Part shown: positions 1 through 64,000 of the stretch, piece by piece | How the letters are laid out: each line of letters starts with the position of its first letter | How positions within the stretch are numbered: the stretch's first letter is position 1 | Assembly: GCA_009780015.1 (NCBI GenBank) | Contig: WRAW01000001.1 | Location: forward strand, 14,012 to 78,011 | DNA length: 64,000 nucleotides | Direction: 5' to 3' | Source of the DNA: Defluviitaleaceae bacterium | GTDB taxonomy: Bacteria > Bacillota > Clostridia > Lachnospirales > WRAA01 | The notes under the pieces: generated by a model | What the model saw: only the letters and a program-made list of their open reading frames with translations | What the model was told of the DNA's origin: nothing | Database searches by the model: none | Position numbers and translations under genes: made by a program

Positions 1-277
1 CAACGGAGAAGTGGTTCGCGCCCTCGCCCGCTTCCACACGGAGGTAGTAAATAGGAGCTTTGGCCGGATATTTCCGCAGCAACTGAACCTGGTACTCCTT
101 TATTCCGCTGTTATCGGCCCCGGCCTTATCCTGAACCGCTATAACAAACCCGCCCTCCGGAACAGAGCCGGCAGTCTTGCAAGAATAAGCGACAACGCCG
201 CGCGAGCCGTATTCCTTGTGGATTTCATTAAAGGTCATGTATTTTTGTTTTGGCGGAATTGTTTTGAAACCCTTCAT
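1..277 (-). CDS. hypothetical protein, C-terminal part cut off by window start
   Basis: Not in the ORF track because there is no stop inside the window. The reverse strand has ATG at 277-275 (MKGFKTIPPKQKYMTFNEIHKEYGSRG...) and stays open to base 1. GAGG lies about 8 nt upstream. It is on the same strand as, and just downstream of, the 310..528 gene. No family recognised. Confidence 0.3.
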   Translation of the reverse strand, partial: MKGFKTIPPKQKYMTFNEIHKEYGSRGVVAYSCKTAGSVPEGGFVIAVQDKAGADNSGIKEYQVQLLRKYPAKAPIYYLRVEAGEGANHFSV

Positions 278-309
278 ATATCAGCCTCAACTGAGGATTT
301 GTTTCTCCG

Positions 310-528
310 TCAAGTTCTCAACGACTTCTGTTTATTTTGCAGCATAACAAGCGCCTTAGCCGCACGCGTTTGTCTCGTCGCAGACTGCTTAGCTCCTCCG
401 ACCCAATTGCAGTAGCCCCGCTTATATCCGTCCGAAAGGCTTTCAAAGAATATTTTGGCCCCGCCATCAGCTTCCATCACGGTAGAAAGCTCGTCAGGGA
501 CATCGATCGCTTTATTTTCCTGCTCCAT
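310..528 (-). CDS. YdeI/OmpD-associated (OmdA-like) small protein
   Basis: ORF track 310..573. The C-terminal FFESLSDGYKRGYCNWVGGAKQSATRQTRAAKAL resembles the YdeI/OmdA family. I prefer the internal ATG at 528 (MEQENK...) because GGAGGGGG sits 9 nt upstream. Confidence 0.5.
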   Translation of the reverse strand: MEQENKAIDVPDELSTVMEADGGAKIFFESLSDGYKRGYCNWVGGAKQSATRQTRAAKALVMLQNKQKSLRT

Positions 529-547
529 GAAACGTCGCCCCCTCCAA

Positions 548-721
548 TCAATCCAAGTAAAGCGCTCCCGCATGATTCTTTTTAAGAGAGCACGTCATAT
601 CTCCTGAACCTCCGGGCAGTTTGACATCTACCTTTATGTCGGAATCTACTTTATAAATTTTTACCACCTCAGAGCCTTCAGGAAGAAATCCTTTTATTAC
701 CTGAACTAATTTTTCATCCAT
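548..721 (-). CDS. small hypothetical protein (57 aa)
   Basis: Below the ORF-track size cut-off. Reverse strand ATG at 721, MDEKLVQVIKGFLPEGSEVVKIYKVDSDIKVDVKLPGGSGDMTCSLKKNHAGALYLD, stop TGA at 550-548. GAGGA lies upstream. No family recognised. Confidence 0.25.
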   Translation of the reverse strand: MDEKLVQVIKGFLPEGSEVVKIYKVDSDIKVDVKLPGGSGDMTCSLKKNHAGALYLD

Positions 722-994
722 AGTTTAATCGTCCTCTGTAGTATTCTGAATTATTTACTATTCTAGCACATAACTCTTTTTTTCTCAACAATAAACTTTA
801 TTATTGCACAAAAATCAATTTTCATTGCAGGCTTGACCTGAAATCGCATCGGATATCCGCATACTCGGCCGTATTTCAGGCTAAAACCGGAATAGCGAAG
901 TGACGAAATTTGATTTCCGAATCAGCGCCGGTATTGACTTATTATGATAATATTGATATCATCTTTATGGATAATAACTGGAGGGGGAGCGGAC

Positions 995-1552
995 TTGTCG
1001 AATTTGTCGGAACAGGACGCGCTGCGACGTGCGGACAACAAGCTGATGATTCTGTACTTGCTCGACAAAATGGACATTCCCATGACAAACGCGCAGATCA
1101 CCGACTTTTTTGTATCGGAAAATCTGCTGACGTACTTCGAGCTGCAACAACTGCTGGCCAAAATGGTCGACGACGCATACCTGGAGAAGTATGTCGACAA
1201 TAATACAGCGCGCTACACCGTTACCGACCAGGGGGCGCAGACTCTGGAACTGCTTGGGAAGCGGATACTCCAGCCGGCGCGCTCGAAAATAAGCACCTTT
1301 GTCAGTGAAAACCGTAGGCTAATCAAGAAAGCTTATGAAATAACATCCAACTATTTCTACGACCACCAGACCGGCGAATTTATCGTGAAGTGCGGCGCGT
1401 ACGACGGCGACACAACCTTGATGGAGCTGGCTCTGTCGGTTGTAACACGCGAACAGGCCAAGCTCATATGCCGTAACTGGAAGGAAAACGTAAACAGGCT
1501 GTATGGAAAGTTCATGGACTTGCTTACGGACGAAAACGCCGAAGAATCTTAG
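995..1552 (+). CDS. DUF4364 family protein (putative PadR-like regulator)
   Basis: ORF 944..1552. NKLMILYLLDKMDIPMTNAQITDFFVSENLLTYFELQQLL is typical of DUF4364. The in-frame TTG at 995 follows GGAGGGGGA. A TTGACT-17-TATCAT promoter lies at about 924-952. Confidence 0.7.
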   Translation: MSNLSEQDALRRADNKLMILYLLDKMDIPMTNAQITDFFVSENLLTYFELQQLLAKMVDDAYLEKYVDNNTARYTVTDQGAQTLELLGKRILQPARSKISTFVSENRRLIKKAYEITSNYFYDHQTGEFIVKCGAYDGDTTLMELALSVVTREQAKLICRNWKENVNRLYGKFMDLLTDENAEES

Positions 1553-1555
1553 AGA

Positions 1556-1821
1556 CTGTTTAATACCTTTTTGCCGTTGGATTGGCAAGATCAGTTTTTC
1601 GCCATTTTAGGATGCTGTGTGCCAGTGGCACACGTTTAGCATCCGAAGCGCCAGCGTAGGCGGAGGAAGTGACGCCCGGGGTCCCCGCAAAGCCCGATTT
1701 TGGCTTTGTGGGGTGGACTGAGCGTACCCGTAGTGGTACGCAAGAAACTGACGACGACAAAGGGCGAAAAACCGGGGCCCCCGTGAAGCCCGGGTTTGAA
1801 TGGTAAAAAGGTATTAAACAG
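1556..1821 (-). repeat. family-1 nested palindromic structured repeat, copy A (long variant)
   Basis: Outer arms ctgtttaatacctttttgcc (1556-1575) and ggtaaaaaggtattaaacag (1802-1821) are complementary. The interior aligns to the reverse complement of copies at 16268, 55038 and to 7444 (gcgtaccc..ggtacgcaag, ctgacgacga, ggcgaaaaaccggggccccc). It starts 4 nt after the DUF4364 stop. Confidence 0.85.
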
Positions 1822-1839
1822 CCTCTTAGGAGCAAATAA

Positions 1840-3036
1840 ATGATATATACCAAGCTGCGGAGCCTTTACCCAAGGGGCGGTACACGCCGCGTTATTCTGA
1901 TGTTCGTGTTGATGAACGTGTTTGGGTTCTTTGCGCTTTCGGGCGCCAGAGGGTTTATCGTAGCATTTCTTGAGTATGTTGGGTATTCCGCCGGTGTTAT
2001 AGGCGCGTTCATATCGGTGATGGCGGCGTTTGGCATCGCCGGGCAGTTCGCCATCGGTTTCCTGTGTGACAAGTACGGGCGGATAAAGCCGTTCTACTTC
2101 CTGCTGATGACTATGGTGGTCGTGTCCGGGTTTGTGATATACTACGTAAGGCCGCCGATATGGATCATGTTCGCGGCGTTTGCCCTGCTTGGGGCGACCC
2201 TTGTCACCTGTATTCAGCTCGTGGACAGTTGGGTACTGGAGTCAGGCGATACGCTTAAACAAGCTTATGGGAAGGCTCGTGGAGCGGGCTCATTTGGCTG
2301 GGCCATCGGCCTGATAAGCTTGGGGCCGGTTATAGCTATTTTCGGTTTTTACGCGTTGCCGGTAATGTCCCTAATATTCACTCTGATTGCATTTTCAATA
2401 GCGATAAAGTTGCCCGACGCTAAGAAAACCAAGCACGGCAAAACAATCACCGTCAGGTCGCTAAAGGAGCTTTTCGCTAACTACCGCTATATACATCTGC
2501 TTCTGACGACATTCATGATATTCGGCGTGGTATCGGCGGAGTGGGTGCTGAACGGCATTAAGGCCGCCCAACTGGGTACGCCCGTGACATTTGGGATATT
2601 CTCCGGTACGATGGCCTTCGTCGAAGTTCCGTTTTTCGCTCTGTTTGGCCGTATACAGCGCCGGTTCAAGCTGACGCACATATTCGTATTCGGCGCGTCG
2701 GTTTACATAGTGCGTATAGCTCTCATGGGGCTTGCCCCAAGCATTGGCGTCATGACGCTCATCGGCATGACCAACGCTTTTGCCTACGCACCGTGCTATA
2801 TCAGCGCAAAATTCCTGCTTGACAAAGAGATACCGCAGCACTTAAAAACCACAGGACAGCTTATTGCCGCGGCCGTTTTCAGCGGACTTGCCGGAATAGT
2901 TTTCCCCGCGGCGATTGGGCTGGTCGCGGATGCCGTCGGGCTTACTAACGCATTCTTCATTTTGGCCGGCTTTGCGGTTGTTCCGTTTGCGCTGGCGTTG
3001 ATTTTCGCTAACATGAAGGATAAAGAGTTTGTCTAA
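1840..3036 (+). CDS. MFS transporter
   Basis: 398 aa with about 12 hydrophobic segments. The FLCDKYGRIKP loop between TM2 and TM3 is typical of MFS. Confidence 0.8.
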   Translation: MIYTKLRSLYPRGGTRRVILMFVLMNVFGFFALSGARGFIVAFLEYVGYSAGVIGAFISVMAAFGIAGQFAIGFLCDKYGRIKPFYFLLMTMVVVSGFVIYYVRPPIWIMFAAFALLGATLVTCIQLVDSWVLESGDTLKQAYGKARGAGSFGWAIGLISLGPVIAIFGFYALPVMSLIFTLIAFSIAIKLPDAKKTKHGKTITVRSLKELFANYRYIHLLLTTFMIFGVVSAEWVLNGIKAAQLGTPVTFGIFSGTMAFVEVPFFALFGRIQRRFKLTHIFVFGASVYIVRIALMGLAPSIGVMTLIGMTNAFAYAPCYISAKFLLDKEIPQHLKTTGQLIAAAVFSGLAGIVFPAAIGLVADAVGLTNAFFILAGFAVVPFALALIFANMKDKEFV

Positions 3037-3854
3037 TGCCCGTTCAATATCCTGTTAGCGCCGGATTTAATACTAAACAGGCTCTAAGGGCACGGAAAGG
3101 ATTGCTAGAATTGTTCAAAAGAGTTATAATTAAGGTAAGCGGAGAACAGCTTGCGGGAGGAAGCGACGTCGAACACTTCGACGGCGCGTTCATCAAGCGT
3201 ATTGTAACGGAAGTAGACCACGTCAGCAGACGCGGCTGTGAAGCCGGACTGGTGGTGGGCGGCGGAAACATCTGGCGCGGCCGCGACGCCAACCCGTCAA
3301 TGGACAAAGCCAAGGCCCACCACATGGGTATGCTGGCCACGGTCATCAACGCGATATACCTTGCCGACCAGTTCCGCGTTTACGCGGATCGCAAGGCCGT
3401 CGTAATGACGCCGTTTGACGTAAACGGCTTCACGGCGCGCTACAGTCAGGAGTCCGCAAACGAATGTATGAGAAGGGGTACAATACCGATATTCGCCGGA
3501 GGCAGCGGACACCCGTTCCTCTCCACAGATACAATCACCGCCATACGGGCCTGTGAGCTGCGCGTCGACGCCGTTCTCTACGGAAAAACTGTGTCCTCGG
3601 TTTACGATAAAGACCCGCGACGTCACCGCGACGCCCGCCGCCTCCGGTCGGTGTCCTACGAAACCGTACTGCGCGACAGCCTCGACGTGGCCGATATCGC
3701 GGCCCTTAGCATCACGCACGGCGCGAACCTGGCGTCGGTAGTCTTTGGCATAGCCATCGAGGGTTCAATACTGACAGCGTGTGAAGGCGTGGAGGGCTTG
3801 TTCAGAATCGGCGGCACATACATCGCGGACGACGCTCAGGATGTGTATTACTAA
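3036..3854 (+). CDS. pyrH: UMP kinase
   Basis: KRVIIKVSGEQLAG, VVGGGNIWRG, HMGMLATVINA and FLSTDTITAIRA motifs, and position upstream of frr. The start is uncertain: the ATG at 3036 gives a 26-aa N-terminal extension, and the in-frame TTG at 3111 would give the usual M-FKRV start. Confidence 0.85.
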   Translation: MPVQYPVSAGFNTKQALRARKGLLELFKRVIIKVSGEQLAGGSDVEHFDGAFIKRIVTEVDHVSRRGCEAGLVVGGGNIWRGRDANPSMDKAKAHHMGMLATVINAIYLADQFRVYADRKAVVMTPFDVNGFTARYSQESANECMRRGTIPIFAGGSGHPFLSTDTITAIRACELRVDAVLYGKTVSSVYDKDPRRHRDARRLRSVSYETVLRDSLDVADIAALSITHGANLASVVFGIAIEGSILTACEGVEGLFRIGGTYIADDAQDVYY

Positions 3855-3923
3855 TGCCTGCAGGCCTGCTTATGTGATAAATTATCGGTAGATTCGGAGG
3901 AGATTTATCTGGCAAAGTCAATT

Positions 3924-4142
3924 TTGGGTTACAACACTGCCGCGAAAATGGGAAAAGCCGCCGCAATGAAGTACTGCCAGGAATGGCAGGCCGAAATAAC
4001 AAAAACAGGGGTAACGCTTGCTACCGACTATACGGGCAAAAAAATCGATAAAGCCACATATAACTATAGGAGGGAGGCTCTGAACAAGCAGACGAAGGAT
4101 CTGAACGAATGTATCGCGTCTATTAATCGGCAGTTTGGATAG
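3924..4142 (+). CDS. small hypothetical protein (72 aa) between pyrH and frr
   Basis: ORF track only; no family recognised. The strong SD GGAGGAG (3896-3902) is 21 nt from the TTG at 3924 but 6 nt from an in-frame CTG at 3909. Confidence 0.3.
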   Translation: MGYNTAAKMGKAAAMKYCQEWQAEITKTGVTLATDYTGKKIDKATYNYRREALNKQTKDLNECIASINRQFG

Positions 4143-4184
4143 CACATTCACCATCAAAAATGTGCAGCATTAAGGAGGATAACT

Positions 4185-4739
4185 ATGCCCAGCAATATTT
4201 CCAGCTACGAAGATAAGATGAGCAAGACTATCGACACGCTTAACGGCGATCTCAACACAATCAGAGCCGGGCGCGCCAACCCACACGTACTTGATCGTAT
4301 AACCATCGATTATTTTGGCACGCAGACTCCGCTTAACCAGGTTGGCAACATAAGCGTACCGGAGGCCCGGCTGCTGCAGATTTCGCCTTGGGACAAGTCT
4401 ACCTTGAAAGCTATCGAAAAGGCGATACAAGCGTCGGACATCGGCATTAACCCAACCAACGACGGCAGCGTAATAAGACTGGCTTTCCCCGAGCTTACGG
4501 AGGAGCGCCGCAAGTCGCTCACCAAGGAAGTTAAGAAGAAAGGCGACGACTTCAAGGTCGCTATACGCAACATACGCCGCGACGGAATGGAAGAGTTGAA
4601 GAAGGCCGAAAAAAAGTCGGAGATAACCGAGGATGAGCTCGAGAACCTGGAAGACAAACTACAAAAGGCCACAGACAAGTTTGTGGCACAAATCGACAAG
4701 ATAGTCGAGGCGAAGAACAAGGACATAATGTCAATTTAG
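4185..4739 (+). CDS. frr: ribosome recycling factor
   Basis: 184 aa. IRAGRANPHVLDRITIDYFG, ISPWDKS and LTEERRK are classic Frr. AGGAGG lies upstream. Confidence 0.95.
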   Translation: MPSNISSYEDKMSKTIDTLNGDLNTIRAGRANPHVLDRITIDYFGTQTPLNQVGNISVPEARLLQISPWDKSTLKAIEKAIQASDIGINPTNDGSVIRLAFPELTEERRKSLTKEVKKKGDDFKVAIRNIRRDGMEELKKAEKKSEITEDELENLEDKLQKATDKFVAQIDKIVEAKNKDIMSI

Positions 4740-4753
4740 CTTCGGGAGGAAGT

Positions 4754-5461
4754 ATGAAGGACAAGGTTAGTCTTCCCGAACACATCGCAATAATAATGGA
4801 CGGAAACGGAAGATGGGCAAAAAAAAGGTTCCTCACCAAGACGGCAGGCCACAAGGCCGGGGCTCAGAACTTGCGTAAACTGGCTGAATCGGCAAACAAG
4901 GCCGGACTTAAATACCTGAGCGTATACGCGTTTTCAACGGAGAACTGGAAACGTTCCCCGGCGGAAATTGATGGGCTTATGAACTTGCTTCGCGGATATA
5001 TTCAGGAATACATCGACGATACTAAGAAAAACGACATGCGCGTGATGGTAATCGGCCGCCGCGACCGGATATCGCCGGATCTGCGCGAAAAAATCGAATA
5101 CCTTGAAAAGCTGACCGCGGAAAAACCCGGTTTGACCCTTGTCATTGCGCTGGACTACGGCGCGCGCGACGAAATATTTCGCGCAGCGAAAAAATTTGCC
5201 AAGGCATGCGGAAACGGCACGATAACCGGCGATAATATTGACGAGGAAGTATTCTCGGATTTTATGGACACGGCGGGCATACCTGACCCGCAGCTGCTCA
5301 TACGCACGTCTGGCGAAGAGAGACTCAGCAACTTTATGATGTGGCAGATTGCTTACAGCGAACTTTATTTCACGGACAAGCTTTGGCCGGACTTCGGTTT
5401 TGAGGACATGATGGAGGCCGTTAGAGTCTATAACGCGCGGGAGCGCCGGTTTGGAGGTTAG
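4754..5461 (+). CDS. uppS: isoprenyl transferase (undecaprenyl-diphosphate synthase)
   Basis: HIAIIMDGNGRWAK, SVYAFSTENWKR and RTSGEERLSNFMMWQIAYSELYF motifs. Confidence 0.95.
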   Translation: MKDKVSLPEHIAIIMDGNGRWAKKRFLTKTAGHKAGAQNLRKLAESANKAGLKYLSVYAFSTENWKRSPAEIDGLMNLLRGYIQEYIDDTKKNDMRVMVIGRRDRISPDLREKIEYLEKLTAEKPGLTLVIALDYGARDEIFRAAKKFAKACGNGTITGDNIDEEVFSDFMDTAGIPDPQLLIRTSGEERLSNFMMWQIAYSELYFTDKLWPDFGFEDMMEAVRVYNARERRFGG

Positions 5462-5467
5462 ACGCGC

Positions 5468-6313
5468 ATGGTTAGACGCGTTATTACATCTGTAGTCGGC
5501 CTGCCGCTGTTGGTATTTGTGCTGATAAGCGGCGGGGTTGTGCTTGAAATTGCGCTGTTCTGCGTTGCGGCGTTCGGTGTGACGGAGTTTTACAAGGCGA
5601 CAACAGGCCGTGACGGCATGTGGAGTCAATTTTTCATTTGGATAGCGGTCTTCGCCTACTTTTTCTTTTTCCTGCGCGGATTCTGGATTACGGATGTGAC
5701 GGGAATTGTGACGTTTTTGGCGATACTTATAATGGCGTACGGTGTTGCGACCGTTGTAACACACAAGACTTCCAAGTCTCCGTCCGCCGCGTTCGCCGCC
5801 TCCGGCGAAATTTCAAGCGCCGCGCCGGCTGTCGCAGGCTTATTCTATGTCGCGCTTATGCTGGGCTTCGTGATACTTGTGCGTGAAGCGCCCGGCGGTA
5901 TATACCTAGTGTGGCTCATATTTATATCGGCGTGGGGGGCGGATACGTTCGCCTACTTTGTCGGCAAGGCGATCGGCCGGCACAAGCTCTGCCCTGCTCT
6001 CAGCCCGTCAAAGACCGTCGAAGGCGCGGTGGGCGGAGTGGTTGGCGCGGCCGTCACCGCCATGCTCTACGGCAGGGCGATATCACATTTTTTCCCTGAT
6101 GCCGTCAACACCGACATCCTCCTGTTTGGCATAGTCGCCGCTTTTTCCGCTGTGATGTCCATATTCGGGGATTTAACGGCATCGTCAATCAAGCGGAAAG
6201 TCAGGATAAAGGATTTCGGTAAAATCTTCCCCGGTCACGGCGGCGTGCTCGACCGTTTCGACAGCGTGCTGTTTACCGCGCCCACCATTTATATATTGTT
6301 GAACTTTCTTTAG
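5468..6313 (+). CDS. cdsA: phosphatidate cytidylyltransferase
   Basis: Polytopic membrane protein with the C-terminal signature SIKRKVRIKDFGKIFPGHGGVLDRFDS. Confidence 0.9.
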   Translation: MVRRVITSVVGLPLLVFVLISGGVVLEIALFCVAAFGVTEFYKATTGRDGMWSQFFIWIAVFAYFFFFLRGFWITDVTGIVTFLAILIMAYGVATVVTHKTSKSPSAAFAASGEISSAAPAVAGLFYVALMLGFVILVREAPGGIYLVWLIFISAWGADTFAYFVGKAIGRHKLCPALSPSKTVEGAVGGVVGAAVTAMLYGRAISHFFPDAVNTDILLFGIVAAFSAVMSIFGDLTASSIKRKVRIKDFGKIFPGHGGVLDRFDSVLFTAPTIYILLNFL

Positions 6314-6349
6314 ATAACGGCGTTTCTTGACATACCTTAAGGCGGATTT

Positions 6350-7666
6350 ATGAAAAATATTGTGATACTTGGATCAACCGGTTCGATAGGGACTCAGGCG
6401 CTGGAGGTTGTTGACAGCCTTGGGGCGGAAGCCGGAATTTCGGCGCTTACCGCTAATAGCAGCGCAGACTTGCTCTACGATCAAATTGTGAAGTACAAAC
6501 CCAAGCTGGCCGTAGTTATGAATGCCGGGGCATATGACGAGCTTAGGAACAAGCTGCGCGCCGCCGGAATCGGCGTAAAGCTGGCGCACGGCATGGACGG
6601 GCTGCTTGAAGCGGCCTCCATGGACTGCGCCGACGTCTGCGTAAACGCGCTGGTGGGAAGCGTCGGACTGCTGCCGACCCTTGCGGCAATCGACGCCGGA
6701 ACCGACGTGGCGCTGGCAAACAAAGAAACCATCGTCACCGCCGGGGAGATTGTGATGGGTCGCGCACGCGCACGCGGCGTAAACATCGTGCCAATCGACA
6801 GCGAACATTCGGCAATATTCCAATGCCTGGCCGGAAATTCGGGCAACAGGATACACAGGATACTGCTTACGGCTTCAGGCGGGCCATTCCGAGGCATGAG
6901 TCCCGAACAGCTCAAATCCGTAACTATCGAGGACGCGCTTGCCCACCCGAATTGGGTAATGGGACGCAAGATAACGATTGACTCGGCGACTCTCATGAAC
7001 AAAGGTTTGGAAGTGATCGAAGCTCGATGGCTCTTCGACGTAGACCCCTCGCAGATTGAGGTCGTCGTTCACCCACAAAGCGTCATACACTCGATGGTCG
7101 AGTTTGAAGACGGTGCGATAATGGCGCAACTTGGCGAAAGTGATATGCGCGTCAGCATTGCTTACGCATTAACATACCCTCGCCGCGCGCGCTCCGATTT
7201 TAAGCGTCTGGATATATTCAGCCGCAGCCCTCTGACCTTCGAGCCGCCAGATACAACAGCTTTCCCATGCCTGGCTTATGCTTACGACGCGCTGAGAGCC
7301 GGCGGCACTGCGCCGGCCGTCCTTAACTCCGCCAACGAAGCCGCCGTTGAACTCTTTCTTAGCGGCAAAATTTCATTCACGGATATACCACGGCTTATAA
7401 ACGAGGCTGTTTCATCATATAATGTAAGGCGCGATGCTAAAAACCTGTATTCAATACCCGGAATGTTGGATTGGCGAGACGATTTTTCGCCAATTGAGGA
7501 AGTGATGACGCCGCGTACCAGTAGGGTACGCAAGGAAGAACTGACGATGAGTGGCGGAAAATCGACCGCCAAGACAGCGTTTCGGGTATTGAATGCAGGT
7601 TCTCATATCGACGAAATCTTACGGGCCGACGCCTGGGGAAGAAACTTTGTACACGAAAAGGGTTGA
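6350..7666 (+). CDS. dxr: 1-deoxy-D-xylulose-5-phosphate reductoisomerase carrying a 52-codon in-frame repeat insertion near the C-terminus
   Basis: ILGSTGSIGTQAL, ANKETIV, DSEHSAIFQC and HPNWVMGRKITIDSATLMNKGLEVIEA motifs. At 438 aa it is about 50 aa longer than usual. The extra segment coincides with repeat copy D (7444..7599). Confidence 0.95.
   Translation: MKNIVILGSTGSIGTQALEVVDSLGAEAGISALTANSSADLLYDQIVKYKPKLAVVMNAGAYDELRNKLRAAGIGVKLAHGMDGLLEAASMDCADVCVNALVGSVGLLPTLAAIDAGTDVALANKETIVTAGEIVMGRARARGVNIVPIDSEHSAIFQCLAGNSGNRIHRILLTASGGPFRGMSPEQLKSVTIEDALAHPNWVMGRKITIDSATLMNKGLEVIEARWLFDVDPSQIEVVVHPQSVIHSMVEFEDGAIMAQLGESDMRVSIAYALTYPRRARSDFKRLDIFSRSPLTFEPPDTTAFPCLAYAYDALRAGGTAPAVLNSANEAAVELFLSGKISFTDIPRLINEAVSSYNVRRDAKNLYSIPGMLDWRDDFSPIEEVMTPRTSRVRKEELTMSGGKSTAKTAFRVLNAGSHIDEILRADAWGRNFVHEKG
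7444..7599 (-). repeat. family-1 nested palindromic structured repeat, copy D (short variant) inside the dxr CDS
   Basis: Arms cctgtattcaatacccg (7444-7460) and cgggtattgaatgcagg (7583-7599) are complementary. The interior (ttggcgagacgatttttcgccaatt, gcgtaccagtagggtacgcaag, ctgacgatgagtggcggaaaatcg) aligns to the other copies. Length is 156 nt, a multiple of 3, with no stop in the dxr frame. Confidence 0.85.
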
Positions 7667-8769
7667 TAATATTGCAAAACGTTATTTCGCTGTTGATATT
7701 CATACTTATATTTGGACTGCTGATCTTTGTGCACGAATGGGGGCACTTTATAGCGGCTCGCAAGTGCGGCATACTGGTGGAAGAGTTTGCCTTCGGCATG
7801 GGGCCGAAGATTTTCGGATGGCAGCCCGGTGAAACGCTGTATTCCATCAGGCTGTTTCCGGTGGGCGGCTTTTGCAGTATGCAGGGCTTGGACGAAGGCA
7901 GCGACGGTGAACGCGCGTTCGTCAACAAGAAGGTGTCCCGGCGGATGATAGTCATTCTGGCCGGCTCCGCCATGAACCTGGCGCTGGCGCTGGTTATATT
8001 CTCGATAGGCGCGCTTACCAGCGGATTTGCCACCACCACAATAGCCAGCGTAATACCCGAGAGTCCGGCCGAAGCCGCGGGGCTGCTTCCGGGCGACCGC
8101 ATAACAAGGATCAACGATTCCGCAGTAAACCTCTACGAGGATGTGCTGATCTCGATCAGAACCTCGACCACGGATGTTCTCAGCGTAGAGGTCGTACGGA
8201 ACGGCGCCGCGCATCAGATAGAAGTGCCCCCGGCGCTTAACAACGGCAACAGATGGATCGGCGTAGCGCCGCAATTTCGCCTAGGAGCGTTCCAGGCCGA
8301 GCGCGACGGCTTGGAGCGCGCCGGGTTCTTCGAGTCGATTTCCACAGGGATGCATGAGATGGTGTTCCTGGTGCGTCATACCTTCATAGCCCTCAGCCAG
8401 CTTGTCACGTTCCAGGCGTCGGCGGACGATATGACCGGCCCGATAGGCATATTCGGCATAATCAACAATAACTTCCAAGCCACTGTAGCAACCGCGGAAG
8501 AACTCGAACGCACCGCCTTTGAAACCTTTATGTCGCTGCTGAGGTCAAACTTCATGTTCGCGGGGATACTTAGCGCGGCTATCGGGATATTCAACCTGCT
8601 TCCCGTACCGGCGCTGGACGGCGGACGCTTTGTGTTCCTGGCGCTGGAGGGTGTGCGGAGAAAGCCCATCAGGCCCGAAACCGAGGGAACGATCCACTTT
8701 GTCGGCTTCGTGATGCTGATGGTTCTGGCCGTATTCATCGCCTATAGGGACGTTATAAGGCTGCTCTAA
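7663..8769 (+). CDS. rseP: RIP metalloprotease RseP (site-2 protease, M50)
   Basis: HEWGHFIAARKCG (HExxH), a PDZ-like middle region, and the C-terminal NLLPVPALDGG motif. The TTG start overlaps the dxr stop. Confidence 0.9.
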   Translation: MIILQNVISLLIFILIFGLLIFVHEWGHFIAARKCGILVEEFAFGMGPKIFGWQPGETLYSIRLFPVGGFCSMQGLDEGSDGERAFVNKKVSRRMIVILAGSAMNLALALVIFSIGALTSGFATTTIASVIPESPAEAAGLLPGDRITRINDSAVNLYEDVLISIRTSTTDVLSVEVVRNGAAHQIEVPPALNNGNRWIGVAPQFRLGAFQAERDGLERAGFFESISTGMHEMVFLVRHTFIALSQLVTFQASADDMTGPIGIFGIINNNFQATVATAEELERTAFETFMSLLRSNFMFAGILSAAIGIFNLLPVPALDGGRFVFLALEGVRRKPIRPETEGTIHFVGFVMLMVLAVFIAYRDVIRLL

Positions 8770-8797
8770 AGGTCTATAATCATACGAGACAACGCAC

Positions 8798-8830
8798 AAT
8801 CCGGGATATGATTTCCCGGATTGTTTTCAT
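8798..8830 (+). terminator. intrinsic terminator after rseP
   Basis: aatccggga-tatgatt-tcccggatt followed by gttttcattt. Confidence 0.7.
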
Positions 8831-8870
8831 TTGTAATTAAAATACTTGACAAAGATTGGTTTATCGTATA

Positions 8871-8914
8871 TCATTGTATTATTGTACTATTAATATAGTA
8901 CAATAATACAATGA
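8871..8914. promoter_or_regulatory. 44-bp perfect palindrome, probable operator of the downstream YtrA-type GntR regulator
   Basis: tcattgtattattgtactat-taat-atagtacaataatacaatga: perfect 20-nt arms with a 4-nt spacer. It lies between a TTGACA box (8846-8851) and the GntR start at 8931. Confidence 0.75.
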
Positions 8915-8930
8915 TATGGGGTAATGTGCC

Positions 8931-9323
8931 ATGATGAGCGAGTTTGATAACAATCAGCCCATATATCAGCAGATTGTCGAACAGATACGGCTGTCGATAG
9001 CCAAGGGCGAGCTTTCCCCCGGCGCGAAGGTGGCATCTGTGCGGGATATGGCTCTGCGGTTTAGGGTGAACCCCAACACCATGCAGAAATCGCTGGCAAA
9101 GCTCGAGGATATGGGATATCTGCATAGCGAACGCACCAGCGGGCGCTTTGTGACGGATGATCTGGCCCTGATAGAGACGCTTAAAGCCGAGATACCGTCG
9201 AAGATAACGGGGAAGTACGTGTCGGACATGACTGAGTTTGGCATAGCGGCAGGCGACATCCCAAATTTTGTAAGAACGTACATTGAAAGAGGAGGGCCGT
9301 ATGGACAACGTACTGGAAATTAA
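8931..9323 (+). CDS. GntR family transcriptional regulator, YtrA subfamily
   Basis: 130 aa. PIYQQIVEQIRLSIAKGELSPGAKVASVRDMALRFRVNPNTMQKSLAKLEDMGYL is a GntR winged HTH. The short C-terminus and the downstream ABC ATPase are typical of YtrA. Confidence 0.85.
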   Translation: MMSEFDNNQPIYQQIVEQIRLSIAKGELSPGAKVASVRDMALRFRVNPNTMQKSLAKLEDMGYLHSERTSGRFVTDDLALIETLKAEIPSKITGKYVSDMTEFGIAAGDIPNFVRTYIERGGPYGQRTGN

Positions 9324-10005
9324 GGAACTTAGCAAGAATTACGGCAAGACGCAGGCGCTTAAAGGGGTATCCTTCGACATACCTAAGGGGAAGATCGTAG
9401 GTGTGCTGGGGCCAAACGGCAGCGGCAAGACGACAATCATCAAGACCGTTATGGGACTTCTTTCCGATTACGGCGGAGATGTGCGCATTATGTCAGAAAC
9501 TCCAGGCTTCTTAGCCAACAGGCATATTTCATATCTCCCCGATGTGAGCCACATACCGACATGGCTTACGGTGAATCAGGCTATCGGCTTCTTTTCCGAC
9601 TTTTACCAGGATTTCGACACGGAAAAGGCGCGCGGAATGCTCGCCGATATGAAAATACCCACAGATAAGAAGCTGAAGACGCTGTCGAGAGGTATGCAGG
9701 AAAAGGTGCAGCTTTCGCTTGTGATGAGCCGCAAGGCCAAGCTCTACGTGCTGGATGAACCCATAGGCGCGGTCGATCCGGCTTCGCGCGAGTTCATAAT
9801 CGACACGATCCTGCGCAACTACAGCGAGGACAGCTCGATACTGCTCTCCACGCACATAATCGCCGACATCGAACCGATCTTGGACGTGGCGATATTTATC
9901 AAGGACGGCGAGATAGTCCTTCACGACGAAGTCGACAAAATACGGGAAGACAACGACAATTCGCTGGATCAGCTTTTCCGGGAGGTATTCAGAAATGTTC
10001 ATTAA
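9301..10005 (+). CDS. ABC transporter ATP-binding protein
   Basis: Walker A GPNGSGKTT, signature LSRGMQEKV, Walker B LYVLDEP. The ATG at 9301 is preceded by GAGGAGGG. Confidence 0.9.
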   Translation: MDNVLEIKELSKNYGKTQALKGVSFDIPKGKIVGVLGPNGSGKTTIIKTVMGLLSDYGGDVRIMSETPGFLANRHISYLPDVSHIPTWLTVNQAIGFFSDFYQDFDTEKARGMLADMKIPTDKKLKTLSRGMQEKVQLSLVMSRKAKLYVLDEPIGAVDPASREFIIDTILRNYSEDSSILLSTHIIADIEPILDVAIFIKDGEIVLHDEVDKIREDNDNSLDQLFREVFRNVH

Positions 10006-10819
10006 GCAGTTGAAGTACGACCTTCTGTTCGGCAGGAACACCTTCTTCACCATGGCCGCTATAGTGATCGGCTGGGGTATTATCATGGGAAATTTAGATA
10101 CGCTCCTCCAGGACGATCACTTTTTCATGGGAGCGATGTTTGCATTCGGCATGACAATAAGCATGACGGTGGTAGGGGTTCTTTCCATAATGCAGGTATT
10201 CCAGCTCTACCGCAAAAGCTTGTTTGGCGACAGCGGATACCTTACGCTTACGCTTCCGGTTACGCGTGGTAGCCTGCTCGCATCGAAGATCGCCGCTTCC
10301 ATGATATGGTACTTGTTTATGATCTTCGCCGGCTTTATCATGGTCGTTATCATGGTGCTGCAAATTGAAGGCGCGTTTATTGTCACCGATTCAAACAATT
10401 TCTTCGTCAACTTGCTGGCCTTCCTTTTGTATATAGTATTCATTGGGCTGTTTCTCATTTCGGTATTATTTTTCGCGACGACGCTGGCTCATTCCTCGTT
10501 TAGCAACAAGCGTGTACATAGCGTTGTCTCCGGCATAATCGGCTTTGTATATATCGCCGTATTTTTCAGGATTTATAACACGCTCAATCAGAGGTCGTGG
10601 GGTGAAACTCTTGTCGAAGGTGTGTCGTCCGGCGGTGATGTATGGTCGTTCACACGTATGGGCCCTCTCATAGGGATTCAGTACGGCAGGATACCTGTAG
10701 GCCCTGAGACTGACGCAGTATTCATAGACATATACGCCCACGCCCTTACATTGGCGTTTGCGGCGGCGGCTATAATTGCCACGCTGTATCTCTTGAAGAA
10801 GCGCATAGATCTGCGGTAA
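9995..10819 (+). CDS. membrane protein, probable permease partner of the ABC ATPase
   Basis: 274 aa, multi-TM. The start overlaps the ATPase stop. No specific family recognised. Confidence 0.6.
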   Translation: MFIKQLKYDLLFGRNTFFTMAAIVIGWGIIMGNLDTLLQDDHFFMGAMFAFGMTISMTVVGVLSIMQVFQLYRKSLFGDSGYLTLTLPVTRGSLLASKIAASMIWYLFMIFAGFIMVVIMVLQIEGAFIVTDSNNFFVNLLAFLLYIVFIGLFLISVLFFATTLAHSSFSNKRVHSVVSGIIGFVYIAVFFRIYNTLNQRSWGETLVEGVSSGGDVWSFTRMGPLIGIQYGRIPVGPETDAVFIDIYAHALTLAFAAAAIIATLYLLKKRIDLR

Positions 10820-10825
10820 TAGAAC

Positions 10826-10857
10826 ATGGCGTGAATCCGATTATGGGTTCACGCCAT
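10826..10857. terminator. bidirectional hairpin between convergent genes
   Basis: atggcgtgaa-tccgattatggg-ttcacgccat then tttc. It lies between the 10819 (+) and 10863 (-) gene ends. Confidence 0.65.
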
Positions 10858-10862
10858 TTCTG

Positions 10863-12956
10863 TTATACGGTGCTGTAGAAGAGCTGTGCATATGACGGAA
10901 GCGGCCAGTGCTTCTTGGCGACCAACGTTTCGAGCTCGTCTACGACCTGGCGCAGATCGGCCATTGCCGCCAGGACGCTGCCGCTGTAGAGCTTTGCGCG
11001 CTTGTGCATTTCCTTGGTTTTTTCGGCCTTGGCAAGCACTTTTTTGAGCACGGTCAGCTTTTCGAGCATGTCGGCGGAGTGTTTTGATATGTTTTCGAGC
11101 ATGTGCGACTCCAGCGCGGTTGTATACTTTGTACCGCACTCCTTCTTGCTTGTCATGAGGCGCGCGAGGTCATGCTGATAATCTACGCACGCCGGGATGA
11201 TCTCGCCCATTACGGTATCAACCATGGTCAGACCCTCGATATGTACCGTCTTGCAGTAGCCTTCGAACAATATCTCGTATCGGGAGTGAAGCTCGGCCTC
11301 ACTGAATACGCTGTGATTTGTGAAAAGTTCGATGCTTCCGGGCGCAAGCAGGGCCGGGAACGCGTCCACGCTGGTGCGCAGGTTGGACAGACCGCGCTTG
11401 GCCGCTTCGGCGACCCACTCGACAGAGTAGTTGTTTCCGTTGAAAATGATGCGCCTATGTGCGCTGATTGTTTTCTTAATGAGAGCCGCAAGGTCGGCCT
11501 GGAAGCTTTTTGAGCCTTCGAGCTCGTCGGCAAACTGGCGCAAGACCTCGGCCACGGCGGTGTTGAGCACGATGTTAGGGTCGGCGATCGAGAAAGTTGA
11601 GCCAAGCATACGAAACTCGAACTTGTTGCCGGTGAAGGCAAACGGGGAAGTTCGGTTGCGGTCGGTTGAATCCTTGGGGAAGTGGGGCAGGACTGTCGCG
11701 CCGATCTCCATCTGCAATTTTTCCTGGTGAGTGTAGTCGGCGCCGGACTCGAGGGCTTCCAGAATTGCCGTCAGCTCGTCGCCCAGAAACATTGAGATAA
11801 TGGCGGGCGGGGCCTCGTATCCGCCAAGGCGGTGGTCGTTGCCGGCGCTGGCCGTGGATACGCGCAGCAGGTCTTGATAATCGTCCACAGCCTTGATTAC
11901 GGCCACAAGGAACAGCAGGAACTGCGCGTTTTCGTGCGGCGTTTCGCCGGGTTCCAGCAGATTTGCGTCGTAGTCCGTGCTAAGCGCCCAATTGTTGTGC
12001 TTGCCGCTGCCGTTCACGTTGGCGAAGGGCTTTTCATGCAGCAGGCATACCAGGCCGTGGCGGGTCGCTATGCTTTTCATCAGTTCCATGGTTAACTGGT
12101 TGTGATCGGTGGCTATGTTGGCCGTGCTGAATATCAGGGCAAGCTCGCGCTGAGCGGGAGCCGTTTCGTTGTGCTTTGTCTTGGCGTATACGCCGAGCGT
12201 CCAGAGTTCTTCGTCCAGTTCGCGCATGAACGCGGAGACGCGGGGTGTCAGACTGCCGTAGTAATGGTCTTCCATCTCCTGGCCCTTGGGCGGGCGGGCG
12301 CCGAAGAGGGTCCGCCCGGTAAGTACCAGGTCGGGGCGCTTGAGGTACATGTCTCTGTCTACAAGGAAGTACTCCTGTTCGGGGCCTACCGTGGCAATTA
12401 CGCGCTTTGCGCGGGTGTTGCCGAAAAGACTGAGTATGCGCAGCGCCTGTGTATTTAGAGCCTGCATAGAGCGCAGAAGGGGCGTCTTTTTGTCCAGCGT
12501 CTCGCCGCTGTAGGAACAGAAGGCGGTTGGTATACACAGTGAACCATCCTTGATAAATGCGAAGGAGGTGGTATCCCAGACGGTGTAACCCCTGGCCTCG
12601 AAGGTGCATCGAAGTCCGCCGGACGGGAAGCTGGAGGCATCCGGTTCGCCGCGCACAAGCTCCTTGCCCGAAAATTCCATTATCACTTTTCCGCTGCCGA
12701 TATTTGAAATAAAGCTGTCGTGCTTCTCGGCGGTGACGCCGGTCATGGGCTGAAACCAGTGCGTATAGTGCGTAGCCCCTTTTTCTACCGCCCAATCCTT
12801 CATGGCGTTTGCCACCACGTTCGCAACGTCAAGCTCCAGATGCGCACCCTGCGACATTGTTTTCTTGAGCGCTTTGTAAATATCTTTCGGAAGGCGCGCC
12901 CGCATTACGTCGTCGTTAAATACCATGCTGCCGAACAGCTCGGGAATATTCTTCAT
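10863..12956 (-). CDS. glnN: glutamine synthetase, type III
   Basis: About 697 aa from the ATG at 12956 (AAGGAGG upstream). The N-terminus [33 protein letters not shown] and overall length match GSIII as I remember it. Confidence 0.85.
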
Positions 12957-13077
12957 TGCCGGAACCTCCTTTACACGATGGATTATAATAGCATAGAGAG
13001 CCCGATTCGTCAATAGGCTTGACAATGAGCGGGTTATGTAGTACAGTCGTTCTGACTAACCAACAGGGGGTTATCAT

Positions 13078-14898
13078 ATGTGCGGAATTATCGGATACGT
13101 TGGAAGCGAAAACGCCCTTCCAATTATCGTCAAAGGGCTAAAGAAGCTTGAATACAGAGGATACGATTCGGCGGGAATCGCGCTATTCGGGGCGGCCGGG
13201 TTTGACGTCGTGAAGCAGAAGGGTACGCTTTCCGCGCTGGAGGAACGACTTGCGGGCTCGACCCTGTCAAGCTTCATGGGAATAGGCCACACACGCTGGG
13301 CGACCCACGGCGAACCGTCGGATATTAACTCGCACCCTCATGTCGGAAGCAAGGGACGGATCGCCGTCGTACACAACGGGATTATTGAGAACTACAGGCA
13401 GCTGCGGGAGCGCCTGACCAAGCGCGGCATTGACTTCGTGTCGCAGACCGACAGCGAGGTTATTCCGCAGCTTGCCGAATACTATTACGACGGCGACATG
13501 CTCGACACCGTGGTAAAGGTGACAAACGCCCTGGGCGGCTCGTACGCTCTCGGCTTTATGTGCGTTGACGAGCCCGGGACGCTGATTGCCGTCAAGAAGG
13601 ATAACCCGCTGATAATAGGGGTTTCGGAGCACGGCAACTTCATTGCTTCGGACGTTCCGGCAGTGCTTAGGCATACCAACAAGGTCTACTACCTAGACGA
13701 CGCCGAGATCGCCGTTCTGACAAAGGATGGCGTGCGCTTCTATAATCAGGACAAAGACCCAGTCACAAAGACGCCCGAAACGGTGACATGGAGCGTAGAC
13801 AGCGCGGAAAAGGGCGGCTGGCCGCACTTCATGCTGAAGGAAATAATGGAGCAGCCCAAGATAATGCGCGACACTATCCGCGCGGCCGCCGAGCAGGCAT
13901 ACTTGCCAAACCCCGGCGCAGCAGCCGGGGGGCTTGACGTCGCAAATTTCGACAAGCTGGTAATAACCGCTTGCGGCTCGGCCTATAACGCCGGAGTCGT
14001 GGCGAAGTACGTATTCGAGCGTCTGTGCCGAATACCGGTAGAGGTGGAGCTTGCCAGCGAGTTCCGTTACAAAGACCCCATCGTGGACGAGCGGACTCTG
14101 GTGATTCTGGTCAGTCAGTCCGGCGAAACCGCCGACACCATCGCGGCCATGCGCGAGGCCAAGTCCAAGGGCGCGGTCACGCTTTCCATCGTAAACGTAG
14201 TCGGCAGCACTATTTCCAAGGAAGCCGACCACTGCCTGATGACCCTGGCCGGCCCTGAGATTGCCGTGGCCACGACGAAGGCGTTTTCAGCGCAGCTTGT
14301 AGTGTTGTACACCCTGGCTGTCGGCTTTGCCGTCCGTCTTGGCAAGCTGACGCCCGAACAGGGGCAAGGGATGCTGGAAGAGATCGAGTCCCTGCCCGAA
14401 AAGACGGAAACTATCCTCGAGCAGGTGGACGCCATCCAGAAATACGCCTCCGAGTGCATCGTATACAAGAGTATATTCTTTATCGGCCGCAATATCGACT
14501 ACGCAATCGCAATGGAGGGTTCGCTCAAGCTCAAGGAGATTTCCTACATACATTCGGAAGCCTACGCAGGCGGTGAGCTAAAACACGGCACTATATCACT
14601 GGTCGAGGAAAACACGCTGGTCGTGGCGATAGGCGGCTGTGAACGGCTGCACGGCAAGATAATGAGCAATATCGAACAGGTTATAAGCCGCGGAGCGAAG
14701 GTGCTGTTCATAGGAAACAGCCGCGAGGACGATATGGGCGGTAAGCTTTCATTTGTAGCCATACCCAAGGTCAACGAGCTGTTTTCGCCATCGCTGTCGG
14801 TCATTGTTCTGCAGTTGTTCAGCTACTATGTGGCCGCCAACAAGGGGCTGGACATCGACAAACCGCGCAACTTGGCGAAAAGCGTTACGGTTGAATAG
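13078..14898 (+). CDS. glmS: glutamine--fructose-6-phosphate aminotransferase
   Basis: MCGIIGYVG N-terminal Cys, SIS domains, C-terminal DKPRNLAKSVTVE. Confidence 0.97.
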   Translation: MCGIIGYVGSENALPIIVKGLKKLEYRGYDSAGIALFGAAGFDVVKQKGTLSALEERLAGSTLSSFMGIGHTRWATHGEPSDINSHPHVGSKGRIAVVHNGIIENYRQLRERLTKRGIDFVSQTDSEVIPQLAEYYYDGDMLDTVVKVTNALGGSYALGFMCVDEPGTLIAVKKDNPLIIGVSEHGNFIASDVPAVLRHTNKVYYLDDAEIAVLTKDGVRFYNQDKDPVTKTPETVTWSVDSAEKGGWPHFMLKEIMEQPKIMRDTIRAAAEQAYLPNPGAAAGGLDVANFDKLVITACGSAYNAGVVAKYVFERLCRIPVEVELASEFRYKDPIVDERTLVILVSQSGETADTIAAMREAKSKGAVTLSIVNVVGSTISKEADHCLMTLAGPEIAVATTKAFSAQLVVLYTLAVGFAVRLGKLTPEQGQGMLEEIESLPEKTETILEQVDAIQKYASECIVYKSIFFIGRNIDYAIAMEGSLKLKEISYIHSEAYAGGELKHGTISLVEENTLVVAIGGCERLHGKIMSNIEQVISRGAKVLFIGNSREDDMGGKLSFVAIPKVNELFSPSLSVIVLQLFSYYVAANKGLDIDKPRNLAKSVTVE

Positions 14899-14909
14899 GA
14901 GGTATTGCA

Positions 14910-15635
14910 TTGCCGACGGAAAGCCTGTACTACAAAACCGTGCGCAAGGAGCTTGCGGCATGGGAGAAGCGGATGCTCAAAAACCCCGGAATCACAAACC
15001 GCGCGTCAAAGGCGCTGCAAAGCAAGGTACATAAGCTTGTTCCGCAAAGAGCTCAGGACTTGGTCACGGCGTCAGTCAGAACATTGGTCAAGAGCATTAT
15101 TTCCGGCTCGGGCATGATTGACAGGAGCGAACCGGACGACCGCCCCGCCCTTGCCGAAAGCGACTACCTTGCGGAGCGCGCTTTCGCCGCGTACCACAAG
15201 ACGGCGGTCGCGCAAGGGATCGGCTTCGGTCTTGGCGGCGTGCTGATAAACCTAGCGGACTTGCCCGCGCTGATGTCGGTGAAGGTCAAGTTCCTGTTCG
15301 ACTGCGCAAAGCTGTACGGTTACGATGTACGCGATGAGAGCGAGAGGCTGTTCATGCTGTATGTATTCCAGTTGGCCTTCTGCGGCGACGCGCGAAGACT
15401 TGAAATATTCCCGATAATAAAACAATGGGACGACCATGCCGCCGAAATGCCGCTGGATTGGGAAAAGTTGCAGATCGAATACCGCGACTACATGGATATC
15501 GCGAAGCTGCTGCAGCTATTGCCCGTAGTCGGCTCTGTGGCCGGCGGAACGGCCAACCACAATCTGATGAAGAAGCTACAAGCAACCGCCATGAACTGCT
15601 ATCGCCTGCGGTATATGGCGCGTATGGAGAAGTAA
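14910..15635 (+). CDS. EcsC family protein
   Basis: 241 aa with a TTG start after AGGAGG. GFGLGGVLINLADLPALMSVKVKFLFDCAKLYGYD is EcsC-like. Confidence 0.65.
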   Translation: MPTESLYYKTVRKELAAWEKRMLKNPGITNRASKALQSKVHKLVPQRAQDLVTASVRTLVKSIISGSGMIDRSEPDDRPALAESDYLAERAFAAYHKTAVAQGIGFGLGGVLINLADLPALMSVKVKFLFDCAKLYGYDVRDESERLFMLYVFQLAFCGDARRLEIFPIIKQWDDHAAEMPLDWEKLQIEYRDYMDIAKLLQLLPVVGSVAGGTANHNLMKKLQATAMNCYRLRYMARMEK

Positions 15636-15636
15636 T

Positions 15637-15912
15637 ATGACTACTCTGTCCGCAAGACTGACATTCTATATCCCCCACTCCGCATCGCTCAAGGACAAGC
15701 GGCAGGCCTGCCGCAGCCTTGTAGACAAAACGCGGCGTTTTAACGCGTCTATAGCGGAGGTCGGCACGCAGGACTCGCACACAACCCTGACCCTGGGAGT
15801 CGCCGTAGTGTCGGGCGAATCCGCCCACGCGCGCAATATGCTGGAGGAGATCATCAGGTACATGGAAGAACACGCCGACGCGGATCTGGTTGACGTGGAA
15901 GAGCCTGTATAG
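15637..15912 (+). CDS. DUF503 (YlxP-like) protein
   Basis: LTFYIPHSASLKDKRQACRSLVDKTRRFNASIAEVGTQDSH matches the DUF503 pattern. Confidence 0.7.
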   Translation: MTTLSARLTFYIPHSASLKDKRQACRSLVDKTRRFNASIAEVGTQDSHTTLTLGVAVVSGESAHARNMLEEIIRYMEEHADADLVDVEEPV

Positions 15913-15933
15913 CTCAGGAAAGTTGAGCAAGCT

Positions 15934-16512
15934 ATGAGCATTAAGGAACGGGCAAAACAACTTAAAACGGATATCCCAGCCGTATTTTTCGCCCTGAAGC
16001 AGCAAGAAACGCCGCTACTTGCAAAATTATTAGCAGTGGTTGTGGTAGCGTATGCTCTTTCGCCGATTGACTTAATTCCAAACTTTATTCCCGTACTGGG
16101 GCTGCTGGACGATGTTATAATTTTGCCATGGCTTGTCGCGATTATTGTAAAGATGATCCCGCCTGACGTCATGGCACGATGCCGGGAGGAAGCCGCCGGG
16201 CTGTGGGCTGAAGGAAAGCCCAAAAAGTGGTACTATGCCCTGCCGATAATCGTGATTTGGCTTTTAGAACCAGCGGTCAATAACGCTCAACGCCGTCTAG
16301 AAGGTCGAACTCCACCCCACGAAGCCAGAAGCGGGCTTCGTGGGGGCCCCGGTTTTCCGCCACTCGTCGTCAGCGGCTCCTTGCGTACCGCTATGGGTAC
16401 GCGGCGTCGCCGCTTCCTAGATTGGCGGAAAATCGCCCTTCTAGCCAGCATTTCGGTTATTGACCGCTGGTTCTTAATTACTTTTGTCACGGCAAGAGCA
16501 ATTTGGTGGTAA
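15934..16512 (+). CDS. DUF1232/YkvA-family membrane protein whose 3' end runs into repeat copy B
   Basis: AYALSPIDLIPNFIPVLGLLDDVIILP is the DUF1232 core. After ...PIIVIWLL the ORF continues for about 80 codons through the repeat (16268..16472) to a stop at 16512. Confidence 0.6.
   Translation: MSIKERAKQLKTDIPAVFFALKQQETPLLAKLLAVVVVAYALSPIDLIPNFIPVLGLLDDVIILPWLVAIIVKMIPPDVMARCREEAAGLWAEGKPKKWYYALPIIVIWLLEPAVNNAQRRLEGRTPPHEARSGLRGGPGFPPLVVSGSLRTAMGTRRRRFLDWRKIALLASISVIDRWFLITFVTARAIWW
16268..16472 (+). repeat. family-1 nested palindromic structured repeat, copy B
   Basis: There is a perfect 17-bp outer stem, aaccagcggtcaataac / gttattgaccgctggtt. Nested inside are ctagaagg/ccttctag, ggttttccgcca/tggcggaaaatc, agcggc/gccgct and gcgtacc/gggtacgc. 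A side hairpin is ccccacgaagcc/ggcttcgtgggg. Confidence 0.9.
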
Positions 16513-16534
16513 ACATAAATATGAGGAGATACAT

Positions 16535-18670
16535 ATGAATATTTTGCAAGCGCTGACCAAGGAATTCAATATCAAGGAACATTATTTACAGGCCCTGATA
16601 GACCTCATCGACGAAGGCAATACTATTCCGTTTATCGCGCGGTACAGGAAGGAAGCCACGGGATCGCTTGACGACCAAGTGATCCGCGAGGTGGTTGACA
16701 GACTGACGTATCTGCGCAGCCTGCATGAGAAGCGGGAACAGTACCGCAATCTAATCGCCGAAATGGGTAAGATGACCGACGAGATAAACGCTGCGCTGGA
16801 CGCCGCCGAGACGCTGGTGGCTCTGGAGGATATCTACAGGCCGTACCGCCCAAAACGTCGCACACGCGCGACCATTGCCAAGGAAAAGGGACTGGAGCCG
16901 CTGGCTCTGCTGATATTCGGCCAGGAATTGGACGCGCCGCCGGAAGCCATCGCCGAAGAGTACGTAAGTGAGGAAAAGGGTGTCGCCACAGTTGAGGAAG
17001 CCCTAGCCGGCGCCATGGACATAATCGCCGAGATAATATCCGACGACGCGGGATACCGGGCAATGGTCAGGAAGATTTTCAACGACAAGGGGATGCTCAT
17101 TTGCAGGGCCGTAGACTCGACGAAGGAATCTGTATACGAAATGTACTACGACTTCCAAGAACCTGTTAAGAAGTGCGCAGGGCACAGAGTCTTGGCCGTA
17201 AACCGGGGTGAAAAGGAAGACTTCCTGAAAGTGGACGTCGAAGTTCCTGTGGACGATGTGCTGTACTCTCTTGGTAAGGCCATAAACAAAAAAAAGCCGC
17301 GTACTGAGCGGATAATCGCCGATACAATCGAGGATTCGTATAAAAGACTCATCGCCCCGTCAATAGAGCGCGAGGTCAGAAACGCCATGACAGAAACCTC
17401 CGAGGAGGGCGCGATCAAGGTGTTCGCCGAAAACCTGCGCCAGCTTTTGCTGCAGGCTCCTATTAAGGACAGGGTAGTGCTGGCGCTTGATCCCGGCTAT
17501 AGAACAGGCTGCAAAGCCTGCGTAATCGACGGCATCGGCAATGTTCTGTATACAGGAGTCGTATATCCGACGCCGCCCGCCAACAAGACCGCCGAAACCA
17601 AGAAAACCCTGCTGCCGCAAATACGCAAGCACAATGTTAACGTCGTGGCTATCGGAAACGGCACGGCCTCACGCGAGACGGAGGCGTTCGTGGCCGAAAT
17701 GCTCAAGGAAATTGAGGCTGAGATATTCTACGTTATTGTAAACGAGGCCGGGGCGTCGGTTTATTCCGCGTCGAAATTGGGCGCGGACGAGTTCCCCGAC
17801 TTTGACGTGGCGCTTCGATCCGCCGTGTCCATAGGCCGGCGCCTCCAGGATCCGCTGGCCGAGCTGGTCAAGATAGACCCCAAAAGCATCGGCGTGGGCC
17901 AGTACCAGCACGACATGAACCAGAAGCGACTTGGCGAGACTTTGGGCGGCGTAGTGGAAGGCTGCGTCAACAGCGTTGGCGTAGACCTGAATACGGCGTC
18001 ACCGTCTCTGTTGTCCTACGTGGCGGGTATTTCGCCGGCGGTTTCCAAGAATATACTGAAGCACCGCGAAACGCACGGCAAGTTCGCTAACCGCCGCGAA
18101 CTGTTGTCCGTAAAGGGGCTTGGCCCAAAGGCGTACGAGCAGTGCGCGGGCTTCTTGCGCATAATGGACGGCGACAACCCCCTGGACGCCACCGGAGTAC
18201 ATCCCGAAAGCTACGGCCCCGCGGCAAAGCTTCTTGGTCATATGGGGTACACAAACGCCGACATACAGCGCCGTACCGTGGGAGACATTAAGTCCAAGCT
18301 GAACAGCCTGCCGCGCCTGGCCGAAGAATTCGGCGTCGGACTGCCCACTCTGGAAGACATCATTAAGGAACTGGAAAAACCGGGCCGCGACCCGCGCGAA
18401 GACATGCCCGCGCCGATACTGCGCTCCGACGTGCTCTCCATGGAAGACCTGCAAGAAGGCATGAAACTAAAAGGCGTCGTGCGTAACATCGTTGACTTCG
18501 GAGCCTTCATAGACATAGGCGTACACCAGGACGGTCTTGTGCACATATCACAAATGACCGGCAAGTTCATCAAGCACCCTCTGGAAGTGGTGAGCGTAGG
18601 CGATATCGTGGACGTAACCGTACTAAGCGTGGACACCAACAAGAAAAGGATCAGCCTGACGATGAAGTAA
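16535..18670 (+). CDS. tex: Tex-like transcription accessory protein (S1 RNA-binding domain)
   Basis: IPFIARYRKEATG, a YqgF-like middle region, HhH, and a C-terminal S1 domain (GVVRNIVDFGAFIDIGVHQDGLVHIS). The ATG at 16535 follows GAGGAG. Confidence 0.9.
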   Translation: MNILQALTKEFNIKEHYLQALIDLIDEGNTIPFIARYRKEATGSLDDQVIREVVDRLTYLRSLHEKREQYRNLIAEMGKMTDEINAALDAAETLVALEDIYRPYRPKRRTRATIAKEKGLEPLALLIFGQELDAPPEAIAEEYVSEEKGVATVEEALAGAMDIIAEIISDDAGYRAMVRKIFNDKGMLICRAVDSTKESVYEMYYDFQEPVKKCAGHRVLAVNRGEKEDFLKVDVEVPVDDVLYSLGKAINKKKPRTERIIADTIEDSYKRLIAPSIEREVRNAMTETSEEGAIKVFAENLRQLLLQAPIKDRVVLALDPGYRTGCKACVIDGIGNVLYTGVVYPTPPANKTAETKKTLLPQIRKHNVNVVAIGNGTASRETEAFVAEMLKEIEAEIFYVIVNEAGASVYSASKLGADEFPDFDVALRSAVSIGRRLQDPLAELVKIDPKSIGVGQYQHDMNQKRLGETLGGVVEGCVNSVGVDLNTASPSLLSYVAGISPAVSKNILKHRETHGKFANRRELLSVKGLGPKAYEQCAGFLRIMDGDNPLDATGVHPESYGPAAKLLGHMGYTNADIQRRTVGDIKSKLNSLPRLAEEFGVGLPTLEDIIKELEKPGRDPREDMPAPILRSDVLSMEDLQEGMKLKGVVRNIVDFGAFIDIGVHQDGLVHISQMTGKFIKHPLEVVSVGDIVDVTVLSVDTNKKRISLTMK

Positions 18671-18689
18671 GCCGATCCTTGTATATAGG

Positions 18690-18742
18690 ACAGCCCACTA
18701 CTATAGTTAATACACTTTAATAGGCGATGGGCTGTTCTTTTT
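18690..18742 (+). terminator. possible terminator after tex
   Basis: acagccca ... tgggctgt with a long loop, followed by tcttttta. The weak geometry lowers confidence. Confidence 0.4.
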
Positions 18743-19919
18743 ATTCCGTATTATTTAACTCTTTGCTGATATATTCCAGAAGAGCGTTGGTATCGCTGAA
18801 AATTACCCCTCGCTGCGGTACATACAGTACCGATATGATTATAGAGCGTCCGTCTATCTCAGAATATGTAATCAGCGTATGCTGCGCGTCATTAGTAAAG
18901 CCTGTCTTGCCGCCCACTATCCATTCGTTGAAATCAGGATCGTCGTAGTGTATCATCCGATTGGTATTCCTCATGGGCCGGTAACTGTCACGGCTTTCGA
19001 TTGGCGGAAGGTACGCGCGGGGCGTGGCGATAATCTGATAATACACCGGATGCCGTACGGCTTCCCGCATAATCAGCGCCATATCGTATGACGTAGTGTA
19101 CTGATTTTCGCCGGGCAGGCCGCAAGGGTTCACAAAATGGGTATTCACGGCGCCCAGGGAATAAGCGCGGCGATTCATTTCATACACAAAATCCTCTACG
19201 CTACCGAACACGTGTTCCGCTAAAGCCCGAGCTGCCTCATTGCTCGAAGTCAGCATCAACGCATATAACGCGTCGATCACGGGAAGGGTATCCCCTGCCT
19301 GGATACTCATATGAAAGGCATACCCGGGCAGCGCCACCGAGTTATCCGAAAAAGTGACCGGCTCCGACAAATCCTCGATATTCTCCAATACCAGCAGAGC
19401 CGTCATGATCTTGGTTACGCTGGCCGGGTAACGCAGGGTATGCTGAGCGTCTTCATACAGCACATACCCCGTGTCCGCGTCCATGACCGTCACCGAACCG
19501 GCCATGTACATAGGCGCGCCCGGAGGCCGCACCGCCACAAAAGCAAGAAAATCCGAAGACATATAGCCATGAGCGCCGTTTATCTGCACTGAGTACCAGT
19601 CGCCGTCCCGAGTATCTGTCACTACCAGCAGAGTCCCTTGTGGCACCGTCTCGATGATTTCCGCTTCAGCCGAAGGTTCCGAGCGAAGCCGCAAGTTGTC
19701 GATAGTTCTGTAAACAGTCAGAGGTTCTTCCACGTCATTCTCGTCATCCGGCGTTACGTATGTATTCATCACAGGAACGGCATCCAAAGCCTGTACGTGT
19801 TCCACCAGCCTCAGAGGCGATTCCTGTTCAATATGTTCGCGCGGGCTTGCAGATGCAAAAGTCATGTAACCTGTTGCAATCACAATGCATACCATTATTA
19901 TCTTTCTTGATTTTTTCAT
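18741..19919 (-). CDS. D-alanyl-D-alanine carboxypeptidase (S11) with N-terminal SH3b-like domain
   Basis: Signal/anchor MKKSRKIIMVCIVIATG. The SH3-like segment is LRLRSEPSAEAEIIETVPQGTLLVVTDTRDGDWYSV. The SxxK motif is ASVTKIMTALLVLE. Confidence 0.85.
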   Translation of the reverse strand: MKKSRKIIMVCIVIATGYMTFASASPREHIEQESPLRLVEHVQALDAVPVMNTYVTPDDENDVEEPLTVYRTIDNLRLRSEPSAEAEIIETVPQGTLLVVTDTRDGDWYSVQINGAHGYMSSDFLAFVAVRPPGAPMYMAGSVTVMDADTGYVLYEDAQHTLRYPASVTKIMTALLVLENIEDLSEPVTFSDNSVALPGYAFHMSIQAGDTLPVIDALYALMLTSSNEAARALAEHVFGSVEDFVYEMNRRAYSLGAVNTHFVNPCGLPGENQYTTSYDMALIMREAVRHPVYYQIIATPRAYLPPIESRDSYRPMRNTNRMIHYDDPDFNEWIVGGKTGFTNDAQHTLITYSEIDGRSIIISVLYVPQRGVIFSDTNALLEYISKELNNTE

Positions 19920-20256
19920 TTAGCCCAACCTGCTTTCATAGCAAACGATAAATTTCGACAACCTATATTATGAAGTATAGCAAATTTTGACGGGGAAGGC
20001 AATATAATAATATGTTTGTAATACGTTAAATTATTTGATATTATTGAAATTAAGATATTAGCAAAGTGATGGAATTTTGGCCTCCTGTAGAACGTTTCGA
20101 GCAATAAACAATATACGAGTTTTAGTTCTGTAACATACATATTCTTTTTTTCGTAATTCAGTTGGCGCACCCTCCTGTGGCGGCGTTATGTCGGAGCTTC
20201 ATTTTTTTGGTAAAAACCTGTTAACCGTAAAATACTACAAGGAGATACCAACAACC

Positions 20257-20826
20257 ATGCCAACTCGAAAAGTGATTGCAATAGGCGCCTCAACCGGCGG
20301 TGTGGAAGCGCTCGGGCAGGTTCTCTCCGGCTTTCCGACGACGATACCGCCAGTGGTGCTGGTTATACATATGCCGCCGGGGTTTACGAAGCTGTTTGCC
20401 ACCAGGTTTAATGAAAAGTTTAAGATTTCAGTAAAGGAAGCGCAATCCGGGGATTATCTAACGAATGGCCAGGTATTGGTTGCGCCTGCCGGGAAACATA
20501 TGAAGGTAGTCATTCGTAATAGCAGATTAGCCGTAGAGTGCTATGTGGGGGAAAAGGTGCAGTATGTTATACCTTCCGCGGACGTGTTGTTTGAATCCGT
20601 GGCAAATGTACTGCGAGAAAAGGCCGTTGGAGTGATAATGACAGGCATGGGGGCGGACGGCGCCAGGGGTTTGTTGATGATGCGTGAGCATGGAGCCGCG
20701 ACAATAGGGCAGAACAGAGAGACATGCGCTATATACGGAATGCCAAAAGTAGCCAGAGAGATGGGAGCCGTAGACCATGAGGTTCCTCTAAATCAGATCG
20801 CCGATAGAATTTTATCATTGGTGTAG
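20257..20826 (+). CDS. CheB-type protein-glutamate methylesterase, catalytic domain only (no receiver domain)
   Basis: VIAIGASTGGVEAL, VLVIHMPPGF and TGMGADGARGL carry the Ser/His/Asp triad contexts. The ATG at 20257 follows AAGGAG. At about 190 aa there is no room for a REC domain. Confidence 0.8.
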   Translation: MPTRKVIAIGASTGGVEALGQVLSGFPTTIPPVVLVIHMPPGFTKLFATRFNEKFKISVKEAQSGDYLTNGQVLVAPAGKHMKVVIRNSRLAVECYVGEKVQYVIPSADVLFESVANVLREKAVGVIMTGMGADGARGLLMMREHGAATIGQNRETCAIYGMPKVAREMGAVDHEVPLNQIADRILSLV

Positions 20827-20869
20827 ACAACATGACACGCAATATTAAGCACCGTCAGGGGGTATACAT

Positions 20870-23590
20870 ATGGATAAAGCTGAAAAAACAGCGGAAATGA
20901 TAAACAATTTGCCGGGTATGATAACTCGGGGGCTTAACGATCCGCCGAACTTCACCCTCACCTTTGCAAGTGAAGGCTGTAAAGCGTTAACCGGATATAC
21001 CCCTGAAGAGCTTACGGGTACGGACGGGTTAAAGTTCTTGGATATAGTTCACCCTGAGGACGCTCAAGCGTTGGAAAAACTTCATGGGGTAACTCTGTCC
21101 GTGGGAATGCCTCTGGAAACCACCGTGCGGATTATAACGAAGGATGGCGAGGAAAAATGGACTTGGCTACGCAGCCGTATTGTTGATACCGATTCCAAGG
21201 GTATGCCTTATATAATTGAGGGATTTTACACCGATATAACAAATCTGATGAATACAGAAACCACCAAGCTTGTGAATCACGCGAAATCCCATTTTTTTGA
21301 AATGATGGGGAATGAGATACGCACGGCAGCAAACGCGGTACTCGGAATGGCCGAGCTCGGCCTTCGAGAGGACATGCCTGTTAAAGTCCGTGAATACACC
21401 CACATAATCAAGGAAGCCGGCGAAAAACTGGTCGCCGTGTTAAACAGCATATTGGATTACGCGAAGATAGAAAGCAATGAAATAAAAATTCACACGGAAA
21501 AGTACGCTCTTAACTACTTTGTTAATGACATGATAGACACCGTCAGCGCGCAGATATCCGGCAAGAACCTGAAATTCAAGGTGCATGTTGACAGCAAAAT
21601 ACCAAATGTATTGGTTGGGGACGCGGTAAGGCTGCGCCAAGTACTGCTGAATATTTTATCAAACGCCGTAAAGTTTACGGATAAAGGCTATGTATCCTTA
21701 TCAATCGATGGGGAGGAGCTTGACGGTACGGCAAATCTTACCATAACGATTTCAGATACCGGCAGAGGCATTAAGGAAGAAAACCTCAAAAATGTTTTCA
21801 AGGAATTTACCCAATTCGATATCAAAACTATTGAGGGTCTCGGGCTTGGCCTTGTAATTGCCGACAACCTGGTCAAATTAATGGGCGGGGAGATTCATGT
21901 CTCTTCTGTTTATGGAGTAGGCAGCATATTTGTCATTACGCTGCCCCAAATTATTCACAGCAGCGAACGTATATGCGCGGTTACCAACCCGGATGATAAG
22001 CATGTGTTAATTTTTGAAACTCGAGAAAGCTGCAAAGATTCTATCACGCAAACCTTGGACAATCTGGGCGTTGATTTCGAGGTTGTGTCAACGACTTCCG
22101 AATTTTATTCCGCCCTAATAAGCGGACGCTATCCATTTGCTTTTGCCGCGAATAAATTGTACGGCGAATTTAAGAAAGAATACCCGGATTTTAAGTCCGA
22201 CGCCAAGATAGTGTTAATCACGGAATTTGGAGAAGCAGCGGAAGAAAATGATTATGCCGGCATTCTGACCATGCCGATATTTTGCCTTCCCGTCGCCGAT
22301 ATCTTGAACGATGTCGACCGCAGCCGCCAAGGCTCAAATAAAATTAACTTTACGGCACCCGATGCAAGGGTTTTGATCGTTGACGACATCAGCGCAAACT
22401 TAGCGGTGGCGGAGGGGCTTTTACAGCCTTACAAAATGCATCTTGACACTTGCATAGGCGGAGCGGAAGCAATAGAGGCGGTAAAATCCAACAACTACGA
22501 CTTAATTTTAATGGATCATATGATGCCTGTAATGAATGGCGTGGAAGCCGCCTTATGTATAAGGGGGCTGGATGATAACTGCAGGACTGACTGCAAGAAT
22601 GTTCCTATAGTTGTGTTAACCGCCAACGCCATGTATGCATCCAGGGAAGCGATCCGTCAGAATGGTTTTGACGATTATCTGCCCAAGCCCATCGAAATGG
22701 TTAAGCTGCATGATATAATCGAGAAGTGGATACCAAGGGCAAAGCAAAGAAAACTATCTGAACCAATCGCTTCTGAAGCCGCCGCCGCTCCAGAGCCGAA
22801 TTTTGAGATTGCGGGCATTGACGTGAAAAAAGGCATCGCTATGACCGGCGGCAGTCTTGATACTTATTTGCAGGTTATTAAAACATATTACGAAAACAGC
22901 CGCAGTCTTCTGAGAGAATTAAGAGATCGTACGGAACAAGGCACTACGGAGCTATACGGTATACATGTACATGCGCTAAAGAGTGCTTCCGGCAGCATTG
23001 GCGCGGCCAATGTATCAAAAGCCGCCGGAGAGCTTGAGTTTGCGGCGGATCAGGGGGATATGGCGTTTATACAGGATAACAACCCTAAGTTCCTGGAAGA
23101 GCTGGAAAGGCTTTTAGACAATATTTATCTCGTTTTGTTTAAAGATACTGATAATCAGGACGTGAATACGGATATGCTTAAATCTGAAATACCCTCAGCA
23201 GAAAGACGGAAAATTTTGCTTATTGACGACTCGGACTCTTTTATCTTGATCCTGAACAATATTTTAAAGGACGACTATGAAACATTGATTTCGCTGGATG
23301 GCGAGGATGGGCTGGAAACTGCCAGGTTAACCATGCCGGACTTAATCCTTTTGGACATTGTGATGCCCGGTCTATCGGGCTATGATGTTCTGAAGGCGTT
23401 AAAAGCCGACAAAGCGCTTAAATCCATTCCTGTTATTTTAATCTCCGGCAAGGATTCTGATACAAGCAAGGCAAAAGGATATACACTGGGCGCGGCGGAC
23501 TATATCAAAAAACCTTTTGAAACAGACATAGTAAAAGATAAAGTGGATTCAATCATGCGATCCGTCTCTATGAAGGACAAATTAATATAA
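20870..23590 (+). CDS. hybrid sensor histidine kinase/response regulator (PAS-HisKA-HATPase-REC-Hpt-REC)
   Basis: The PAS region is at the N-terminus. The H-box is FFEMMGNEIRTAANAVLG. The HATPase region is ISDTGRGI..GLGLGLVIA. The first REC is VLIVDD..LILMDHMMP, the Hpt is HVHALKSASGSIGA, and the second REC is ILLIDD..LILLDIVMP. Confidence 0.9.
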   Translation: MDKAEKTAEMINNLPGMITRGLNDPPNFTLTFASEGCKALTGYTPEELTGTDGLKFLDIVHPEDAQALEKLHGVTLSVGMPLETTVRIITKDGEEKWTWLRSRIVDTDSKGMPYIIEGFYTDITNLMNTETTKLVNHAKSHFFEMMGNEIRTAANAVLGMAELGLREDMPVKVREYTHIIKEAGEKLVAVLNSILDYAKIESNEIKIHTEKYALNYFVNDMIDTVSAQISGKNLKFKVHVDSKIPNVLVGDAVRLRQVLLNILSNAVKFTDKGYVSLSIDGEELDGTANLTITISDTGRGIKEENLKNVFKEFTQFDIKTIEGLGLGLVIADNLVKLMGGEIHVSSVYGVGSIFVITLPQIIHSSERICAVTNPDDKHVLIFETRESCKDSITQTLDNLGVDFEVVSTTSEFYSALISGRYPFAFAANKLYGEFKKEYPDFKSDAKIVLITEFGEAAEENDYAGILTMPIFCLPVADILNDVDRSRQGSNKINFTAPDARVLIVDDISANLAVAEGLLQPYKMHLDTCIGGAEAIEAVKSNNYDLILMDHMMPVMNGVEAALCIRGLDDNCRTDCKNVPIVVLTANAMYASREAIRQNGFDDYLPKPIEMVKLHDIIEKWIPRAKQRKLSEPIASEAAAAPEPNFEIAGIDVKKGIAMTGGSLDTYLQVIKTYYENSRSLLRELRDRTEQGTTELYGIHVHALKSASGSIGAANVSKAAGELEFAADQGDMAFIQDNNPKFLEELERLLDNIYLVLFKDTDNQDVNTDMLKSEIPSAERRKILLIDDSDSFILILNNILKDDYETLISLDGEDGLETARLTMPDLILLDIVMPGLSGYDVLKALKADKALKSIPVILISGKDSDTSKAKGYTLGAADYIKKPFETDIVKDKVDSIMRSVSMKDKLI

Positions 23591-23624
23591 TAACATACTT
23601 TCAGAAAACTAGGAGGTATTATTA

Positions 23625-23702
23625 ATGAAAGTATCACAATTGGTTAAAATTTTGCTGATAGTGTTTGTGTTTTTGGCTGGTATAAACATTGTTTTTCTAT
23701 GA
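23625..23702 (+). other. orphan 25-codon ORF encoding the missing first transmembrane helix of the downstream MCP
   Basis: AGGAGG at 23611, ATG at 23625, [25 protein letters not shown], then TGA at 23700-23702. It is out of frame with the MCP ORF that starts at 23699. Confidence 0.7.
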
Positions 23703-25834
23703 TGTCGTCCCAAGCCAATAACAGGATGCAGGCTGCCGCGGATCAAAGGCTACAACTATATTTGGCCGTACAGGATTTACGAACCGCATCGGGAGATTTG
23801 ACCAGATGGGCCCGCGCATACTCAGTAACGGGGAATCCGCAGGAATACAGAGATTATTGGGATGAAATTTTTGTAGTGCAGCGCAGAGACCGCGCCGTAG
23901 CGACCTTTGAACAGTTGAACGCGCCCCAGTCTGAACGCGACTTGATACAGCAGGCTCTAAACCTTTCCAACACGCTTGCCCAATTGGAAGATCAAGCCTT
24001 TAACGCTGTAGCCGAAGGCGACATGGAAACAGCGGTAGCGCTGATGTTTGGGGATGCTTATGAGGCCGGCAGGCTGCCAATTATAAATACGCTTGACCAG
24101 TTATACAATGTTGTAATACAACGCACCGAACAGTATCAATATGACGCCAGAGCCGTCGCTACGCTTTATGAAACACTGACTGTTTCGTCCACGTTTTTAT
24201 TTGCGCTGTCGGGAATTATCGGCATAATCATCATACTACGGAAGATTACCCCGATTCATGTGCTGATGAAGCTGGTAAACGATGTCTCCGGCGGTAAAAT
24301 AAACGTGAATATCGACCGGTCAAACATTTCAAAAGATGAGATAGGTATGCTAACCCGCGACATTTGCGGATTGGTGGACGTCACAAGAAACATGGTGGAC
24401 GATTTGTCACGTATTCATAATGAGTTTAACAAACTCGGCAAAATTCATTACAGGATGGATGCTAATAAGTACGAAAACTCCTTTAAGGAAATGATCGAAA
24501 GTGTAAACAGTCTCTTAGATCAACAGGTTAAAGACATGATGGGAGTAATTGGCATGTTTAACCAGATCCGTCACGAGGATTTCAATTTAGAGATTGATGA
24601 TCTGCCGGGAGAAATGATGATTCTGCCGCAAACGCTCCGAGCTGTTACCGCGAACCTGCAAGGCGTCAACGCCGAGATAAATACAATGATAGAGGCGGCG
24701 GCAAAAAAGGGCGATCTGTCGTTCCACATTGATAAAATGAAGTACGAAGGCGGCTGGAGAGAAATTATGGAAGGCCTGAACAATTTCGGAGATGCCGTCA
24801 ACGCGCCTATCGTGGAAATAAGGGATGTAATGGACAATTTATCCCGCGGCAGATTTGAGAAAAAAGTAACCGGGAACTATCACGGCGACTTTCTGTCCAT
24901 ACAGAACGCGGTCAACAACACCATCAGCACATTGGAGGGCTATGTCACCGAAATTTCTGATACTTTGACGGCAATTTCTTCCGGCGATTTGAACCGTTCC
25001 ATAAAGCGCGATTATGTAGGCAATTTTTCAGAGATCAAGCTTTCGATCAACAGTATTTCTAAAAATTTACATAAATCTATGCCTGAAATTTCTATAGCCG
25101 CCCAGAATGTACTTGAGGGCGCGAATCAAATTTCAACAAACGCCATGGAGCTGGCCGACGGCTCTCACTCGCAGGCCGCTTCCCTGGAAGAACTGAATAC
25201 CTCTGTGGAGATGATTAATTTACAGACCAGGCAGTTTGCCAACAATGCCAGTGAAGCAAATCTGCTTTCCAACAAGTCCACCTCCAATGCTCATGAGGGT
25301 AATAAAGCCATGAAGCAAATGCTCGAGGCCATGACTCAGATAAAGGATTCCTCCGGCAGTATCTCCAGGATCATCAAAGTTATCCAGGACATATCCTTCC
25401 AGACCAACCTGCTGTCCCTAAACGCGGCGGTGGAAGCCGCCCGAGCGGGCGAACATGGTAAAGGCTTCAGCGTGGTAGCCGAGGAAGTCCGCAGCCTGGC
25501 TACCAGGAGTCAGGACGCCGCCGCGGAAACCACCGCACTTATTCAAGACTCTATTTCCAGGGTTGAGTCCGGCGTTTCTATAGCGCATACTACGTCGGAG
25601 TCACTGGACACCATTGTTACAAACGCAAGCGAAGTGCTTGAACTCATAAACAATATTACCAACGCCGCGAACCAGCAGGCGGAAATGATCTCCCAAATCA
25701 GCACGACTCTGCTGCATACCGCCACGACGGTGCAAAGCAACTCGAAATTTGCCCAAGACGCCGCGTCGACAGCACAGGAGCTTAACTCACAATCGGAAAT
25801 GCTTCAGCAAATGGTGGCGCGTTTCAAATTATAA
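23699..25834 (+). CDS. methyl-accepting chemotaxis protein (apparent frameshift at the 5' end)
   Basis: There is an N-terminal 4-helix-bundle-like sensor, one TM segment ([15 protein letters not shown]) and several HAMP-like segments. The signalling hairpin is [37 protein letters not shown]. Confidence 0.85.
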
Positions 25835-25852
25835 TCATACGCTGATTCCTTG

Positions 25853-25885
25853 CGCGCCCGTTCACACTTTCTATGAACGGGCGCG
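25853..25885 (+). terminator. hairpin after the MCP gene
   Basis: cgcgcccgttc-acactttctat-gaacgggcgcg. The T tract after it is poor (taattct). Confidence 0.5.
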
Positions 25886-25897
25886 TAATTCTGCGGC

Positions 25898-28800
25898 TTG
25901 GAACTTTTTCTCAGCATACACATTAATGAGGTGATGAAATTGGATCATGATGCTAATCAGCTACCTATTGAAAACCGGCTTAGAGAAGCCGAGGCAAGAT
26001 TACGTGAGGCGGAGGAACTGAACGAAATATTCCTTAACTCACTGCCTCTTATAATGAATATATGGGATGAGAATTATAAACTTATATCTACCAGTCAGCA
26101 AGCGGTGGAGCTGTTCGGGCTTTCCAATCAGGAACTGTATATTGAAAGATTCTTTGAGCTTTCTCCCGAGTATCAGCCATGTGGTGAACGTTCGCAGGAA
26201 AAAGCCTTGTACTATGTTAAGCAAGCGTTTCGTGAAGGCCGTGTGAAGTTCGAGTGGATGCATCAAAACTTATATGGGGAAGAACTGCCCGCAGAAATCG
26301 TCCTTGTACGCTTTGCGCGTTATGGCAAATACTTTGTTGCGGCGTACATCTTTGATTTGCGTACTATTAAAAAAGTTATTGAGAATGAGCACGAAGCCAA
26401 TGAAATAAACAGAATATTCATTGACACGTCACCTTTTGCAATGGGTATGCGGGATGAAAATTACAATCCCATATACTGCAACAGTCAATTGCTGGAATTG
26501 TTTGGACTTTCAAGCTATGATGAATATCGTAAGCGCTTCTTTGAGCTTTGCCCCGAACGCCAGCCATGTGGAACCCCTTCGGATCAAAAAGCCCTTGAGC
26601 ATATGAAAATTGCCATGGAAAAAGGTCGCCACCGTTTCGAGTTCGTGCACTATACGGCGGACGGCAAGCTGCTGCCCACAGATATTACGCTGATACGTAT
26701 CAAGCGTCAGGGCAAGAATATGCTTGCGGGATATATTATCGATTTACGCCCTCTGAGGCAAGCGGAAGAGGAAAGCCGGATTCTCTTTGATTCCTGCCCT
26801 ATGTTCATAGAAGTCTGGGACGATGAGTTTAATTTAATTGGATGCAGCCAGAAGGTTGTAGACTTCTTCGGCCTTGCCAATAAGGAAGAGTATATAAGCC
26901 GGTACGGCGAACTTTCACCAAAGTACCAGCCATGCGGCACACTATCGGTCGAAAAGGCCGTAATCCTGGCACGGAAAACCTTTGAAGAGGGTTATGTCCG
27001 CGACGAGTGGGTACACATAGATCAAATTACCGGCGAATTGTTTCCCGTAGAAATAACCATGGTACGGATTAGGCGCGGCGGCAGAGACGTCGCTGTAGGA
27101 TACAATCATGATCTGCGCCCCATTAAGGACGTCCTGGCAAAAATGCGTGAAGCAAATTCAAAGGCTCGTGAAGCGGAAGAACTGAACAAGTTGATACTTG
27201 ACGCCAGCCCCATGTGTATCGAGATGTGGGACGACCGGCAAAATATGATTTATTGTAACAATAAAGCCTTGAACGCAGCTAATGTCAATAGTTTTGAGGA
27301 TTACAGGGATCGGTTTGCGGAACTTATGATTCCCTGCCGGACGGACGGAACACCCTCTGAAAACAAGCTGTCCGATTTGCTGGACGAAGCGGCGCGGGAG
27401 GGATCCGCACAGTTTGAATGGACCCATAGGGACAAAGATGGCGCTCAGGTAACTTACGAAACTCACTTAGCCCGCATTACGCGTAACGGCCGAAATGAGA
27501 TAGTAGGCTATAGCCACGACATCAGCGAAATTAAAAGAGCGATAGCCGAGATACGCGAAGCCGACGAACGTACTGCGCTTATGTTTGACGCCACTCCCCT
27601 CTCCTGTATTATGGCAAAGCGGGTCACCACTGAAAACGGCAGCATAAGGTTTGCCGCCGTCGACTGCAATCAAGCCGCGGTTGATTTGTTTGACTTTTCC
27701 GGCAAAGAGGAAACCATAGCCCGGTTTCTTGATATTTTTCTGAAACCATCGGAAGATGAATCGATTTTAGACATGGCTTTTGAGGACGCGGCAATTGCGT
27801 TTGATAATGGTTTTCACCAATTTGAGTTTACACACAGGAATGTACACGGTGAGTATATCCCATGTAAAATCACCATGGTACGGGTAAATTATAAGGGCGA
27901 ACCTATGCTGGCCTGCTATCAGCATGATTTACGCCAGATCAAGGCGGCTATGTCAAAAGAGCGTGAAAGCTTTGAGCTTACACAAATAATTCTTGACTCC
28001 GCGCCCTTTATAATCAATATTTGGGACGACAATTATAACATTGTAAGTACAAACAAACGAGCCTTTGAACTGTACGGGTTTTCAGAACAAGATAAATACA
28101 TTAATGATTTTTTTAGTTTTTCGCCTGAGTACCAGCCTTGCGGCACGTATTCAAGAGAAAAAGGGATTAATTATCTTAAAGAAGCTTATCAATCAGGCCG
28201 CGCGCAATTCGAATGGGTACACCAATCGCTGGACGGCAAGCTGTTCCCCACGGAAATCACCCTTGTGCGCTCTAAGCACAAGGACGCTACGATTCTTCTT
28301 GAATACACAACCGATTTACGCAGAGTTAAAGCGGCAGAAGACCTTACGCGAAAATTGCTTGACAACGCGCCGATGTTTATGAAATTCTGGGACGCGAAAG
28401 GTAATTTATTGGATTGTAACAAAAGATTTCTGGATATTTTCAAGATAAAGAACAAGGCCGAATTTACAAAACGATTCTATGAATTCTCAGCGGCATATCA
28501 GCCTTGCGGCACGTCGCCGGAGGAAAAGAACATCGCGCTGATTAATTATGTCATACAGCAAGGCAGTTACAGCGCCGAGTGGACATTTGTCCTACCGAGC
28601 GGGGAGGAACTGCCGGTGAACGCCACCTGGGTGCATATTGTGCATAACGGCGAATCAATGATCTTAGTATACAGCCATGATTTACGCCCAATTAAAGCGG
28701 CAATAAAAAGGGAACGGGAATTGGAAACGAAATTGCGCGAACAGGAAATGAACAGACGCATCGAGCTTATGTTTGACGCGGCGCCCCTTATAATTACGTA

Positions 28801-30913
28801 CTGGGATAAAAGTCATCAAGCCATTGACTGCAATCAGACCGCTCTTGACTTTTACGGATATTCCAATAAAAAGGAATATATGGGGGATATAGTTAATATT
28901 TCCACCGAATTTCAACCTGACGGATCTCCTTCGGTAGAAAGCCAGAAAAACCACTTGGATACAATTTTTGAGACAGGCTCCGACAGCTTTGAATATACCG
29001 GAAGAAAATCAAACGGTGATGTTGTTTTCTTGCAAGTGGAAGGCATACGCATAAAATATGACGATGAGTTTGTTGCGATCACGTATTCCAAAGACATCAC
29101 TCAACTGAGAGAGCTGCAGAGGGAACAGCAGCGCATTGAAATAGCCGAGGAAAGCAACAGAGCAAAGAGCAGATTTCTGGCAAGAATGAGCCATGAAATA
29201 CGTACGCCGATTACGGCGGTTTTGGGCATTTCAGAAATACAATTGCGGAATACGGCTCTGTCTCCTATTATTGAGGAATCTTTTGCAAAAATTTATAATT
29301 CGGCTAACATACTTCTTGACATTGTAAATGATATTTTAGACCTCTCCAAGATAGAGGCCGGTAAAATGTCCTTGCTGTGCGAAGAATATGAAACCTCAAG
29401 TTTGATTGTCGATGCCGTGCAGTGTCATATCGTGAACCTTGGATACAAAAATTTAGAGTTTCATGTACATGTGGACGAGAATCTTCCAAAACTGCTTGCA
29501 GGTGATTCTCTTCGCATTAAACAGGTTATAAACAATATATTGTCAAATGCTTTCAAATATACAAAGTCAGGTTCGGTGGAGCTATCCATGCACTGCCAAG
29601 AATATGCTTCTGAAGAAAGTTACGTGACGCTTGTGATTTCTATCCGCGACACAGGTCTGGGCATGACCCCGGATCAGATTGACAGATTATACAGCGACTA
29701 CACACGTTTCCATGAACACGAGGTACGTTCCGCAATAGGCACAGGCTTGGGTATGCCCATTGTTTATAATTTGCTGAAATTGATGGATGCGGACATCGAT
29801 ATAGAAAGCGAAGTAGGCGTAGGTACAAACGTAATAGTCCGTATACCTCAAAAAATAGTCGGCTCCGAAGTCTTGGGAAGGAAGTTGGCTGACAGCCTGC
29901 AAAACTTTGAAGTGAGCGCACAATCTGTTGAGAAAAAGTTTAAATTTGTGCCGGAACCGATGCCTTATGGGCGGGTGCTTGTGGTAGACGACGTGAGCGC
30001 GAACTTGTATGTAGCCCATGGATTGCTCTCGTTTTATAGCCTAAACATCGAAACTTGCGATAACGGATATGACGCGATAGAAAAAATTAAACAAGGCAGG
30101 GTATATGATATTGTATTTATGGATCAGATGATGCCCGGTATAAACGGTACTGAAACAATGCGCCTCATGCGTGATATTGGCTATACCGAGCCTATAGTTG
30201 CGCTTACGGCCAATGCCCTGATAGGCCAGGCGGAGGAATTTATAAGAAACGGTTTTGACGGCTTTATTTCAAAGCCTATTCAAACAGTGCACTTGAACAC
30301 AATTTTAACCAAGCATATACGGGACAAACAGCCGCCCGAGGTGCTTGAAGCGGCTATAAGCGGCAGCTTAGAGCATTCCGAAGGCATTGACAATTATCAA
30401 AACAATGCTGATGTGGTGGAAAAATTACGGTCGGATTTTGCCGCCAATCAGAAAAACGCGTTCCTGGAAATAAGTCAGGCCATAACGTCGGGAGATATTA
30501 AAACCGCTCACCGCCTGGCTCATACACTTAAAGGTTTAGCCGGGCTAGTACATGAATCAGACTTGGCGCAAGCCGCCGCGCATGTGGAATATATTCTGGA
30601 AAGCGGCGAAATACCGTCAAATGATAAGCTGTTTGCTTTAAAAAATGAACTGGCGCGCGTGCTCAATAATATTGGCAAGCCGGAAGCTATGATACTTTCC
30701 GGTAAGCTGGTTTTAGATGTGGATAAGGCTATATCGCTGCTCGATAGGTTAAAGCCCTTACTGGAACACCGAAAAGCTGAGTGTCTGAACTTGCTTGAGG
30801 AGCTTCGCACAATACCGGAAACGGCCATATTAGTCAGACAAATTGAGAAATTTGACTTTGCGTCGGCTCTAAAAAGTATGAATACATTAAGGGCTATACT
30901 GGAAGAACAATAA
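25898..30913 (+). CDS. giant hybrid sensor histidine kinase with 8 tandem PAS-like modules, HisKA-HATPase-REC-Hpt
   Basis: There are eight about 140-aa repeats ending in ..DLRxIK. The H-box is FLARMSHEIRTPITAVLG. The HATPase region is IRDTGLGM..GTGLGMPIV. The REC is VLVVDD..IVFMDQMMP and the Hpt is HTLKGLAGL. The start is uncertain (25898 TTG or ATG at 25934). Confidence 0.9.
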   Translation: MELFLSIHINEVMKLDHDANQLPIENRLREAEARLREAEELNEIFLNSLPLIMNIWDENYKLISTSQQAVELFGLSNQELYIERFFELSPEYQPCGERSQEKALYYVKQAFREGRVKFEWMHQNLYGEELPAEIVLVRFARYGKYFVAAYIFDLRTIKKVIENEHEANEINRIFIDTSPFAMGMRDENYNPIYCNSQLLELFGLSSYDEYRKRFFELCPERQPCGTPSDQKALEHMKIAMEKGRHRFEFVHYTADGKLLPTDITLIRIKRQGKNMLAGYIIDLRPLRQAEEESRILFDSCPMFIEVWDDEFNLIGCSQKVVDFFGLANKEEYISRYGELSPKYQPCGTLSVEKAVILARKTFEEGYVRDEWVHIDQITGELFPVEITMVRIRRGGRDVAVGYNHDLRPIKDVLAKMREANSKAREAEELNKLILDASPMCIEMWDDRQNMIYCNNKALNAANVNSFEDYRDRFAELMIPCRTDGTPSENKLSDLLDEAAREGSAQFEWTHRDKDGAQVTYETHLARITRNGRNEIVGYSHDISEIKRAIAEIREADERTALMFDATPLSCIMAKRVTTENGSIRFAAVDCNQAAVDLFDFSGKEETIARFLDIFLKPSEDESILDMAFEDAAIAFDNGFHQFEFTHRNVHGEYIPCKITMVRVNYKGEPMLACYQHDLRQIKAAMSKERESFELTQIILDSAPFIINIWDDNYNIVSTNKRAFELYGFSEQDKYINDFFSFSPEYQPCGTYSREKGINYLKEAYQSGRAQFEWVHQSLDGKLFPTEITLVRSKHKDATILLEYTTDLRRVKAAEDLTRKLLDNAPMFMKFWDAKGNLLDCNKRFLDIFKIKNKAEFTKRFYEFSAAYQPCGTSPEEKNIALINYVIQQGSYSAEWTFVLPSGEELPVNATWVHIVHNGESMILVYSHDLRPIKAAIKRERELETKLREQEMNRRIELMFDAAPLIITYWDKSHQAIDCNQTALDFYGYSNKKEYMGDIVNISTEFQPDGSPSVESQKNHLDTIFETGSDSFEYTGRKSNGDVVFLQVEGIRIKYDDEFVAITYSKDITQLRELQREQQRIEIAEESNRAKSRFLARMSHEIRTPITAVLGISEIQLRNTALSPIIEESFAKIYNSANILLDIVNDILDLSKIEAGKMSLLCEEYETSSLIVDAVQCHIVNLGYKNLEFHVHVDENLPKLLAGDSLRIKQVINNILSNAFKYTKSGSVELSMHCQEYASEESYVTLVISIRDTGLGMTPDQIDRLYSDYTRFHEHEVRSAIGTGLGMPIVYNLLKLMDADIDIESEVGVGTNVIVRIPQKIVGSEVLGRKLADSLQNFEVSAQSVEKKFKFVPEPMPYGRVLVVDDVSANLYVAHGLLSFYSLNIETCDNGYDAIEKIKQGRVYDIVFMDQMMPGINGTETMRLMRDIGYTEPIVALTANALIGQAEEFIRNGFDGFISKPIQTVHLNTILTKHIRDKQPPEVLEAAISGSLEHSEGIDNYQNNADVVEKLRSDFAANQKNAFLEISQAITSGDIKTAHRLAHTLKGLAGLVHESDLAQAAAHVEYILESGEIPSNDKLFALKNELARVLNNIGKPEAMILSGKLVLDVDKAISLLDRLKPLLEHRKAECLNLLEELRTIPETAILVRQIEKFDFASALKSMNTLRAILEEQ

Positions 30914-31008
30914 TTAAGCTTAGAACCGGCGGTTCTTATTGTTCTCAAACAAGAAATGATATTTGTCCATTGATTTGAATCACATGTTATGTTAGAATTG
31001 CTTCAGTT

Positions 31009-31134
31009 ATAGTGAAACAACTTAATTCAGGCCAATATTATCTCGGCGCTAAAGCGCCTCCTTTGTGGAACGTCGGCGGCAGTAGGCCGACGCTTCCAGA
31101 AAATATTGGTTCGCTTATTAAGTTGTTTCACTAT
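31009..31134 (+). repeat. family-2 structured repeat, copy 1 (complete)
   Basis: The 18-bp outer arms are atagtgaaacaacttaat / attaagttgtttcactat. Inside are ccaatatt/aatattgg and the hairpins ggcgc-taaa-gcgcc and cgtcggc-ggcagtag-gccgacg. A second copy is at 63255..63368. Confidence 0.85.
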
Positions 31135-31159
31135 AAAAAGAAATGTACGGAGGTAGCTT

Positions 31160-31723
31160 ATGAACAGAGAAGAAGCCAAAGATTTACTGTTTAAATATGT
31201 TAAAGGTGAGCGTTACCGCACGCATTCCTTAATGGTTGAAGCGATTATGAGAAAGCTGGCAGAGAAGCTTGATCCCGATAATGTTGAATTATGGGGCATT
31301 GTGGGGATTTTGCATGACTTAGACGAAGAAAGCTGTGACTGGGTTAACAACCCTCCCGTACACGGCCCTACATCGGTAGAGATTCTGAAAAAAGAAGGCT
31401 TTGGAGACGAGGTATTATATAACGCTATACTTGCTCACAATCCTCTTAATGGTTATAAAGCCGGAACTAAGCTGGAGTACGCCTGCCTGGCGTCAGACCC
31501 CATGAGCGGCTTTATTGCGGCTGTCGCAAAGGTGTACCCCGATGGAAAAGTGGCGTCTGTTAAGGAAAAGTCTGTTCTAAAAAGATTTAAGGAAGAGAGA
31601 TTCGCTCAGGGAGCCAACAGGTCGTACATGCTCGCGATAGAAAGGACGGGTATAGAGCTGGAAGACTTCGTGCCTCTGGCGTTAGAAGCTTTGGTAGAGG
31701 CAGCGGACGAAGTCAGTCTTTAA
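31160..31723 (+). CDS. HD-domain phosphohydrolase
   Basis: 187 aa. YRTHSLMVEAIMRKLA and GIVGILHDLDEE contain the H...HD motif. Confidence 0.75.
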   Translation: MNREEAKDLLFKYVKGERYRTHSLMVEAIMRKLAEKLDPDNVELWGIVGILHDLDEESCDWVNNPPVHGPTSVEILKKEGFGDEVLYNAILAHNPLNGYKAGTKLEYACLASDPMSGFIAAVAKVYPDGKVASVKEKSVLKRFKEERFAQGANRSYMLAIERTGIELEDFVPLALEALVEAADEVSL

Positions 31724-31745
31724 CAGCCCATATGAATTTTATAGC

Positions 31746-31796
31746 CAATAGATATTCAACAGTCCAAGTAAATTTTGGACTGTTGAATATCTATTG
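31746..31796. terminator. bidirectional 22-bp perfect hairpin between convergent genes
   Basis: caatagatattcaacagtccaa-gtaaatt-ttggactgttgaatatctattg. Confidence 0.7.
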
Positions 31797-31806
31797 ACTA
31801 TGTCGC

Positions 31807-33210
31807 TTAACTTCTGTTTAGAATATCCCTTGCTATGAGCACCCCCGAAGCGCCGGCTTGCGCCAGGCCCCGCGTTATTCCCGCACCGTCGCCGCCGCAG
31901 TACAGGCTGTCAATCTTTGTCATTAAGCTGCCTGAGAGCTCCGGCCTGGATGAGTAGAACTTTGCCTCCACGCCATACAGCAGGGTGTGGTCGGATTCAA
32001 GGCCGGGTGTTACATTGTCCAGGGCCTGTATCATTTCGATAACGCTTTTCATTGTTGTATACGGCAACGCGAGCCCAAGGTCGCCGGGTTCGGCTTCAGT
32101 TTGTGTCGGCTTAATGAAGTTCTCGCCTATTCTCTTCTTTGTTGAACGTCGGCCGCGCTTTATGTCGCCATAGCGTTGCAAAATTACGCTTCCGTTTGAA
32201 AGCTCGTTCGCCCTCTTGCAGATTTCGCGTGCGTATTCGTTGGGCCTGTTGAATGGCTCCGTAAACTTGTGAGAAACCAGGATGGCGAAGTTTGTGTTTT
32301 CGGAGCCTTTTCCGGGGTCTTTGTAGGCATGGCCGTTTGCGCACACGATTCCCGAGTGATTCTCCACGACTACATGCCCTGACGGGTTTGAACAAAATGT
32401 GCGCGCAAGAGTCCCGACAGACGTGCTGTAGACCAGCTTGGCTTCATAGAGGTGCTTATTTATGTCGTGCATTATAACGTCGGACGTTTCAACGCGTACT
32501 CCTATATCAACTTGATTATTTACAAGGCTTAGCCCATGGCGATCCGCCAAGTCCGTAAACCAGGACGATCCGTCCCTTCCCGGGACAATTACGACGCTCT
32601 TCGCCCGCAGCTCTGAACCATCGCGCAAAACTACTCCGCAAACCTTGCCGTTTTCGACCAGAATATCTTCCGCTTCCGTACCGAAGCGCATTTCGATTCG
32701 CTCAGAGAGATGCCTGTTTATAGATTTTAGTATCTCAAGATTTGCCTCAGTACCCAGATGCCTTACTTGAGAACGCAAAAGCTTTAGACCTGCGCCGGAC
32801 GCGCGCTGTTCGATCTTACGGACTTCTTCGGTGATTGGGTCTGTTATTTCTTCCGTGGCGCCGTGTTTGAGGTTAATCGAGTCTACATAGCAGATAAGCT
32901 CTCGCAGATAATTGTCCGAAATATAGTCGCCAAGCCAGCCTCCAAAGAGGGTTGTTATGTTAAACTTACCGTCTGAATACGCTCCCGCCCCGCCGAACCC
33001 GTTCGTGATAGAGCACGCCGGCATACAGCTCTGCTTGCCTTCGTTAATTGGGCAGGCATGAATCTTACCCGCCATTATCGGGCATGTTCTTTTGTCTATA
33101 TCCAGACCCTTGTCAACAAGCAGTACGGACAGCCCGGGCGACTTGTCCATAAGTTCATAACAGGCAAATATACCTGCCGGCCCCGACCCAATTACTATCA
33201 CATCATACAT
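31807..33210 (-). CDS. FAD-dependent oxidoreductase (COG2509-like, uncharacterised)
   Basis: MYDVIVIGSGPAGIFACYEL is a dinucleotide-binding fold, and the C-terminus has GGDGAGITRGLAQA. 467 aa. Confidence 0.7.
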   Translation of the reverse strand: MYDVIVIGSGPAGIFACYELMDKSPGLSVLLVDKGLDIDKRTCPIMAGKIHACPINEGKQSCMPACSITNGFGGAGAYSDGKFNITTLFGGWLGDYISDNYLRELICYVDSINLKHGATEEITDPITEEVRKIEQRASGAGLKLLRSQVRHLGTEANLEILKSINRHLSERIEMRFGTEAEDILVENGKVCGVVLRDGSELRAKSVVIVPGRDGSSWFTDLADRHGLSLVNNQVDIGVRVETSDVIMHDINKHLYEAKLVYSTSVGTLARTFCSNPSGHVVVENHSGIVCANGHAYKDPGKGSENTNFAILVSHKFTEPFNRPNEYAREICKRANELSNGSVILQRYGDIKRGRRSTKKRIGENFIKPTQTEAEPGDLGLALPYTTMKSVIEMIQALDNVTPGLESDHTLLYGVEAKFYSSRPELSGSLMTKIDSLYCGGDGAGITRGLAQAGASGVLIARDILNRS

Positions 33211-33278
33211 AAGGCTTCATCCTAACTAGACAGGCTCTTAATTCTAACACGCTCCCAATTGTTTGTAAAGCTGCCGCG

Positions 33279-34778
<1,500 letters not shown>

Positions 34779-34793
34779 TTAGCCCATATCCTA

Positions 34794-36680
34794 TCAAGTC
34801 TTGTCGTACAGGACTCTTACGTTTTCCAATCTCTTGGTAATTTTTTTCTTGTCGAAGTCTTCCAAAATTATCATTGAGTATTTTCGGCTGGAGCCTGTAA
34901 TATCTCTGAATTCGGCCAAGGTGATTTCGTTGTTCTTTTCAATAAAGTCCGTAACTATGGCTATCGCTTGTTCGTAATACTTCGTGTGAATAACTGTCTG
35001 TTCGTCCAGCCTTGTGACGCTGCCGCCAATTAAGGACTCCAGAACTTCGGCGTACTCCTTGCTGCCCTTTGTAACCTCCGCAACTGTCGGCGGGACAAAC
35101 TTTCCGTCTAAAAGCGCTTTTTCAATCTCCGACTTTATTGCGGATTTCTTCTTGTCATAGGAAATTTCAAATCCTGCTATCGAAACGATGGAATTCGTAG
35201 TTCTGACTAATCCTTCATTTTCCATGATCTTGAGCAATGTCTCAAATTCCTTGTTCTTGAACGAAAGCTTGGCCTTGCTGCGAAGCTCTTCCTTGATTAT
35301 TCCCTGTTTCAAAGGGAACGAGCCGTGGTACTGATTAAGTATTTCCAATATGTCTTCCTTGAAAAGCTCTACTGTGCTGCAATGATAGTACGCCCGGCTC
35401 ATCTCGATTATCACGCCCTGTTCTTGCAGCTTGTCAAGCATCTCAGCCGCGGCGTCTTCACTGACCCCAATGTACGCGGATACATCTGTCAGCTTTGTCG
35501 GCTTGTCCTTGTTTCCGGCAATAAAATCGCCCACAACCTCGCCCGTGTCTCCCTTTTCCTTTACCTGCAGAGCTTGAAGTATCTTTTCATTGGCCGCGTG
35601 CCTCTTCGCGAAAGGATCTAAAATAATCCCGCCCCCTATTGTTTCCATGGGAGAATAGTAGCGGATTACGAAGCGGTCGTTCTTTTTCGCCGCGACGGGC
35701 TCCTCCAGCCGCAGCTGGCAGTAGGCGCTGTCGCCCGGGTTGATTGTCTGGCTGTCCAAAAGGACAAGGCGCGCGAGGACTTCCTTGCAGCCAAGGTAAA
35801 GCCGTATCCTTTCCCAGTACCTCACAGTTCTTTGCGAATGGGGCAGCAAGCTTATTTTTACGTCAAGGTATATCGTTTCTTCCAGAGACCCGGCCTTTGC
35901 CAGCACATCCCCCCGCCGAATCTGGCTGGGCTTTACATTGGAAATATTAACGGCGGTTCTTTGGCCCGCAAACGCCGTCTTGACACTTTCTTCGTGGACT
36001 TGCAGGCTGCGTATCTTGGTCTTGATGCCGTTGGGATAAATGGTCATTTCATCCTCCAGGCCAATCCTTCCTTCTATCAGGGTTCCGGTAATAATCGTAC
36101 CGAAGCCTTTCATCGAAAACACGCGGTCAATATTGAGCCGGGGAGACGCGCCTTCGTTGCGCGCCTGAGTTTCGTCGGACAACCGGTCGATAGTCGCTAC
36201 AAGCTTGTCCAGCCCCCTTTTACTGATAGAGTCAACAGGAATTATAGGGGCATTTTCCAAGAACGTGCCCTCTATTTTTTCCTTTATATCATCTATGACA
36301 AGTTCCGTCATAATATCGTCGGCCAGGTCGGCCTTTGTCAGGACGATTATCGCACTCTTGATATCAAGATAGCTGAGTATGTCGATATGTTCTATTGTTT
36401 GAGGCTTTACCCCCTCGTTCGCGGCAATGGTAAGCATAACAATATCGATTCCCGTGGCGCCCGCAAGCATGTTTTTAATGAATCTCTCGTGGCCGGGAAC
36501 ATCGACTATTCCAGCTCTCTTGCCGCTGGGCAGGTCGAAATAAGTAAAGCCCAGGTTTATGGATATTCCTCTCTTGATTTCCTCTTTCAGCGTGTCTGTT
36601 GAGCGATCCGTCAATGCCTTTATAAGTGTGGTTTTTCCATGGTCGATATGGCCGGCCGTGCCAATGATTACATTTTTCAT
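34794..36680 (-). CDS. selB: selenocysteine-specific translation elongation factor
   Basis: [13 protein letters not shown] and VDVPGHERF form the EF-Tu-like GTPase. A long C-terminal extension of winged-helix-like repeats follows. 628 aa. The start overlaps (ATGA) the stop of the upstream ProRS-like gene. Confidence 0.93.
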
Positions 36681-38398
36681 AAGGACCCCTCATTCACAAT
36701 CGACATACGTTTAATCAAGCTCTGGATGTACTCGGCCGCGTCCTGAGTCGGAACAGTTTCGGAAAAGGATTTATCTCTTGCCTTGATTTCCACAACTCCG
36801 TTTCCGACAGTCTTGGGGCCGACGATAACGCGGACAGGAATTCCAAGGAGATCGGCGTCTGCAAACATCACTCCGGCCGACTCAATCCGGTCGTCAAATA
36901 TTACTTCGACCCCTGCCGCCGATAAATCATTATAAAGAGCCATTGAAACCGCCGCGACATCCTGGTTGCCAAATCTCAGCGCACAAATATGCACCTGCCA
37001 GGGGGCTATAGACATCGGCCAAACCGGGCCGTATTCATCATAACGCGCCTCGCACACGGAAACCGCAAGCCGGCTGATATTGATACCATACCGCCCCATT
37101 GCCGGAAAGCGTTCGTTGCCCTCCTGGTCGGTATATCGTACTTTCATTGCTTCCGAATACTTAGTGCCCTGCTTGATAATACTGCCGACTTCAAATCCGT
37201 TTGAGAATAATATTGACTTTTTACCACATTTAGGACATATGCCGCCTTCTAATATCTTTGAAAAGTCGTGATATTTGGCATTCGGCACATCTCGCCGCAT
37301 ATCAACCCCGGTATAATGATATTCCTCTTGGTTTGCGCCGCAGGCAAGGTTATTGCCTTCCTTAATCGAATTGTCAAACAGTACGGTAATATCTTCGCTC
37401 AAGTTCTGAGGCCCAATATAGCCCGCGCATATTCCTGATTCCAGAGTAATCAAGGCTGGGTAGATATCACAGCCTATGTACTTTCTGAGCTTTGCTTCAT
37501 TTATGTCAAGGTCGCCGCGCAAAAATACAATTATGTAGGAATCATCGGTACCCCTCTGGTATACGACGGCCTTGGAACACTTCTCTTTTGGGATATTCAA
37601 AAATTCGCTCAGCGAGTCGATTGTTTTCATTTCGGGCGTCAGAACCAGTGTCATTTCATCGGAAACATCGTCTCGAACAACCTTAAGAATGTTTTCCGCG
37701 ACCTCTAAATTGGAACGGTAATCGCAGTTACTGCAGGCTGCTATTGACTTTTCCCCTGCCGGATGCCGAAGCAAGAATTGGTGCGACAGGCTGCATCCGG
37801 CAGCGTCATAATCAGAAACAGCCGGAACTACTCCGGTCAACCCAACACGGGTAAAAATTCTTTCGTATGCTCTAAAGCACCTGTCATAATATCTGTCTAG
37901 GTCTTCTTGCGATATATGAAACGAAAAAGCGTCTTTCGCAATAAATTCACGAAGCTTAACAAGCCCGGTCATTTCATCGCGAAATTTGGCTTGGAACTGA
38001 TATAGCGTAAAAGGATACTTTGCGTAGCTTTGTCCGTACTCTCTTACAAATTGAAGCGCCACTTCCTCATATGCCGCACCAAGAACATAGGGCGTCTTAC
38101 TTTGGTCGTTAAAGCCGACAAAATCATCCTTGGCCTTGTCGTATCTGCCTGATTCCTGCGGCAATGACGCTGGAAGCGCCATCGGAAACAACACCTCTTG
38201 GGCGTCTATCGCGCCCATCTCCTCACGGACGATTTGCTCTATCTTTCTCATAATTCTGCGAAGGGGCAGCGCCAACGCATATATACCGTTGGCGACATTT
38301 TTCATATAGCCGCCTCGAATCATAAGAGCGTGGCTGTCAAAAGTGCAATTTGCCGGGCGCTCCTTAAACCGTTCGCCTACGAGCTTGTCAAGCTTCAT
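36677..38398 (-). CDS. bacterial-type prolyl-tRNA synthetase paralogue with INS-like insertion and degenerate catalytic motifs
   Basis: 573 aa and colinear with bacterial ProRS: FRDE...REF..KDAFSFH, an insertion domain of about 180 aa, GTKYSEAMK, and the C-terminal MFADADLLGIPVRVIVGPK anticodon-binding domain. PTHEE is replaced by AAYEE, the motif-2 loop is shortened, and GCYGIGVTR is replaced by GRYGINISR. Confidence 0.8.
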   Translation of the reverse strand: MKLDKLVGERFKERPANCTFDSHALMIRGGYMKNVANGIYALALPLRRIMRKIEQIVREEMGAIDAQEVLFPMALPASLPQESGRYDKAKDDFVGFNDQSKTPYVLGAAYEEVALQFVREYGQSYAKYPFTLYQFQAKFRDEMTGLVKLREFIAKDAFSFHISQEDLDRYYDRCFRAYERIFTRVGLTGVVPAVSDYDAAGCSLSHQFLLRHPAGEKSIAACSNCDYRSNLEVAENILKVVRDDVSDEMTLVLTPEMKTIDSLSEFLNIPKEKCSKAVVYQRGTDDSYIIVFLRGDLDINEAKLRKYIGCDIYPALITLESGICAGYIGPQNLSEDITVLFDNSIKEGNNLACGANQEEYHYTGVDMRRDVPNAKYHDFSKILEGGICPKCGKKSILFSNGFEVGSIIKQGTKYSEAMKVRYTDQEGNERFPAMGRYGINISRLAVSVCEARYDEYGPVWPMSIAPWQVHICALRFGNQDVAAVSMALYNDLSAAGVEVIFDDRIESAGVMFADADLLGIPVRVIVGPKTVGNGVVEIKARDKSFSETVPTQDAAEYIQSLIKRMSIVNEGSL

Positions 38399-38415
38399 TT
38401 GCGATTCCTCCTATA

Positions 38416-38512
38416 GCAATTCCGGTTCAAATTAAGCCCAAATTTTTCGGAACCTCGGTGGCTTCAGGCCGGGGCTTCCGAAAAATTCGGGTTCCTTCTT
38501 AATCGGAATTGC
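38416..38512 (-). other. 97-nt imperfect long hairpin immediately upstream of the ProRS-like RBS
   Basis: gcaattccggttcaaattaagcccaaatttttcggaacc... pairs with ...ggcttccgaaaaattcgggttccttcttaatcggaattgc. On the mRNA strand the 3' arm ends 3 nt before AGGAGG. Confidence 0.6.
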
Positions 38513-38533
38513 TGTATGCTTCACATGCAGAAA

Positions 38534-38576
38534 CAAAAAACCAATGGTTCGCAAGCTGCGGCTCGCAAATCCATTG
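38534..38576 (-). terminator. intrinsic terminator after the TauE/SafE gene
   Basis: The minus strand reads ccaauggauuugcgagc-cgca-gcuugcgaaccauugg followed by UUUUUUG. It is preceded by a second perfect 12-bp hairpin at 38589..38626. Confidence 0.8.
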
Positions 38577-38675
38577 AATATAATTGTTGCTTACTCTCCC
38601 AACGGCAATGCGCCGGGAGAGTAAGCTATATAGCCAGACTACAGTAATTTGGGGTTGCTGTCAACTACTTCGTTA

Positions 38676-39590
38676 TTATTTCTGAACGGACTTGAAGTAG
38701 GAGCCGATCATCATTAGAGCAGTGATAGTAACAACAACTACTACCAGCCATATTAACAGGCCCATTTGGAACACGCCGCGGAAGAACTGGAATGCCAAGA
38801 AAACTCCCGGAAGGCCAAGCAAACCAATAGCTAAGGATTGTTTTCTGGCGTACTTACCTTCTTTAACAAACTTAATACCGGCAACGCTCATAAGGAACGC
38901 GCAGGCGCCCATCATTATCGGGAACGCGGCAGGCTGCGACAGACCAAGCAGGAATACCAACGCCATGGCAGGTGAGTACAGGCCGACGCCCGCTGTCATT
39001 AACGCGCCCAGTATAAAGAAACCAACAACACCAATAACGAAATTAACGCCTGAGAGACCTAATGTACCTTCACCCGGAGGCAGCCATCCAATTATACCAA
39101 GGTTTCTGCCGGCCATCGCAGCGGCGACAAGGATTAGCGCGACTCCCACAATAAGCTGTATTTTATTTCTGTCGAATTTAACAACAACACCGGCGCCAAG
39201 CCAAGCGCCAACAACAGAAGCGCCTATAAGGGAAATTAACGTAACAAAGTCAACCTCAACATAGCCGATGTACAAAAATGACATAAATACAACCGGTAAT
39301 GTGTGAGCAACGTTAAGCGTACCGGGTATTACACCAACGTCTACTACTTTTGTAGCTTTAAAAGCGAAAGTTGTAGGCGCAAAAGAACCTATGCCCAAAG
39401 TATCAAAAAAGTTGGTTATAAAGCCGATAAAGCCGGATATGGCAACATTATTCTTAATCTCTTTACCTTCGTCGCCTAATACTTTCTCATCTTTGTGAGC
39501 CACAACGTCCTTAATAAAGACATACGCATAAATTGCTGCTAAAATACCCATCAATACTAATAAAACGGTAATTGGATCCATGAATCTCAT
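38676..39590 (-). CDS. TauE/SafE (DUF81) family permease
   Basis: 304 aa with about 8 TM segments. Internally duplicated glycine-rich helices are typical of DUF81. It is the last gene of the prd transcription unit. Confidence 0.75.
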   Translation of the reverse strand: MRFMDPITVLLVLMGILAAIYAYVFIKDVVAHKDEKVLGDEGKEIKNNVAISGFIGFITNFFDTLGIGSFAPTTFAFKATKVVDVGVIPGTLNVAHTLPVVFMSFLYIGYVEVDFVTLISLIGASVVGAWLGAGVVVKFDRNKIQLIVGVALILVAAAMAGRNLGIIGWLPPGEGTLGLSGVNFVIGVVGFFILGALMTAGVGLYSPAMALVFLLGLSQPAAFPIMMGACAFLMSVAGIKFVKEGKYARKQSLAIGLLGLPGVFLAFQFFRGVFQMGLLIWLVVVVVTITALMMIGSYFKSVQK

Positions 39591-39610
39591 CCTCCTAAAG
39601 TATATATTTT

Positions 39611-40615
39611 TTATAGAACAAAGCCATACTTGACAGGATCCCTGTCGTCAATAATAAACGTGTTAAAGCCTGTTATGTAGGCCGACCCGGTTATTTCGGG
39701 AGTAACAGCGTCAAAGTCTCCTGCTTTTGTAATGCCAAGAATCTTGCCCTTGAAAAGAGTGCCTAATATGCTTTCATATACAAAGGGTTCTCCTTCTTTC
39801 AGCTTGCCCTTGGCATACAAGGCTGCCATTTTTGCGCTTGTGCCGGTTCCGCACGGAGAGCGGTCAACCTGGCCGTCGCCAAAAATAACCACGTTCTTAT
39901 AATCGGCGTCCGGGTGGGTAGGCTCGCCATAAATCTCCACAAGATCGCATGTCTTGATGTGGCTAAGATATGGGTGACGCATTTCCACCTGTTGGTTTAC
40001 GCAGTCTCTGATTTTCAGAGCCAGTTGCATAAGTTCGGTCACGTTCTTCGGCAAAATATCAATTCCCAAGTTTTTTGCGTCTACAAGAGCAAAGAACGAA
40101 CCTCCGAAGGATATGTCCAAGGTAAGCTTGCCAAGCCCGGGAACGTCTACCGTGACGCCCTCCTTGTAAAGAAACGACGGGACATTGACAATCGAAACCT
40201 CTTCCACTTTTTCTCCCGACACTTTTACTTGAGCCTTAATAAGTCCGGCGGGGGTATCCATAATAACATCGGTAACAGGTTCTTTCGCTTTGACAATACC
40301 TGTTTCGACAGCAACGGTAGCCGCTCCTATCGACCCGTGGCCACACATATTAAGATATCCACCTCCGTCCATAAAAATTATGCCAAAATCTGCTTCTTGA
40401 CTGCATGGCTGGGTTATGATGGAACCAAACATGTCACGGTGGCCTCTTGGTTCGTTCATAAGGGCGGTTCTGAGATAGTCCATTTCGTCAATAAGATACT
40501 GCTTTTTTTCGGCCATGGTGTTTCCTTTGATATTGGGGATTCCTCCCGTAATAATTCTTGTCGGTTCCCCCATTGTATGGCTATCGATGGCATTAATTAC
40601 CCTCGAGATTTTCAA
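39611..40615 (-). CDS. prdF: proline racemase
   Basis: MKISRVINAIDSHTMGEPTRI, NMCGHGSIG and DRSPCGTGTSA (the two catalytic Cys contexts). The TTG start overlaps the prdE stop. Confidence 0.95.
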   Translation of the reverse strand: MKISRVINAIDSHTMGEPTRIITGGIPNIKGNTMAEKKQYLIDEMDYLRTALMNEPRGHRDMFGSIITQPCSQEADFGIIFMDGGGYLNMCGHGSIGAATVAVETGIVKAKEPVTDVIMDTPAGLIKAQVKVSGEKVEEVSIVNVPSFLYKEGVTVDVPGLGKLTLDISFGGSFFALVDAKNLGIDILPKNVTELMQLALKIRDCVNQQVEMRHPYLSHIKTCDLVEIYGEPTHPDADYKNVVIFGDGQVDRSPCGTGTSAKMAALYAKGKLKEGEPFVYESILGTLFKGKILGITKAGDFDAVTPEITGSAYITGFNTFIIDDRDPVKYGFVL

Positions 40616-41085
40616 CTGCTTTCACCCTTCCGTATTTTTAGCTTTAAAAAGGCCAAAGCTTTTCTCGCGTCCAATTGCGTAATATTGTTTTCACCTACGA
40701 CTTGGGTCTCTATCCCTTCCGCGGATTTATTAAAATCTATGATGCAATCCATGTACTTATTCGTAACAACAAATTGAGCAATCGTACCAATAAAGTTAAG
40801 GCCTACTATCGGAATGCCTCTCTTGCCTACCTCTTCGATGGTGTTCGCAAAATCAATATCATTATTGCCCCACCCGTCACAAGATATTATTGCGCCGTCC
40901 ACACGCATGGCTTCAAGCCACGCGGCAACTCTGCCCCCGACAAAGTGCTTCATTCTATTGTCCTGGGGAGTGCCTACGACTATAATGCCGACAAAGTCGA
41001 TATCACTGTCGTTCGACAACACGCTGACAAGAGGATCCCTGAAATGGTGAAGCGATGTTTCCTTTGTTGACGGACCAAGTCCCAT
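40612..41085 (-). CDS. prdE: proline reductase cluster protein PrdE (PrdA C-terminal homologue)
   Basis: 157 aa. It parallels the PrdA C-terminus: HHFRDPLV.. vs HYFREPLV.., DFVGIIVVGTPQ vs DFVGVIFVGSPQ, GWGNNDIDFA vs GFGNNHIDFA. Confidence 0.85.
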   Translation of the reverse strand: MGLGPSTKETSLHHFRDPLVSVLSNDSDIDFVGIIVVGTPQDNRMKHFVGGRVAAWLEAMRVDGAIISCDGWGNNDIDFANTIEEVGKRGIPIVGLNFIGTIAQFVVTNKYMDCIIDFNKSAEGIETQVVGENNITQLDARKALAFLKLKIRKGESS

Positions 41086-41140
41086 TCAACCATCACCTCC
41101 TTAATATGATACCTCCTTTGCGTGACCTTATTCTTGAAGT

Positions 41141-41899
41141 TTAATCCATGGCTCTTATGGCGCCGTCGCGGTACTCGTTCGGGGACAGTATTAGCGGGAC
41201 GTTCTGCACGTCTATGATCGATATGCCGCCGTCGTAACCGCTGGGCTCGTCCGGGAAAAGGAGGTTGTCATACATTGCGCCCTGCCCGGACACTTGCTTG
41301 ATAAGAGCGACCTTCTTCTTGCCTGTGCCCGCCCTGTCGAAAAACTCGTGGATTTCGCCGGCTTCACCGGCCTCGTTAGTCTTCATCGCCTCTCTTATGG
41401 TCTGCATGAAGCGGTCACAAGACCGGAACGCCGCCGTGGGAAGCGCTCTGTTGAAAGGCTGCCCGCCTTTCAACAGGACGTCCACATGTATGATAAAATC
41501 TGTTTCCGCCGGTGTGCCGGCCCTACCGAAAATTATGTGTTCCGCCAGTATGCCTTCGGAAGAGCCGAACTCGTGCATTTGCCTGCCGTCTTGGTCACAC
41601 CCTGTCAGCACGACCACAGCGCCCGTAAGGGTGTGGGTTATGCCTTCGCCCAGCCTGCCCAAAACCTTGGTGGATACCGGGATGATATCCATTATCGTAT
41701 TCGTCTCGACCCTGGTTTCTCCGGGCTTTATGACAGAAACGGTCATATCTATGACCAGTTCCTCTCCGGCGATGATTTCGGACAGTATTTCCCTGGAAAT
41801 ATTCAAGGTACTCCCTTTGACGGACGCCTTCTTCGCAAACTCTACGTTTGTGATATGGAAGGCTCTGATAACCAAGCGCCGCAGCACATCGTTCATCAT
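41141..41899 (-). CDS. prdD: proline reductase cluster protein PrdD (PrdA N-terminal-half homologue)
   Basis: It parallels the PrdA middle region: HEFGSSEG vs GEFGSSEG, QGAMYDNLLFP vs QGAMHDNLILP. The ATG at 41899 follows AAGGGTG. Confidence 0.85.
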   Translation of the reverse strand: MMNDVLRRLVIRAFHITNVEFAKKASVKGSTLNISREILSEIIAGEELVIDMTVSVIKPGETRVETNTIMDIIPVSTKVLGRLGEGITHTLTGAVVVLTGCDQDGRQMHEFGSSEGILAEHIIFGRAGTPAETDFIIHVDVLLKGGQPFNRALPTAAFRSCDRFMQTIREAMKTNEAGEAGEIHEFFDRAGTGKKKVALIKQVSGQGAMYDNLLFPDEPSGYDGGISIIDVQNVPLILSPNEYRDGAIRAMD

Positions 41900-41929
41900 C
41901 AAACACACCCTTGGAGTTTCCGCGCGAAC

Positions 41930-42655
41930 TTAGATTTGCGCGTGATATTGGAACGGCAACGGAACGGTAGTGCCCGGATCTTTGATCTCGACCAGCTGTT
42001 TCAAAGACTCTCTTAAAATGTCTCTCTGCATGTCATTGTCATGGGGCGCGCCTGCGTTTGCGCCCATGGGAACCAATGGGGCGACGGCTCTTGGCGACCC
42101 GTTCTGACGTGTTACAGGAGGAAGCGCCGTAATGATGATTGTGGGAATACCTGCTTGTTCTATAGCCCTCTGCACGATCGCGGCAGTTCTATGACAAGTC
42201 CCTCAGCCGCCGGTCAAAACAACGGCGTCAACATTTTCTTCCTTGAGAAGCTCGGCGATTTTCGGGCCGGTCTCGTTTGTGAAAACTTCCTGATTTCCGC
42301 CGCCTCCCATAAAGGCGTAGTGCAGCGGCGCGGCGGCCTTTATAAAGCCTTCTTCAACCAGCTCGGTCAGCCTGTCAACAGGGAACATGCAGTTGATGTC
42401 CTTGTTAACGTCGGCGTTGTCGTATCCTCCGTGGGATACCATCATGTTCTCCGTTCCCGAATCATGTGGAACAACTCTGTAGGTTGTATCACCCGCCAGA
42501 TTAAACCTTGTGTCCTTCTTCAAGTGAACACCGGCGGCTGTCGCCAGAGCCACCGTCATGTCCTTCAGTTCCTTGGTAACAGGCGCCCACACGGGCGGCG
42601 GTGTAATTGGCACGTAAATTTCTGATTGAAGTCCTTTTACTGCTGTCAAGCTCAT
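41930..42655 (-). CDS. prdB: D-proline reductase subunit PrdB, selenoprotein (UGA at 42203..42205 read as Sec)
   Basis: ORF-track pieces 42203..42655 and 41930..42175 are in the same frame and separated only by TGA. The context is VVLTGG-U-GTCHRTAAIVQRAIEQAGIP. The 726 nt total gives 241 aa. Confidence 0.93.
42154..42198 (-). promoter_or_regulatory. candidate bacterial SECIS hairpin for prdB
   Basis: It starts 4 nt after the UGA: cuugu-c-auag-aa-cugc-cgcgaucgu-gcag-aggg-cuau-aga-acaag. Confidence 0.5.
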
Positions 42656-42657
42656 TA

Positions 42658-42936
42658 TTAATACTCCTTTCGTCTTATTTCTTCTTTGCGTCTGCTTGTT
42701 TCCTGCAGTGTCCGCACATATGCTTCGTCAGGCTCGGCGCTTAAAACTTCCGGGTAAGTCATAAGAAAACCGACGGTTTGACCCACCTGCAACGGATAAT
42801 CGGTTATTACCATCCTAAGAGGCAGCTTCATCTGCCCCAGCCTGCCCTTGATGTCAATTGTGACAGACCCGGCGGTTACTTCCACCAAGATTCCTTCGTA
42901 CATTTGTTCCGATGAAATATATTTGAGTTTATTCAT
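42658..42936 (-). CDS. small conserved prd-operon protein (between prdA and prdB)
   Basis: 92 aa. The position equals the small ORF that I recall between prdA and prdB in clostridial prd operons. There is tight spacing on both sides. Confidence 0.65.
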   Translation of the reverse strand: MNKLKYISSEQMYEGILVEVTAGSVTIDIKGRLGQMKLPLRMVITDYPLQVGQTVGFLMTYPEVLSAEPDEAYVRTLQETSRRKEEIRRKEY

Positions 42937-42950
42937 ATTGTACCGTCATA

Positions 42951-44834
42951 TTATTCCTTCTCGTAAACGGTTTCTCTCTTCTTGCTCTTGGGCAGAGACT
43001 GCTCGTTGTCGACAAGCTCGATCTTCTTGCCTGTAGCTTTCTCAATGGCCTCAATGTTGCTGAGCTTGACGTTTGAGTTCCACTTCTTTTCGGCCGCCTT
43101 AACATCTTCGCCCGACAACGCCGCTCTGAGCATGTACAGCGAACGAATGGCGTCTTCCTGCGTAAGGGTATTGTTGCATAAGATTTCGTTCTCAATGCCC
43201 TGCTTGGACTTGTTGTTGTCGATCATGTACTTCATGTACTTGTTTCCTACAACAAGAGCCCCTTGCACCGCCGAGTAAGAAACGCCCACAACCTTTACGC
43301 CGCGTTCGCCGATTTGTTCGATGTGGGACGCGAAGTCTATATGGTTGTTGCCGAAACCTTCGGTGGTAACAATGGCGCAGTCTACGTCCATGGCTTCAAC
43401 CATCATGCCGAGCCGCTTGGAAACATAGAATTTCTCAGAGTTAGCCTGGGGCGAACCTACGAAGATAACCCCAACAAAGTCAAAATCCTCGTCCTTCATC
43501 GCTTCCAGGACAAGAGGTTCGCGGAAGTAATGCCTGGAATTTTCCTTGGAAGCCGGGCCGATGCAAGTCAAAGCGTGGATTCCGCCGTCCAGCACTTCCA
43601 GAGGGGACAGCATGACGGGCAGATTTCCAAGATCGACGTTTGGCTTTGCGCCAAGAGTTCCGACAGGCTCCACGGGAAGGATAAGGTTGTCATGCATTGC
43701 GCCTTGACCCATGATTTCCTTGACCACTACGACCTTGGCCTTACCCGGCCTTCTTACCTGAGCAAATTCCTCTTCGCGGGCGCAAAGGGAAGAGTCGGCC
43801 TTTTTCAGCGCCTTCCTGATTTCTTCCGTGATATAGTCGGAAGCCTTGTGGGCGGCGAGAGGACCCGGTCTTTCCATGTTTGCTCCGGCCTTGATAGTAA
43901 CTTGGGTCTTGATAAGAATTTCGCCTCTGTCGGGCGCGCCGGGGCGTCCCCACATGATGTTGCGATCCATTTCGCCTTCGGAGGAACCGAATTCGCCGAT
44001 CTGTACTCCATTCGCATCGGTTCCGGTAAGAACAAATACGACGCCGTCCATTACTCTTGTGACACCATGTCCGAGTTCGCCTTCTTCCTTGCAGGCAATA
44101 GGCTGAACGTCCATGATCGTTTCAGAGTACTGGCCATACTTATCAGGAGTTATGATCTCAAGCTTGACATCTACAACAAGGTCTTCCGAATCCTTAGCTT
44201 CCTTGCAAAGCTGTTCGGGCTTGCGAAGGGTAAGGGTTGTGCCTTGAATCTTGGTCTCGTCTCCGAACACAATCTCATTTACCTTGAAGTACTTGCGCTT
44301 CAGGGTTCTGACTACCTTTGCGGCGACGGGAGCGCTTTGTCCGGCTGCCCCGGCTGCTGAGGAAGCCAAACCCGCTTGAATCGCCGCGCCCGCAGGCGCA
44401 GCCGCCGAAGGAGCCACGGAGTAAGCTACGGGTATTTCAAGCTTGATATCCTTACCTTCGCCAATGTGTATTTTAAGGCTTGGGCCAAAAGCCGCGCCGA
44501 CAGGCGCATGTGAAACAGGCTCGGCCGCTGCTTCCACGACAGGAGCCACGGGCGCAGCCGAAACGCTGTTGGCGGCGGCTCCGGCCGCGAGCTCTACATG
44601 CTCGGCCGTCATGGGAGTCAGGGCGTCAATTGTTTTGATAAGCTTCGCGCCTAAAACCTGACCAATGGTGTAACAATCGCCCGGAATCTTCAAAAGACCG
44701 GAATCTTCAAGGTCAGAAAAAATTGCGGGGTCTTCCAAGTGCGACACTTCAATAGTAGCACCGGCCTCAAACCGGCAGCAACTCACAGCAAAGTCATTAG
44801 CGTGCTCTTTTGCTGTTTCAGCGCTGATAGACAT
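42951..44834 (-). CDS. prdA: D-proline reductase proprotein PrdA
   Basis: 627 aa with an Ala/Pro-rich linker. The HALTCIGPASK region is the expected processing (pyruvoyl-forming) Cys context. The C-terminal domain is homologous to PrdE. Confidence 0.93.
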   Translation of the reverse strand: MSISAETAKEHANDFAVSCCRFEAGATIEVSHLEDPAIFSDLEDSGLLKIPGDCYTIGQVLGAKLIKTIDALTPMTAEHVELAAGAAANSVSAAPVAPVVEAAAEPVSHAPVGAAFGPSLKIHIGEGKDIKLEIPVAYSVAPSAAAPAGAAIQAGLASSAAGAAGQSAPVAAKVVRTLKRKYFKVNEIVFGDETKIQGTTLTLRKPEQLCKEAKDSEDLVVDVKLEIITPDKYGQYSETIMDVQPIACKEEGELGHGVTRVMDGVVFVLTGTDANGVQIGEFGSSEGEMDRNIMWGRPGAPDRGEILIKTQVTIKAGANMERPGPLAAHKASDYITEEIRKALKKADSSLCAREEEFAQVRRPGKAKVVVVKEIMGQGAMHDNLILPVEPVGTLGAKPNVDLGNLPVMLSPLEVLDGGIHALTCIGPASKENSRHYFREPLVLEAMKDEDFDFVGVIFVGSPQANSEKFYVSKRLGMMVEAMDVDCAIVTTEGFGNNHIDFASHIEQIGERGVKVVGVSYSAVQGALVVGNKYMKYMIDNNKSKQGIENEILCNNTLTQEDAIRSLYMLRAALSGEDVKAAEKKWNSNVKLSNIEAIEKATGKKIELVDNEQSLPKSKKRETVYEKE

Positions 44835-44865
44835 AAGTTTACCTCCTTAGAAATAGTTTCGAGAT

Positions 44866-46158
44866 TTATTTTAACCTTCTGTAGAGCCTGTGTTTTGCGG
44901 CGCGAAGCACGTGATCCGTCGAGTGGTATACCGGAACTCCCAGCCTGGGAGCTACTTCCATGACCGTATTAGTTCAGTCCTCGCAAGACCCGGCTATAAT
45001 AACTTCGGCGCCTTTTGCCTTGAGTCCAAGAACTTTTTCGGCTTGTCCCGGACAATTGCCCGGTTCCTCGCATCTGAAACGGCCGCCGATTTCTACCATA
45101 CGCTTACACTTTGCCTCGGCGACAACAGTGCCGCCCATTCCCGCGACGATCTCGCCAAGCCTTTCTTCTCCGGCGCCGCACTCGCACGCGAGTACGCCAA
45201 ATTTTCTATGGTCGACCGGAAACGGCATCGCCACGAAAACCCCGCTAAGGATTTTTGTAACGACAGATTCTTCGCTGCCACTTTTCCCGGTAAACGGGCC
45301 GCCCAGCAGTATTTCGCCGTGAGGCTGCAAGTAGCCGCCGCATTCGTCTATATATTTCTTCACAGATGTACCGATTGGCTGATCCAAGTATACGCGACTG
45401 CTGTCCTGAGTGTCCAAAAGCCTTCCCCCGACGGTCAAGTCCTTTGTAATCACCGGCTTGCGAAGCTCAATAGCTTCCGCTATTCTTCTGATGGTTTCCA
45501 CATTGGAAACAATTGCGTTCGCGTCCAGCGGAAGCTGCCCCGGCTTTAAAACCACACCAAGAAGCTCCCGGAGAATAGATCTCTCATCACCGGAAGGATA
45601 TCTGTCGGCAAGATATTTAACCTCTATGTTAGCTTCGCTCTTGCAGGCTTTCGCAATAGCGATAAGCTCGGCGGTATGCTTTGGTTTTATTGCTATATAG
45701 CCCTTTTTTGCGCCTGTCATTTCCATAGCGTACTTGACGCCGCGGACAAGGAGGTCGGGATGCTCTTTAATGACGCTCATGTTGTGTTTCAAAATAGGTT
45801 CGCACTCGGCGGCGTTCAGTATGACGCAACCGCCTTCCAGCTTGGTGTTATACTTGACATGGGTCGGAAAGCCCGCGCCGCCCGCCCCGACAACGCCCGC
45901 TTCCTTGACGGCTTCAAGATACGAGTCTGTCTCCCTGATCTTGATATATTCCTCGGGCTGTTCGGCATCGGGAATTATCCTTACCGCTTTTGCGTCAATC
46001 CCCGCAACCTCTCCGTACACGCTGGAGTGAATATTAGCCCCCAGCCCTTCGCAGACGGCAATCAACTGACCTTTTTTTACCTTGTCGCCAACATTAACCA
46101 GTGGTTTGCCCGGCGTACCAACATGCTGCTTCATTTCTATGCATATATACTCAGGCAT
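44866..46158 (-). CDS. prdC: proline-reductase-associated electron transfer protein PrdC (RnfC-like), probable selenoprotein (UGA at 44974..44976)
   Basis: It has an RnfC-like SLBB/NADH-binding region (GAGGAGFPTHVKY). The ORF track stops at TGA 44974, but the frame continues ..AGSCED-U-TNTVMEVAPRLGVPVYHSTDHVLRAAKHRLYRRLK to TAA at 44866-44868. The ATG at 46158 follows GAGAGGAGG. Confidence 0.85.
44933..44959 (-). promoter_or_regulatory. candidate SECIS hairpin for prdC
   Basis: ggaa-guag-cuccca-ggc-ugggag-uucc, beginning 14 nt after the UGA. Confidence 0.45.
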
Positions 46159-46520
46159 ATTTCGCCTCCTCTCAGGTTCTTGTTGCAAATAATACTAGTT
46201 TCTTTGCTTAAATCCACCAAGATGTGAAAAATTTGTCGTTATAATAATAACATATTCAGAATCACTTGGCAAGCTTTTTTGAATCCATCCCAATTTGGCA
46301 TTTAATGTATTAGTTAGAAATTTAAAGGAAACAATATAGTCACCGCCTCTATATATCTATTTTTACCGATAACAGGCGAAAAATAGCTCTTAACAGCTGA
46401 CAGTTGATACCAGCAGCGATAGCATTGGATTGATTGCGACCAATATTGTATGTATTGGCACAACGCAATAAACGTAAAGCAAATTTTCGTGAACTTTATA
46501 CAATTTTTTTCTGGCCGAAC

Positions 46521-46549
46521 TTGACAATAAAATGTCAGATATGTATAAT
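46521..46549 (+). promoter_or_regulatory. consensus sigma-A type promoter for proS
   Basis: TTGACA (46521-46526), a 17-nt spacer, then TATAAT (46544-46549). It lies about 75 nt upstream of the proS ATG. Confidence 0.75.
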
Positions 46550-46626
46550 CGTACTTGTCAGGCGAAATGAAGGTTTTTAGAACCTGTATTGAGTTCGCTA
46601 ATCCATATCAAAAGGGATGAATTTTT

Positions 46627-48072
46627 ATGCTGAACGACAAGAATGACAATAAGAAGGTTCTGGCGATAACGTCGCGCGAAGAGGATTTTGCGCGCTGGTA
46701 CACCGACATCGTCATAAAGGCGGAGCTTGCGGACTATTCGACTGTCAAGGGCTGCATAGTCTACAGGCCGCTGGGGTACGCCATATGGGAAATGATACAG
46801 GCGGCGTTTGACAAAATGATAAAGGACACCGGGCATCACAATGTTTACATGCCCATGCTCATACCCGAGTCCCTGCTGCAAAAGGAGGCCGAGCACGTCG
46901 AGGGCTTCGCCCCGGAGGTCGCGTGGGTAACGCACGGCGGCCACGAAAAGCTGGCCGAGCGCCTGTGTATCCGCCCGACGTCCGAGACTCTGTTCTGCGA
47001 CCACTACGCGAAGGTAATCCAGTCGCACAGGGATCTGCCGAAGCTCTACAACCAGTGGTGCAGCGTATGCCGCTGGGAAAAGACAACGCGCCCGTTCCTT
47101 CGCGGCAGCGAATTCCTGTGGCAGGAGGGTCACACGGCACATGCCACTTATGACGAGGCTCAAACCGAAACTCTGATGATCCTGGATTTTTATGAGGATG
47201 TATGCCGTGACTTTCTCGCCATACCCGTTATAAAAGGCCAGAAAACCGACCGGGAAAGATTCGCCGGAGCAAAGGCGACCTATACCATCGAGAGCCTTAT
47301 GAACGACGGCAAGTCGCTCCAGTCCGGCACAAGCCACAACTTCTCGGACGGCTTTGCCAGAGCGTTCGACATAAAATTCACCGACAAAAACAACGAGATA
47401 CAATATGTTTATCAGACCTCGTGGGGAATGTCAACCAGAACTATCGGCGCGTTGATAATGGTACACGGTGACGATAACGGTCTTGTACTGCCTCCAAAGG
47501 TCGCGCCGACCCAGGTTGTTATAATACCGGTCGCATCTCATAAAGAAGGCGTCATGGAACAATGTGTCCGGCTTAAATCACAGCTTTCATCAAAGTTCCG
47601 CGTAGTCTTGGACGACTCGGACAAGTCGCCGGGCTGGAAGTTCGCCGAACACGAGATGAAGGGCGTACCCCTCCGCCTGGAACTTGGGCCTAAAGACATC
47701 GAAAGCGGCCAGGTCACGCTTGTCCGCCGCGACAATTCCGAGAAATGCACCGTTGCGCTGGACGAAGTCTCTTCCGCGATTGAAAAGCTGCTGGACAAGA
47801 TACAGTCCGACATGCTGCAGCGCGCAATCGAACACAAGACCGCCAACACCAGGGTAGCCAATACCTATGAGGAACTGGCCGCCATCGCCGAGCAGCACGC
47901 CGGATTCATAAAGGCCATGTGGTGCGGCAGCGGCGAGTGCGAGTTAAATATAAAGAACGACCTTGGCGTAACCGCGCGCTGCATACCGTTCGAGCAGGAA
48001 CAGCTCGGCTCGAAATGCATAGCGTGTGACGAGGCGGCCAAGCAACTGGTGATTTGGGGTAAATCTTACTAG
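46627..48072 (+). CDS. proS: proline--tRNA ligase, archaeal/eukaryal type (no INS editing domain)
   Basis: 481 aa. [59 protein letters not shown] and [26 protein letters not shown], plus the C-terminal Zn-type domain ending ..IWGKSY. Confidence 0.93.
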
Positions 48073-48092
48073 GATTATAATTTTTAGCGACA

Positions 48093-48135
48093 AAATAGCC
48101 GTCAGCACAACAAGAGCTTGCTGGCGGCTATTTTC
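48093..48135. terminator. bidirectional hairpin between proS and mobAB
   Basis: aaaatagccgtcagca-caacaagagct-tgctggcggctatttt. Confidence 0.7.
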
Positions 48136-48150
48136 AGTTGAGCATATTTG

Positions 48151-49221
48151 TTAACTTAACCTCAAATTCTTTTTGATAATTGCGATCAGAGATATAATGT
48201 CGTCGCGCGAGTGTGTCGGGACGCGCCCGTGCTTGAATGTGCCGTCGGTGGCTATTGCCAGCAGGTGCGCTTCGTCACAGACAGGAGCCTCGACGACGAC
48301 CTCTATCTTTGGAAGGTCTGATCCCTTCAGTCCTTCAACAATTACTATATCGCAGTCGCCCATTAAGTAGATAAGGCGAGAAAGGCAGGCGTCGTCCTGA
48401 GCCAGCATCCTTACCAGTGCGAACTTGGTGCGCGAGTAAATCAGGGTACTGTCGCTCCCGGCTTGACGTAAGCGGTATGTATCCGTGTTCGGCGCGTCCG
48501 GCCCAAAGTCGTGGCCGTCGTGCTTGACGATACCCACTCGGTATCCTTCTGATTTGAAAGCGGCAACCAGTTTTGCGATCAAGGTCGTTTTACCGCTGTT
48601 CTTGAGGCCACTTACGGCAAAGACGGCGGGCTTCCCGCGGCGTTTGCCGTTGGCAAGTTCTTCGAGTTCCGACAGGTAATTGATGTTTGCCACCGCAGAT
48701 TCGTCGAAACGGCTGTATTTAAGCGGTATGTACTTAACCCTCGAGTTGTCGAAAACAGCGCGGGGACTGTACCGCTTTTCACGTAACAACGATTCGATCA
48801 ACGGAACCAGTCTTTTTGAATAAATTGAACAAAGCGGCTGAACCGATTCGTGAGAACGGAGAACAAAGCAGTCGTAGTCGCTGTTCACAAACTCCGCCAT
48901 GAACCCGAACAGCTCCTTTGTTACGCCGGGCATATCAGTCGCGCATACCAGCAAATACTCGTTACGGCAGCGCTTCAAACAGGCGTGTATGCCGCCCAGC
49001 GGCCCCACGTCCGGCGTCTCGTCCTGTACAAGTTCATATGGCAGATGATCGTAGCCCGTATTTTCCCCAACAGAAATCAACACTTCGTCAAAAGCGGAGA
49101 GTTGGCCCAAAATACGTTCGATCAGGCTCTGGTTGTCATACAGCAGAAATGACTTGTTATGCCCGTCCATACGCCGGCTTTTGCCGCCCGCAAGTACTGC
49201 CGCGCTTAATTTCATGGTCAA
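48151..49221 (-). CDS. bifunctional molybdenum cofactor guanylyltransferase MobA / MobB fusion
   Basis: The N-terminus LAGGKSRRMDG..K is MobA. The C-terminus VFAVSGLKNSGKTTLIAKLV..VGIVKHDGHDF is MobB. Confidence 0.85.
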   Translation of the reverse strand: MTMKLSAAVLAGGKSRRMDGHNKSFLLYDNQSLIERILGQLSAFDEVLISVGENTGYDHLPYELVQDETPDVGPLGGIHACLKRCRNEYLLVCATDMPGVTKELFGFMAEFVNSDYDCFVLRSHESVQPLCSIYSKRLVPLIESLLREKRYSPRAVFDNSRVKYIPLKYSRFDESAVANINYLSELEELANGKRRGKPAVFAVSGLKNSGKTTLIAKLVAAFKSEGYRVGIVKHDGHDFGPDAPNTDTYRLRQAGSDSTLIYSRTKFALVRMLAQDDACLSRLIYLMGDCDIVIVEGLKGSDLPKIEVVVEAPVCDEAHLLAIATDGTFKHGRVPTHSRDDIISLIAIIKKNLRLS

Positions 49222-49226
49222 CCCAC

Positions 49227-50438
49227 CTACAGCATTATGACTTCGACCGTGCTGCCCTTTTGCAGCATTGGCGTGTCGGCTTCTATGTCGATCATACAGT
49301 TGCAGTCCAACATGTTTGATAAAACTGAGGATTTGCCTAGAGAACCCACCCAGACCCGGCCGTCTTCATAGCGAGCCCCCACAAAGCGGCGCTGGCGGTT
49401 TTCCTTGTGCAGGTCATTCATAAGGACGGCTTTGTTTCGTTTCGACGCATAGGCGTCCGAACCTAGAAAGGCGCACAGCATCGGGCGAAACAGCAGCTCG
49501 AAAGTTGTCAGCGCGGCCAGCGGATTCCCCGACAGGCTAAGGATCGGTTTTCCGCGGTACATGCTGGCCAGCACCGGGGTTCCGGGGCGCATGTTGATCC
49601 TCCAAAAGAGTTGCTTCGCGCCGAGTTTGCGTATTACGTCGTGCATTATGTCTTTCTTGCCGACAGAGACGGCGCCTGTGGTAATGAGGAAGTCAACGTC
49701 GCCGACCGAGCGTTCTATAAGCGCCGCAAATTCGTCAACATCGTCACGATGCTGTTCGCTCAATACCACTTCGGCACCAAGCTGACAGAGCTTGGCGGCC
49801 AGATAATGGCGGTTACTGCAATATATCTGCCCTGGGGCAAGGGGTTGTCCAAGCTGGGCTAGTTCGCTGCCGCTACTGAGCAGCCCGACGCGTGGCAGAC
49901 ACAGCGCGTCAACCGCAGACAATCCAAGGCTTGCCAGTACGCCGATATGGACGGGAGCCAGCTTTGTGAAGGCGCTTATGACAAGCCGCCCCTTTGATAT
50001 GTCCTCGCCTATCCTTCCATAGTTCGCGAAAGGCTTGACCGGTGAGAACACCTCGACATTCCCATCGTCCTGGTTTGTTTCTTCCTGACGGATAACGGCG
50101 TCCAGGCCGTTTGGGATAGGCGCGCCCGTCATTATGCGAACGCACTGCGCGTCGTCAACCGGGTCTCTGCGAAAATCGCCTGCCATCAGCTCGTCTTGGA
50201 CACAGAGGACGACGGGCTTCTCCATAGTAGCAGATTCGCAGCGGCCGGAAAGCAACGCGTAGCCGTCAACACCCGCACGGTTGAATGTAGGCACATCGAT
50301 TGGAGCATAGATGTCGCGCGCCGCGTGATATCCCAGAGCTCGCTCCAGAGGAACCGTCAATATCTGTCCCTGCGTGCAGACCTGATTTGTCAACAGTCGT
50401 ACGGCTTCCTCCAGCTCTATAGGGTATTGAAGCTTCAT
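49227..50438 (-). CDS. moeA: molybdopterin molybdenumtransferase
   Basis: It has MoeA-like domains (RIGEDI, TGAVSVGKKD, RINMRPGTP). I prefer the ATG at 50438 (MKLQYPIELEEA..) over the 434-aa track start. Confidence 0.88.
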   Translation of the reverse strand: MKLQYPIELEEAVRLLTNQVCTQGQILTVPLERALGYHAARDIYAPIDVPTFNRAGVDGYALLSGRCESATMEKPVVLCVQDELMAGDFRRDPVDDAQCVRIMTGAPIPNGLDAVIRQEETNQDDGNVEVFSPVKPFANYGRIGEDISKGRLVISAFTKLAPVHIGVLASLGLSAVDALCLPRVGLLSSGSELAQLGQPLAPGQIYCSNRHYLAAKLCQLGAEVVLSEQHRDDVDEFAALIERSVGDVDFLITTGAVSVGKKDIMHDVIRKLGAKQLFWRINMRPGTPVLASMYRGKPILSLSGNPLAALTTFELLFRPMLCAFLGSDAYASKRNKAVLMNDLHKENRQRRFVGARYEDGRVWVGSLGKSSVLSNMLDCNCMIDIEADTPMLQKGSTVEVIML

Positions 50439-50521
50439 AACACGCGCTCGAATTGCATACAGGCAGATTGAATCTTGTTCATAAGGCCCCCTTGTGAATT
50501 TCGTGACAAATAGTAAAGTGA

Positions 50522-50713
50522 TTTTAAACAACGAAACGCGAACAAATTCGTGCTTTCATGCTGTCTAAAACTTTCACAATGTAAAAGTTGGTACGGCTTA
50601 AATGGTTTTAGACAACGAAACGCGAACAAATTCGTGCTTTCATGTTGTCTAAAACTTTCACAATGTAAAAGTTGGTGCGGTCTAAGTGGTTTTAGACAAC
50701 GAAACGCGAACAA
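50522..50713. repeat. 2.3 tandem copies of an 84-bp unit, each with a 47-nt hairpin
   Basis: Units start at 50522, 50606 and 50690 (partial). Unit core: tttagacaac-gaaa-cgcgaa-caaa-ttcgtg-c-tttc-at-gttgtctaaa. Units 1 and 2 differ at only a handful of positions. Confidence 0.9.
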
Positions 50714-50717
50714 CAAT

Positions 50718-50759
50718 ATTCTAGCTGTTCTGCGAAAAAAATCTGTGATAATTATCACA
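50718..50759 (-). promoter_or_regulatory. CRP-type palindrome TGTGATAATTATCACA plus TAGAAT -10 box reading toward moeA
   Basis: The palindrome is at 50744..50759. On the minus strand it is followed after 20 nt by TAGAAT (50723..50718). The 13-mer CTAGAATATTGTT is identical to that of the asrA promoter. Confidence 0.6.
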
Positions 50760-50863
50760 TGCGCAGTGAAAACGCACGCAAAAAACATTAGACATCGGCT
50801 TGAAAGTCTGGTAAGATAACGGTTAAAGCCATAGAAAATCGTTGCTTCCTGAGGTGAACCGCT

Positions 50864-52573
50864 GTGAAAAAAGCCATTCTTGTCGTCAGCTTCGGCGTTC
50901 TTAACAAAGCTTCCAGAGATAGAACAGTCACCGCCTGCGAGAGCGAACTCGCGGACGAGTTCGCGGAATACGACTTTTTCAGAGCGTATACTTCGGAAAA
51001 AATCATTGGAAAGATCAGGGCGCGCGAAGGCATTGTCATTGACAATCCGCGTCAGGCGCTGACCGGGATACATAGGCTTGGATATGACGAAGTCGTCGTC
51101 TGCCCGCTATACATAATACACGGTGAGGAATACGGCAAGCTCAAAAACATATGCGAGAGCTTCCGTCAAGCGTTTGGTAAAATTACCCTGGCCGACCCGC
51201 TGCTTGCTTCCGGCGAGGGTATCCGCGAAGTCGCGCAGGCTATAAAGTCCCAACTGCCGGAACCGCGCGGCAACCAAGCCATAGTCCTGGTCGGCCACGG
51301 AACCTCGGGGACGGCTCACCCCTCGTACCCCGCGCTGGAATCGGCTCTGCAAGACGCCGGAGTAAACGCCTTTATCGGCACACTCAAAGAATCACAGTCC
51401 CTTGAGCATGTGGCCGGCAAGCTCAAGCGGCATAATATAACAAGCGTCATACTGATGTCCCTGCTTCTTGCGGCCGGATATCACTCTTCCAACGAAATCG
51501 GCGGCTCCGACCGCAACTCGTGGAAGAACAGGCTTGAGACGCTTGGCTACGGCGTAACGGTGAACCCTGCAAGCCTGGGTGAAAACCCTCACATCCGAAA
51601 ACTGTTCAATCGCCGCATACATAGAATGTTAGCACAATCCGATCAGAATCACAATCGCCTTGTAATCGGCACAAGAGGCAGCAACCTGGCTCTGGCGCAG
51701 ACCCGCTGGGTCATTGAGCGGCTGACCGCCGCCCACCCCGGCGTCGAGTGTGAGGTCAGGACAATCGAAACAAAGGGGGACGCCGTACAACACCTACCGC
51801 TCGGCAAAATAGGCGGCAGCGGCCTGTTTATCAGGGAAGTGGAACAGCAGCTGCTCGATCGCCGAATCGACGTCGCCGTACATAGCATGAAGGATCTGCC
51901 AAGCGCGATGACTCCCGGCCTGAGGCTTGTTTCCACGCCAAAACGCGAAGATCCGCGCGATGTTCTGATACTCAGGGACGGCTCTGCGAGCTTGGACGAC
52001 CTCCCACACGGCGCAAGAATCGGCACAGGCAGCGCAAGAAGAAAATACCAGATTCTGACAGTGCGCCCCGACTTGGAAATCATCCCGATACGCGGCAACA
52101 TCGAGACGCGCATACGTAAAATAGGCGAAGAGAATCTCGACGGGGTCGTCCTGGCTGCGGCCGGCGTACTGCGCGCCGGACTGTCCCACATGATAAGTTC
52201 CTATCTTCCCCTGGACGTTATGATTCCGGCTCCGGCTCAAGGTATTCTCGCAATCCAGATACGCGAAAACGACTTTGAAACCGAGGATTTGCTAAAGCCC
52301 ATAAAAGACGGCGAAGCCTGTTTGCAAGCCGCCGCCGAAAGAGCGTTTCTGGAAGGCATAGGCGGGTCGTGTCACATTCCCGTGGGCGCGCACTGCGAGG
52401 TACAAAGCGGCAAGCTCCGATTAACCGGCCTTGTGGGCGACGCCGAGGGTAGAAAATTAGTCACAAATACCATTGAAAAACACTTCGGAAAATCTCCAGA
52501 CCAGTACGATGCGCGGGAACTTGGGCTGGCCTTGGCAAATGAAGTCAAGCGCCTGATGTGTGAGGAATCATGA
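50864..52573 (+). CDS. fusion protein: sirohydrochlorin chelatase CbiK + hydroxymethylbilane synthase HemC
   Basis: The N-terminal about 260 aa is colinear with CbiK (MKKAILVVSFG.., GHGTSGTAH, LLAAGYHS, SWKNRL, LGENPHIR). The C-terminal part is LVIGTRGSNLALAQT..HSMKDLP..IRGNIETR, which is HemC. GTG start after GAGGTG. Confidence 0.88.
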   Translation: MKKAILVVSFGVLNKASRDRTVTACESELADEFAEYDFFRAYTSEKIIGKIRAREGIVIDNPRQALTGIHRLGYDEVVVCPLYIIHGEEYGKLKNICESFRQAFGKITLADPLLASGEGIREVAQAIKSQLPEPRGNQAIVLVGHGTSGTAHPSYPALESALQDAGVNAFIGTLKESQSLEHVAGKLKRHNITSVILMSLLLAAGYHSSNEIGGSDRNSWKNRLETLGYGVTVNPASLGENPHIRKLFNRRIHRMLAQSDQNHNRLVIGTRGSNLALAQTRWVIERLTAAHPGVECEVRTIETKGDAVQHLPLGKIGGSGLFIREVEQQLLDRRIDVAVHSMKDLPSAMTPGLRLVSTPKREDPRDVLILRDGSASLDDLPHGARIGTGSARRKYQILTVRPDLEIIPIRGNIETRIRKIGEENLDGVVLAAAGVLRAGLSHMISSYLPLDVMIPAPAQGILAIQIRENDFETEDLLKPIKDGEACLQAAAERAFLEGIGGSCHIPVGAHCEVQSGKLRLTGLVGDAEGRKLVTNTIEKHFGKSPDQYDARELGLALANEVKRLMCEES

Positions 52574-54126
52574 ACAACACTGTCTTCCTGGTCGGCGCAG
52601 GCCCCGGGGATTTCAAGCTTCTGACTCTCAAGGGATTGGAGTGCGTCCGTCAGGCGGACGTCATCATCTATGATGAACTGGTAAACACGCAATTCCTGCG
52701 CGAAGCCGGCGACGACTGTGAGCTTGTCTACGCCGGCAAATCATCCGGTTGTCACACATTACCCCAGGATCAGATACACGCGTTCATGATCGAAAAAGCC
52801 AAGCAGGGCAAGACCGTCGTGAGGCTGAAAGGCGGCGACCCTTACGTATTCGGGCGCGGCGGCGAAGAGGCTCAAGCCCTGCGTAAGAGCGGCATAGCAT
52901 TCGAGGTTGTGCCCGGCGTCAGTTCCGCCATAGGCGGGCCGGCGTATGCCGGAATACCCATAACGCACAGGGATTACGCCTCGTCCTTCCACGTAATAGC
53001 GGGTCACAGCAGGGTAGACGGCCAACACGCTAACGAGCCTGACTGGGACACGCTGGCCAAGCTTGACGGAACCCTCGTCTTCCTGATGGGGGTAGGCAAC
53101 CTGCGCAAGATTACTCAGTATCTGCTTGACGGGGGAAAACCCGCCGACACGCCCGCGGCGCTGATAAGCCGCGCTTGCGGCCCAAATCAGCGCGTAGTTA
53201 CGACAACCCTGGTACACGCATATGACGCGGCCACGGAAAACGACATCGGCCCACCGGCTATCATCGTGATCGGCGGCGTAGTCAGCCTGCGCGAAGAGCT
53301 AAACTTCTTCGAGCGCAAGCCCCTTTTCGGCAAGAGCGTAATATTAACGCGCGCAAAGGGTCAGAATGACCGCATGTCGCAAAAAATTTCAGATCTTGGC
53401 GGCGAAGCCATAGAAGCGCCGTCCATCAAAATAGTCACCATTCCCGGCAACCGCGCGCTGGAACTCGAAATAGCCCGTCTGAATTTATACAAATTCCTGA
53501 TATTTACGAGCCAGAACTCTGTCGACATATTCTTCGCCAAGCTGTATGAAATGGGGCTTGACGCGCGGTCGCTGGCAGGTACGCGGATAGCCGCCGTCGG
53601 CTCGCAAACGGCGCTGACGCTGTCAAAAAAAGGCATACGCGCCGACCTCGTTCCGCGCAGACACACCGCCGCAGGGCTGGTGCAGGAAATTTCGCTCCTG
53701 TTCGCTCCAATGGACAAGGTATTGATACCAAGAGCCGTGAACGCGCCGTTCGCTTTTTCAGACGCGCTGAACGCGGATATCACGGAAGTCGGAGTCTACG
53801 AGACCATACCAGACCACAGCAGCCGCGAACTTGCGCTAAGCCGCCTGCGCGAAGGCCGCGCCGACTATCTGACGTTTACAAGCCCATCATGCGTATCCGG
53901 CTTTGTCGCTCAGATCGGAGCTGAAAATCTGCCTCTCCTCGATCCGGTAAGAATCATCGCGATAGGCCCGGTCACAGGCTTGGCGGTTCAGTCCCACGGA
54001 CTGAGGCTGCACAGACAGGCGGCGCATCACAGCTCCGACGCCATTATCGAATGTATTAAGGAGGACGCACATTGTCAAGACGCCCCAGAAGACTCCGCAG
54101 AACCGACGCAATCCGAAGCCTTGTAA
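52570..54126 (+). CDS. uroporphyrinogen-III C-methyltransferase / uroporphyrinogen-III synthase fusion
   Basis: VFLVGAGPGDFKLLTLKG, RLKGGDPYVFGRGGEE and VPGVSSA are CobA/SUMT. The C-terminal half is HemD-like. Confidence 0.88.
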   Translation: MNNTVFLVGAGPGDFKLLTLKGLECVRQADVIIYDELVNTQFLREAGDDCELVYAGKSSGCHTLPQDQIHAFMIEKAKQGKTVVRLKGGDPYVFGRGGEEAQALRKSGIAFEVVPGVSSAIGGPAYAGIPITHRDYASSFHVIAGHSRVDGQHANEPDWDTLAKLDGTLVFLMGVGNLRKITQYLLDGGKPADTPAALISRACGPNQRVVTTTLVHAYDAATENDIGPPAIIVIGGVVSLREELNFFERKPLFGKSVILTRAKGQNDRMSQKISDLGGEAIEAPSIKIVTIPGNRALELEIARLNLYKFLIFTSQNSVDIFFAKLYEMGLDARSLAGTRIAAVGSQTALTLSKKGIRADLVPRRHTAAGLVQEISLLFAPMDKVLIPRAVNAPFAFSDALNADITEVGVYETIPDHSSRELALSRLREGRADYLTFTSPSCVSGFVAQIGAENLPLLDPVRIIAIGPVTGLAVQSHGLRLHRQAAHHSSDAIIECIKEDAHCQDAPEDSAEPTQSEAL

Positions 54127-55052
54127 GAGAAACCCGGCTGCACGTACAAGACCTCATATACCCCATGTTTATAGTGGAAGGCGAAGGCATACGGCGTGAA
54201 ATACCGTCTCTTCCCGATGTCTGTCAGTTCTCGCCGGACATGCTTGAGGAAGAAATCCGCGAAATCTGCTCCCTTGGACTGCGGCACGTCCTTCTCTTCG
54301 GAGCCCCTCACGCCAGCCGCAAGGACGAAGCCGGCACACCGGCCTTTAGCGAATACGGCGTGGTGCAGCAAGCCGTACGCGAGATCAAGAAGATCGCGCC
54401 CGATATCTGCGTGACGACCGACGTATGCATGTGCGGATATACAAACCATGGACATTGCGGACTCCTCGACGAGCAAGGCTGTGTGGACAACGACCTCACC
54501 CTTGGTCATCTGGCCGCGATTGCGCTGAGCCACGCCCAAGCCGGCGCCGACATCATAGCGCCGTCGGACATGATGGACGGCCGCGTCGCCCGCATACGCG
54601 ACGCCCTGGACAGCGGCGGCTACGACCATATTCCGATAATGGTGTACAGCGCCAAGTATGCCTCGAGCTTCTACGGCCCGTTCAGGCACGCTGCCAATTC
54701 CGCGCCGCAAACCGGAGACCGCAAAGGCTACCAGATGGACTTCGCCAACGCGAACGAAGCGCTGATAGAATGCGCCCTGGACGTACAGGAAGGCGCCGAC
54801 ATTCTTATGGTCAAGCCCGCTATGGCCTATCTTGACATAATAAGCCGCGTGAAGCAGCACTGCGGTCTGCCTCTGGCAGCCTACAGCGTCAGCGGCGAGT
54901 ACGCGATGTTAAAGTCTGCCATACAGCACGGCATCCTGTCGGAAGCCGCAGTCTACGAGACGATAATCGCAATCAAGCGCGCCGGAGCCGACATAATAAT
55001 CACATACTTCGCGAAAGACCTGGCAAAAATGCTTAGAGCCTGCGATCAATAA
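54072..55052 (+). CDS. hemB: porphobilinogen synthase
   Basis: RPRRLRRTDAIRSLVRETRL, DVCMCGYTNHGHCG (Zn Cys cluster), PSDMMDGR, YASSFYGPFR and MVKPA. The TTG start follows AGGAGG. The last codons and stop lie in repeat copy C. Confidence 0.93.
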   Translation: MSRRPRRLRRTDAIRSLVRETRLHVQDLIYPMFIVEGEGIRREIPSLPDVCQFSPDMLEEEIREICSLGLRHVLLFGAPHASRKDEAGTPAFSEYGVVQQAVREIKKIAPDICVTTDVCMCGYTNHGHCGLLDEQGCVDNDLTLGHLAAIALSHAQAGADIIAPSDMMDGRVARIRDALDSGGYDHIPIMVYSAKYASSFYGPFRHAANSAPQTGDRKGYQMDFANANEALIECALDVQEGADILMVKPAMAYLDIISRVKQHCGLPLAAYSVSGEYAMLKSAIQHGILSEAAVYETIIAIKRAGADIIITYFAKDLAKMLRACDQ

Positions 55053-55242
55053 TGCTCAACGCCGCCTGGAAGGCCGAGCTCCACACAACGAAGCCAAAAT
55101 CACGCTTCGTGGGAGCCCCGGTTTTCCGCCATTCATCGTTAGCAACTCCTTGTATAACGCTACGGGTATGCGGCGGAGACACTTTCTAAATTGGCGAAAA
55201 ATCGCCGCTTCTAGCTGATATTTCGGTTATTGACCACAGGTT
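55038..55242 (+). repeat. family-1 nested palindromic structured repeat, copy C
   Basis: It aligns along its whole length with copy B (gctcaacgccg, cgaagcc..gcttcgtggg, ccccggttttccgcca, attggcgaaaaatcgcc, cttctag, atttcggttattgacc). The left arm gcctgcgatcaataat overlaps the hemB 3' end. Confidence 0.85.
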
Positions 55243-55257
55243 CCGAAAGGACAACAC

Positions 55258-55767
55258 ATGTTCTATCCCATACACCTCAACATATCCGACATGAATATAA
55301 CCGTCGTCGGGGGCGGACGTATAGCATATCGAAAGTGCAAGTTCTTCCTGGAAAGCGGCAAAGCCGTAACCATGGTGGCGATGGAATTCTGTCCAGAGCT
55401 TGAGGCGGCCGGGGACAGGCTCAAGCTCATCCGCGACAGCTACAGGAAGGAATATATCTCCGACAGCGCGCTGGTTATCGCCGCTACAAACGACCGTGAG
55501 ACAAACCGGCGTATCGCCGCGGACTGCGCAGAGTCGCAAAAACTTGTAAACGTAGCTGACGACACGAGCCTTTCCGGCTTCATAGTCCCGGCGTGCGTCA
55601 AGCGCGGCGATCTGCTGATCTGCGTGGCTACCGGAGGCAAGAGCCCTTCCCTGTCAAAGCGAATCAAACGTGAGCTTGAGGCCCGGTATGACGAATCATA
55701 CAGAGTCCACGCAGCCGCGTTAGGCTATGAGCGTAAGAAGAGCAAGGAGCCGCCGTCATGGACATAG
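55258..55767 (+). CDS. precorrin-2 dehydrogenase / sirohydrochlorin ferrochelatase-like (SirC, CysG N-terminal type)
   Basis: MFYPIHLNISDMNITVVGGGRIAYRK (Rossmann fold), VNVADD and ICVATGGKSPSLSKRIK. Confidence 0.82.
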   Translation: MFYPIHLNISDMNITVVGGGRIAYRKCKFFLESGKAVTMVAMEFCPELEAAGDRLKLIRDSYRKEYISDSALVIAATNDRETNRRIAADCAESQKLVNVADDTSLSGFIVPACVKRGDLLICVATGGKSPSLSKRIKRELEARYDESYRVHAAALGYERKKSKEPPSWT

Positions 55768-57017
55768 CCGTAATCGGCGTCAGCCACCGCCTTGCGCCCA
55801 TCGAAATCCGCGAGGCCGTGTCGTTCACACAAAGCAGGAAAATAGAAGCCATAAACTGTTTGCTGGACGATGGCGCACACGAGGTCATAGTACTTTCGAC
55901 CTGCAACCGAAGCGAGATATACGTATCGGTCGACGTCGCGGATACCAAAATTGAATCGGCGAAGAATTTTTTCCGTTGCTTCTCGGGATGCCCTGATATC
56001 GATAGTTACATATATTCCAAGACAAACAAAGATGCGGCCGCCCACATCTTTGACGTGAGCGCCGGCCTGGATTCCGCCATATTGGGCGAGGATCAGATAC
56101 TCGGCCAGGTCAAGGATGCCCTGGAGCTGGCCATAAGCGTCGGTTCAAGCGGAAAAACGCTCAACAGGCTGTTCACTCAGGCTATCACCACGGCCAAGGA
56201 GATAAAGACACAGACCAAGATTTCCCAGACGCCGCTTTCGATCAGTTATATCGCGGTCAAATTCCTGAAGCGCGAGCTCGGGTCTCTTGCCGGGAAGGAT
56301 GTTATGGTGATCGGAGTCGGCAAGATGAGCCGCCTTGCCCTCAATCATTTAGCGGATGAGGACGTAGGTACGATCTATCTGGCCAACAAGGACGCCGCCA
56401 AGAGCGACGAACTACGCGAGAAGCTTCCCAAGGTTGTGCCCGTCCCCTACGAAGACCGCTATAATGTAATGAGCCGATGCGACGTCGTGGTAAGCGCCAC
56501 CGCCTCCCCTCACCTTGTAATCCGTGTGGAAGACTGCCAAGAGCTTGAGCGTCCGCTTGTGCTGATGGATATCGCCATGCCGCGCGACATCGACCCGAGG
56601 TTGGCCGGACTTCCAAACGTAAAGCTCTTCGACATCGACGTTCTCAAGACTATCCGGGACGAAAACGACAAACAGCGCAGGGAACTGGCAAATCTGGCCC
56701 GTAAGACGACCGCGCGGCGCGCCGGAGACTTCATGACATGGCTGGATATGTCCGACCTTGACACAACGATCAGGCATCTGAACGAACGCTGCGCCGACAT
56801 TAAGGACAACTCTCTCGGCTATCTGTTCAGGAAGACCAATTTATCGCCGAGAGATCGCCAACTTGTCGAACAAGTAATGATGTCCGCTCTCAAGAAAGTT
56901 CTGCGCGAACCGATCCTTAATCTGAAACAGATCCGCGACAAGCGTGAGCGCGAAAACTGTATCAAGGCCGTTAAGTACTTATTCGACATACATGAGGTGG
57001 AACATGATGAAGCGTGA
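55758..57017 (+). CDS. hemA: glutamyl-tRNA reductase
   Basis: IAVIGVSHRLAPIEIRE, LSTCNRSEIY, GLDSAILGEDQILGQVK and VIGVGKMS. Confidence 0.93.
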   Translation: MDIAVIGVSHRLAPIEIREAVSFTQSRKIEAINCLLDDGAHEVIVLSTCNRSEIYVSVDVADTKIESAKNFFRCFSGCPDIDSYIYSKTNKDAAAHIFDVSAGLDSAILGEDQILGQVKDALELAISVGSSGKTLNRLFTQAITTAKEIKTQTKISQTPLSISYIAVKFLKRELGSLAGKDVMVIGVGKMSRLALNHLADEDVGTIYLANKDAAKSDELREKLPKVVPVPYEDRYNVMSRCDVVVSATASPHLVIRVEDCQELERPLVLMDIAMPRDIDPRLAGLPNVKLFDIDVLKTIRDENDKQRRELANLARKTTARRAGDFMTWLDMSDLDTTIRHLNERCADIKDNSLGYLFRKTNLSPRDRQLVEQVMMSALKKVLREPILNLKQIRDKRERENCIKAVKYLFDIHEVEHDEA

Positions 57018-58323
57018 AATGTCAAGCCGCGCGTATAAAGCCGCGCAAAATTATATCCCCGGCGGCGTAAACAGCCCTGTCAGGGCGTTCCGGTCGGTCG
57101 GTCTTGACCCCATATTCGTGGAAAGCGGCCGTGGAAGCCGGATTTTCGATATTGACGGAAACGGTTATATCGACTATGTATGCTCCTGGGGGCCGCTGAT
57201 ACTGGGGCACAGCCACGACGATCTGGTCGGCAAAGTCACCGAAACCGCCAGGAAGGGGCTGAGCTTCGGCCTGTCCACACAGGCCGAAGTCGAAATGGCC
57301 AGGATTATAGTTGAGTCATACATCGTAGATTCAAAGCCTGCCATCGACCTCGTACGGATGGTCAACTCCGGCACGGAAGCCACCATGAGCGCCCTTCGCG
57401 CCGCACGCGCCTACACCCGGCGCGACAAGATTCTCAAGTTCGAGGGCTGCTACCACGGGCACTCCGACGCGATGCTGGTCAAGTCGGGTTCGGGGGCACT
57501 CACATATGGCGTGCCGACAAGCCTTGGCGTACCGGAAGACGTGATAAAGCACACCCTCGTCGGCCGCTACAACGACTGCGAACAGCTTCGCGAAATATTC
57601 AAAGCCCACGGCCACGAAATCGCCGCCGTAATTGTAGAACCGGTCGTCGGTAACGTCGGCGTAATCTCGGCCGGACATGAATTCCTGCGCGCTATGCGCG
57701 AGCTTTGCACGGAACACGGTTCGGTGCTTATCTTCGACGAGGTAATCACGGGCTTTCGCCTGAGCTACAACAGCGCCGCCGGGTACTTCGGCATTGCCCC
57801 CGATATGGCCTGTTTCGGAAAGATAATCGGCGGTGGCCTGCCCGTCGGAGCCTACGGCGGCAAAGCCGACATAATGAAGACGGTTTCTCCGCTGGGCGGA
57901 GCGTACCAGGCCGGAACGCTCTCAGGAAACCCCCTCGCAATGCATGTCGGAATGAAACAGTTGCAAATACTTCGCGACAACCCCGAAATCTACGGGCGGC
58001 TGGATTCAATGGGCAGCAGACTGGCGAACGGATTACGCCAGGCAGTCTCCGATCTCGGTCTGGACTACACGGTAAACCAAGTCGGTTCGCTTGTATGCTT
58101 ATTTTTCGCAGGCGGCTCAATTACCGACTATGACGGCGTAATGCGCTGCGACGTCCCCCGCTTCAACAAATATTTCAAGCTGATGCTCGACCGCGGCATA
58201 CTTCTTGCTCCCACACAGTTTGAGGCAATGTTCATATCCGCCGCGCACACGGACGCGGATATTGAGTATACGCTGGAATGCTGCCGGGAATCGCTGCGGG
58301 AGGTCAGCCGCGATGAAGGTTAG
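57004..58323 (+). CDS. hemL: glutamate-1-semialdehyde 2,1-aminomutase
   Basis: IPGGVNSPVRAF, SWGPLILGH, FDEVITGFR and the FGKIIGGGLPVGAYGG Lys context. The ATG at 57004 follows GAGGTGG. Confidence 0.93.
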   Translation: MMKREMSSRAYKAAQNYIPGGVNSPVRAFRSVGLDPIFVESGRGSRIFDIDGNGYIDYVCSWGPLILGHSHDDLVGKVTETARKGLSFGLSTQAEVEMARIIVESYIVDSKPAIDLVRMVNSGTEATMSALRAARAYTRRDKILKFEGCYHGHSDAMLVKSGSGALTYGVPTSLGVPEDVIKHTLVGRYNDCEQLREIFKAHGHEIAAVIVEPVVGNVGVISAGHEFLRAMRELCTEHGSVLIFDEVITGFRLSYNSAAGYFGIAPDMACFGKIIGGGLPVGAYGGKADIMKTVSPLGGAYQAGTLSGNPLAMHVGMKQLQILRDNPEIYGRLDSMGSRLANGLRQAVSDLGLDYTVNQVGSLVCLFFAGGSITDYDGVMRCDVPRFNKYFKLMLDRGILLAPTQFEAMFISAAHTDADIEYTLECCRESLREVSRDEG

Positions 58324-59032
58324 TCCAGAGGCGCTCAAAAAGCTCAAGTTGTTCGCAAAAGCCTCCGATGAGTCATTACAGGCGCTGTGCTCAGCCGCAA
58401 AGGTCGTAACGTACCCAAAGGGCAGCCGCGTCTTCTACGACAAAGAGATGCTGGACAACGTGTATGTCGCCTTTTCGGGAAAGTTCTGCCTATACAAGAT
58501 CACCGCAACCAGCGACCGCCGCATAATTTTCATAAAGGGCGGCGGAACCCTGCTTAACGACAATCTCCAGCCCGGCACGCTCAGCGTTATCTACTGCGAA
58601 AGCTTCGAGCGATCAACCGCACTTGTAATCGGCAAGCAACAGTTCCTGCGTATTATGAAGGATGACTTTAACATAACTCTGGCCGTGATCGAACAGTATT
58701 CATCAAAGCTGCGCAAAACTTACCGTCAGCTCAAGAACGCGCTGACCACCGTCCCTGTCGATAAGAAGATCGTTGCCCGCCTCTACGCCCTGCGCCGCGA
58801 CTTCGGCGTAATAACTCCCTCCGGCATACTGATCGACATTCCCATCACGGTGACAAATCTTTCGGAAATGCTGGGCGCTCAACGCGAAACAGTATCGAGA
58901 ACTCTTAAAAAACTCATCAAGGAAGACCTTATCGTCTACAAAAACAAGAGGATCACCATACGCAATCCCGATGATATTGTGCATTTTTACAACCGCGAGA
59001 AAGTCCGATGTAATGAAATGACTTTAATTTGA
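58313..59032 (+). CDS. Crp/Fnr family transcriptional regulator (CRP-like recognition helix)
   Basis: There is an N-terminal cNMP-binding-like beta-roll and a C-terminal HTH NLSEMLGAQRETVSRTLKKL. No N-terminal Cys cluster is seen. The ATG at 58313 overlaps the hemL end. Confidence 0.82.
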   Translation: MKVSPEALKKLKLFAKASDESLQALCSAAKVVTYPKGSRVFYDKEMLDNVYVAFSGKFCLYKITATSDRRIIFIKGGGTLLNDNLQPGTLSVIYCESFERSTALVIGKQQFLRIMKDDFNITLAVIEQYSSKLRKTYRQLKNALTTVPVDKKIVARLYALRRDFGVITPSGILIDIPITVTNLSEMLGAQRETVSRTLKKLIKEDLIVYKNKRITIRNPDDIVHFYNREKVRCNEMTLI

Positions 59033-59310
59033 TATACAGCGTATTGGGCAGGGGATTACTCAATACAACAACAGTCAGGTTCCGTTTAGCCAGGAGCCGA
59101 CCTTTATACCGCTGAATCAAGTATGATTTTGATATTGTGTTATCCGGGCATAGCGAGCCGCATGGGCGGGAAGTAATTGTAATGATGGAAGCTGCACCGT
59201 AGCATAATGTTTACCCAGTATATCCTGTTGAAAATATAAACGTTAAGAACCTTCTATAAGATAATGCTTATGGATTGTTCTCTGAAAAAATATTCCCAAA
59301 AGCGCCGGTC

Positions 59311-59353
59311 TGTGATTATTGTCACAGACTTTTGTTGTGCGTAGCCCTAGAAT
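59311..59353 (+). promoter_or_regulatory. CRP-type palindrome TGTGATTATTGTCACA plus TAGAAT -10 box upstream of asrA
   Basis: The palindrome is at 59311..59326, then 21 nt, then TAGAAT at 59348..59353. If +1 is about 59360 the site centre is at about -41.5. Confidence 0.65.
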
Positions 59354-59385
59354 ATTGTTAAAAATCCTACGAGTGGAGGTCAAAT

Positions 59386-60390
59386 ATGGGATTAGTTCTA
59401 AGCGCTTCACGGTTCGGCAAACTCATGGAAGAGTGGTCGAAAAAGTACGATATATACGCTCCGGCGCTCTTCGAGGGTTCAGGCCCGTTTTCGGACACCG
59501 ACCAGGTCCGCTACGCAAAGGTAACAAGCCTTGAAGAGATAGTATTCGACAAAAAGTCGAACTACCCGTTCAAAGAGGCTATTCTTCCCATCACCCAGGT
59601 GTTGTTTTATTTTACCGAAGACGAAGTGCGGGAAGCCGCGCCAAGAGGCAGGGACGCAGTCATATTCCTTCGCAGCTGCGACTTTAACGCCCTGCGGAGC
59701 CTGGACGCAATCTACATACGCAACGTTATTGAGGATCACTACTATAAGGGCGTCCGAGAGCGGGCAAAATTCGTGGTAATGGGTTGCGAGAGCAGCTTCG
59801 ATAACTGCTTCTGCGTAGACATGGAGACTAACACATGCAGCGGCTACGACGCCTACATACACCTTGAGGCGGACAGCGTTACGCTGGACATCGTAAACCC
59901 CGAACTAGCCGACAGCTTCAGCTTCGAGTCGGGCGAAAACGCCCAGATCACGCCCAAATTTGTCACAGCTACAACCACAAGGGTCAACATACCCGGCAAC
60001 CTCGACGCCTCCGTCGCAGGCTCCGACATGTGGGACGAGTATCACACCCGCTGCACATCCTGCGGGCGCTGCAACTTCGTTTGCCCGACCTGTACGTGCT
60101 TTTCAATGCAGGACGTGTCCTACACCGACAACGGCAAGTGCGGCGAACGCCGGCGCGTATGGGCCTCGTGCCAGGTGGACGGCTTCACCGACATGGCCGG
60201 CGGGCACAGCTTCCGCGCAAACAAGGGTCAGCGCACAAGGTATAGGGTGCTGCACAAGGTCTACGACTTCAAGAAGCGCAACGGCTACCACATGTGCGTG
60301 GGCTGCGGGCGCTGCAGCGACGCCTGCCAGGAATATATCTCATTCTCGGCGTGCGTTAACAAGCTTGAAAAAGCAATGGGGGTGAAGTAG
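59386..60390 (+). CDS. asrA: anaerobic sulfite reductase subunit A
   Basis: 334 aa with C-terminal ferredoxin-type clusters CTSCGRCNFVCPTCTC and CVGCGRCSDACQ. It is the first gene of a three-gene set with asrB/asrC-like partners. Confidence 0.85.
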   Translation: MGLVLSASRFGKLMEEWSKKYDIYAPALFEGSGPFSDTDQVRYAKVTSLEEIVFDKKSNYPFKEAILPITQVLFYFTEDEVREAAPRGRDAVIFLRSCDFNALRSLDAIYIRNVIEDHYYKGVRERAKFVVMGCESSFDNCFCVDMETNTCSGYDAYIHLEADSVTLDIVNPELADSFSFESGENAQITPKFVTATTTRVNIPGNLDASVAGSDMWDEYHTRCTSCGRCNFVCPTCTCFSMQDVSYTDNGKCGERRRVWASCQVDGFTDMAGGHSFRANKGQRTRYRVLHKVYDFKKRNGYHMCVGCGRCSDACQEYISFSACVNKLEKAMGVK

Positions 60391-61188
60391 ATGTGCGACC
60401 GCAATGAATACATACCATCCGCGTACGAAATAAAGGATGTCGTCAAGCAGACCGACGCCGAGTATACATTCAGAGTCGCCTACTCCGCCGATGTGAAGCC
60501 CGGCCAGTTCTTCGAGGTTTCTATCCCCAAGTTCGGCGAGTCGCCAATCTCCATAAGCGAGATAGGCCCCGACTATATCGACCTGACCATACGCAAGGTT
60601 GGCAGAGTCACCAGCGAAATATTCACCTATACCGGCGGCGACAAGCTTTTTATGCGCGGGCCTTACGGCAACGGCTTTGACCTTGACGTCTTCAAAGGCA
60701 AGGAGCTGATCGTGGCGGCCGGCGGAACCGGCGTTTCCCCGGTCAAGCCCGTAATAGACTACTTCGCGGCTAACCCCGGAGAAGTAACAAGCTGCAAAGT
60801 CCTTCTGGGCTACAAGTCACAACAGGACATACTCTTCAAGAACTCGCTGGCAAACTGGACCAGCAGCCTGGACGTTTCCCTGACTCTTGACAGAGCCGAG
60901 GAAGGCTACGGCGGGCGTGTGGGCTTCGTCTCCGCGCTGGTTCCCGGCCTGGATATCGCCAATCCGCCTGAAGCTCAGGTAATAGTGGTCGGCCCGCCCG
61001 CCATGATAACCTCCACGGCCAAGGAATTTCTTAACCGCGGCATAGCTATTTCAAATATCTGGATATCCCTTGAAAGGCGTATGTGCTGCGGCATCGGCAA
61101 ATGCGGCCATTGCAGAATCAACGACCAATACGTCTGCCTGGACGGGCCGGTGTTCAACTACGAGAAGGGCGTCAATTTGGTTGACTAA
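60391..61188 (+). CDS. asrB: anaerobic sulfite reductase subunit B
   Basis: It has a flavodoxin-reductase-like fold (GPYGNGF, AAGGTGVSPV) and a C-terminal 2Fe-2S motif CCGIGKCGHCRI. Confidence 0.85.
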   Translation: MCDRNEYIPSAYEIKDVVKQTDAEYTFRVAYSADVKPGQFFEVSIPKFGESPISISEIGPDYIDLTIRKVGRVTSEIFTYTGGDKLFMRGPYGNGFDLDVFKGKELIVAAGGTGVSPVKPVIDYFAANPGEVTSCKVLLGYKSQQDILFKNSLANWTSSLDVSLTLDRAEEGYGGRVGFVSALVPGLDIANPPEAQVIVVGPPAMITSTAKEFLNRGIAISNIWISLERRMCCGIGKCGHCRINDQYVCLDGPVFNYEKGVNLVD

Positions 61189-61199
61189 AGGGTGAGTAT

Positions 61200-62174
61200 A
61201 TGGATATAAACGTCAAGAAAGTCAAGAAGAACGCGTTTCGCGTGACGAAGCACCGCGGTCTCACGGCCTCCCGCGTGAGGGTTCCCGGCGGTGATATAAC
61301 CAGCGAACAGCTTAGGATCGTGGCCGAAATCGCCGACAAGTACGGCAACGGCAAGGCGCACATAACCACACGTCAGGGCTTCGAGATCCCCGGCATCAAG
61401 TACGAAGACATGCCCAAGGTAAACGAAATGCTGCAGCCGCTTATCGACCAATTGGGCATTAACCAAGACACGCCGGGTACGGGCTATACCTCCGCCGGAA
61501 CGCGCAACATCACGGCCTGCATCGGCAACAGGGTCTGCCCATTCGCCAATGTGGAGACGTCGCGTATCGCGAAGCGCATCGACAAGGCCGTGTTTCCTCA
61601 CGACCTCCACTTTAAGATAGCAATCACCGGCTGCCCCAACGACTGCGTCAAGGCGCGTATGCATGACTTCGGCCTTATCGCGGCGACAATGCCGCAGTAC
61701 GAGCGCGACCGCTGCATCTCCTGCTATGCCTGTGAAAAAGCCTGCCGCCTCAAGGCAACTCAGGCTCTCAAGATAGTTAACGAGCGCATAGAGCGAGAAC
61801 ATACCAAGTGTATAGGCTGCGGCGAATGTGTGCTTAACTGCCCGACCAGAGCCTGGACGCGCAGCAAGCAGCGCTATTTCCGCCTGGCCATAATGGGGCG
61901 CACAGGTAAGAAAAACCCCCGGCTTGCCGAGGACTTTCTCCTCTGGGCGGACGAGGACAGTTGCGTCCAGATCATCAAAAATACCTACAAGTACGTAACC
62001 AACTACATCAACTTGGGCGCCCCCGGCGGCAAGGAACACATAGGCTACATAGTCGACCGTACGGGCTTCCACGAATTCAAGAAATGGGCGCTCGAAGACG
62101 TCAAGCTCGGCCCGGACACTATTGTTAAGGAACATGTAAACTGGGGCGGCATCCGCTATGGGCTGCACTACTAG
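61200..62174 (+). CDS. asrC: anaerobic sulfite reductase subunit C (siroheme/4Fe-4S)
   Basis: It has a nitrite/sulfite reductase 4Fe-4S-siroheme region (TACIGNRVCPF, ITGCPNDC) plus inserted ferredoxin motifs CISCYACEKAC and CIGCGECVLNCP. Confidence 0.85.
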   Translation: MDINVKKVKKNAFRVTKHRGLTASRVRVPGGDITSEQLRIVAEIADKYGNGKAHITTRQGFEIPGIKYEDMPKVNEMLQPLIDQLGINQDTPGTGYTSAGTRNITACIGNRVCPFANVETSRIAKRIDKAVFPHDLHFKIAITGCPNDCVKARMHDFGLIAATMPQYERDRCISCYACEKACRLKATQALKIVNERIEREHTKCIGCGECVLNCPTRAWTRSKQRYFRLAIMGRTGKKNPRLAEDFLLWADEDSCVQIIKNTYKYVTNYINLGAPGGKEHIGYIVDRTGFHEFKKWALEDVKLGPDTIVKEHVNWGGIRYGLHY

Positions 62175-62278
62175 ATGTTATAAAGTTAAAATTTCTCGAT
62201 ATCACAAACTTAGCTTATTTCATACAATGTGGAATAGGCTCTATTTTTGTGAGAGCCCTATTGTCATAGGGGGTTGAC

Positions 62279-63271
62279 ATGCCAAAGTGTGACGCGGTGT
62301 TTCAGGGCGGCGGCGTAAAAGGAACCGGCTTTGCCGGGGCGGTGATGATACTGGAAGAGGCAGGCTACAAGTTCGAGAATATTGTGGGCACGTCTGCCGG
62401 CGCGATTGTTGCGGCATTACTGTCGGCCGGATACAGCGGAGCGGAAATACGTGACGAGCTGATGCGGGTCGATTACAAAAAGTTTTTGGACGCGTCGTGG
62501 CTGGTTAGGACTTTTTATACTCCTAAGCTGGTGAACCTTGCCTTCAAATGGGGAATATACAGGACGGACGCTTTCGAGGCGTGGCTTGGCGGATTGCTGG
62601 AAAGAAAGGGAAAGATCAAATTTCGCGACATACGCACGAATTTGGAGGATGAACGGTATAGATACGGATTCCAAGCGATAGCCTCAGACATAACCAGCAA
62701 AACGATGCTGCTGCTGCCGGGCGACCTCAAAAAGTTTGGAATAGACCCGGACGAATTTCCAATCGCAAAGGCTGTGCGTATGAGTATGTGCATACCATTC
62801 TATTTCGAGCCGTACAGGTTGACAGGGTCAGACGGCAAAGAACACGTAATACTGGACGGAGGGCTGCTCAGCAACTATCCCGTGTGGGTGCTCGACGACG
62901 GCAGCCACAACCCGGCAGTGCCGACATTCGGCTTCAAGTTTGGCAGCCACAACCAAAACCCGCGCAAAAAGGATCATGGAAATACGCTAATCGGCTTTAC
63001 TAAGTCAATCGTTTCAACCCTTTTGAGCGCTTGGGACAACCGGCACATTTCGGAATCAAGCGGCGACCTTGCGCGCACGATACTTATTTCCACGGCAATA
63101 ACGTCTCAAGGCAAGCAGAAGGTGGTCGGTACCACTGAATTCGACATATCAGACGACGAGAAGAGACAACTGCTCGAAAACGGCATGACTGCGGCGCGCA
63201 AGTTTCTGGCGGGTTGGAATTTTGAAAAATGGAAGAAGGAGTTTCGCGCAAATACAGTGGAACAACTTTAA
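62279..63271 (+). CDS. patatin-like phospholipase
   Basis: FQGGGVKGTGFAG (oxyanion loop), GTSAGA (GxSxG) and LDGGLLSNYP (the catalytic Asp context). Confidence 0.85.
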   Translation: MPKCDAVFQGGGVKGTGFAGAVMILEEAGYKFENIVGTSAGAIVAALLSAGYSGAEIRDELMRVDYKKFLDASWLVRTFYTPKLVNLAFKWGIYRTDAFEAWLGGLLERKGKIKFRDIRTNLEDERYRYGFQAIASDITSKTMLLLPGDLKKFGIDPDEFPIAKAVRMSMCIPFYFEPYRLTGSDGKEHVILDGGLLSNYPVWVLDDGSHNPAVPTFGFKFGSHNQNPRKKDHGNTLIGFTKSIVSTLLSAWDNRHISESSGDLARTILISTAITSQGKQKVVGTTEFDISDDEKRQLLENGMTAARKFLAGWNFEKWKKEFRANTVEQL

Positions 63272-63368
63272 TTTGCCCGGCGCTAAAGCGCCTACTTTGT
63301 GGAACGTCGGCGGCAGTAAGCCGACGCTTGCAGAAAATATTGGTTCGTTTCTCAAGTTGTTTCACTAT
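63255..63368 (+). repeat. family-2 structured repeat, copy 2 (internally deleted)
   Basis: acagtggaacaactttaat...ggcgctaaagcgcc.tttgtggaacgtcggcggcagtaagccgacgctt.cagaaaatattggttcg...aagttgtttcactat aligns with 31009..31134. The left arm covers the last patatin codons and the TAA stop. The left ccaatatt segment is missing. Confidence 0.8.
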
Positions 63369-63441
63369 AGGATTGAAAGTTAGCGCGGACTAGAGTATAC
63401 TAAGGGCAGATGTTTATGTCGATAGTACGAAGGAGAATGTT

Positions 63442-64000
63442 ATGGGAACGCAACATGAGTACACTCTGCCCGAGCTGCTCCCGCTGCCCGGCCTGGAGCA
63501 GACCATCGAAAAGTATTTGGAGCGCGTACGCCCGCTGGTTACACAGGCCGAATACGACGCTGCCGAGCAGAAAGCGCGCCGCTTCGCCGAGGGAGGCGGG
63601 CGGAGCTTGCACGGCAAGCTTGAGGAATTCGCCAAGAGCGCTCCGGGAAGCTGGCTGACCGGGATATGGCTGAACAAGTACCTGGCATACCGCGGAGAAC
63701 TCAGCAGTAACATGAACTACCTCACAACACTTGACACTACAAAAATACCACGCCGCGGAAGCTTTGCGGAATTTGCCGCGGCGCTTGTAAGCGCTTTCAC
63801 CAAGGTGTACGTACAGAGCGCCGGCAGGAGCCTTCCGCAGGAGTCGGGCCGCTCGGGGCCTTTGTGCATGGAACAGTATAAGTACGCGTTCGGCGCGTGC
63901 CGAATTCCAAGACCCGAACACGACGAACTGTACGTCGGAGACAGGTCTCTGGAGAATGCACATGTAATAATACTGTGCCACGAGAACATTTACACGCTGG
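63442..64000 (+). CDS. choline/carnitine O-acyltransferase family protein, N-terminal part (runs off window)
   Basis: Not in the ORF track because there is no stop. AGGAG then ATG at 63442. LPLPGLEQTIEKYLERVRPLV, WLTGIWLNKYL and GPLCMEQYKYAFGACRIPRPEHD parallel the N-terminus of carnitine acetyltransferases as I recall it. Confidence 0.7.
   Translation, partial: MGTQHEYTLPELLPLPGLEQTIEKYLERVRPLVTQAEYDAAEQKARRFAEGGGRSLHGKLEEFAKSAPGSWLTGIWLNKYLAYRGELSSNMNYLTTLDTTKIPRRGSFAEFAAALVSAFTKVYVQSAGRSLPQESGRSGPLCMEQYKYAFGACRIPRPEHDELYVGDRSLENAHVIILCHENIYTL

Follow-up and report, generated by a model that had tools for sequence, protein, structure and literature searches.

A probable IS5-derived MITE lies in frame within the dxr gene of a Defluviitaleaceae bacterium

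We report that the dxr gene (encoding 1-deoxy-D-xylulose-5-phosphate reductoisomerase) of an uncultured Defluviitaleaceae bacterium of the termite gut, represented by a MAG, carries a segment that is, very probably, an IS5-derived MITE inserted in frame and tolerated as an extra surface excursion of the enzyme. The gene lies in a 64-kb stretch of DNA, all of which was analysed and is called the window here. The preliminary description of this DNA had placed a segment of 156 nt, or 52 codons, within dxr without disturbing its frame or introducing a stop. The location was borne out, since the dxr ORF reads through the whole of copy D without a stop codon; the size, however, had to be revised. 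The termini of the repeat family together with the TSDs define an element of 162 nt, which with the 3 nt of the TSD gives a gain over insert-free orthologues of 165 nt, or 55 codons (K364-S418), so that the downstream frame is kept. The insert is bordered by ...SSYNVRRDA on one side and IDEILRADAWGR on the other, and the codons that follow it align with the orthologue motif I-x-G-I-L-Q-A-D-A-W-A-R (Table 1).

Table 1. Coordinates of the dxr insertion, of related copies in the window and of the candidate parent element
Feature	Position	Strand	Description or basis
dxr ORF	6350..7666	+	438 aa including insert; ORF list
Left TSD copy, TAA	7438..7440	+	T-W-A direct flanks seen family-wide
MITE copy D, 162 nt	7441..7602	+	Full-length imperfect palindrome; hairpin fold, profile match, family-alignment termini
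TIR-L of copy D, AAACCTGTATTCAATA	7441-7456	+	Family alignment
TIR-R of copy D, TATTGAATGCAGGTTC	7587-7602	+	Family alignment
Right TSD copy, degenerate TCA	7603..7605	+	1 mismatch vs TAA
dxr last 19 codons after the insert, frame kept; part of C-terminal helix IDEILRADAWGRNFVHEKG	7606..7663	+	Orthologue alignment
Copy A, 274 nt	1552..1825	+	Composite, two additional modules inside; TSD TTA 1549-1551 / TTA 1826-1828
Solo terminal repeat AATACTAAACAGGCTC, then TAA	3069..3084	+	Probable remnant of another copy
Copy B, 207 nt	16267..16473	-	Nested ~44-nt GC-rich hairpin; TSD TTA 16264-16266 / TTA 16474-16476
Copy C, 208 nt	55036..55243	-	Same composite subfamily as copy B; left flank TTA 55033-55035, right flank CGA
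IS5-family IS, 871 bp	L075 26-896		TTA/TTA duplication; DUF4096 and DDE_Tnp_1 ORFs

The dxr product contains all three Dxr Pfam domains (PF02670, PF08436 and PF13288), matches solved DXR structures with E = 1e-102 and is identical over its 438 aa to a protein (P0001) labelled 'Defluviitaleaceae bacterium' MAG. The orthologue alignment proposed in the preliminary description supports its suggestion of lineage specificity: the segment is absent from all 17 aligned Dxr orthologues (the closest being 75-81% identical and 380-398 aa long), and none of the 119 other Dxr homologues listed has a comparable length. In the DNA alignment, 174 nt of the window correspond to 9 nt of an orthologue. Removal of 7441-7605 in silico yields a Dxr of 383 aa and extends the DXPR_C match from 1-95 of 115 (126 bits) to 1-114 of 115 (137.5 bits). 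An assembly artefact, in which a repeat-induced chimera put a repeat copy into dxr, had been raised as a concern and can be imagined for a multicopy family whose members often stand at contig ends. Against this, dxr with both junctions is 100% identical in three contigs (5.6, 12 and 123 kb; ENA/MEGAHIT, Logan and JGI) produced by different assemblers, though perhaps on shared or related reads. In addition, copy D is at most 80.5% identical to any sampled copy, which makes it effectively unique sequence, and a proper TSD, an exact in-frame join and a correct C-terminus would not be expected from a chimera. We thus regard an artefact as very unlikely; on the combined alignments and assemblies, the insertion is real and lineage-specific.

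As to the nature of the segment, the arms previously described as complementary (7444-7460 and 7583-7599) do pair, with 16 of 17 positions complementary and a T-G at the other, and they form the outer portion of a far longer hairpin. The fold of 7435-7610 reaches -94 kcal/mol versus -44.4 +/- 3.9 in 200 dinucleotide shuffles (z = -12.8), none of which was as stable. The segment had also been called a repeat, and rightly so: copies A, B and C of the window are related to it at 74-82% identity, with 0 expected in shuffles. Copy D matches the family profile with E = 4e-38, and 59 of the 61 consensus pairs are kept in it (53 Watson-Crick and 6 wobble, with 2 unpaired). Its nearest sampled relative is 80.5% identical, and a source subfamily was not found among the sampled family copies; that subfamily is simply unsampled. 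We had considered reading this identity as the mark of an old, heavily decayed insertion and dropped the idea, because the consensus pairs are kept as well as in other copies.

The window has four family copies and the loci that we fetched contain 109 unique ones, nearly all of them in termite-gut Defluviitaleaceae/Clostridia DNA; besides the window, true members come only from termite-gut MAG or metagenome contigs. Family copies often stand at contig ends. Candidate members elsewhere (Anaerolineae AQU-02, Acidobacteriota, Streptomyces and others) were rejected as pattern matches without BLAST similarity, that is, as chance or unrelated palindromes. The family has sharp termini (GA/GG-CCTGT...ACAGG-YYC) within AT-rich, non-conserved flanks and a modal length of 162 nt, with composites of 207-274 nt that contain nested hairpin modules. 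Identical 3-bp direct flanks are seen in 22 of 45 resolved copies (13 TTA, 8 TAA and 1 TGA). The 33 pairs of the outer helix are 93.6% paired in 28 copies, and over the full-length hairpin 45 of 61 pairs show compensatory changes, with 94.9% of cells paired versus 74.8% in shuffles. The core CGATTTTTCGCCAAT / GGCGGAAAATCG is invariant; since it was the pattern by which the copies were recruited, its invariance is not to be interpreted as a functional motif. The only ORFs within the element are calls of 48-77 aa with homologues solely in other copies, and no transposase is encoded. The family thus combines a length below ~500 bp and the lack of a transposase with TIRs, TSDs, dispersed copies and empty orthologous sites, and in two hosts, dxr and the L112 gene described below, the Pfam match becomes continuous again once the element is cut out exactly. 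By these sequence features, the family is a MITE.

A candidate parent element lies outside the window, at locus L075. From its domains (PF13340 at 1.2e-18 and PF01609 at 4e-10), its length of 871 bp and its TTA flanks, it is assigned to the IS5 family, probably of IS427/IS1031 type, whose members have a DDE_Tnp_1 transposase with an N-terminal DUF4096 region, measure about 0.8-1.0 kb and make a 3-bp TNA/TWA duplication; for the IS5-family member IS1237 (~899 bp), duplication of a 3-nt TAA site is documented (PMC2516522). Of the first 24 nt at the end of the L075 element, 21 agree with the MITE ends, and the TTA duplication is the same, which suggests that an IS of this type is likely the parent of the MITE family. 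In L075, the transposase is spread over two ORFs separated by a gap and may be decayed. In the window itself, tblastn found no transposase. Two other proposals for an autonomous element were discarded: the longer TIR-bounded unit at L086 5416-6458 has no transposase-like ORF, and the TIR pairs of the window at 1552-3084, 16267-18941 and 52314-55243 merely bracket ordinary genes.

We propose that a non-autonomous MITE, derived from an IS5-family DDE transposase element (IS427/IS1031 type) and probably mobilised in trans by such a transposase, inserted at a T-A-A site in the region of dxr coding for the loop between the last two Dxr helices and would thereby have duplicated the 3-bp target. The orientation and phase of copy D happen to lack stop codons. 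The allele would then have survived because the protein tolerates its 55 extra residues, which make up a probably disordered excursion on the surface and spare the NADPH-binding, catalytic and C-terminal helical domains. Most likely, the insert would be transcribed and translated within Dxr, whose activity is presumably retained.

Structure prediction is consistent with this proposal. On the question posed in the preliminary description, whether the insert is a surface loop, AlphaFold places it between the last two helices as an excursion of low confidence and keeps the remaining fold intact. The AF2 model has a mean pLDDT of 88.1, with 352 residues at or above 90, and it superposes on solved DXRs with TM 0.90-0.92; pLDDT falls below 50 at residues 361-412, then rises to a 10-residue block mean of 60 at 411-420 and to 94-95 at 421-438. 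According to the model, the insert is a low-confidence and apparently floppy loop ahead of the last Dxr helix.

Alternatively, this dxr copy could be inactivated, an early pseudogene or dispensable, with a second dxr, a DXR-like (DRL) enzyme or the mevalonate pathway elsewhere supplying isoprenoid precursors. Such a reading could appeal to the break in the C-terminal helical domain 20 residues before its end, to the fact that the genome was examined over 64 kb, and to saturated dS, which hides recent relaxation from pairwise dN/dS. On the other hand, the 438-codon ORF is intact and in the correct frame, the last helix is conserved after the insert, no other lesions are present and the Dxr fold is predicted with confidence. 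The gene also occupies its place in the conserved uppS-cdsA-dxr-rseP order, where the start of rseP overlaps the end of dxr. Pairwise dN/dS against insert-free orthologues is 0.07-0.11, equal to the values among those orthologues, which indicates that dxr is still constrained as they are, albeit at dS values (1-2) so saturated that the ratio says little on selection since the insertion. Loss of function of this copy accordingly strikes us as unlikely.

Conceivably, too, mature Dxr lacks the segment because it is lost at the RNA or protein stage, be it as an intron, as a mini-intein or through ribosomal bypassing. The segment is indeed discrete, highly structured and located in an important gene, and translational bypassing of mobile inserts exists elsewhere (T4 gene 60 and yeast mitochondrial byps). 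Typical self-splicing introns, however, are longer than 162 nt (~200 nt upwards, including a catalytic core), copy D is a simple hairpin, and the whole window gave 0 Rfam matches at gathering thresholds, intron families and other known RNA families included. The 55 aa are too short for a Hint domain (at least ~130 aa) and the nucleophile that an intein has at both splice junctions is missing: the insert starts with K-N-L, H-I-D follows it, and no Pfam domain lies within it. Since the frame is open, no bypass is needed, and elsewhere the family occurs as ordinary intergenic DNA that has TIRs and TSDs. Removal of the segment is therefore extremely improbable in our judgement.

How, then, could a hairpin-forming element end up in frame in a gene? 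The family is mainly intergenic; about 3 of 73 flanked copies (about 4%) lie in plausible genes. Apart from dxr, a 162-nt copy is in frame in a PDDEXK_2 protein (L112; flanks TTA/TTA), where excision extends the Pfam match from 53-189 to 53-224 of 229, and another 162-nt copy is in frame in an Rce1-like membrane protein (L030). In each of the three hosts the element is read in another frame or orientation, which yields three different peptides. The idea of an element that is compatible with coding by design, as in Rickettsia palindromic elements (RPEs), was rejected: the element is hardly poorer in stop codons than its dinucleotide shuffles (1.55 versus 1.20 open frames of 6) and the length keeps the frame in 19 of 45 copies. 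That the in-gene copies are all 162 nt and stop-free is survivorship and no design feature of the element. Such a filter suffices for cases of this kind, given that 162 nt plus 3 bp is frame-neutral and that about one quarter of frames are stop-free.

A MITE in frame in a gene is a kind of event already known from other bacteria, and no new kind of system is at hand. Like other IS5-derived prokaryotic MITEs, which have a 3-bp TNA/TWA duplication, the present family is small, lacks a transposase and has TIRs, TTA/TAA TSDs and many copies. It differs from them in that the entire element, not its ends alone, is a hairpin kept by compensatory changes, and in having composites with nested hairpin modules; it matched no Rfam family. 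RPEs are palindromic repeats of ~100-150 bp found in frame in unrelated housekeeping genes at fold-compatible positions (PMC10969869), and the preliminary description had likened the dxr segment to them. The likeness holds for the outcome only, namely a palindromic repeat that adds a peptide in frame. Nearly half of RPE copies are reported in frame in ORFs, and a conserved peptide read in a consistent frame is characteristic of RPEs, in contrast to the low frequency in genes and the lack of a fixed coding frame here; moreover, TIRs and TSDs are clear in the present family, and a candidate IS partner exists. Common descent is implausible because the host belongs to a different phylum, being a Defluviitaleaceae (Clostridia) MAG. 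QMITE1/QMITE2 of Coxiella burnetii and intragenic ERIC elements produce in-frame internal insertions, C-terminal extensions or new stop codons (PMC5896051; PMC10969869), and copies D, B, A and C give the same three outcomes, while sequences, hosts and transposase families are unrelated. The mid-ORF in-frame cases cited for Coxiella were in hypothetical proteins, but the present host, Dxr, is a well-characterised enzyme of the MEP pathway.

The family hairpin is under selection, and the hairpin of copy D is kept in the sense mRNA near rseP; hence the insertion might be retained for function, be it as a translational pause, as an RNase III-type processing or stability element tuning dxr/rseP, or as a new disordered loop that alters the behaviour of Dxr. 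We give this only a slim chance, and if it were true, dxr would offer an example of a MITE domesticated in a central metabolic gene. In the form of outright co-option, the 55-aa peptide would give Dxr a new property, or the mRNA hairpin would regulate translation, stability or processing of dxr-rseP. Copy D does lie in sense orientation, in which its T-G positions become G-U wobbles in the mRNA, and it sits 60 nt upstream of where the overlapping rseP begins, with nearly all consensus pairs in place, in a family whose hairpin is maintained by compensatory changes. Nevertheless, hairpin conservation belongs to the family and predates insertion, and copy D need not share such selection; the insert is known from one species, and disorder is predicted for its peptide. 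When 1.84 billion representatives were searched with phmmer, the peptide turned up in no other large protein; the matches were 48-77-aa ORFs inside intergenic copies and two unrelated tandem-repeat proteins, the latter through weak matches summed over repeats. The notion of many host proteins sharing the peptide was abandoned. Co-option is thus quite improbable to our mind.

Tolerated insertion of a MITE, our preferred reading, makes dxr a dissected case of a transposon-derived hairpin within the gene of a core metabolic enzyme, for which borders, TSD, empty sites and a candidate parent IS can be given. With it, a phenomenon that is best known in Rickettsia reaches into the uncultured Clostridia of termite guts. 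Dxr is an antibiotic and antimalarial target, and the loop in question is predicted to tolerate a 55-residue insertion. Annotators should bear in mind that a housekeeping protein of unusual length in a MAG may contain a MITE. The predicted tryptic peptides of the insert-bearing Dxr are NLYSIPGMLDWR, DDFSPIEEVMTPR and VLNAGSHIDEILR, of which the first and the last span junctions.

The other copies in the window touch genes as well. The stop codon TAG (1550-1552) of the DUF4364 gene upstream of copy A is created at the TSD/copy A junction, the ORF of a DUF1232 gene (15934..16512) reads through all of copy B, and the final 5 codons of hemB (54072..55052), together with its stop, come from copy C. 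The solo terminal repeat listed in Table 1 is probably the remnant of another family copy.

The segment that lengthens Dxr is a real insertion. Gene order around dxr is the usual uppS-cdsA-dxr-rseP, and the closest orthologues (75-81% identity) join SSYNVRH-xxD directly to I-x-G-I-L-Q-A-D-A-W-A-R; between AGGCAC and ATTGAC there are 9 nt in these relatives versus 174 nt in the window, a net gain of 165 nt or 55 codons, which is exactly the 162 nt of copy D, one of four window members of a palindromic repeat family, plus a 3-nt target-site duplication (TSD). The preliminary description, which had placed an in-frame palindromic repeat with complementary arms in dxr, was right in this: 7435-7610 folds as a single long hairpin (-94 kcal/mol; dinucleotide shuffles -44.4 +/- 3.9; z = -12.8), in whose outer part 7444-7460 and 7583-7599 pair at 16 of 17 positions, and the reading frame is open throughout. 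Its 156 nt and 52 codons, on the other hand, have to be replaced by 7441-7602 plus the TSD and 55 codons. As it also expected, the block is lineage-specific, being unique to the window Dxr among 18 aligned sequences, and the natural orthologue P0013 has a loop ~10 residues longer at the same site; all 119 other listed homologues measure 373-425 aa, and the 438-aa protein is identical to a public Defluviitaleaceae MAG protein (P0001). Alignments of the window Dxr with solved structures all end at about residue 358-374, and Pfam DXPR_C covers only profile positions 1-95/115 of the intact protein. Excision of 7441-7605 in silico gives a 383-aa Dxr (...RRDA-N-IDEIL...) in which DXPR_C is continuous (1-114/115) and its score rises from 126 to 137.5 bits. 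An intein, an intron or ribosomal bypassing is implausible on size, domain content and open frame.

Could the insert have arisen by repeat collapse during assembly? This is implausible, since no other sampled copy is more than 80.5% identical to copy D. Moreover, dxr with its insert is 100% identical on three contigs (ENA k141, 123 kb; Logan, 12 kb; JGI, 5.6 kb); their assemblers are independent, whereas their samples, as reads are possibly common to them, need not be.

Coordinates of the dxr gene, the family copies and other repeats in the window
Feature	Position	Strand	Left flank	Right flank	Remarks
dxr ORF	6350..7666	+			438 aa; three Dxr Pfam domains; solved DXR structures match at E = 1e-102
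Copy A	1552-1825		TTA	TTA	nested ~44-nt hairpin 1676-1717; extra ~67-nt module 1605-1672
Copy B	16267-16473		TTA	TTA	nested ~44-nt hairpin 16311-16352
Copy C	55036-55243		TTA	CGA	nested ~44-nt hairpin 55080-55121
Copy D	7441-7602		TAA	TCA	in frame in dxr
Solo terminal repeat	3069-3084				AATACTAAACAGGCTC then TAA
99-nt repeat	31037-31135, 63271-63369				91% identical; short GC-rich hairpins (GGCGCTAAAGCGCC; GACGTCGGCGGCAGTAGGCCGACGC)
84-nt tandem unit	50516-50713				~2.4 copies, 90-93% identity
Local palindromes	8861-8924, 31741-31801, 38412-38516
Direct repeats D4-D6, D11, D18	~26000-28900				spacing ~750-1200 nt

Relatives of the dxr segment lie at ~1550-1830, 16260-16480 and 55030-55245 (74-82% identity). 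A search pattern of two blocks from the conserved core, which matches D, B and C in the window and nothing in shuffles, was applied to species-representative genomes and to metagenomes. Among the former, members confirmed by BLAST are confined to termite-gut MAGs (Defluviitaleaceae Co191P1bin81, Defluviitaleaceae Lab288P1bin14 and one Clostridiales MAG); the metagenomes yielded 95 stretches, nearly all termite-gut and often at contig ends. Iterated nhmmer brought together 109 unique copies, of which 73 have 150 nt or more of flanking sequence. In the family alignment the termini are sharp (5'-GAGCCTGT / GAACCTGT / GGGCCTGT ... ACAGGYYC-3'), conservation falling to background in the AT-rich flanks. 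Where both ends are resolved (45 copies), 162 nt is the commonest length (16 copies), and the 3-bp direct flanks are identical in 22 copies (13 TTA, 8 TAA, 1 TGA). By size, terminal inverted repeats, TSD, copy number and presence/absence polymorphism, the dxr segment is thus a prokaryotic miniature inverted-repeat transposable element (MITE); it matches no Rfam family. The earlier reading is supported, with corrected borders and this more specific identity, and the insertion is a well-resolved case of a known phenomenon that will not surprise specialists.

A nested GC-rich hairpin (GGGCCCCCACGAAGCC...GGCTTCGTGGGGTGGAG) occupies one and the same internal position in copies A, B and C, and the nested modules may be a second small element inside the MITE or mark a composite subfamily. 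The solo terminal repeat, probably a remnant of another copy, lies just past an MFS transporter gene (1840..3036), which it brackets together with copy A. At L009 2337-2705 (= L048 7672-8045; L079 4606-4979 in opposite orientation), a locus of MAG Co191P1bin81, two copies stand head-to-tail, separated by ~45 nt, directly upstream of a relA/spoT-like ORF, one of them without stops in that ORF's frame. The search pattern also matches a multicopy palindrome on six contigs of the Anaerolineae MAG AQU-02 (L008, L017, L020, L026, L028, L029; five matched on both strands), which has no BLAST similarity to the termite-gut family and may be an independent family sharing the TTTTCGCCAAT/ATTGGCGAAAA motif.

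An IS5-family partner for the MITE is credible. L075, a JGI metagenome contig (Ga0082212), holds an 871-bp unit (TTA/GAACCTGTTTAGAATC...GATTCCAAACAGCTTC/TTA) whose ORFs match DUF4096 (PF13340, 1.2e-18) and DDE_Tnp_1 (PF01609, 4e-10) and thus mark it as an IS5-family insertion sequence. Over the first 24 nt its end agrees with MITE ends at 21 positions, and 27 nt separate it from a MITE copy. For IS427/IS1031-type elements of this family, such as IS1237 (899 bp), recognition of three nucleotides and duplication of TAA are documented (PMC2516522), which supports the link, and an L075-type element is the probable parent. The transposase of L075 is split and perhaps decayed, and the 64-kb window holds none, so that mobilisation of the MITE in trans by an IS5-family enzyme is only inferred.

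The family shows no special adaptation to coding. Only three of ~73 flanked copies, all exactly 162 nt, lie in frame in plausible genes: copy D; one in a PD-(D/E)XK protein (L112, PF12784; TTA/TTA flanks), where excision widens the domain match from 53-189 to 53-224 of 229; and one in an Rce1-like membrane protein (L030), less certain because the insertion falls outside the Pfam domain. Open frames per copy number 1.55 of 6 versus 1.20 in shuffles, a frame-keeping length occurs in only 19 of 45 resolved copies, and no other large host of the 55-aa peptide turned up among 1.84 billion representative proteins; the copies inside genes are thus what a filter has spared, not products of design. Within the window, a DUF1232-family gene (15934-16512), whose Pfam match spans residues 30-66, continues through all 207 nt of copy B and stops 36 nt beyond it, giving an element-derived C-terminal tail of 83 aa; the TAG stop of a DUF4364 gene (944..1552) is made of the TSD 'TA' and the first G of copy A (1549-1552); and copy C supplies the last five codons (RACDQ) and the stop of hemB (54072..55052; 55033-55052). 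Outcomes of these kinds have been described for the QMITEs of Coxiella and for ERICs inside genes (PMC5896051, PMC10969869). The suggested likeness to Rickettsia palindromic elements holds for the outcome, in which a housekeeping enzyme gains a peptide, in frame, at a site that tolerates it, but not for their high in-ORF frequency or consistent coding frame, the three hosts differing in frame or orientation; the MITE host, moreover, belongs to another phylum.

The full-length hairpin is a conserved property of the family. RNAalifold on 28 canonical copies gave 61 pairs, 45 with compensatory double changes; 94.9% of cells are paired, versus 74.8% with partners shuffled and ~42% with partners slid, and the covariation score is 0.56 versus 0.18 and ~0.1, values that 0/500 shuffles reached. 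The invariance of the central helix, which coincides with the search pattern, is an ascertainment effect. Pairing in copy D (53 Watson-Crick, 6 wobble, 2 unpaired) is typical, so its low identity to the sampled copies is due to a subfamily missing from the sample, not to prolonged decay within dxr. The structure may matter either for DNA, in transposition, or for RNA, which leaves a slight probability of a regulatory role for the dxr copy. At A5 columns 48/121 and 25/144 (7488 with 7556 and 7465 with 7578 in D), T stands opposite G in 23/28 and 16/28 copies, and the hairpin overall has 72 T-G versus 32 G-T cells; as this excess would give G-U wobbles in the RNA of one orientation only, it hints at orientation-specific RNA structure.

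An AlphaFold2 model of the 438-aa Dxr, built with a 90-sequence alignment, has mean pLDDT 88.1 and pTM 0.85, with 352 residues at 90 or above and target-normalised TM of 0.90-0.92 to solved DXRs. Residues 361-412 fall below 50, and 10-residue block means are back at 94-95 from residue 421. With the fold kept, the prediction for the insert is thus an unstructured extension of the loop that precedes the final helix of the C-terminal helical domain, in line with the surface loop for which a structure prediction had been proposed as a check. Pairwise dN/dS between the window dxr and insert-free orthologues is 0.07-0.11, no different from the ~0.09 among the latter, which, with dS saturated, is no proof of constraint since insertion. 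The insert is presumably translated and Dxr activity retained.

Other repeats in the window include the 99-nt repeat, unrelated to the MITE, and the 84-nt tandem unit. The several short direct-repeat families are suggestive of paralogous genes in tandem. Two of the three other strong local palindromes have 27-nt arms at 96% and 41-nt arms at 78% complementarity; the remaining one (30-nt arms, 90%), just upstream of a GntR-family gene at 8931, is a possible operator.

Follow-up and report, generated by a model that had tools for sequence, protein, structure and literature searches.

Insertion sequences (IS) of the IS1031 subgroup of the IS5 family insert at 5'-TNA-3' with an exclusive 3-bp repeat, and the inverted repeat of one of them, ISLrh, is GAACCTGTCTAGTATCT (PMC12016507). 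A three-nucleotide insertion site is common among IS1031-group elements, and IS1237, a member of the IS427 group that shares features with the IS1031 group, duplicated TAA (PMC2516522). Short palindromic repeats can be mobile as well, as in the case of Rickettsia palindromic elements (RPEs), which may be inserted in frame within coding sequences, those of housekeeping genes among them, and then add a peptide while the reading frame is kept (PMC10969869). REPs are defined as single hairpins of 20-40 bp that have a tag (GTAG or CGTC) directly against the stem and neither terminal inverted repeats (TIRs) nor target-site duplications (TSDs); the stem is 8-9 bp long, with A/T pairs at its start and a CCA tail at its end. 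Here, we describe four repeats in a 64-kb stretch of DNA from an uncultured termite-gut Defluviitaleaceae bacterium (the whole stretch analyzed, hereafter the window), which are very probably copies of a non-autonomous DNA transposon (MITE) that is moved and kept in the way proposed below.

The first-pass annotation had placed four copies of a repeat in the window, and all four are present; we refined the element limits from their inverted-repeat ends, and the positions agree to within 1-5 nt. Copy B, the copy flagged there, is a 207-nt MITE on the forward strand (16267-16473) with TIRs at 16267-16284 and 16456-16473, a side-hairpin module at 16312-16346, a core at 16350-16435, and an apical hairpin at 16383-16402, and it is flanked by a TTA on the left (16264-16266) and on the right (16474-16476). 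Copy C (55036-55243, forward strand, 208 nt) has TTA on its left (55033-55035) and CGA on its right, and is the most decayed of the four. Copies A and A2 are oriented opposite to copies B and C. Copy A2 (7441-7602, reverse strand) is a 162-nt basic element without optional modules, flanked by TAA (7438-7440) and TCA (7603-7605). Copy A (1552-1825, reverse strand, 274 nt) has variant ends (GAGRCTGTTTAATACC), TTA duplications at 1549-1551 and 1826-1828, one full and one truncated side hairpin, and a second optional module (GCCTACGCTGGCGCTTCGGATGCT...AGCATCC). A profile of the element scored the window copies at 125-177 bits in the forward direction versus 14-38 bits in reverse, indicating polarity rather than perfect palindromes. 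Since the window copies are only 75-82% alike, they are old insertions. A search with nhmmer detected no fifth copy in the 64-kb window.

Across the family, the elements are 93-343 nt long and end in near-perfect TIRs of 16-18 nt (GAACCTGTATTCAATAAC), which reach ~30 nt in some copies. The TSD is a 3-bp T-N-A, and 15 elements carry identical triplets on both sides (TTA/TTA in nine, TAA/TAA in five, and TGA/TGA in one); the flanking triplets are non-identical in 4 of ~22 full copies, through one mismatch or decayed flanks. Beyond the host peptide that is read through them, we found no protein-coding frame in the elements. Empty sites are preserved at the DNA level for two of the window copies: a close relative (L047) has a single TTA where the window reads TTA-207 nt-TTA at copy B, and another (L046) has a single TGA where the window reads TAA-162 nt-TCA at copy A2. 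The elements therefore show the features of a MITE, namely small size without a transposase gene, TIRs, a TSD, dispersed copies, and empty sites. The first-pass annotation was right in seeing a real repeat family that has no name and is built as nested hairpins, and we found no description of it in the literature. Its label of "unclassified" does not hold, since it had missed the TIRs, the 3-bp TNA duplications, the precise empty sites, and the ends and target resembling those of the IS1031 subgroup, which together place the element among MITEs. These repeats are thus a new family of a well-known kind of element and not a new kind of structured RNA.

Two of the window copies lie in frame inside genes, and two lie on or adjoining stop codons. 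In the YkvA/DUF1232 gene (15934-16512, forward strand), copy B forms an exact 70-codon in-frame insertion in the last hydrophobic segment, and the product is 192 aa, compared to ~122 aa for its homologues (121-151 aa among those listed, plus one two-domain protein of 292 aa); the insert is absent from all seven aligned YkvA homologues. In dxr, which encodes DXP reductoisomerase (6350-7666, forward strand), copy A2 together with its duplication adds 165 nt (55 codons) in frame between the last two helices. The resulting Dxr is 438 aa long versus about 376-398 aa in relatives, and the insert is absent from the eight nearest homologues (59-81% identity); three assemblies with a 438-aa Dxr may come from one sample and were not taken as independent. 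The in-frame placement of two of the four copies had gone unnoticed in the first-pass annotation. When the copy-B peptide was searched against 1.84 billion representative proteins, the single match was a spurious, low-complexity one, suggesting that in-frame use of that frame is not widespread. At the other two sites, the TIR of copy C supplies the TAA stop of hemB (55050-55052), and the TAG stop of the DUF4364 gene (944-1552) is composed of the TA of the left TSD of copy A and the first G of the element, which lies 13 nt upstream of the ATG of the next gene. The empty site at hemB could not be reconstructed, as the right flank is CGA and, with the element taken out, hemB would run into the next gene; this junction has probably decayed.

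As had been observed, the copies in the window sit at gene 3' ends or within them, and this extends to the wider family, where the TSD is exactly a stop codon in at least 6 of 26 elements and about 11 of the 26 lie within 20 nt of a gene 3' end. Of the TNA sites in the window where an insertion would be tolerable, only 8-9% are stop codons. Copies mostly fall between genes or onto stop codons, and only 2 of ~26 are read through. Of the target triplets, TAA and TGA read as stop codons on one strand, and TTA and TCA do so on the other. An element that inserted on a stop codon would restore the stop and leave the gene intact, and since the stop is regenerated, copies would accumulate at gene 3' ends and at tight operon junctions. 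Intragenic insertions, in turn, would be expected to persist only if the element and its 3-bp duplication together add a length divisible by three and the frame is free of stops. The inserts in dxr and ykvA both have such a length and a stop-free frame.

Outside the window, we found 33 further loci, all from termite-gut metagenomes, which brings the family to about 60 places when two further metagenome-assembled genomes (MAGs) are included; another Defluviitaleaceae MAG carries three copies. Related copies were gathered with a pattern demanding one kind of right end, and the proportions of terminus types are thus biased. Copies in two of the contigs (L004 and L009) differ by few bases yet occupy different loci, and many metagenome contigs break inside copies. 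The build is modular, with zero to three side-hairpin modules and an optional second module, and variants arise by module loss or gain. We considered the side hairpin as an independent repeat and rejected it, as it occurs inside elements only. Matches to the apical hairpin in rumen and "RS" MAGs (L006, L008, and L010-L012) are different repeats, and their number fits a rough estimate of ~9 chance matches for a 19-base pattern.

Each window copy folds into a long nested hairpin, with RNA folding z-scores against dinucleotide shuffles of -9.9, -4.6, -9.3, and -9.7 for the four copies, the weakest belonging to copy C. The stems named by the first-pass annotation were all found, including the outer stem, CTAGAAGG/CCTTCTAG, GGTTTTCCGCCA/TGGCGGAAAATC, AGCGGC/GCCGCT, the apical GCGTACC/GGTACGC hairpin, and the optional side hairpin. 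Those differences between copies that it had read as compensatory are real, except that the outer stem of copy C is compensated only in part and contains two C.A mismatches. Its claim of covariation was borne out over 17 elements, where 94.6% of the cells of a 52-pair structure are paired (97.8% in helix 1, the TIR) and both bases have changed in a compensatory way at 26 of the 52 pairs; the observed level was matched by none of 500 shuffles, and slid controls paired at 31-44%.

Within this hairpin, the unusual part of the family is a core of ~85 nt, a three-stem hairpin whose stems covary and whose unpaired motifs (CGTCGTC, CTCCTTG, GCGKCGTC, and CTTCCTAG) are fixed. Two asymmetric internal loops, in which a CGTC strand faces a TCCT strand, are almost invariant, and the invariant columns of the core fall in loops. 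At least five terminus types and two target types are found among the elements that carry this core, TNA for GARCCTG-type ends and CTAG for TGTTYCATCCGG-type and GGTGTGTCG-type ends. A further reading, which we consider improbable, is that the core rather than the transposon ends would be the unit under selection, a portable cis-acting cassette taken up by unrelated MITEs whose spread or persistence it boosts. Folded as DNA or RNA, such a cassette might, for example, be bound by a host protein or a transposase-associated protein. We infer a function for the core from this conservation, and common recent ancestry together with gene conversion could also keep the loop sequences similar. To our knowledge, no described bacterial MITE behaves as a portable core requires.

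The alternative that survives best also takes the repeats to be MITEs and dispenses with selection on pairing; here, intrastrand template switching at replication would correct imperfect palindromes, gene conversion would spread the variants, and the structure would be a by-product without a role in cis. This is a real possibility, albeit one that we consider improbable. G.T intermediates are few, almost every pair that has been retained is Watson-Crick, and there are signs of exchange between copies, including chimeric ends at L042:351-560 and the cores of L030 and L027, which are almost identical although the termini differ, as well as deletion variants from recombination between repeated side-hairpin modules (L026 and L038 versus L040). 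On the other hand, the two internal loops are non-complementary over ~5-9 nt per side and were never "corrected" to a perfect palindrome, and they are the best-conserved columns over all terminus types, although the adjacent stems vary freely. The clear polarity of the elements also speaks against such a by-product.

A structured non-coding RNA family or a cis-acting mRNA element (a 3' stabilizer, a terminator, or an RNase target), whose stems would be under selection in the transcript and whose dispersal would be secondary, is much less likely than that. The strong predicted folds, the many covarying pairs, and the conserved unpaired motifs would all suit an RNA, as would the location of copies at gene 3' ends and within operons, where transcription is expected, and a mild excess of sense over antisense orientation (15 versus 7, tallied from the table of element flanks). 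However, copies lie in both orientations and inside coding sequence, G.T mismatches are not more common than A.C mismatches (14 versus 31), and both strands of the element fold equally well; the opposite strand of copy B folded as DNA gives z = -12.1. Covariation can therefore not be taken as the sign of one functional RNA. Since there is no G-U excess and both strands fold, the pairing looks to be that of DNA, and the nested hairpin appears to be kept at the DNA level, or on either strand, and not as one specific RNA. As the first-pass annotation had anticipated, no Rfam family matched the elements at gathering scores or at E<=1; the only Rfam match, mir-203, is a chance one on an unrelated palindrome at 31735-31807. 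Terminator and promoter scans, which covered copies A and C, returned nothing above chance that involves the whole element; copy C had no terminator-like site, and the three near copy A, one of which falls outside the element, are all local hairpins. The TIRs, TSDs, and empty sites would, moreover, demand a transposon in any case.

If the repeats are MITEs, they would depend on a transposase, and the ends point to one. The element end GAACCTGT equals the first 8 nt of the ISLrh inverted repeat, with 11 of 17 positions identical overall in this comparison with one published repeat, and the 3-bp repeat at a 5'-TNA-3' target that marks the IS1031 subgroup is found. As judged from sequence, the elements agree with the IS1031 subgroup of the IS5 family in their ends and in the TNA that is duplicated, a link that rests on 8 terminal bases identical to those of one published IS and on target specificity. 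Neither the 64-kb window nor ~330 kb of related loci yielded an autonomous IS whose ends match. A search of the window and related loci for inverted GARCCTG ends 600-2500 bp apart gave a single false positive, inside a ZIP-transporter gene in L024, which led to a 93-nt mini-element. Six-frame motif scans revealed no IS5-type transposase signatures; blastn of the element against 72,556 plasmids returned chance 31-nt matches only, and a scan of viral contigs with the TIR returned zero matches. The earlier statement that no transposase is present in the window is consistent with Pfam scans of its ORFs (one of which listed 25 of 77 families) and with the motif scan, which found none.

Two other kinds of mobilization fit poorly. 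It is highly improbable that the repeats are REP- or BIME-type palindromes, including CGTC-tagged REPs, moved by a tyrosine (RAYT) transposase and not DDE-type MITEs: CGTC motifs are conserved beside hairpins, the mosaic, modular architecture recalls BIMEs, and sites downstream of genes are preferred as in REPs (PMC3733652), but the CGTC lies 12-15 nt from the apical stem, which is GCGTACC, the elements have long TIRs, 3-bp target duplications, and lengths well beyond those of REPs, and the window contains no Y1 transposase gene. Held against the definition of the REP family, identity as a CGTC-tagged REP was rejected on length, TIRs, TSD, and a CGTC that does not abut the stem. A MITE of a TA-duplicating family (IS630/Tc1-mariner type, Correia-like) instead of IS5/IS1031 has equally little in its favor, since, although the target contains T and A and the elements are small, hairpin-forming, and often near genes like Correia elements, the triplet can have A, T, or G at its center, with the same base on both sides in 15 elements (TGA/TGA among them), the empty sites hold one full TNA, and the outermost 8 nt are shared with an IS1031-group IS.

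Altogether, we favor a MITE served in trans. Another locus in the genome would supply a DDE transposase of the IS1031 subgroup, which would bind both ends and place the element into a TNA, doubling the triplet, and the partner IS would be bounded by GAACCTGT...ACAGGTTC. The ~85-nt core may act in cis as a module that aids the spread of the element, read in its folded form by the transposase or by a host protein, and gene conversion between copies would reshuffle cores, optional hairpin modules, and ends.

These findings mean that the 438-aa Dxr and the 192-aa YkvA are normal genes with a mobile-element insert and not novel protein variants, which provides an annotation rule for uncultured termite-gut Clostridia, where contig breaks in metagenomes often fall in the repeat. 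The dxr insertion is a clean case outside Rickettsia of a palindromic element tolerated in frame, here in an enzyme of the MEP isoprenoid pathway, and the family illustrates how a TNA-targeting transposon can settle on stop codons without gene damage. If the core is functional, MITEs could trade a structured cis-module between different transposase systems.

Among known systems, IS of the IS1031 subgroup, such as ISLrh of Lacticaseibacillus rhamnosus, and IS5-derived MITEs share with these elements the GAACCTGT start, the TNA target, and the 3-bp direct repeat. These IS are ~850-950 nt long, whereas our elements are far shorter, lack a transposase gene, and consist inside of a nested hairpin that has no relation to IS coding sequences. 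The likeness to RPEs is confined to in-frame placement, here in dxr and ykvA. Unlike RPEs, these elements have clear TIRs and TSDs, they are mostly intergenic or on stop codons, with 2 of ~26 read through, and their host is a gut anaerobe of the Bacillota; since the phyla differ, homology is unlikely. BOX elements of Streptococcus pneumoniae and enterobacterial BIMEs share the modular build but lack the transposon signature of TIRs plus TSDs. Finally, Correia elements of Neisseria, ERIC/IRU, and other MITEs with whole-length hairpin transcripts share the size of 100-300 nt, TIRs with a TSD, rod-like hairpins of very negative folding energy, many copies near genes, and frequent co-transcription. 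The present elements have no sequence similarity to them and differ in their target, a TNA with a 3-bp duplication instead of TA, and in their design, in which stems covary around conserved internal loops and one core is carried on several kinds of ends.

Four places in the window (1548-1829, 7442-7601, 16264-16474 and 55033-55245) were linked by sequence reading, multiple alignment and a repeat finder alike, and the inverted-repeat ends set their limits as copy A (1552-1825, minus strand), copy A2 (7441-7602, minus strand), copy B (16267-16473, plus strand) and copy C (55036-55243, plus strand). When we searched the whole window with an element profile built from six copies, these four places were all the matches found, and since they scored 125-177 bits in one orientation versus 14-38 bits in the other, these hairpin-like elements have a definite polarity. 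All four fold far below shuffled controls (z = -9.9 for B, -4.6 for C, -9.3 for A2 and -9.7 for A), and with DNA parameters the fold of B's opposite strand reached z = -12.1. Both the four copies and the nested-hairpin folding described in the first-pass annotation are borne out by these analyses.

Side-by-side comparison gives a basic element of 156-168 nt, which starts with GAACCTGTATTCAATAAC and ends with its reverse complement. An identical T-N-A triplet, the target-site duplication, stands on both flanks in 15 elements: TTA/TTA in A, B and the related loci L004, L015, L022, L026, L027, L031 and L040; TAA/TAA in L009, L013, L017, L030 and L043; and TGA/TGA in L041. The flanking triplets of A2, C, L028/L039 and L038 are one base apart or decayed. 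The element ends alone seem sufficient for insertion, since a 93-nt minimal derivative (L024:1969-2061) consists of the terminal inverted repeats and one short hairpin within a perfect TTA/TTA duplication. The right end of this mini-element abuts the stop codon of the right-hand gene, and 85 nt separate its left end from the end of a ZIP-family transporter gene upstream.

Copies A2 and B, in dxr and ykvA, form textbook pairs of occupied and empty sites. The window Dxr has 438 aa compared to 380-398 aa in its eight nearest homologues (59-81% identity), and their alignment is gapless except for a ~53-residue block unique to the window protein; the alignment to solved Dxr structures stops at the same point. 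At the DNA level, the empty site in the closest relative (L046) reads ...AATGTAAGGCACTGTTT-TGA-TATTGACGGG..., with one TNA, whereas the window reads ...AATGTAAGGCGCGATGC-TAA-[162 nt]-TCA-TATCGACGAA..., with two TNA triplets enclosing the element. A2 plus its duplication comes to 165 nt (55 codons) and reads through dxr stop-free. An AlphaFold2 model of only moderate quality (mean pLDDT 69, 9-sequence alignment) retains the helices at 345-364 and 406-437 and shows no structure for residues 361-416 (pLDDT <50); the model is compatible with the insert being a tolerated surface loop, but is no proof of it. The window DUF1232/YkvA protein has 192 aa compared to 121-151 aa in the homologues listed, except for one two-domain protein of 292 aa, and its 70 extra residues form a single block within the last hydrophobic segment when seven homologues are aligned. 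Here, the empty site in a relative (L047) is ...TGGGGGATT-TTA-ATTTACGTC... and the occupied site is ...TGGCTT-TTA-[207 nt]-TTA-ATTACTTTTGTC... in DNA. With its duplication, B spans 210 nt (70 codons) and is read in element frame +0, which is stop-free in 8 of 17 family members. These two are the only read-through insertions, and most copies are intergenic. In-frame MITE (small non-autonomous DNA transposon) fusions have been called "not unusual," and Rickettsia RPEs represent the extreme (PMC10969869).

Altogether, the element family is a previously undescribed MITE of termite-gut Defluviitaleaceae. The first-pass annotation had called the family unclassified, which holds insofar as it is undescribed and an Rfam search of the elements matched no family; its kind is known, as the inverted repeats, target duplications and empty sites are those of a MITE, a known kind of mobile element. 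The element does not fit the family definition of REP or CGTC-REP sequences, and a TA-duplicating MITE is excluded because the middle base of the triplet is duplicated too.

C lies at the end of hemB, where a TAA within its inverted repeat is the present terminator, and a DUF4364 gene ends exactly at A, its stop codon TAG being formed by TTA and the first G of the element; the next start codon lies 13 nt beyond the end of A. The earlier placement of copies at or in gene 3' ends extends to the wider family: about 11 of 26 elements lie within 20 nt of a gene 3' end, and in at least 6 of the 26, a flanking ORF of at least 100 aa has the duplicated triplet itself as its stop codon. If intergenic positions and stop codons are taken as the TNA sites of the window where insertion is tolerable, stop codons contribute only 8-9% of them. 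Since a TNA-targeting element duplicates its target, the stop codon stays intact. Selection that removes insertions elsewhere suffices to produce this pattern, and an additional target preference is possible.

RNAalifold predicted 44 pairs from 17 elements, 19 of them with compensatory changes. With a second stem added by hand, the resulting 52-pair structure has 94.6% of its cells paired and changes on both sides in 26 pairs, and 0 of 500 shuffles matched the observed pairing. Sliding the partner by 1-3 columns lowered pairing to 31-44% of cells and left only 3-5 double-changed pairs. The apical stem occurs as GCGTACC/GGTACGC, GCTTGCC/GGCAAGC, GCGCACG/CGTGCGC and GCGAACC/GGTTCGC, and the inner 6-bp stem as AGCGGC/GCCGCT, GTGTCC/GGACAC and GAGCCT/AGGCTC. 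Because the stems pair with such compensatory variants, the central observation of the first-pass annotation stands. Non-Watson-Crick cells comprise 14 G.T, 31 A.C and 16 others; wobble pairs are not in excess in the model orientation, and G.T is about equal to A.C when counted per pair rather than per cell. A flank-table tally gave 15 sense versus 7 antisense elements relative to transcription, which is not significant. The lack of a wobble excess, the folding of both strands and the presence of copies in both orientations together point to the DNA, or either strand, as what is constrained, rather than one RNA.

Elements carry two optional cassettes, one being the side hairpin CCACCCCAYRAAGCC-N-GCTTYRYGGGG, present zero to three times per element (three in the 343-nt L040) and never seen outside elements, and the other a module containing GGATGCT...AGCATCC. 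L026- and L038-type variants look like deletions between two side hairpins. The core of ~85 nt reads TTTTCCGCC-A-CTCGTCGTCAG-N4-CTCCTT-GCGTACC-loop-GGTACGC-GKCGTCG-N4-CTTCCTAG-ATTGGCGRAAAA and, unexpectedly, is also carried by elements with other ends, namely GAGRCTGTTTAATACC (copy A), GAGCCTATCCAACAATAA (L026), TGTTYCATCCGG... with CTAG flanks (L033), GGTGTGTCGWCAATAG... with CTAG flanks (L037 and L030) and a further type (L024 and L027). L042:351-560 has two ends of differing types, and the core of L030, a CTAG-type element, is nearly identical to that of L027, a TNA-type element. In an alignment of 18 cores from five terminus types, columns are on average 77% identical; the unpaired motifs hold the invariant columns, and the stems vary with compensation. 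The sequences suggest that the core may act in cis, because its loops are fixed and never symmetrised. Gene-conversion exchange accounts for the mosaicism of the elements, and the sharing of a core across different ends goes beyond what the ordinary MITE model explains. Interest in this family is raised by its insertions in frame within dxr and ykvA, by its parking on stop codons and, above all, by the structured core found on different transposon chassis.

A MAG named "Defluviitaleaceae bacterium" has an annotated protein identical to the window Dxr, whose gene is also found on ENA, Logan and JGI assembly contigs, which may be re-assemblies of one sample. An apical-hairpin scan of species-representative genomes detected true copies in a further Defluviitaleaceae MAG (L004, L007 and L009), with a mosaic relative (L005) present in a third one. 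L004:809-1089 and L007:5042-5322 (WQSG01000005 and WQSG01000027, same MAG) hold the same element with flanks identical over the 281 nt compared, reflecting either a duplicated region or assembly redundancy. The 33 loci recovered by a metagenome scan with the right-end pattern all lie on contigs named as termite-gut JGI sequences. The names of the MAGs agree with those of a termite-gut MAG study (PMC7024585). A profile search counted ~60 element places across the related loci, and many contigs terminate within a copy, as expected of a frequent repeat.

Other repeats were noticed in these sequences. At 50516-50713 (plus strand), there are about three tandem copies of an 84-nt unit at 90-93% identity, each with a GTTTTAGACAAC...GTTGTCTAAAAC hairpin; a CRISPR array is ruled out, as the units are near-identical throughout. 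Because a related unit directly adjoins a core-type element in a termite-gut locus (L024:7246-7340), the unit counts as a second family of repeats in these organisms. A dispersed, intergenic 99-nt direct repeat (31037-31135 and 63271-63369, 91% identity; partial third copy at 32134-32156) carries the small hairpins GGCGCTAAAGCGCC and CGTCGGCGGCAGTAGGCCGACG. Between two genes, 31741-31801 is a near-perfect palindrome whose 27-nt arms are 96% complementary; the mir-203 Rfam model hits both of its strands weakly and by chance. In unrelated MAGs (RS_10_39 and RS_12_30), a different repeat family (L010:7447-7728, L011:19-300 and L012:3775-3980) encloses the identical apical hairpin TTGCGTACCACTAAGGGTACGC in a stem of GGTCAATT...AATTGAC and has a similar loop layout; it either matches the search pattern by chance or is distantly related to the core. 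In rumen Clostridia MAGs, GCGTACCC/GGGTACGC motif clusters lie immediately 3' of a tRNA gene (L006:3552-3833; L008:2259-2540 and 3765-4046), recurring at two tRNA copies within one contig, and resemble arm-type binding sites at an integration site. Among window genes, a 1670-aa ORF (25898-30910, plus strand) is predicted to encode a large repetitive protein with several internal repeats ~750-1200 nt apart. Two adjacent ORFs at 40612-41905 (minus strand) cover profile positions 2-237 and 245-338 of glycine/sarcosine/betaine reductase component B and look like one gene with an in-frame stop, possibly a UGA selenocysteine codon by analogy with GrdB.

The absence of a transposase from the window, as noted earlier, agrees with our searches: none was among the 25 commonest Pfam families listed for the 58 window ORFs or found by motif scans, and the ORF map has no gap big enough to hold an IS. 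Judging from the ends and targets, the mobilising enzyme would most likely be a putative IS1031-type transposase of the IS5 family. A three-nucleotide insertion site is a feature common to IS1031-group elements, and IS1237, placed in the IS427 group with features shared with the IS1031 group, made a TAA duplication (PMC2516522). The IS1031 subgroup prefers 5'-TNA-3', with an exclusive 3-bp direct repeat, and its member ISLrh has 17-bp inverted repeats, GAACCTGTCTAGTATCT (PMC12016507). The first eight terminal bases of ISLrh are identical to those of our element, and the target behaviour is the same, with TNA as the site and a 3-bp repeat.

Follow-up and report, generated by a model that had tools for sequence, protein, structure and literature searches.

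In the 64,000-nucleotide stretch of DNA analysed here, referred to as the window, a gene on the minus strand encodes a full-length homologue of bacterial-type ProRS, denoted ProRS*, that appears to have lost its charging site and has kept its proofreading (INS) and anticodon-binding (ABD) domains, so that it is most likely a dedicated error-corrector for an INS-less ProRS. We think it reasonably likely, from comparison of the protein with its relatives, that the synthetic site makes no Pro-tRNAPro and that the protein is kept since INS still hydrolyses Ala-tRNAPro, in trans. The gene and the parts of its product are located as follows:

36677..38398, minus strand: ProRS* gene, full-length bacterial-type ProRS homologue with degenerate synthetic site, 573 aa (ORF, Pfam and NCBIfam)
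37733..38398, minus strand: N-terminal part of the core, aa 1-222, with TXE loop, motif 2, Pro-binding loop and SHQF; 37/132 family-invariant columns altered
38063..38077, minus strand: TXE loop, canonical M-T-H-E-E changed to A-A-Y-E-E (alignments)
37943..37984, minus strand: motif 2, FRDEM---TGLVKLREF (alignments; R144-G72 contact from PMC10164551)
37214..37732, minus strand: INS editing domain, aa 223-395, conserved (PF04073; 2/49 invariant columns altered; AF2 pLDDT 83-95)
37013..37213, minus strand: C-terminal part of the core, aa 396-462, with GSIIKQG and motif 3 GRYGINISR; 11/37 invariant columns altered
36680..37012, minus strand: anticodon-binding domain, aa 463-573, conserved (PF03129; 2/29 invariant columns altered)

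The reading frame opens with ATG and is uninterrupted. Independent assemblies from ENA, Logan and JGI, three in all, contain the identical protein, so an assembly artefact is excluded. The ProRS layout described in the initial annotation, with INS and ABD included, is borne out by Pfam, which finds PF00587, PF04073 and PF03129 in the right order: tRNA-synt_2b at residues 97-448 (the insertion splits the match), tRNA_edit (PF04073) at residues 254-363 with 60.7 bits against a cutoff of 25.5, and HGTP_anticodon (PF03129) at residues 468-560. ProRS* is a P-type ProRS homologue, its core split by INS and followed by a class IIa ABD. Its best PDB sequence matches score 376 bits (5ucm, 8w8j) and 363 bits (2j3l), and its AF2 model gives a Foldseek TM-score of 0.80 against these structures. 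A search among 5.8 billion clusters returned one protein besides ProRS*, P0004, with the same pattern of a degenerate core and kept INS and ABD. With NCBIfam TIGR00409 ProRS* scores 454 bits, above the cutoff of 306.7; with the stricter equivalog NF006625 (cutoff 558) both ProRS* (533.7) and P0004 (456.8) fall short, and canonical relatives score 615-635. NCBI labels the window copy 'proline--tRNA ligase', and with such genes also passing TIGR00409, genome-based counts of functional ProRS may err.

Substitutions in the synthetic site were read from alignments to solved ProRS structures (5ucm, 2j3l) and to the 118 closest canonical relatives of ProRS*, which are 57-65% identical to it and all of which carry the canonical motifs. 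Three of the changes listed in the initial annotation hold in both alignments: LG(P/M)THEE has become LGAAYEE in the TXE loop, FRDEARPRAGLIRVREF has become the motif 2 given above, with R144-P145-R146 (E. coli numbering) as the 3-residue deletion, and GCYGIGVGR has become GRYGINISR in motif 3. For the GHIF segment the change itself stands, as GNIFQLGTKY to GSIIKQGTKY, but the presumed invariance of the His does not; Asn occupies this column in 117/118 close, otherwise canonical relatives, so that H-to-S alone means little. The neighbouring F-to-I, Q-to-K and L-to-Q changes all fall at invariant columns.

The core changes (E. coli numbering) include T109A, H110Y, deletion of R144 and R146, R151K and E209Q. 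Replacement of the TXE Thr by Ala removes the hydrogen bond partner of the proline amino group, the roles of the TXE Thr/Glu pair and of the proline-site residues being known from the MtbProRS-Pro-AMP structure (PMC13629369). Motif 2 keeps its invariant Arg, Glu and Phe and has lost the loop RPR that includes R144, which contacts G72 of the tRNAPro acceptor stem (PMC10164551), and its second Arg is now Lys. The Pro-binding loop reads SDYDAAGCS, with SGMMGG replaced by YDAAGC and 5/8 positions altered; the metal-water Glu of SHEF is Gln (SHQF); and in motif 3 the ribose-contact Gly is Asn (G447N) and C443 is Arg, with the motif 3 Arg in place. T109, the SGMMGG loop, E209 and G447 are each invariant in the 118 relatives, and when the altered catalytic and tRNA-contact positions are compared with the variation among active enzymes, as the initial annotation had proposed, they prove invariant in the aligned solved active enzymes as well.

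What remains of the site differs between the two degenerate proteins. The window copy has both class II invariant arginines, R140 (motif 2) and R443 (motif 3), 6/7 ATP/adenylate contacts (R140, E142, F155, E410, G412, R450) and the TXE Glu. P0004 is more degenerate, having lost Arg, Glu and Phe from motif 2 as well as Arg from motif 3 (its class II arginines are replaced by C140 and Q446) and again keeping INS and ABD. Ligand-contact positions are kept at 10/25 in ProRS* and 5/25 in P0004. Judged by these residues P0004 has certainly lost Pro-tRNAPro synthesis and the window copy has probably done so; given the arginines and ATP/adenylate contacts that the latter retains, complete loss of activity can be asserted for P0004 only, and the window copy may still show residual ATP binding or a weak or altered activation.

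Could the window copy then be a still active second synthetase whose amino-acid pocket has been remodelled, whether for tolerance of stress or inhibitors or for activation of another substrate, for instance a proline analogue that abounds in a cell reducing proline? We consider this unlikely. In its favor are the retained class II arginines, motif 2 Glu and Phe and ribose/metal contacts E410 and G412, the TIGR00409 score, which still passes the cutoff, and the documented case of Bacillus thuringiensis, where a P-type and an E-type ProRS coexist and are both active (PMC11229370). These points must be set against a proline site without the TXE Thr, the metal-water Glu, the ribose-contact Gly and most of the Pro-binding loop, against the missing acceptor-stem contact and the second motif 2 Arg, all at positions invariant in relatives and solved active enzymes, and against the NF006625 score. 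Further, P0004, the closest protein that behaves alike, is without any catalytic residue, and ProRS* and P0004 carry different residues at 40/58 co-changed columns, which looks like relaxation rather than a new conserved pocket. The same 40/58 difference, together with the proline pocket being the most damaged part of the protein, speaks against the proline sensor that had been suggested as an alternative.

The losses are confined largely to the core. Taking as invariant the 247 columns that are at least 97% conserved among the 118 canonical relatives, we find 48/169 altered in the core of ProRS* versus 4/78 in INS plus ABD (Fisher p=9e-6); the corresponding test for P0004 gives p=1e-8, and canonical proteins have a mean of 1.1 and a maximum of 12 alterations at the same 247 columns. 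Within the core, changes concentrate at published Pro-AMP/tRNA contacts (list from PMC13629369), with 14/23 altered in ProRS* versus 34/146 of the other core columns (p=7e-4) and 18/23 versus 53/146 in P0004. Neighbor-joining root-to-tip distances for the core are 1.16 and 1.46 for the two degenerate copies versus 0.865 +/- 0.021 for canonical relatives; for INS plus ABD they are 1.41 and 1.46 versus 1.47 +/- 0.03, and by this measure INS and ABD of ProRS* evolve no faster than in canonical enzymes. All of the editing residues T257, I263, L266, K279, D350 and H369 (E. coli numbering) are kept in both proteins (6/6). In ProRS* they appear as T254, I260, L263, K276 (E. coli K279), D342 and H361, along with the GYIGP loop and a 4-Cys cluster flanking INS (C222/C225/C388/C391), so that ProRS* combines the PF04073 match with the near-universal Lys that positions A76 and the pocket and catalytic residues of the INS superfamily.

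Both genes are under constraint. P0004 has an intact ORF of 580 aa, strong SD sequences precede both ORFs, and between the two genes pS is ~0.82 (saturated) and pN is 0.25 in the core and 0.19 in INS plus ABD, which establishes purifying selection on the whole protein. A pseudogene was considered and rejected, the frame being intact in the window and in the identical assemblies, P0004 being intact and pN being low relative to the saturated pS. A more gradual version, in which ProRS* is a functionless relic of the original proS, made redundant by acquisition of the E-type ProRS and slowly decaying while still uninterrupted, is very unlikely for the same reasons, and also because INS and ABD have diverged no more than in working enzymes, decay targets ligand contacts rather than being evenly spread, and translational coupling to selB, which is essential for PrdB, is conserved. 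Consistent with a relic are the strong loss of invariant residues, the rarity of the clade, with two members among the 5.8 billion clusters, and the usual Firmicute proS slot after rseP, which is empty in the window.

In the tree ProRS* is nested within a clade of canonical clostridial ProRS and is therefore a recent lineage-specific derivative; the idea of an evolutionary intermediate towards free-standing ProX finds no support in the same evidence. The ABDs of ProRS* and P0004 are 72% identical, the highest ABD value among the pairs compared. Quartet site patterns in INS plus ABD (2, 6 and 3 sites) do not favor pairing ProRS* with P0004, and by comparison of SelB the window organism is closer to one with a canonical ProRS. 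Possibly ProRS* is a displaced original proS instead of a duplicate.

The surroundings of the gene are as follows:

34794..36680, minus strand: selB (Sec-specific elongation factor; TIGR00475, 340 bits)
38399..38675, minus strand: leader between the TauE-like gene and ProRS*, 277 nt, highly structured (MFE -108.7 kcal/mol, z = -7.24)
38676..39590, minus strand: TauE/SafE-like membrane protein, between prdF and ProRS* (Pfam PF01925)
39611..46188, minus strand: D-proline reductase cluster (NCBIfam TIGR04481, TIGR04480, TIGR04482, NF010576)
39611-40615, minus strand: prdF, proline racemase
40612-41085, minus strand: prdE
41141-41908, minus strand: prdD
41930-42655, minus strand: prdB, with in-frame TGA for Sec at 42203-42205 (Sec codon in sequence)
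42951-44834, minus strand: prdA, with a small ORF between it and prdB
44974-46188, minus strand: prdC
46627..48072, plus strand: E-type (archaeal/eukaryote-like) ProRS, INS-less, intact (TIGR00408, 609 bits versus cutoff 437)

The position of ProRS* between the prd operon and selB is as originally noted, to which we add the intervening TauE-like gene and a 4-nt overlap of the ProRS* stop with the selB start (ATGA, 36677-36680). Synteny, a check that had been recommended, shows P0004 likewise beside a prd operon, with a selB (TIGR00475, 299 bits) overlapping its stop by 4 nt; the canonical relatives P0002, P0005, P0006, P0007 and P0008 are located elsewhere, unlike ProRS* and P0004, and the canonical P0003 also adjoins selB. 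Features of the leader on the coding strand are promoter-like hexamers, two long hairpins with a terminator-like one and its U-run (38569-38548) between them, and a strong SD. The leader is not conserved in the P0004 locus. It matches neither a T-box nor any other Rfam family, whether the gathering threshold or E<=1 is applied, and relaxing the limit to E<=10 adds just one 9-bit match on the wrong strand, so that ProRS* does not present as a T-box-regulated aaRS gene. No tRNA genes, T-boxes or known RNA elements were found within the window.

The linkage raises the question of whether ProRS* instead binds tRNA as a regulator, or assists selenoprotein synthesis. Its ABD, possibly together with INS, would then engage tRNAPro or a different tRNA and so adjust the expression of selB/prd or the translation of PrdB. 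PrdB does require Sec, the ATGA overlap is common to both loci, P0003 has selB as a neighbour too, and there is a precedent in the synthetase paralogue CysRS*, which has genetic coupling to homologues of SelB/SelC (PMC9437257). We regard such a role as quite unlikely, since pure binding would not need an INS hydrolytic site in which every catalytic residue is conserved, the ABD keeps the canonical ProRS signature (2/29 invariant columns altered), the window search gave neither tRNA genes nor T-boxes or other known RNA elements, and sel genes are commonly linked to prd clusters simply because PrdB is a selenoprotein (PMC10564238). A related and highly improbable scenario starts from the nearly whole ATP site and the rebuilt amino-acid pocket and acceptor-stem contact of the window copy; the protein might activate some substrate other than proline or have ATP binding serve as a switch, and its conserved translational coupling to selB might tie tRNAPro status to PrdB synthesis in cells that respire proline, which would make it a regulator derived from a synthetase, not a proofreader. 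The editing model, for its part, gives no account of the tight ProRS*-selB coupling.

The INS-less ProRS reported 8 kb away is real and intact, matching T. thermophilus ProRS 1h4q with 514 bits and containing RPTSET, motif 2, GTSH, the Zn cysteines and the C-terminal Tyr. It co-occurs with ProRS* in the window and is presumed to be the housekeeping synthetase whose products ProRS* would proofread. In C. sticklandii and other bacteria whose ProRS lacks INS, Ala-tRNAPro is cleared in trans by ProXp-ala (PMC10164551). The INS domain of a canonical enzyme has no intrinsic tRNAPro recognition; it relies on the reading of G35/G36 by the ABD and not on elements of the acceptor stem, and Ala-tRNAPro formed beforehand and given in trans is deacylated by the full-length E. 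coli enzyme (PMC3973320).

In the trans-editing model the E-type ProRS would charge tRNAPro and occasionally yield Ala-tRNAPro, which ProRS* would capture in trans with its ABD reading anticodon bases G35/G36. The CCA end would then be placed in the INS pocket, where K276, H361 and the hydrophobic pocket residues would catalyse deacylation, while the dead core would persist as the scaffold, and probably the dimer interface, setting the INS/ABD geometry. In a cell that racemises and reduces proline the Pro:Ala ratio may be low, and more proofreading may hence be needed during prd expression. The original suggestion of a whole ProRS retained for editing once aminoacylation was lost, or here perhaps while it is still being lost, thus gains support from the core-confined loss and the kept editing residues, as well as from purifying selection and the second, more degenerate copy linked to prd and selB.

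If the model is right, ProRS* would be a natural separation-of-function allele, with editing and anticodon recognition kept and aminoacylation removed by evolution, and it could serve as a model for communication between the ABD and an INS site that lies far from it. Another lesson would be a possible fate of a resident synthetase displaced by a foreign isozyme, namely retention for a secondary activity rather than loss. So far, all Ala-tRNAPro trans-editing has been ascribed to INS relatives that consist of one domain and recognise the acceptor stem, and a dead-core ProRS acting via its ABD would be a second, mechanistically different solution.

Among known systems, canonical bacterial-type ProRS (E. 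coli, E. faecalis 2J3L) share with ProRS* full-length homology, the three-domain layout, the editing residues and the dependence on ABD for tRNAPro selection that ProRS* would also have (PMC3973320); what differs is the degenerate synthetic site, so that ProRS* could edit only in trans, on tRNA charged by another enzyme. ProXp-ala (ProX/PrdX) belongs to the same superfamily (PF04073), accompanies INS-less ProRS and does the job proposed here, trans clearing of Ala-tRNAPro, but it is a single domain reading G72/A73 of the acceptor stem, whereas ProRS* descends from canonical clostridial ProRS and would read the anticodon. Superfamily members other than INS are all single-domain according to a 2024 review (PMC11295145), and with three domains in 573 aa ProRS* is not a free-standing factor of the ProXp-ala/YbaK type (~150-170 aa, no core or ABD).

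Two Firmicute ProRS of different architecture also occur in one genome in Bacillus thuringiensis (BtProRS1/2, PMC11229370), and Streptomyces ProRSx is a diverged ProRS paralogue with a new role (PMC9437257), yet these enzymes are active with intact motifs and none is reported with a degenerate synthetic site. In the Anabaena ThrRS pair T1/T2 one duplicated copy proofreads in trans for the editing-poor other (PMC4787780); T1, however, is fully active, loses aminoacylation only conditionally upon zinc loss and heterodimerises with T2, whereas the degeneracy of ProRS* is genetic, and a P-type ProRS is not expected to heterodimerise with one of E-type. The closest working analogy is crenarchaeal ThrRS-ed, a synthetase-derived, non-aminoacylating protein with an editing domain and an ABD that trans-edits the product of a separate enzyme (PMC3592468; PMC11295145). 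The ThrRS-cat/ThrRS-ed pair is archaeal, of another synthetase family and with another editing-domain fold, and the partner of ThrRS-ed is a ThrRS of the same type, while that of ProRS* would be a ProRS of the other structural type. Under the trans-editing reading ProRS* would be the ProRS counterpart of ThrRS-ed, and the first such counterpart of that arrangement.

The degenerate P-type (bacterial-type) ProRS homologue of the window, ProRS*, has the complete P-type layout, with a class II catalytic core that is split by a tRNA_edit domain (the editing domain, INS) at residues 254-363 and followed by a class IIa anticodon-binding domain (ABD). Its top matches by sequence among solved structures are the full-length P. 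aeruginosa and E. faecalis enzymes and a third P-type ProRS (PDB 5znj), on which an AlphaFold model of ProRS* superimposes with a TM of 0.80. Three independent assemblies contain the identical protein, which NCBI labels 'MAG: proline--tRNA ligase [Defluviitaleaceae bacterium]'. Its gene belongs to the following arrangement around the D-proline reductase (prd) cluster:

36677-38398, minus strand: ProRS* ORF, 573 aa
Gene order on the minus strand: prdC, prdA, small ORF, prdB, prdD, prdE, prdF, TauE-like membrane protein, ProRS*, selB, glpK
42203-42205, minus strand: in-frame TGA, the Sec codon of prdB
prdF, minus strand: proline racemase gene
selB start and ProRS* stop: 4-nt overlap (ATGA)
46627-48072, plus strand: intact, INS-less archaeal-type (E-type) ProRS, divergent from prdC

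As judged from its sequence the E-type ProRS looks fully functional. The G+C content of its gene is 0.548, as compared with 0.476 for ProRS*, 0.479 for selB and 0.51 for the whole window, a difference compatible with a separate history or with another level of expression. Elsewhere in the window two apparent fusions, a 569-aa ORF combining CbiK cobalt chelatase with porphobilinogen deaminase (50864-52573) and a 518-aa ORF combining tetrapyrrole methylase with HemD (52570-54126), lie within a hemA-hemL-hemB cluster adjoining MoeA and MobA/MobB genes, and a 1671-aa giant hybrid sensor kinase ORF (25898-30913; PAS, HisKA, HATPase, receiver and Hpt domains, as given by the L017 gene calls) adjoins CheB-like, hybrid kinase and MCP genes at 20188-25834.

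The closest relatives of ProRS* in a database of 5.8 billion clusters are only 57-65% identical, and the best 120 hits were inspected. All four motif changes quoted in the initial annotation are present, although the His of GHIF is not diagnostic, being Asn in 117 of 118 close canonical relatives. The degeneracy goes beyond normal variation. LGMTHEE occurs in 117 of the 120 hits, with the canonical relative P0005 having LAMTHEE with Thr, His and Glu intact, and the catalytic residues of motifs 2 and 3 are kept in all 118 canonical hits, mostly as FRDEARPR(A/G)GLIRVREF and GCYGIGVGR. At least 97% conservation in these 118 relatives is seen at 247 alignment columns, and in this set ProRS* is changed at 37/132 and 11/37 columns in the two core segments, at 2/49 in INS and at 2/29 in the ABD (Fisher p = 9e-6, core vs INS+ABD), while the canonical relatives depart from a mean of 1.1 and a maximum of 12 of the same columns.

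Core changes are enriched at positions contacting Pro-AMP or tRNA in published P-type ProRS structures, 14/23 vs 34/146 of the other invariant core columns (p = 7e-4), with the contact list taken from the M. tuberculosis ProRS/Pro-AMP paper (PMC13629369). In E. coli numbering, the contacts lost include the TXE Thr (T109A), the second motif 2 Arg (R151K), the SHEF Glu (E209Q), C443 and the motif 3 Gly that contacts the ribose (G447N), along with five of the eight residues of the Pro-binding loop and R144-P145-R146, whose deletion removes the Arg reported to contact G72. R140, E142, F155, E410, G412, R450 and the TXE Glu are kept, so that the adenylate-binding half is largely intact, and these preserved ATP contacts leave room for a residual or altered activity. 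The curated NCBI equivalog model NF006625 has a cutoff of 558, and on it canonical relatives reach 615-635 and ProRS* 533.7; ProRS* does pass the looser TIGR00409, which explains its automatic annotation. By descent it belongs with the P-type ProRS enzymes; as a functional equivalog it fails on its NF006625 score, on the residues of the proline site and on the loop that contacts the acceptor. AlphaFold was rejected as a measure of degeneracy; pLDDT is low over residues 1-42 and the motif 2 loop of ProRS*, but a canonical control, P0002, run with the same sequence set gives the same profile, and the prediction thus tells only that the fold is retained.

The editing and anticodon-binding modules are left intact. 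Counterparts of all of the INS editing residues identified by mutagenesis in E. coli (T257, I263, L266, K279, D350 and H369) are found in ProRS*, including the universal INS Lys whose role has been described (PMC10164551), the GxxGP loop and a four-Cys cluster at the INS/core junctions are kept, and every sequence hallmark of the INS superfamily is present. Neighbor-joining root-to-tip distances for ProRS* are 1.16 over core columns (0.865 ± 0.021 for canonical relatives) and 1.41 over INS+ABD columns (1.47 ± 0.03), the latter with no acceleration. The four cysteines, C222, C225, C388 and C391 (nt about 37224-37735), form a CxxC ... CPxC pattern spanning both junctions that is invariant in 58/58 relatives aligned, is shared by the two degenerate proteins (see below) and is absent from three aligned P-type enzymes (E. 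coli, P. aeruginosa 5ucm, E. faecalis 2j3l); they may constitute a structural zinc site.

A second degenerate ProRS, P0004 (580 aa), is encoded on a 7.3-kb JGI metagenome contig, L001, with a related arrangement:

L001, one strand: prdB, small ORF, prdA, prdC
L001, other strand: ProRS* homologue (P0004), then selB, with the ATGA overlap as in the window

The small ORF between prdA and prdB is conserved between the loci and has no Pfam family at either (window 42658-42903, minus strand, 81 aa; L001 597-875, 92 aa). P0004 is the more degenerate of the two proteins: FRDE and REF of motif 2 have become LCDQ and REG, motif 3 GCYGIGVGR is GQYETNITQ, LGMTHEE is NSPCFQE, neither of the class II invariant arginines remains and the NF006625 score drops to 456.8, yet only 3/49 and 3/29 invariant columns are changed in INS and ABD. 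When a profile of the two proteins was run against the 5.8 billion clusters they stood clearly apart, at 1239 and 1261 bits, with the next match at 925. Scanning of species-representative genomes gave only canonical relatives of no more than 56% identity, the source genome itself also not being recovered, and metagenome contigs gave canonical relatives and no further degenerate members. A C-terminal profile returned 120 fragments, 119 with canonical motif 3; the exception, P0186 (motif 3 Cys to Arg), was discarded because it comes from a long-read assembly riddled with frameshifts. The canonical P0002, P0005, P0006, P0007 and P0008 occur in unrelated genomic contexts. On two contigs carrying P0007 (L100 4925-7175, L101 2329-4579) the P-type ProRS gene is directly followed by one for a free-standing 155-aa tRNA_edit (YbaK/ProX-like) protein, the pair being flanked by amino-acid-kinase (proB-like) genes in a cluster for proline biosynthesis, charging and editing.

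Because dS is saturated we have used pN and pS only, rather than dN/dS. Between ProRS* and P0004 pS is about 0.82, and pN is 0.25 for the core and 0.19 for INS+ABD, values that place the whole protein under purifying selection and rule out a pseudogene. For the canonical pair P0002/P0003 the corresponding pN values are 0.11 and 0.21, so the core of the degenerate proteins evolves about twice as fast as that of working enzymes, with INS and ABD at the normal rate or slower. Fifty-eight columns at least 90% conserved in canonical relatives are changed in both degenerate proteins, to different residues at 40; this is the pattern expected once a former active site is released from constraint, and it argues against a new conserved ligand pocket.

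The evidence is divided on whether the degeneration had a single origin. Trees pair ProRS* with P0004 in 100/100 bootstraps for all columns and for core columns and in 70/100 for INS+ABD, and the overlapping ProRS*-selB operon common to both loci points the same way. INS+ABD quartet site patterns (2, 6 and 3 sites) do not support a single origin, however, and SelB identity counts against it, with the window protein 82.5% identical to that of L003, a contig encoding canonical P0003, and only 77.7% to that of L001. Parallel loss, unequal rates or cluster transfer are possible sources of the conflict, and organism and gene trees may disagree. P0003 is a motif-intact ProRS, 64% identical to ProRS*, and on its contigs (L003/L004/L020) selB (2-1402, minus) and proS (2091-3821, plus) are adjacent but divergent, so that proS-selB adjacency seems to predate degeneration.

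In Bacillus-type genomes proS follows rseP/rasP. The window contains the corresponding genes:

3036-8769: pyrH-frr-uppS-cdsA-dxr-rseP, with no proS next
8770-10005: 130-aa ORF and ABC transporter, with no ProRS remnant found

An argument from a vacated ancestral proS slot was nevertheless dropped, as dxr-rseP-proS occurs in only 1 of 98 fetched relatives; this order is thus not characteristic of the lineage, which leaves the argument weak.

The INS domain of ProRS has no intrinsic tRNAPro recognition and relies on the ABD reading G35/G36, with no dependence on acceptor-stem elements, and the full-length E. coli enzyme deacylates Ala-tRNAPro that is provided ready-made in trans (Das et al., PMC3973320). 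A cell that keeps INS must therefore keep the ABD and the core scaffold that joins them, while it can do without the pocket for proline and the loop contacting G72, explaining the pattern in ProRS*. Bacteria with INS-less ProRS, including C. sticklandii, depend on the trans-acting INS relative ProXp-ala (PMC3973320, PMC10164551), and there is precedent for an E-type ProRS serving bacterial tRNAPro in a Firmicute (PMC11229370). We suggest on these sequence grounds that ProRS* would act as an anticodon-directed Ala-tRNAPro deacylase, proofreading the products of the E-type ProRS. The link to prd, by our inference only, may reflect a greater need for proofreading while racemization and reduction drain L-proline.

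Proofreading does not explain the ProRS*-selB overlap, conserved in both loci, which together with the record of another synthetase paralogue coupled to SelB homologues, CysRS* (PMC9437257), leaves some room for a regulatory or Sec-linked role for ProRS*. We regard this as a minor rival to trans editing, since sel genes often accompany prd, PrdB being a selenoprotein (PMC10564238). The 277-nt leader 5' of ProRS* (38399-38675, minus) is strongly structured (MFE -108.7 kcal/mol, z = -7.24 vs shuffles), with a pair of long hairpins and a third, terminator-like one that carries a U-run, all downstream of promoter-like hexamers; it resembles an attenuator or a prd-operon terminator. The leader is not conserved at L001 and matches no Rfam family. 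A T-box or other riboswitch 5' of either proS was rejected, with no Rfam match at the gathering threshold or at E<=1 over 36-48.5 kb and none of these elements found in the leaders at E<=10.

No ProRS kept for editing despite a degenerate synthetic site turned up in our literature searches, and reviews of duplicated synthetases list ProRSx as the only diverged ProRS paralogue (PMC9437257). The finding, which rests on two uncultured examples, would be of specialist interest. Its architecture sets ProRS* apart from the eight known trans-editing families, described in a 2024 review as single-domain (PMC11295145). A looser analogy is provided by Anabaena ThrRS T1/T2 (PMC4787780), and the nearest working one by the split of ThrRS into ThrRS-cat and ThrRS-ed in crenarchaea, where ThrRS-ed, derived from ThrRS and unable to aminoacylate, has an editing domain plus an ABD and acts as a trans editor (PMC11295145, PMC3592468).
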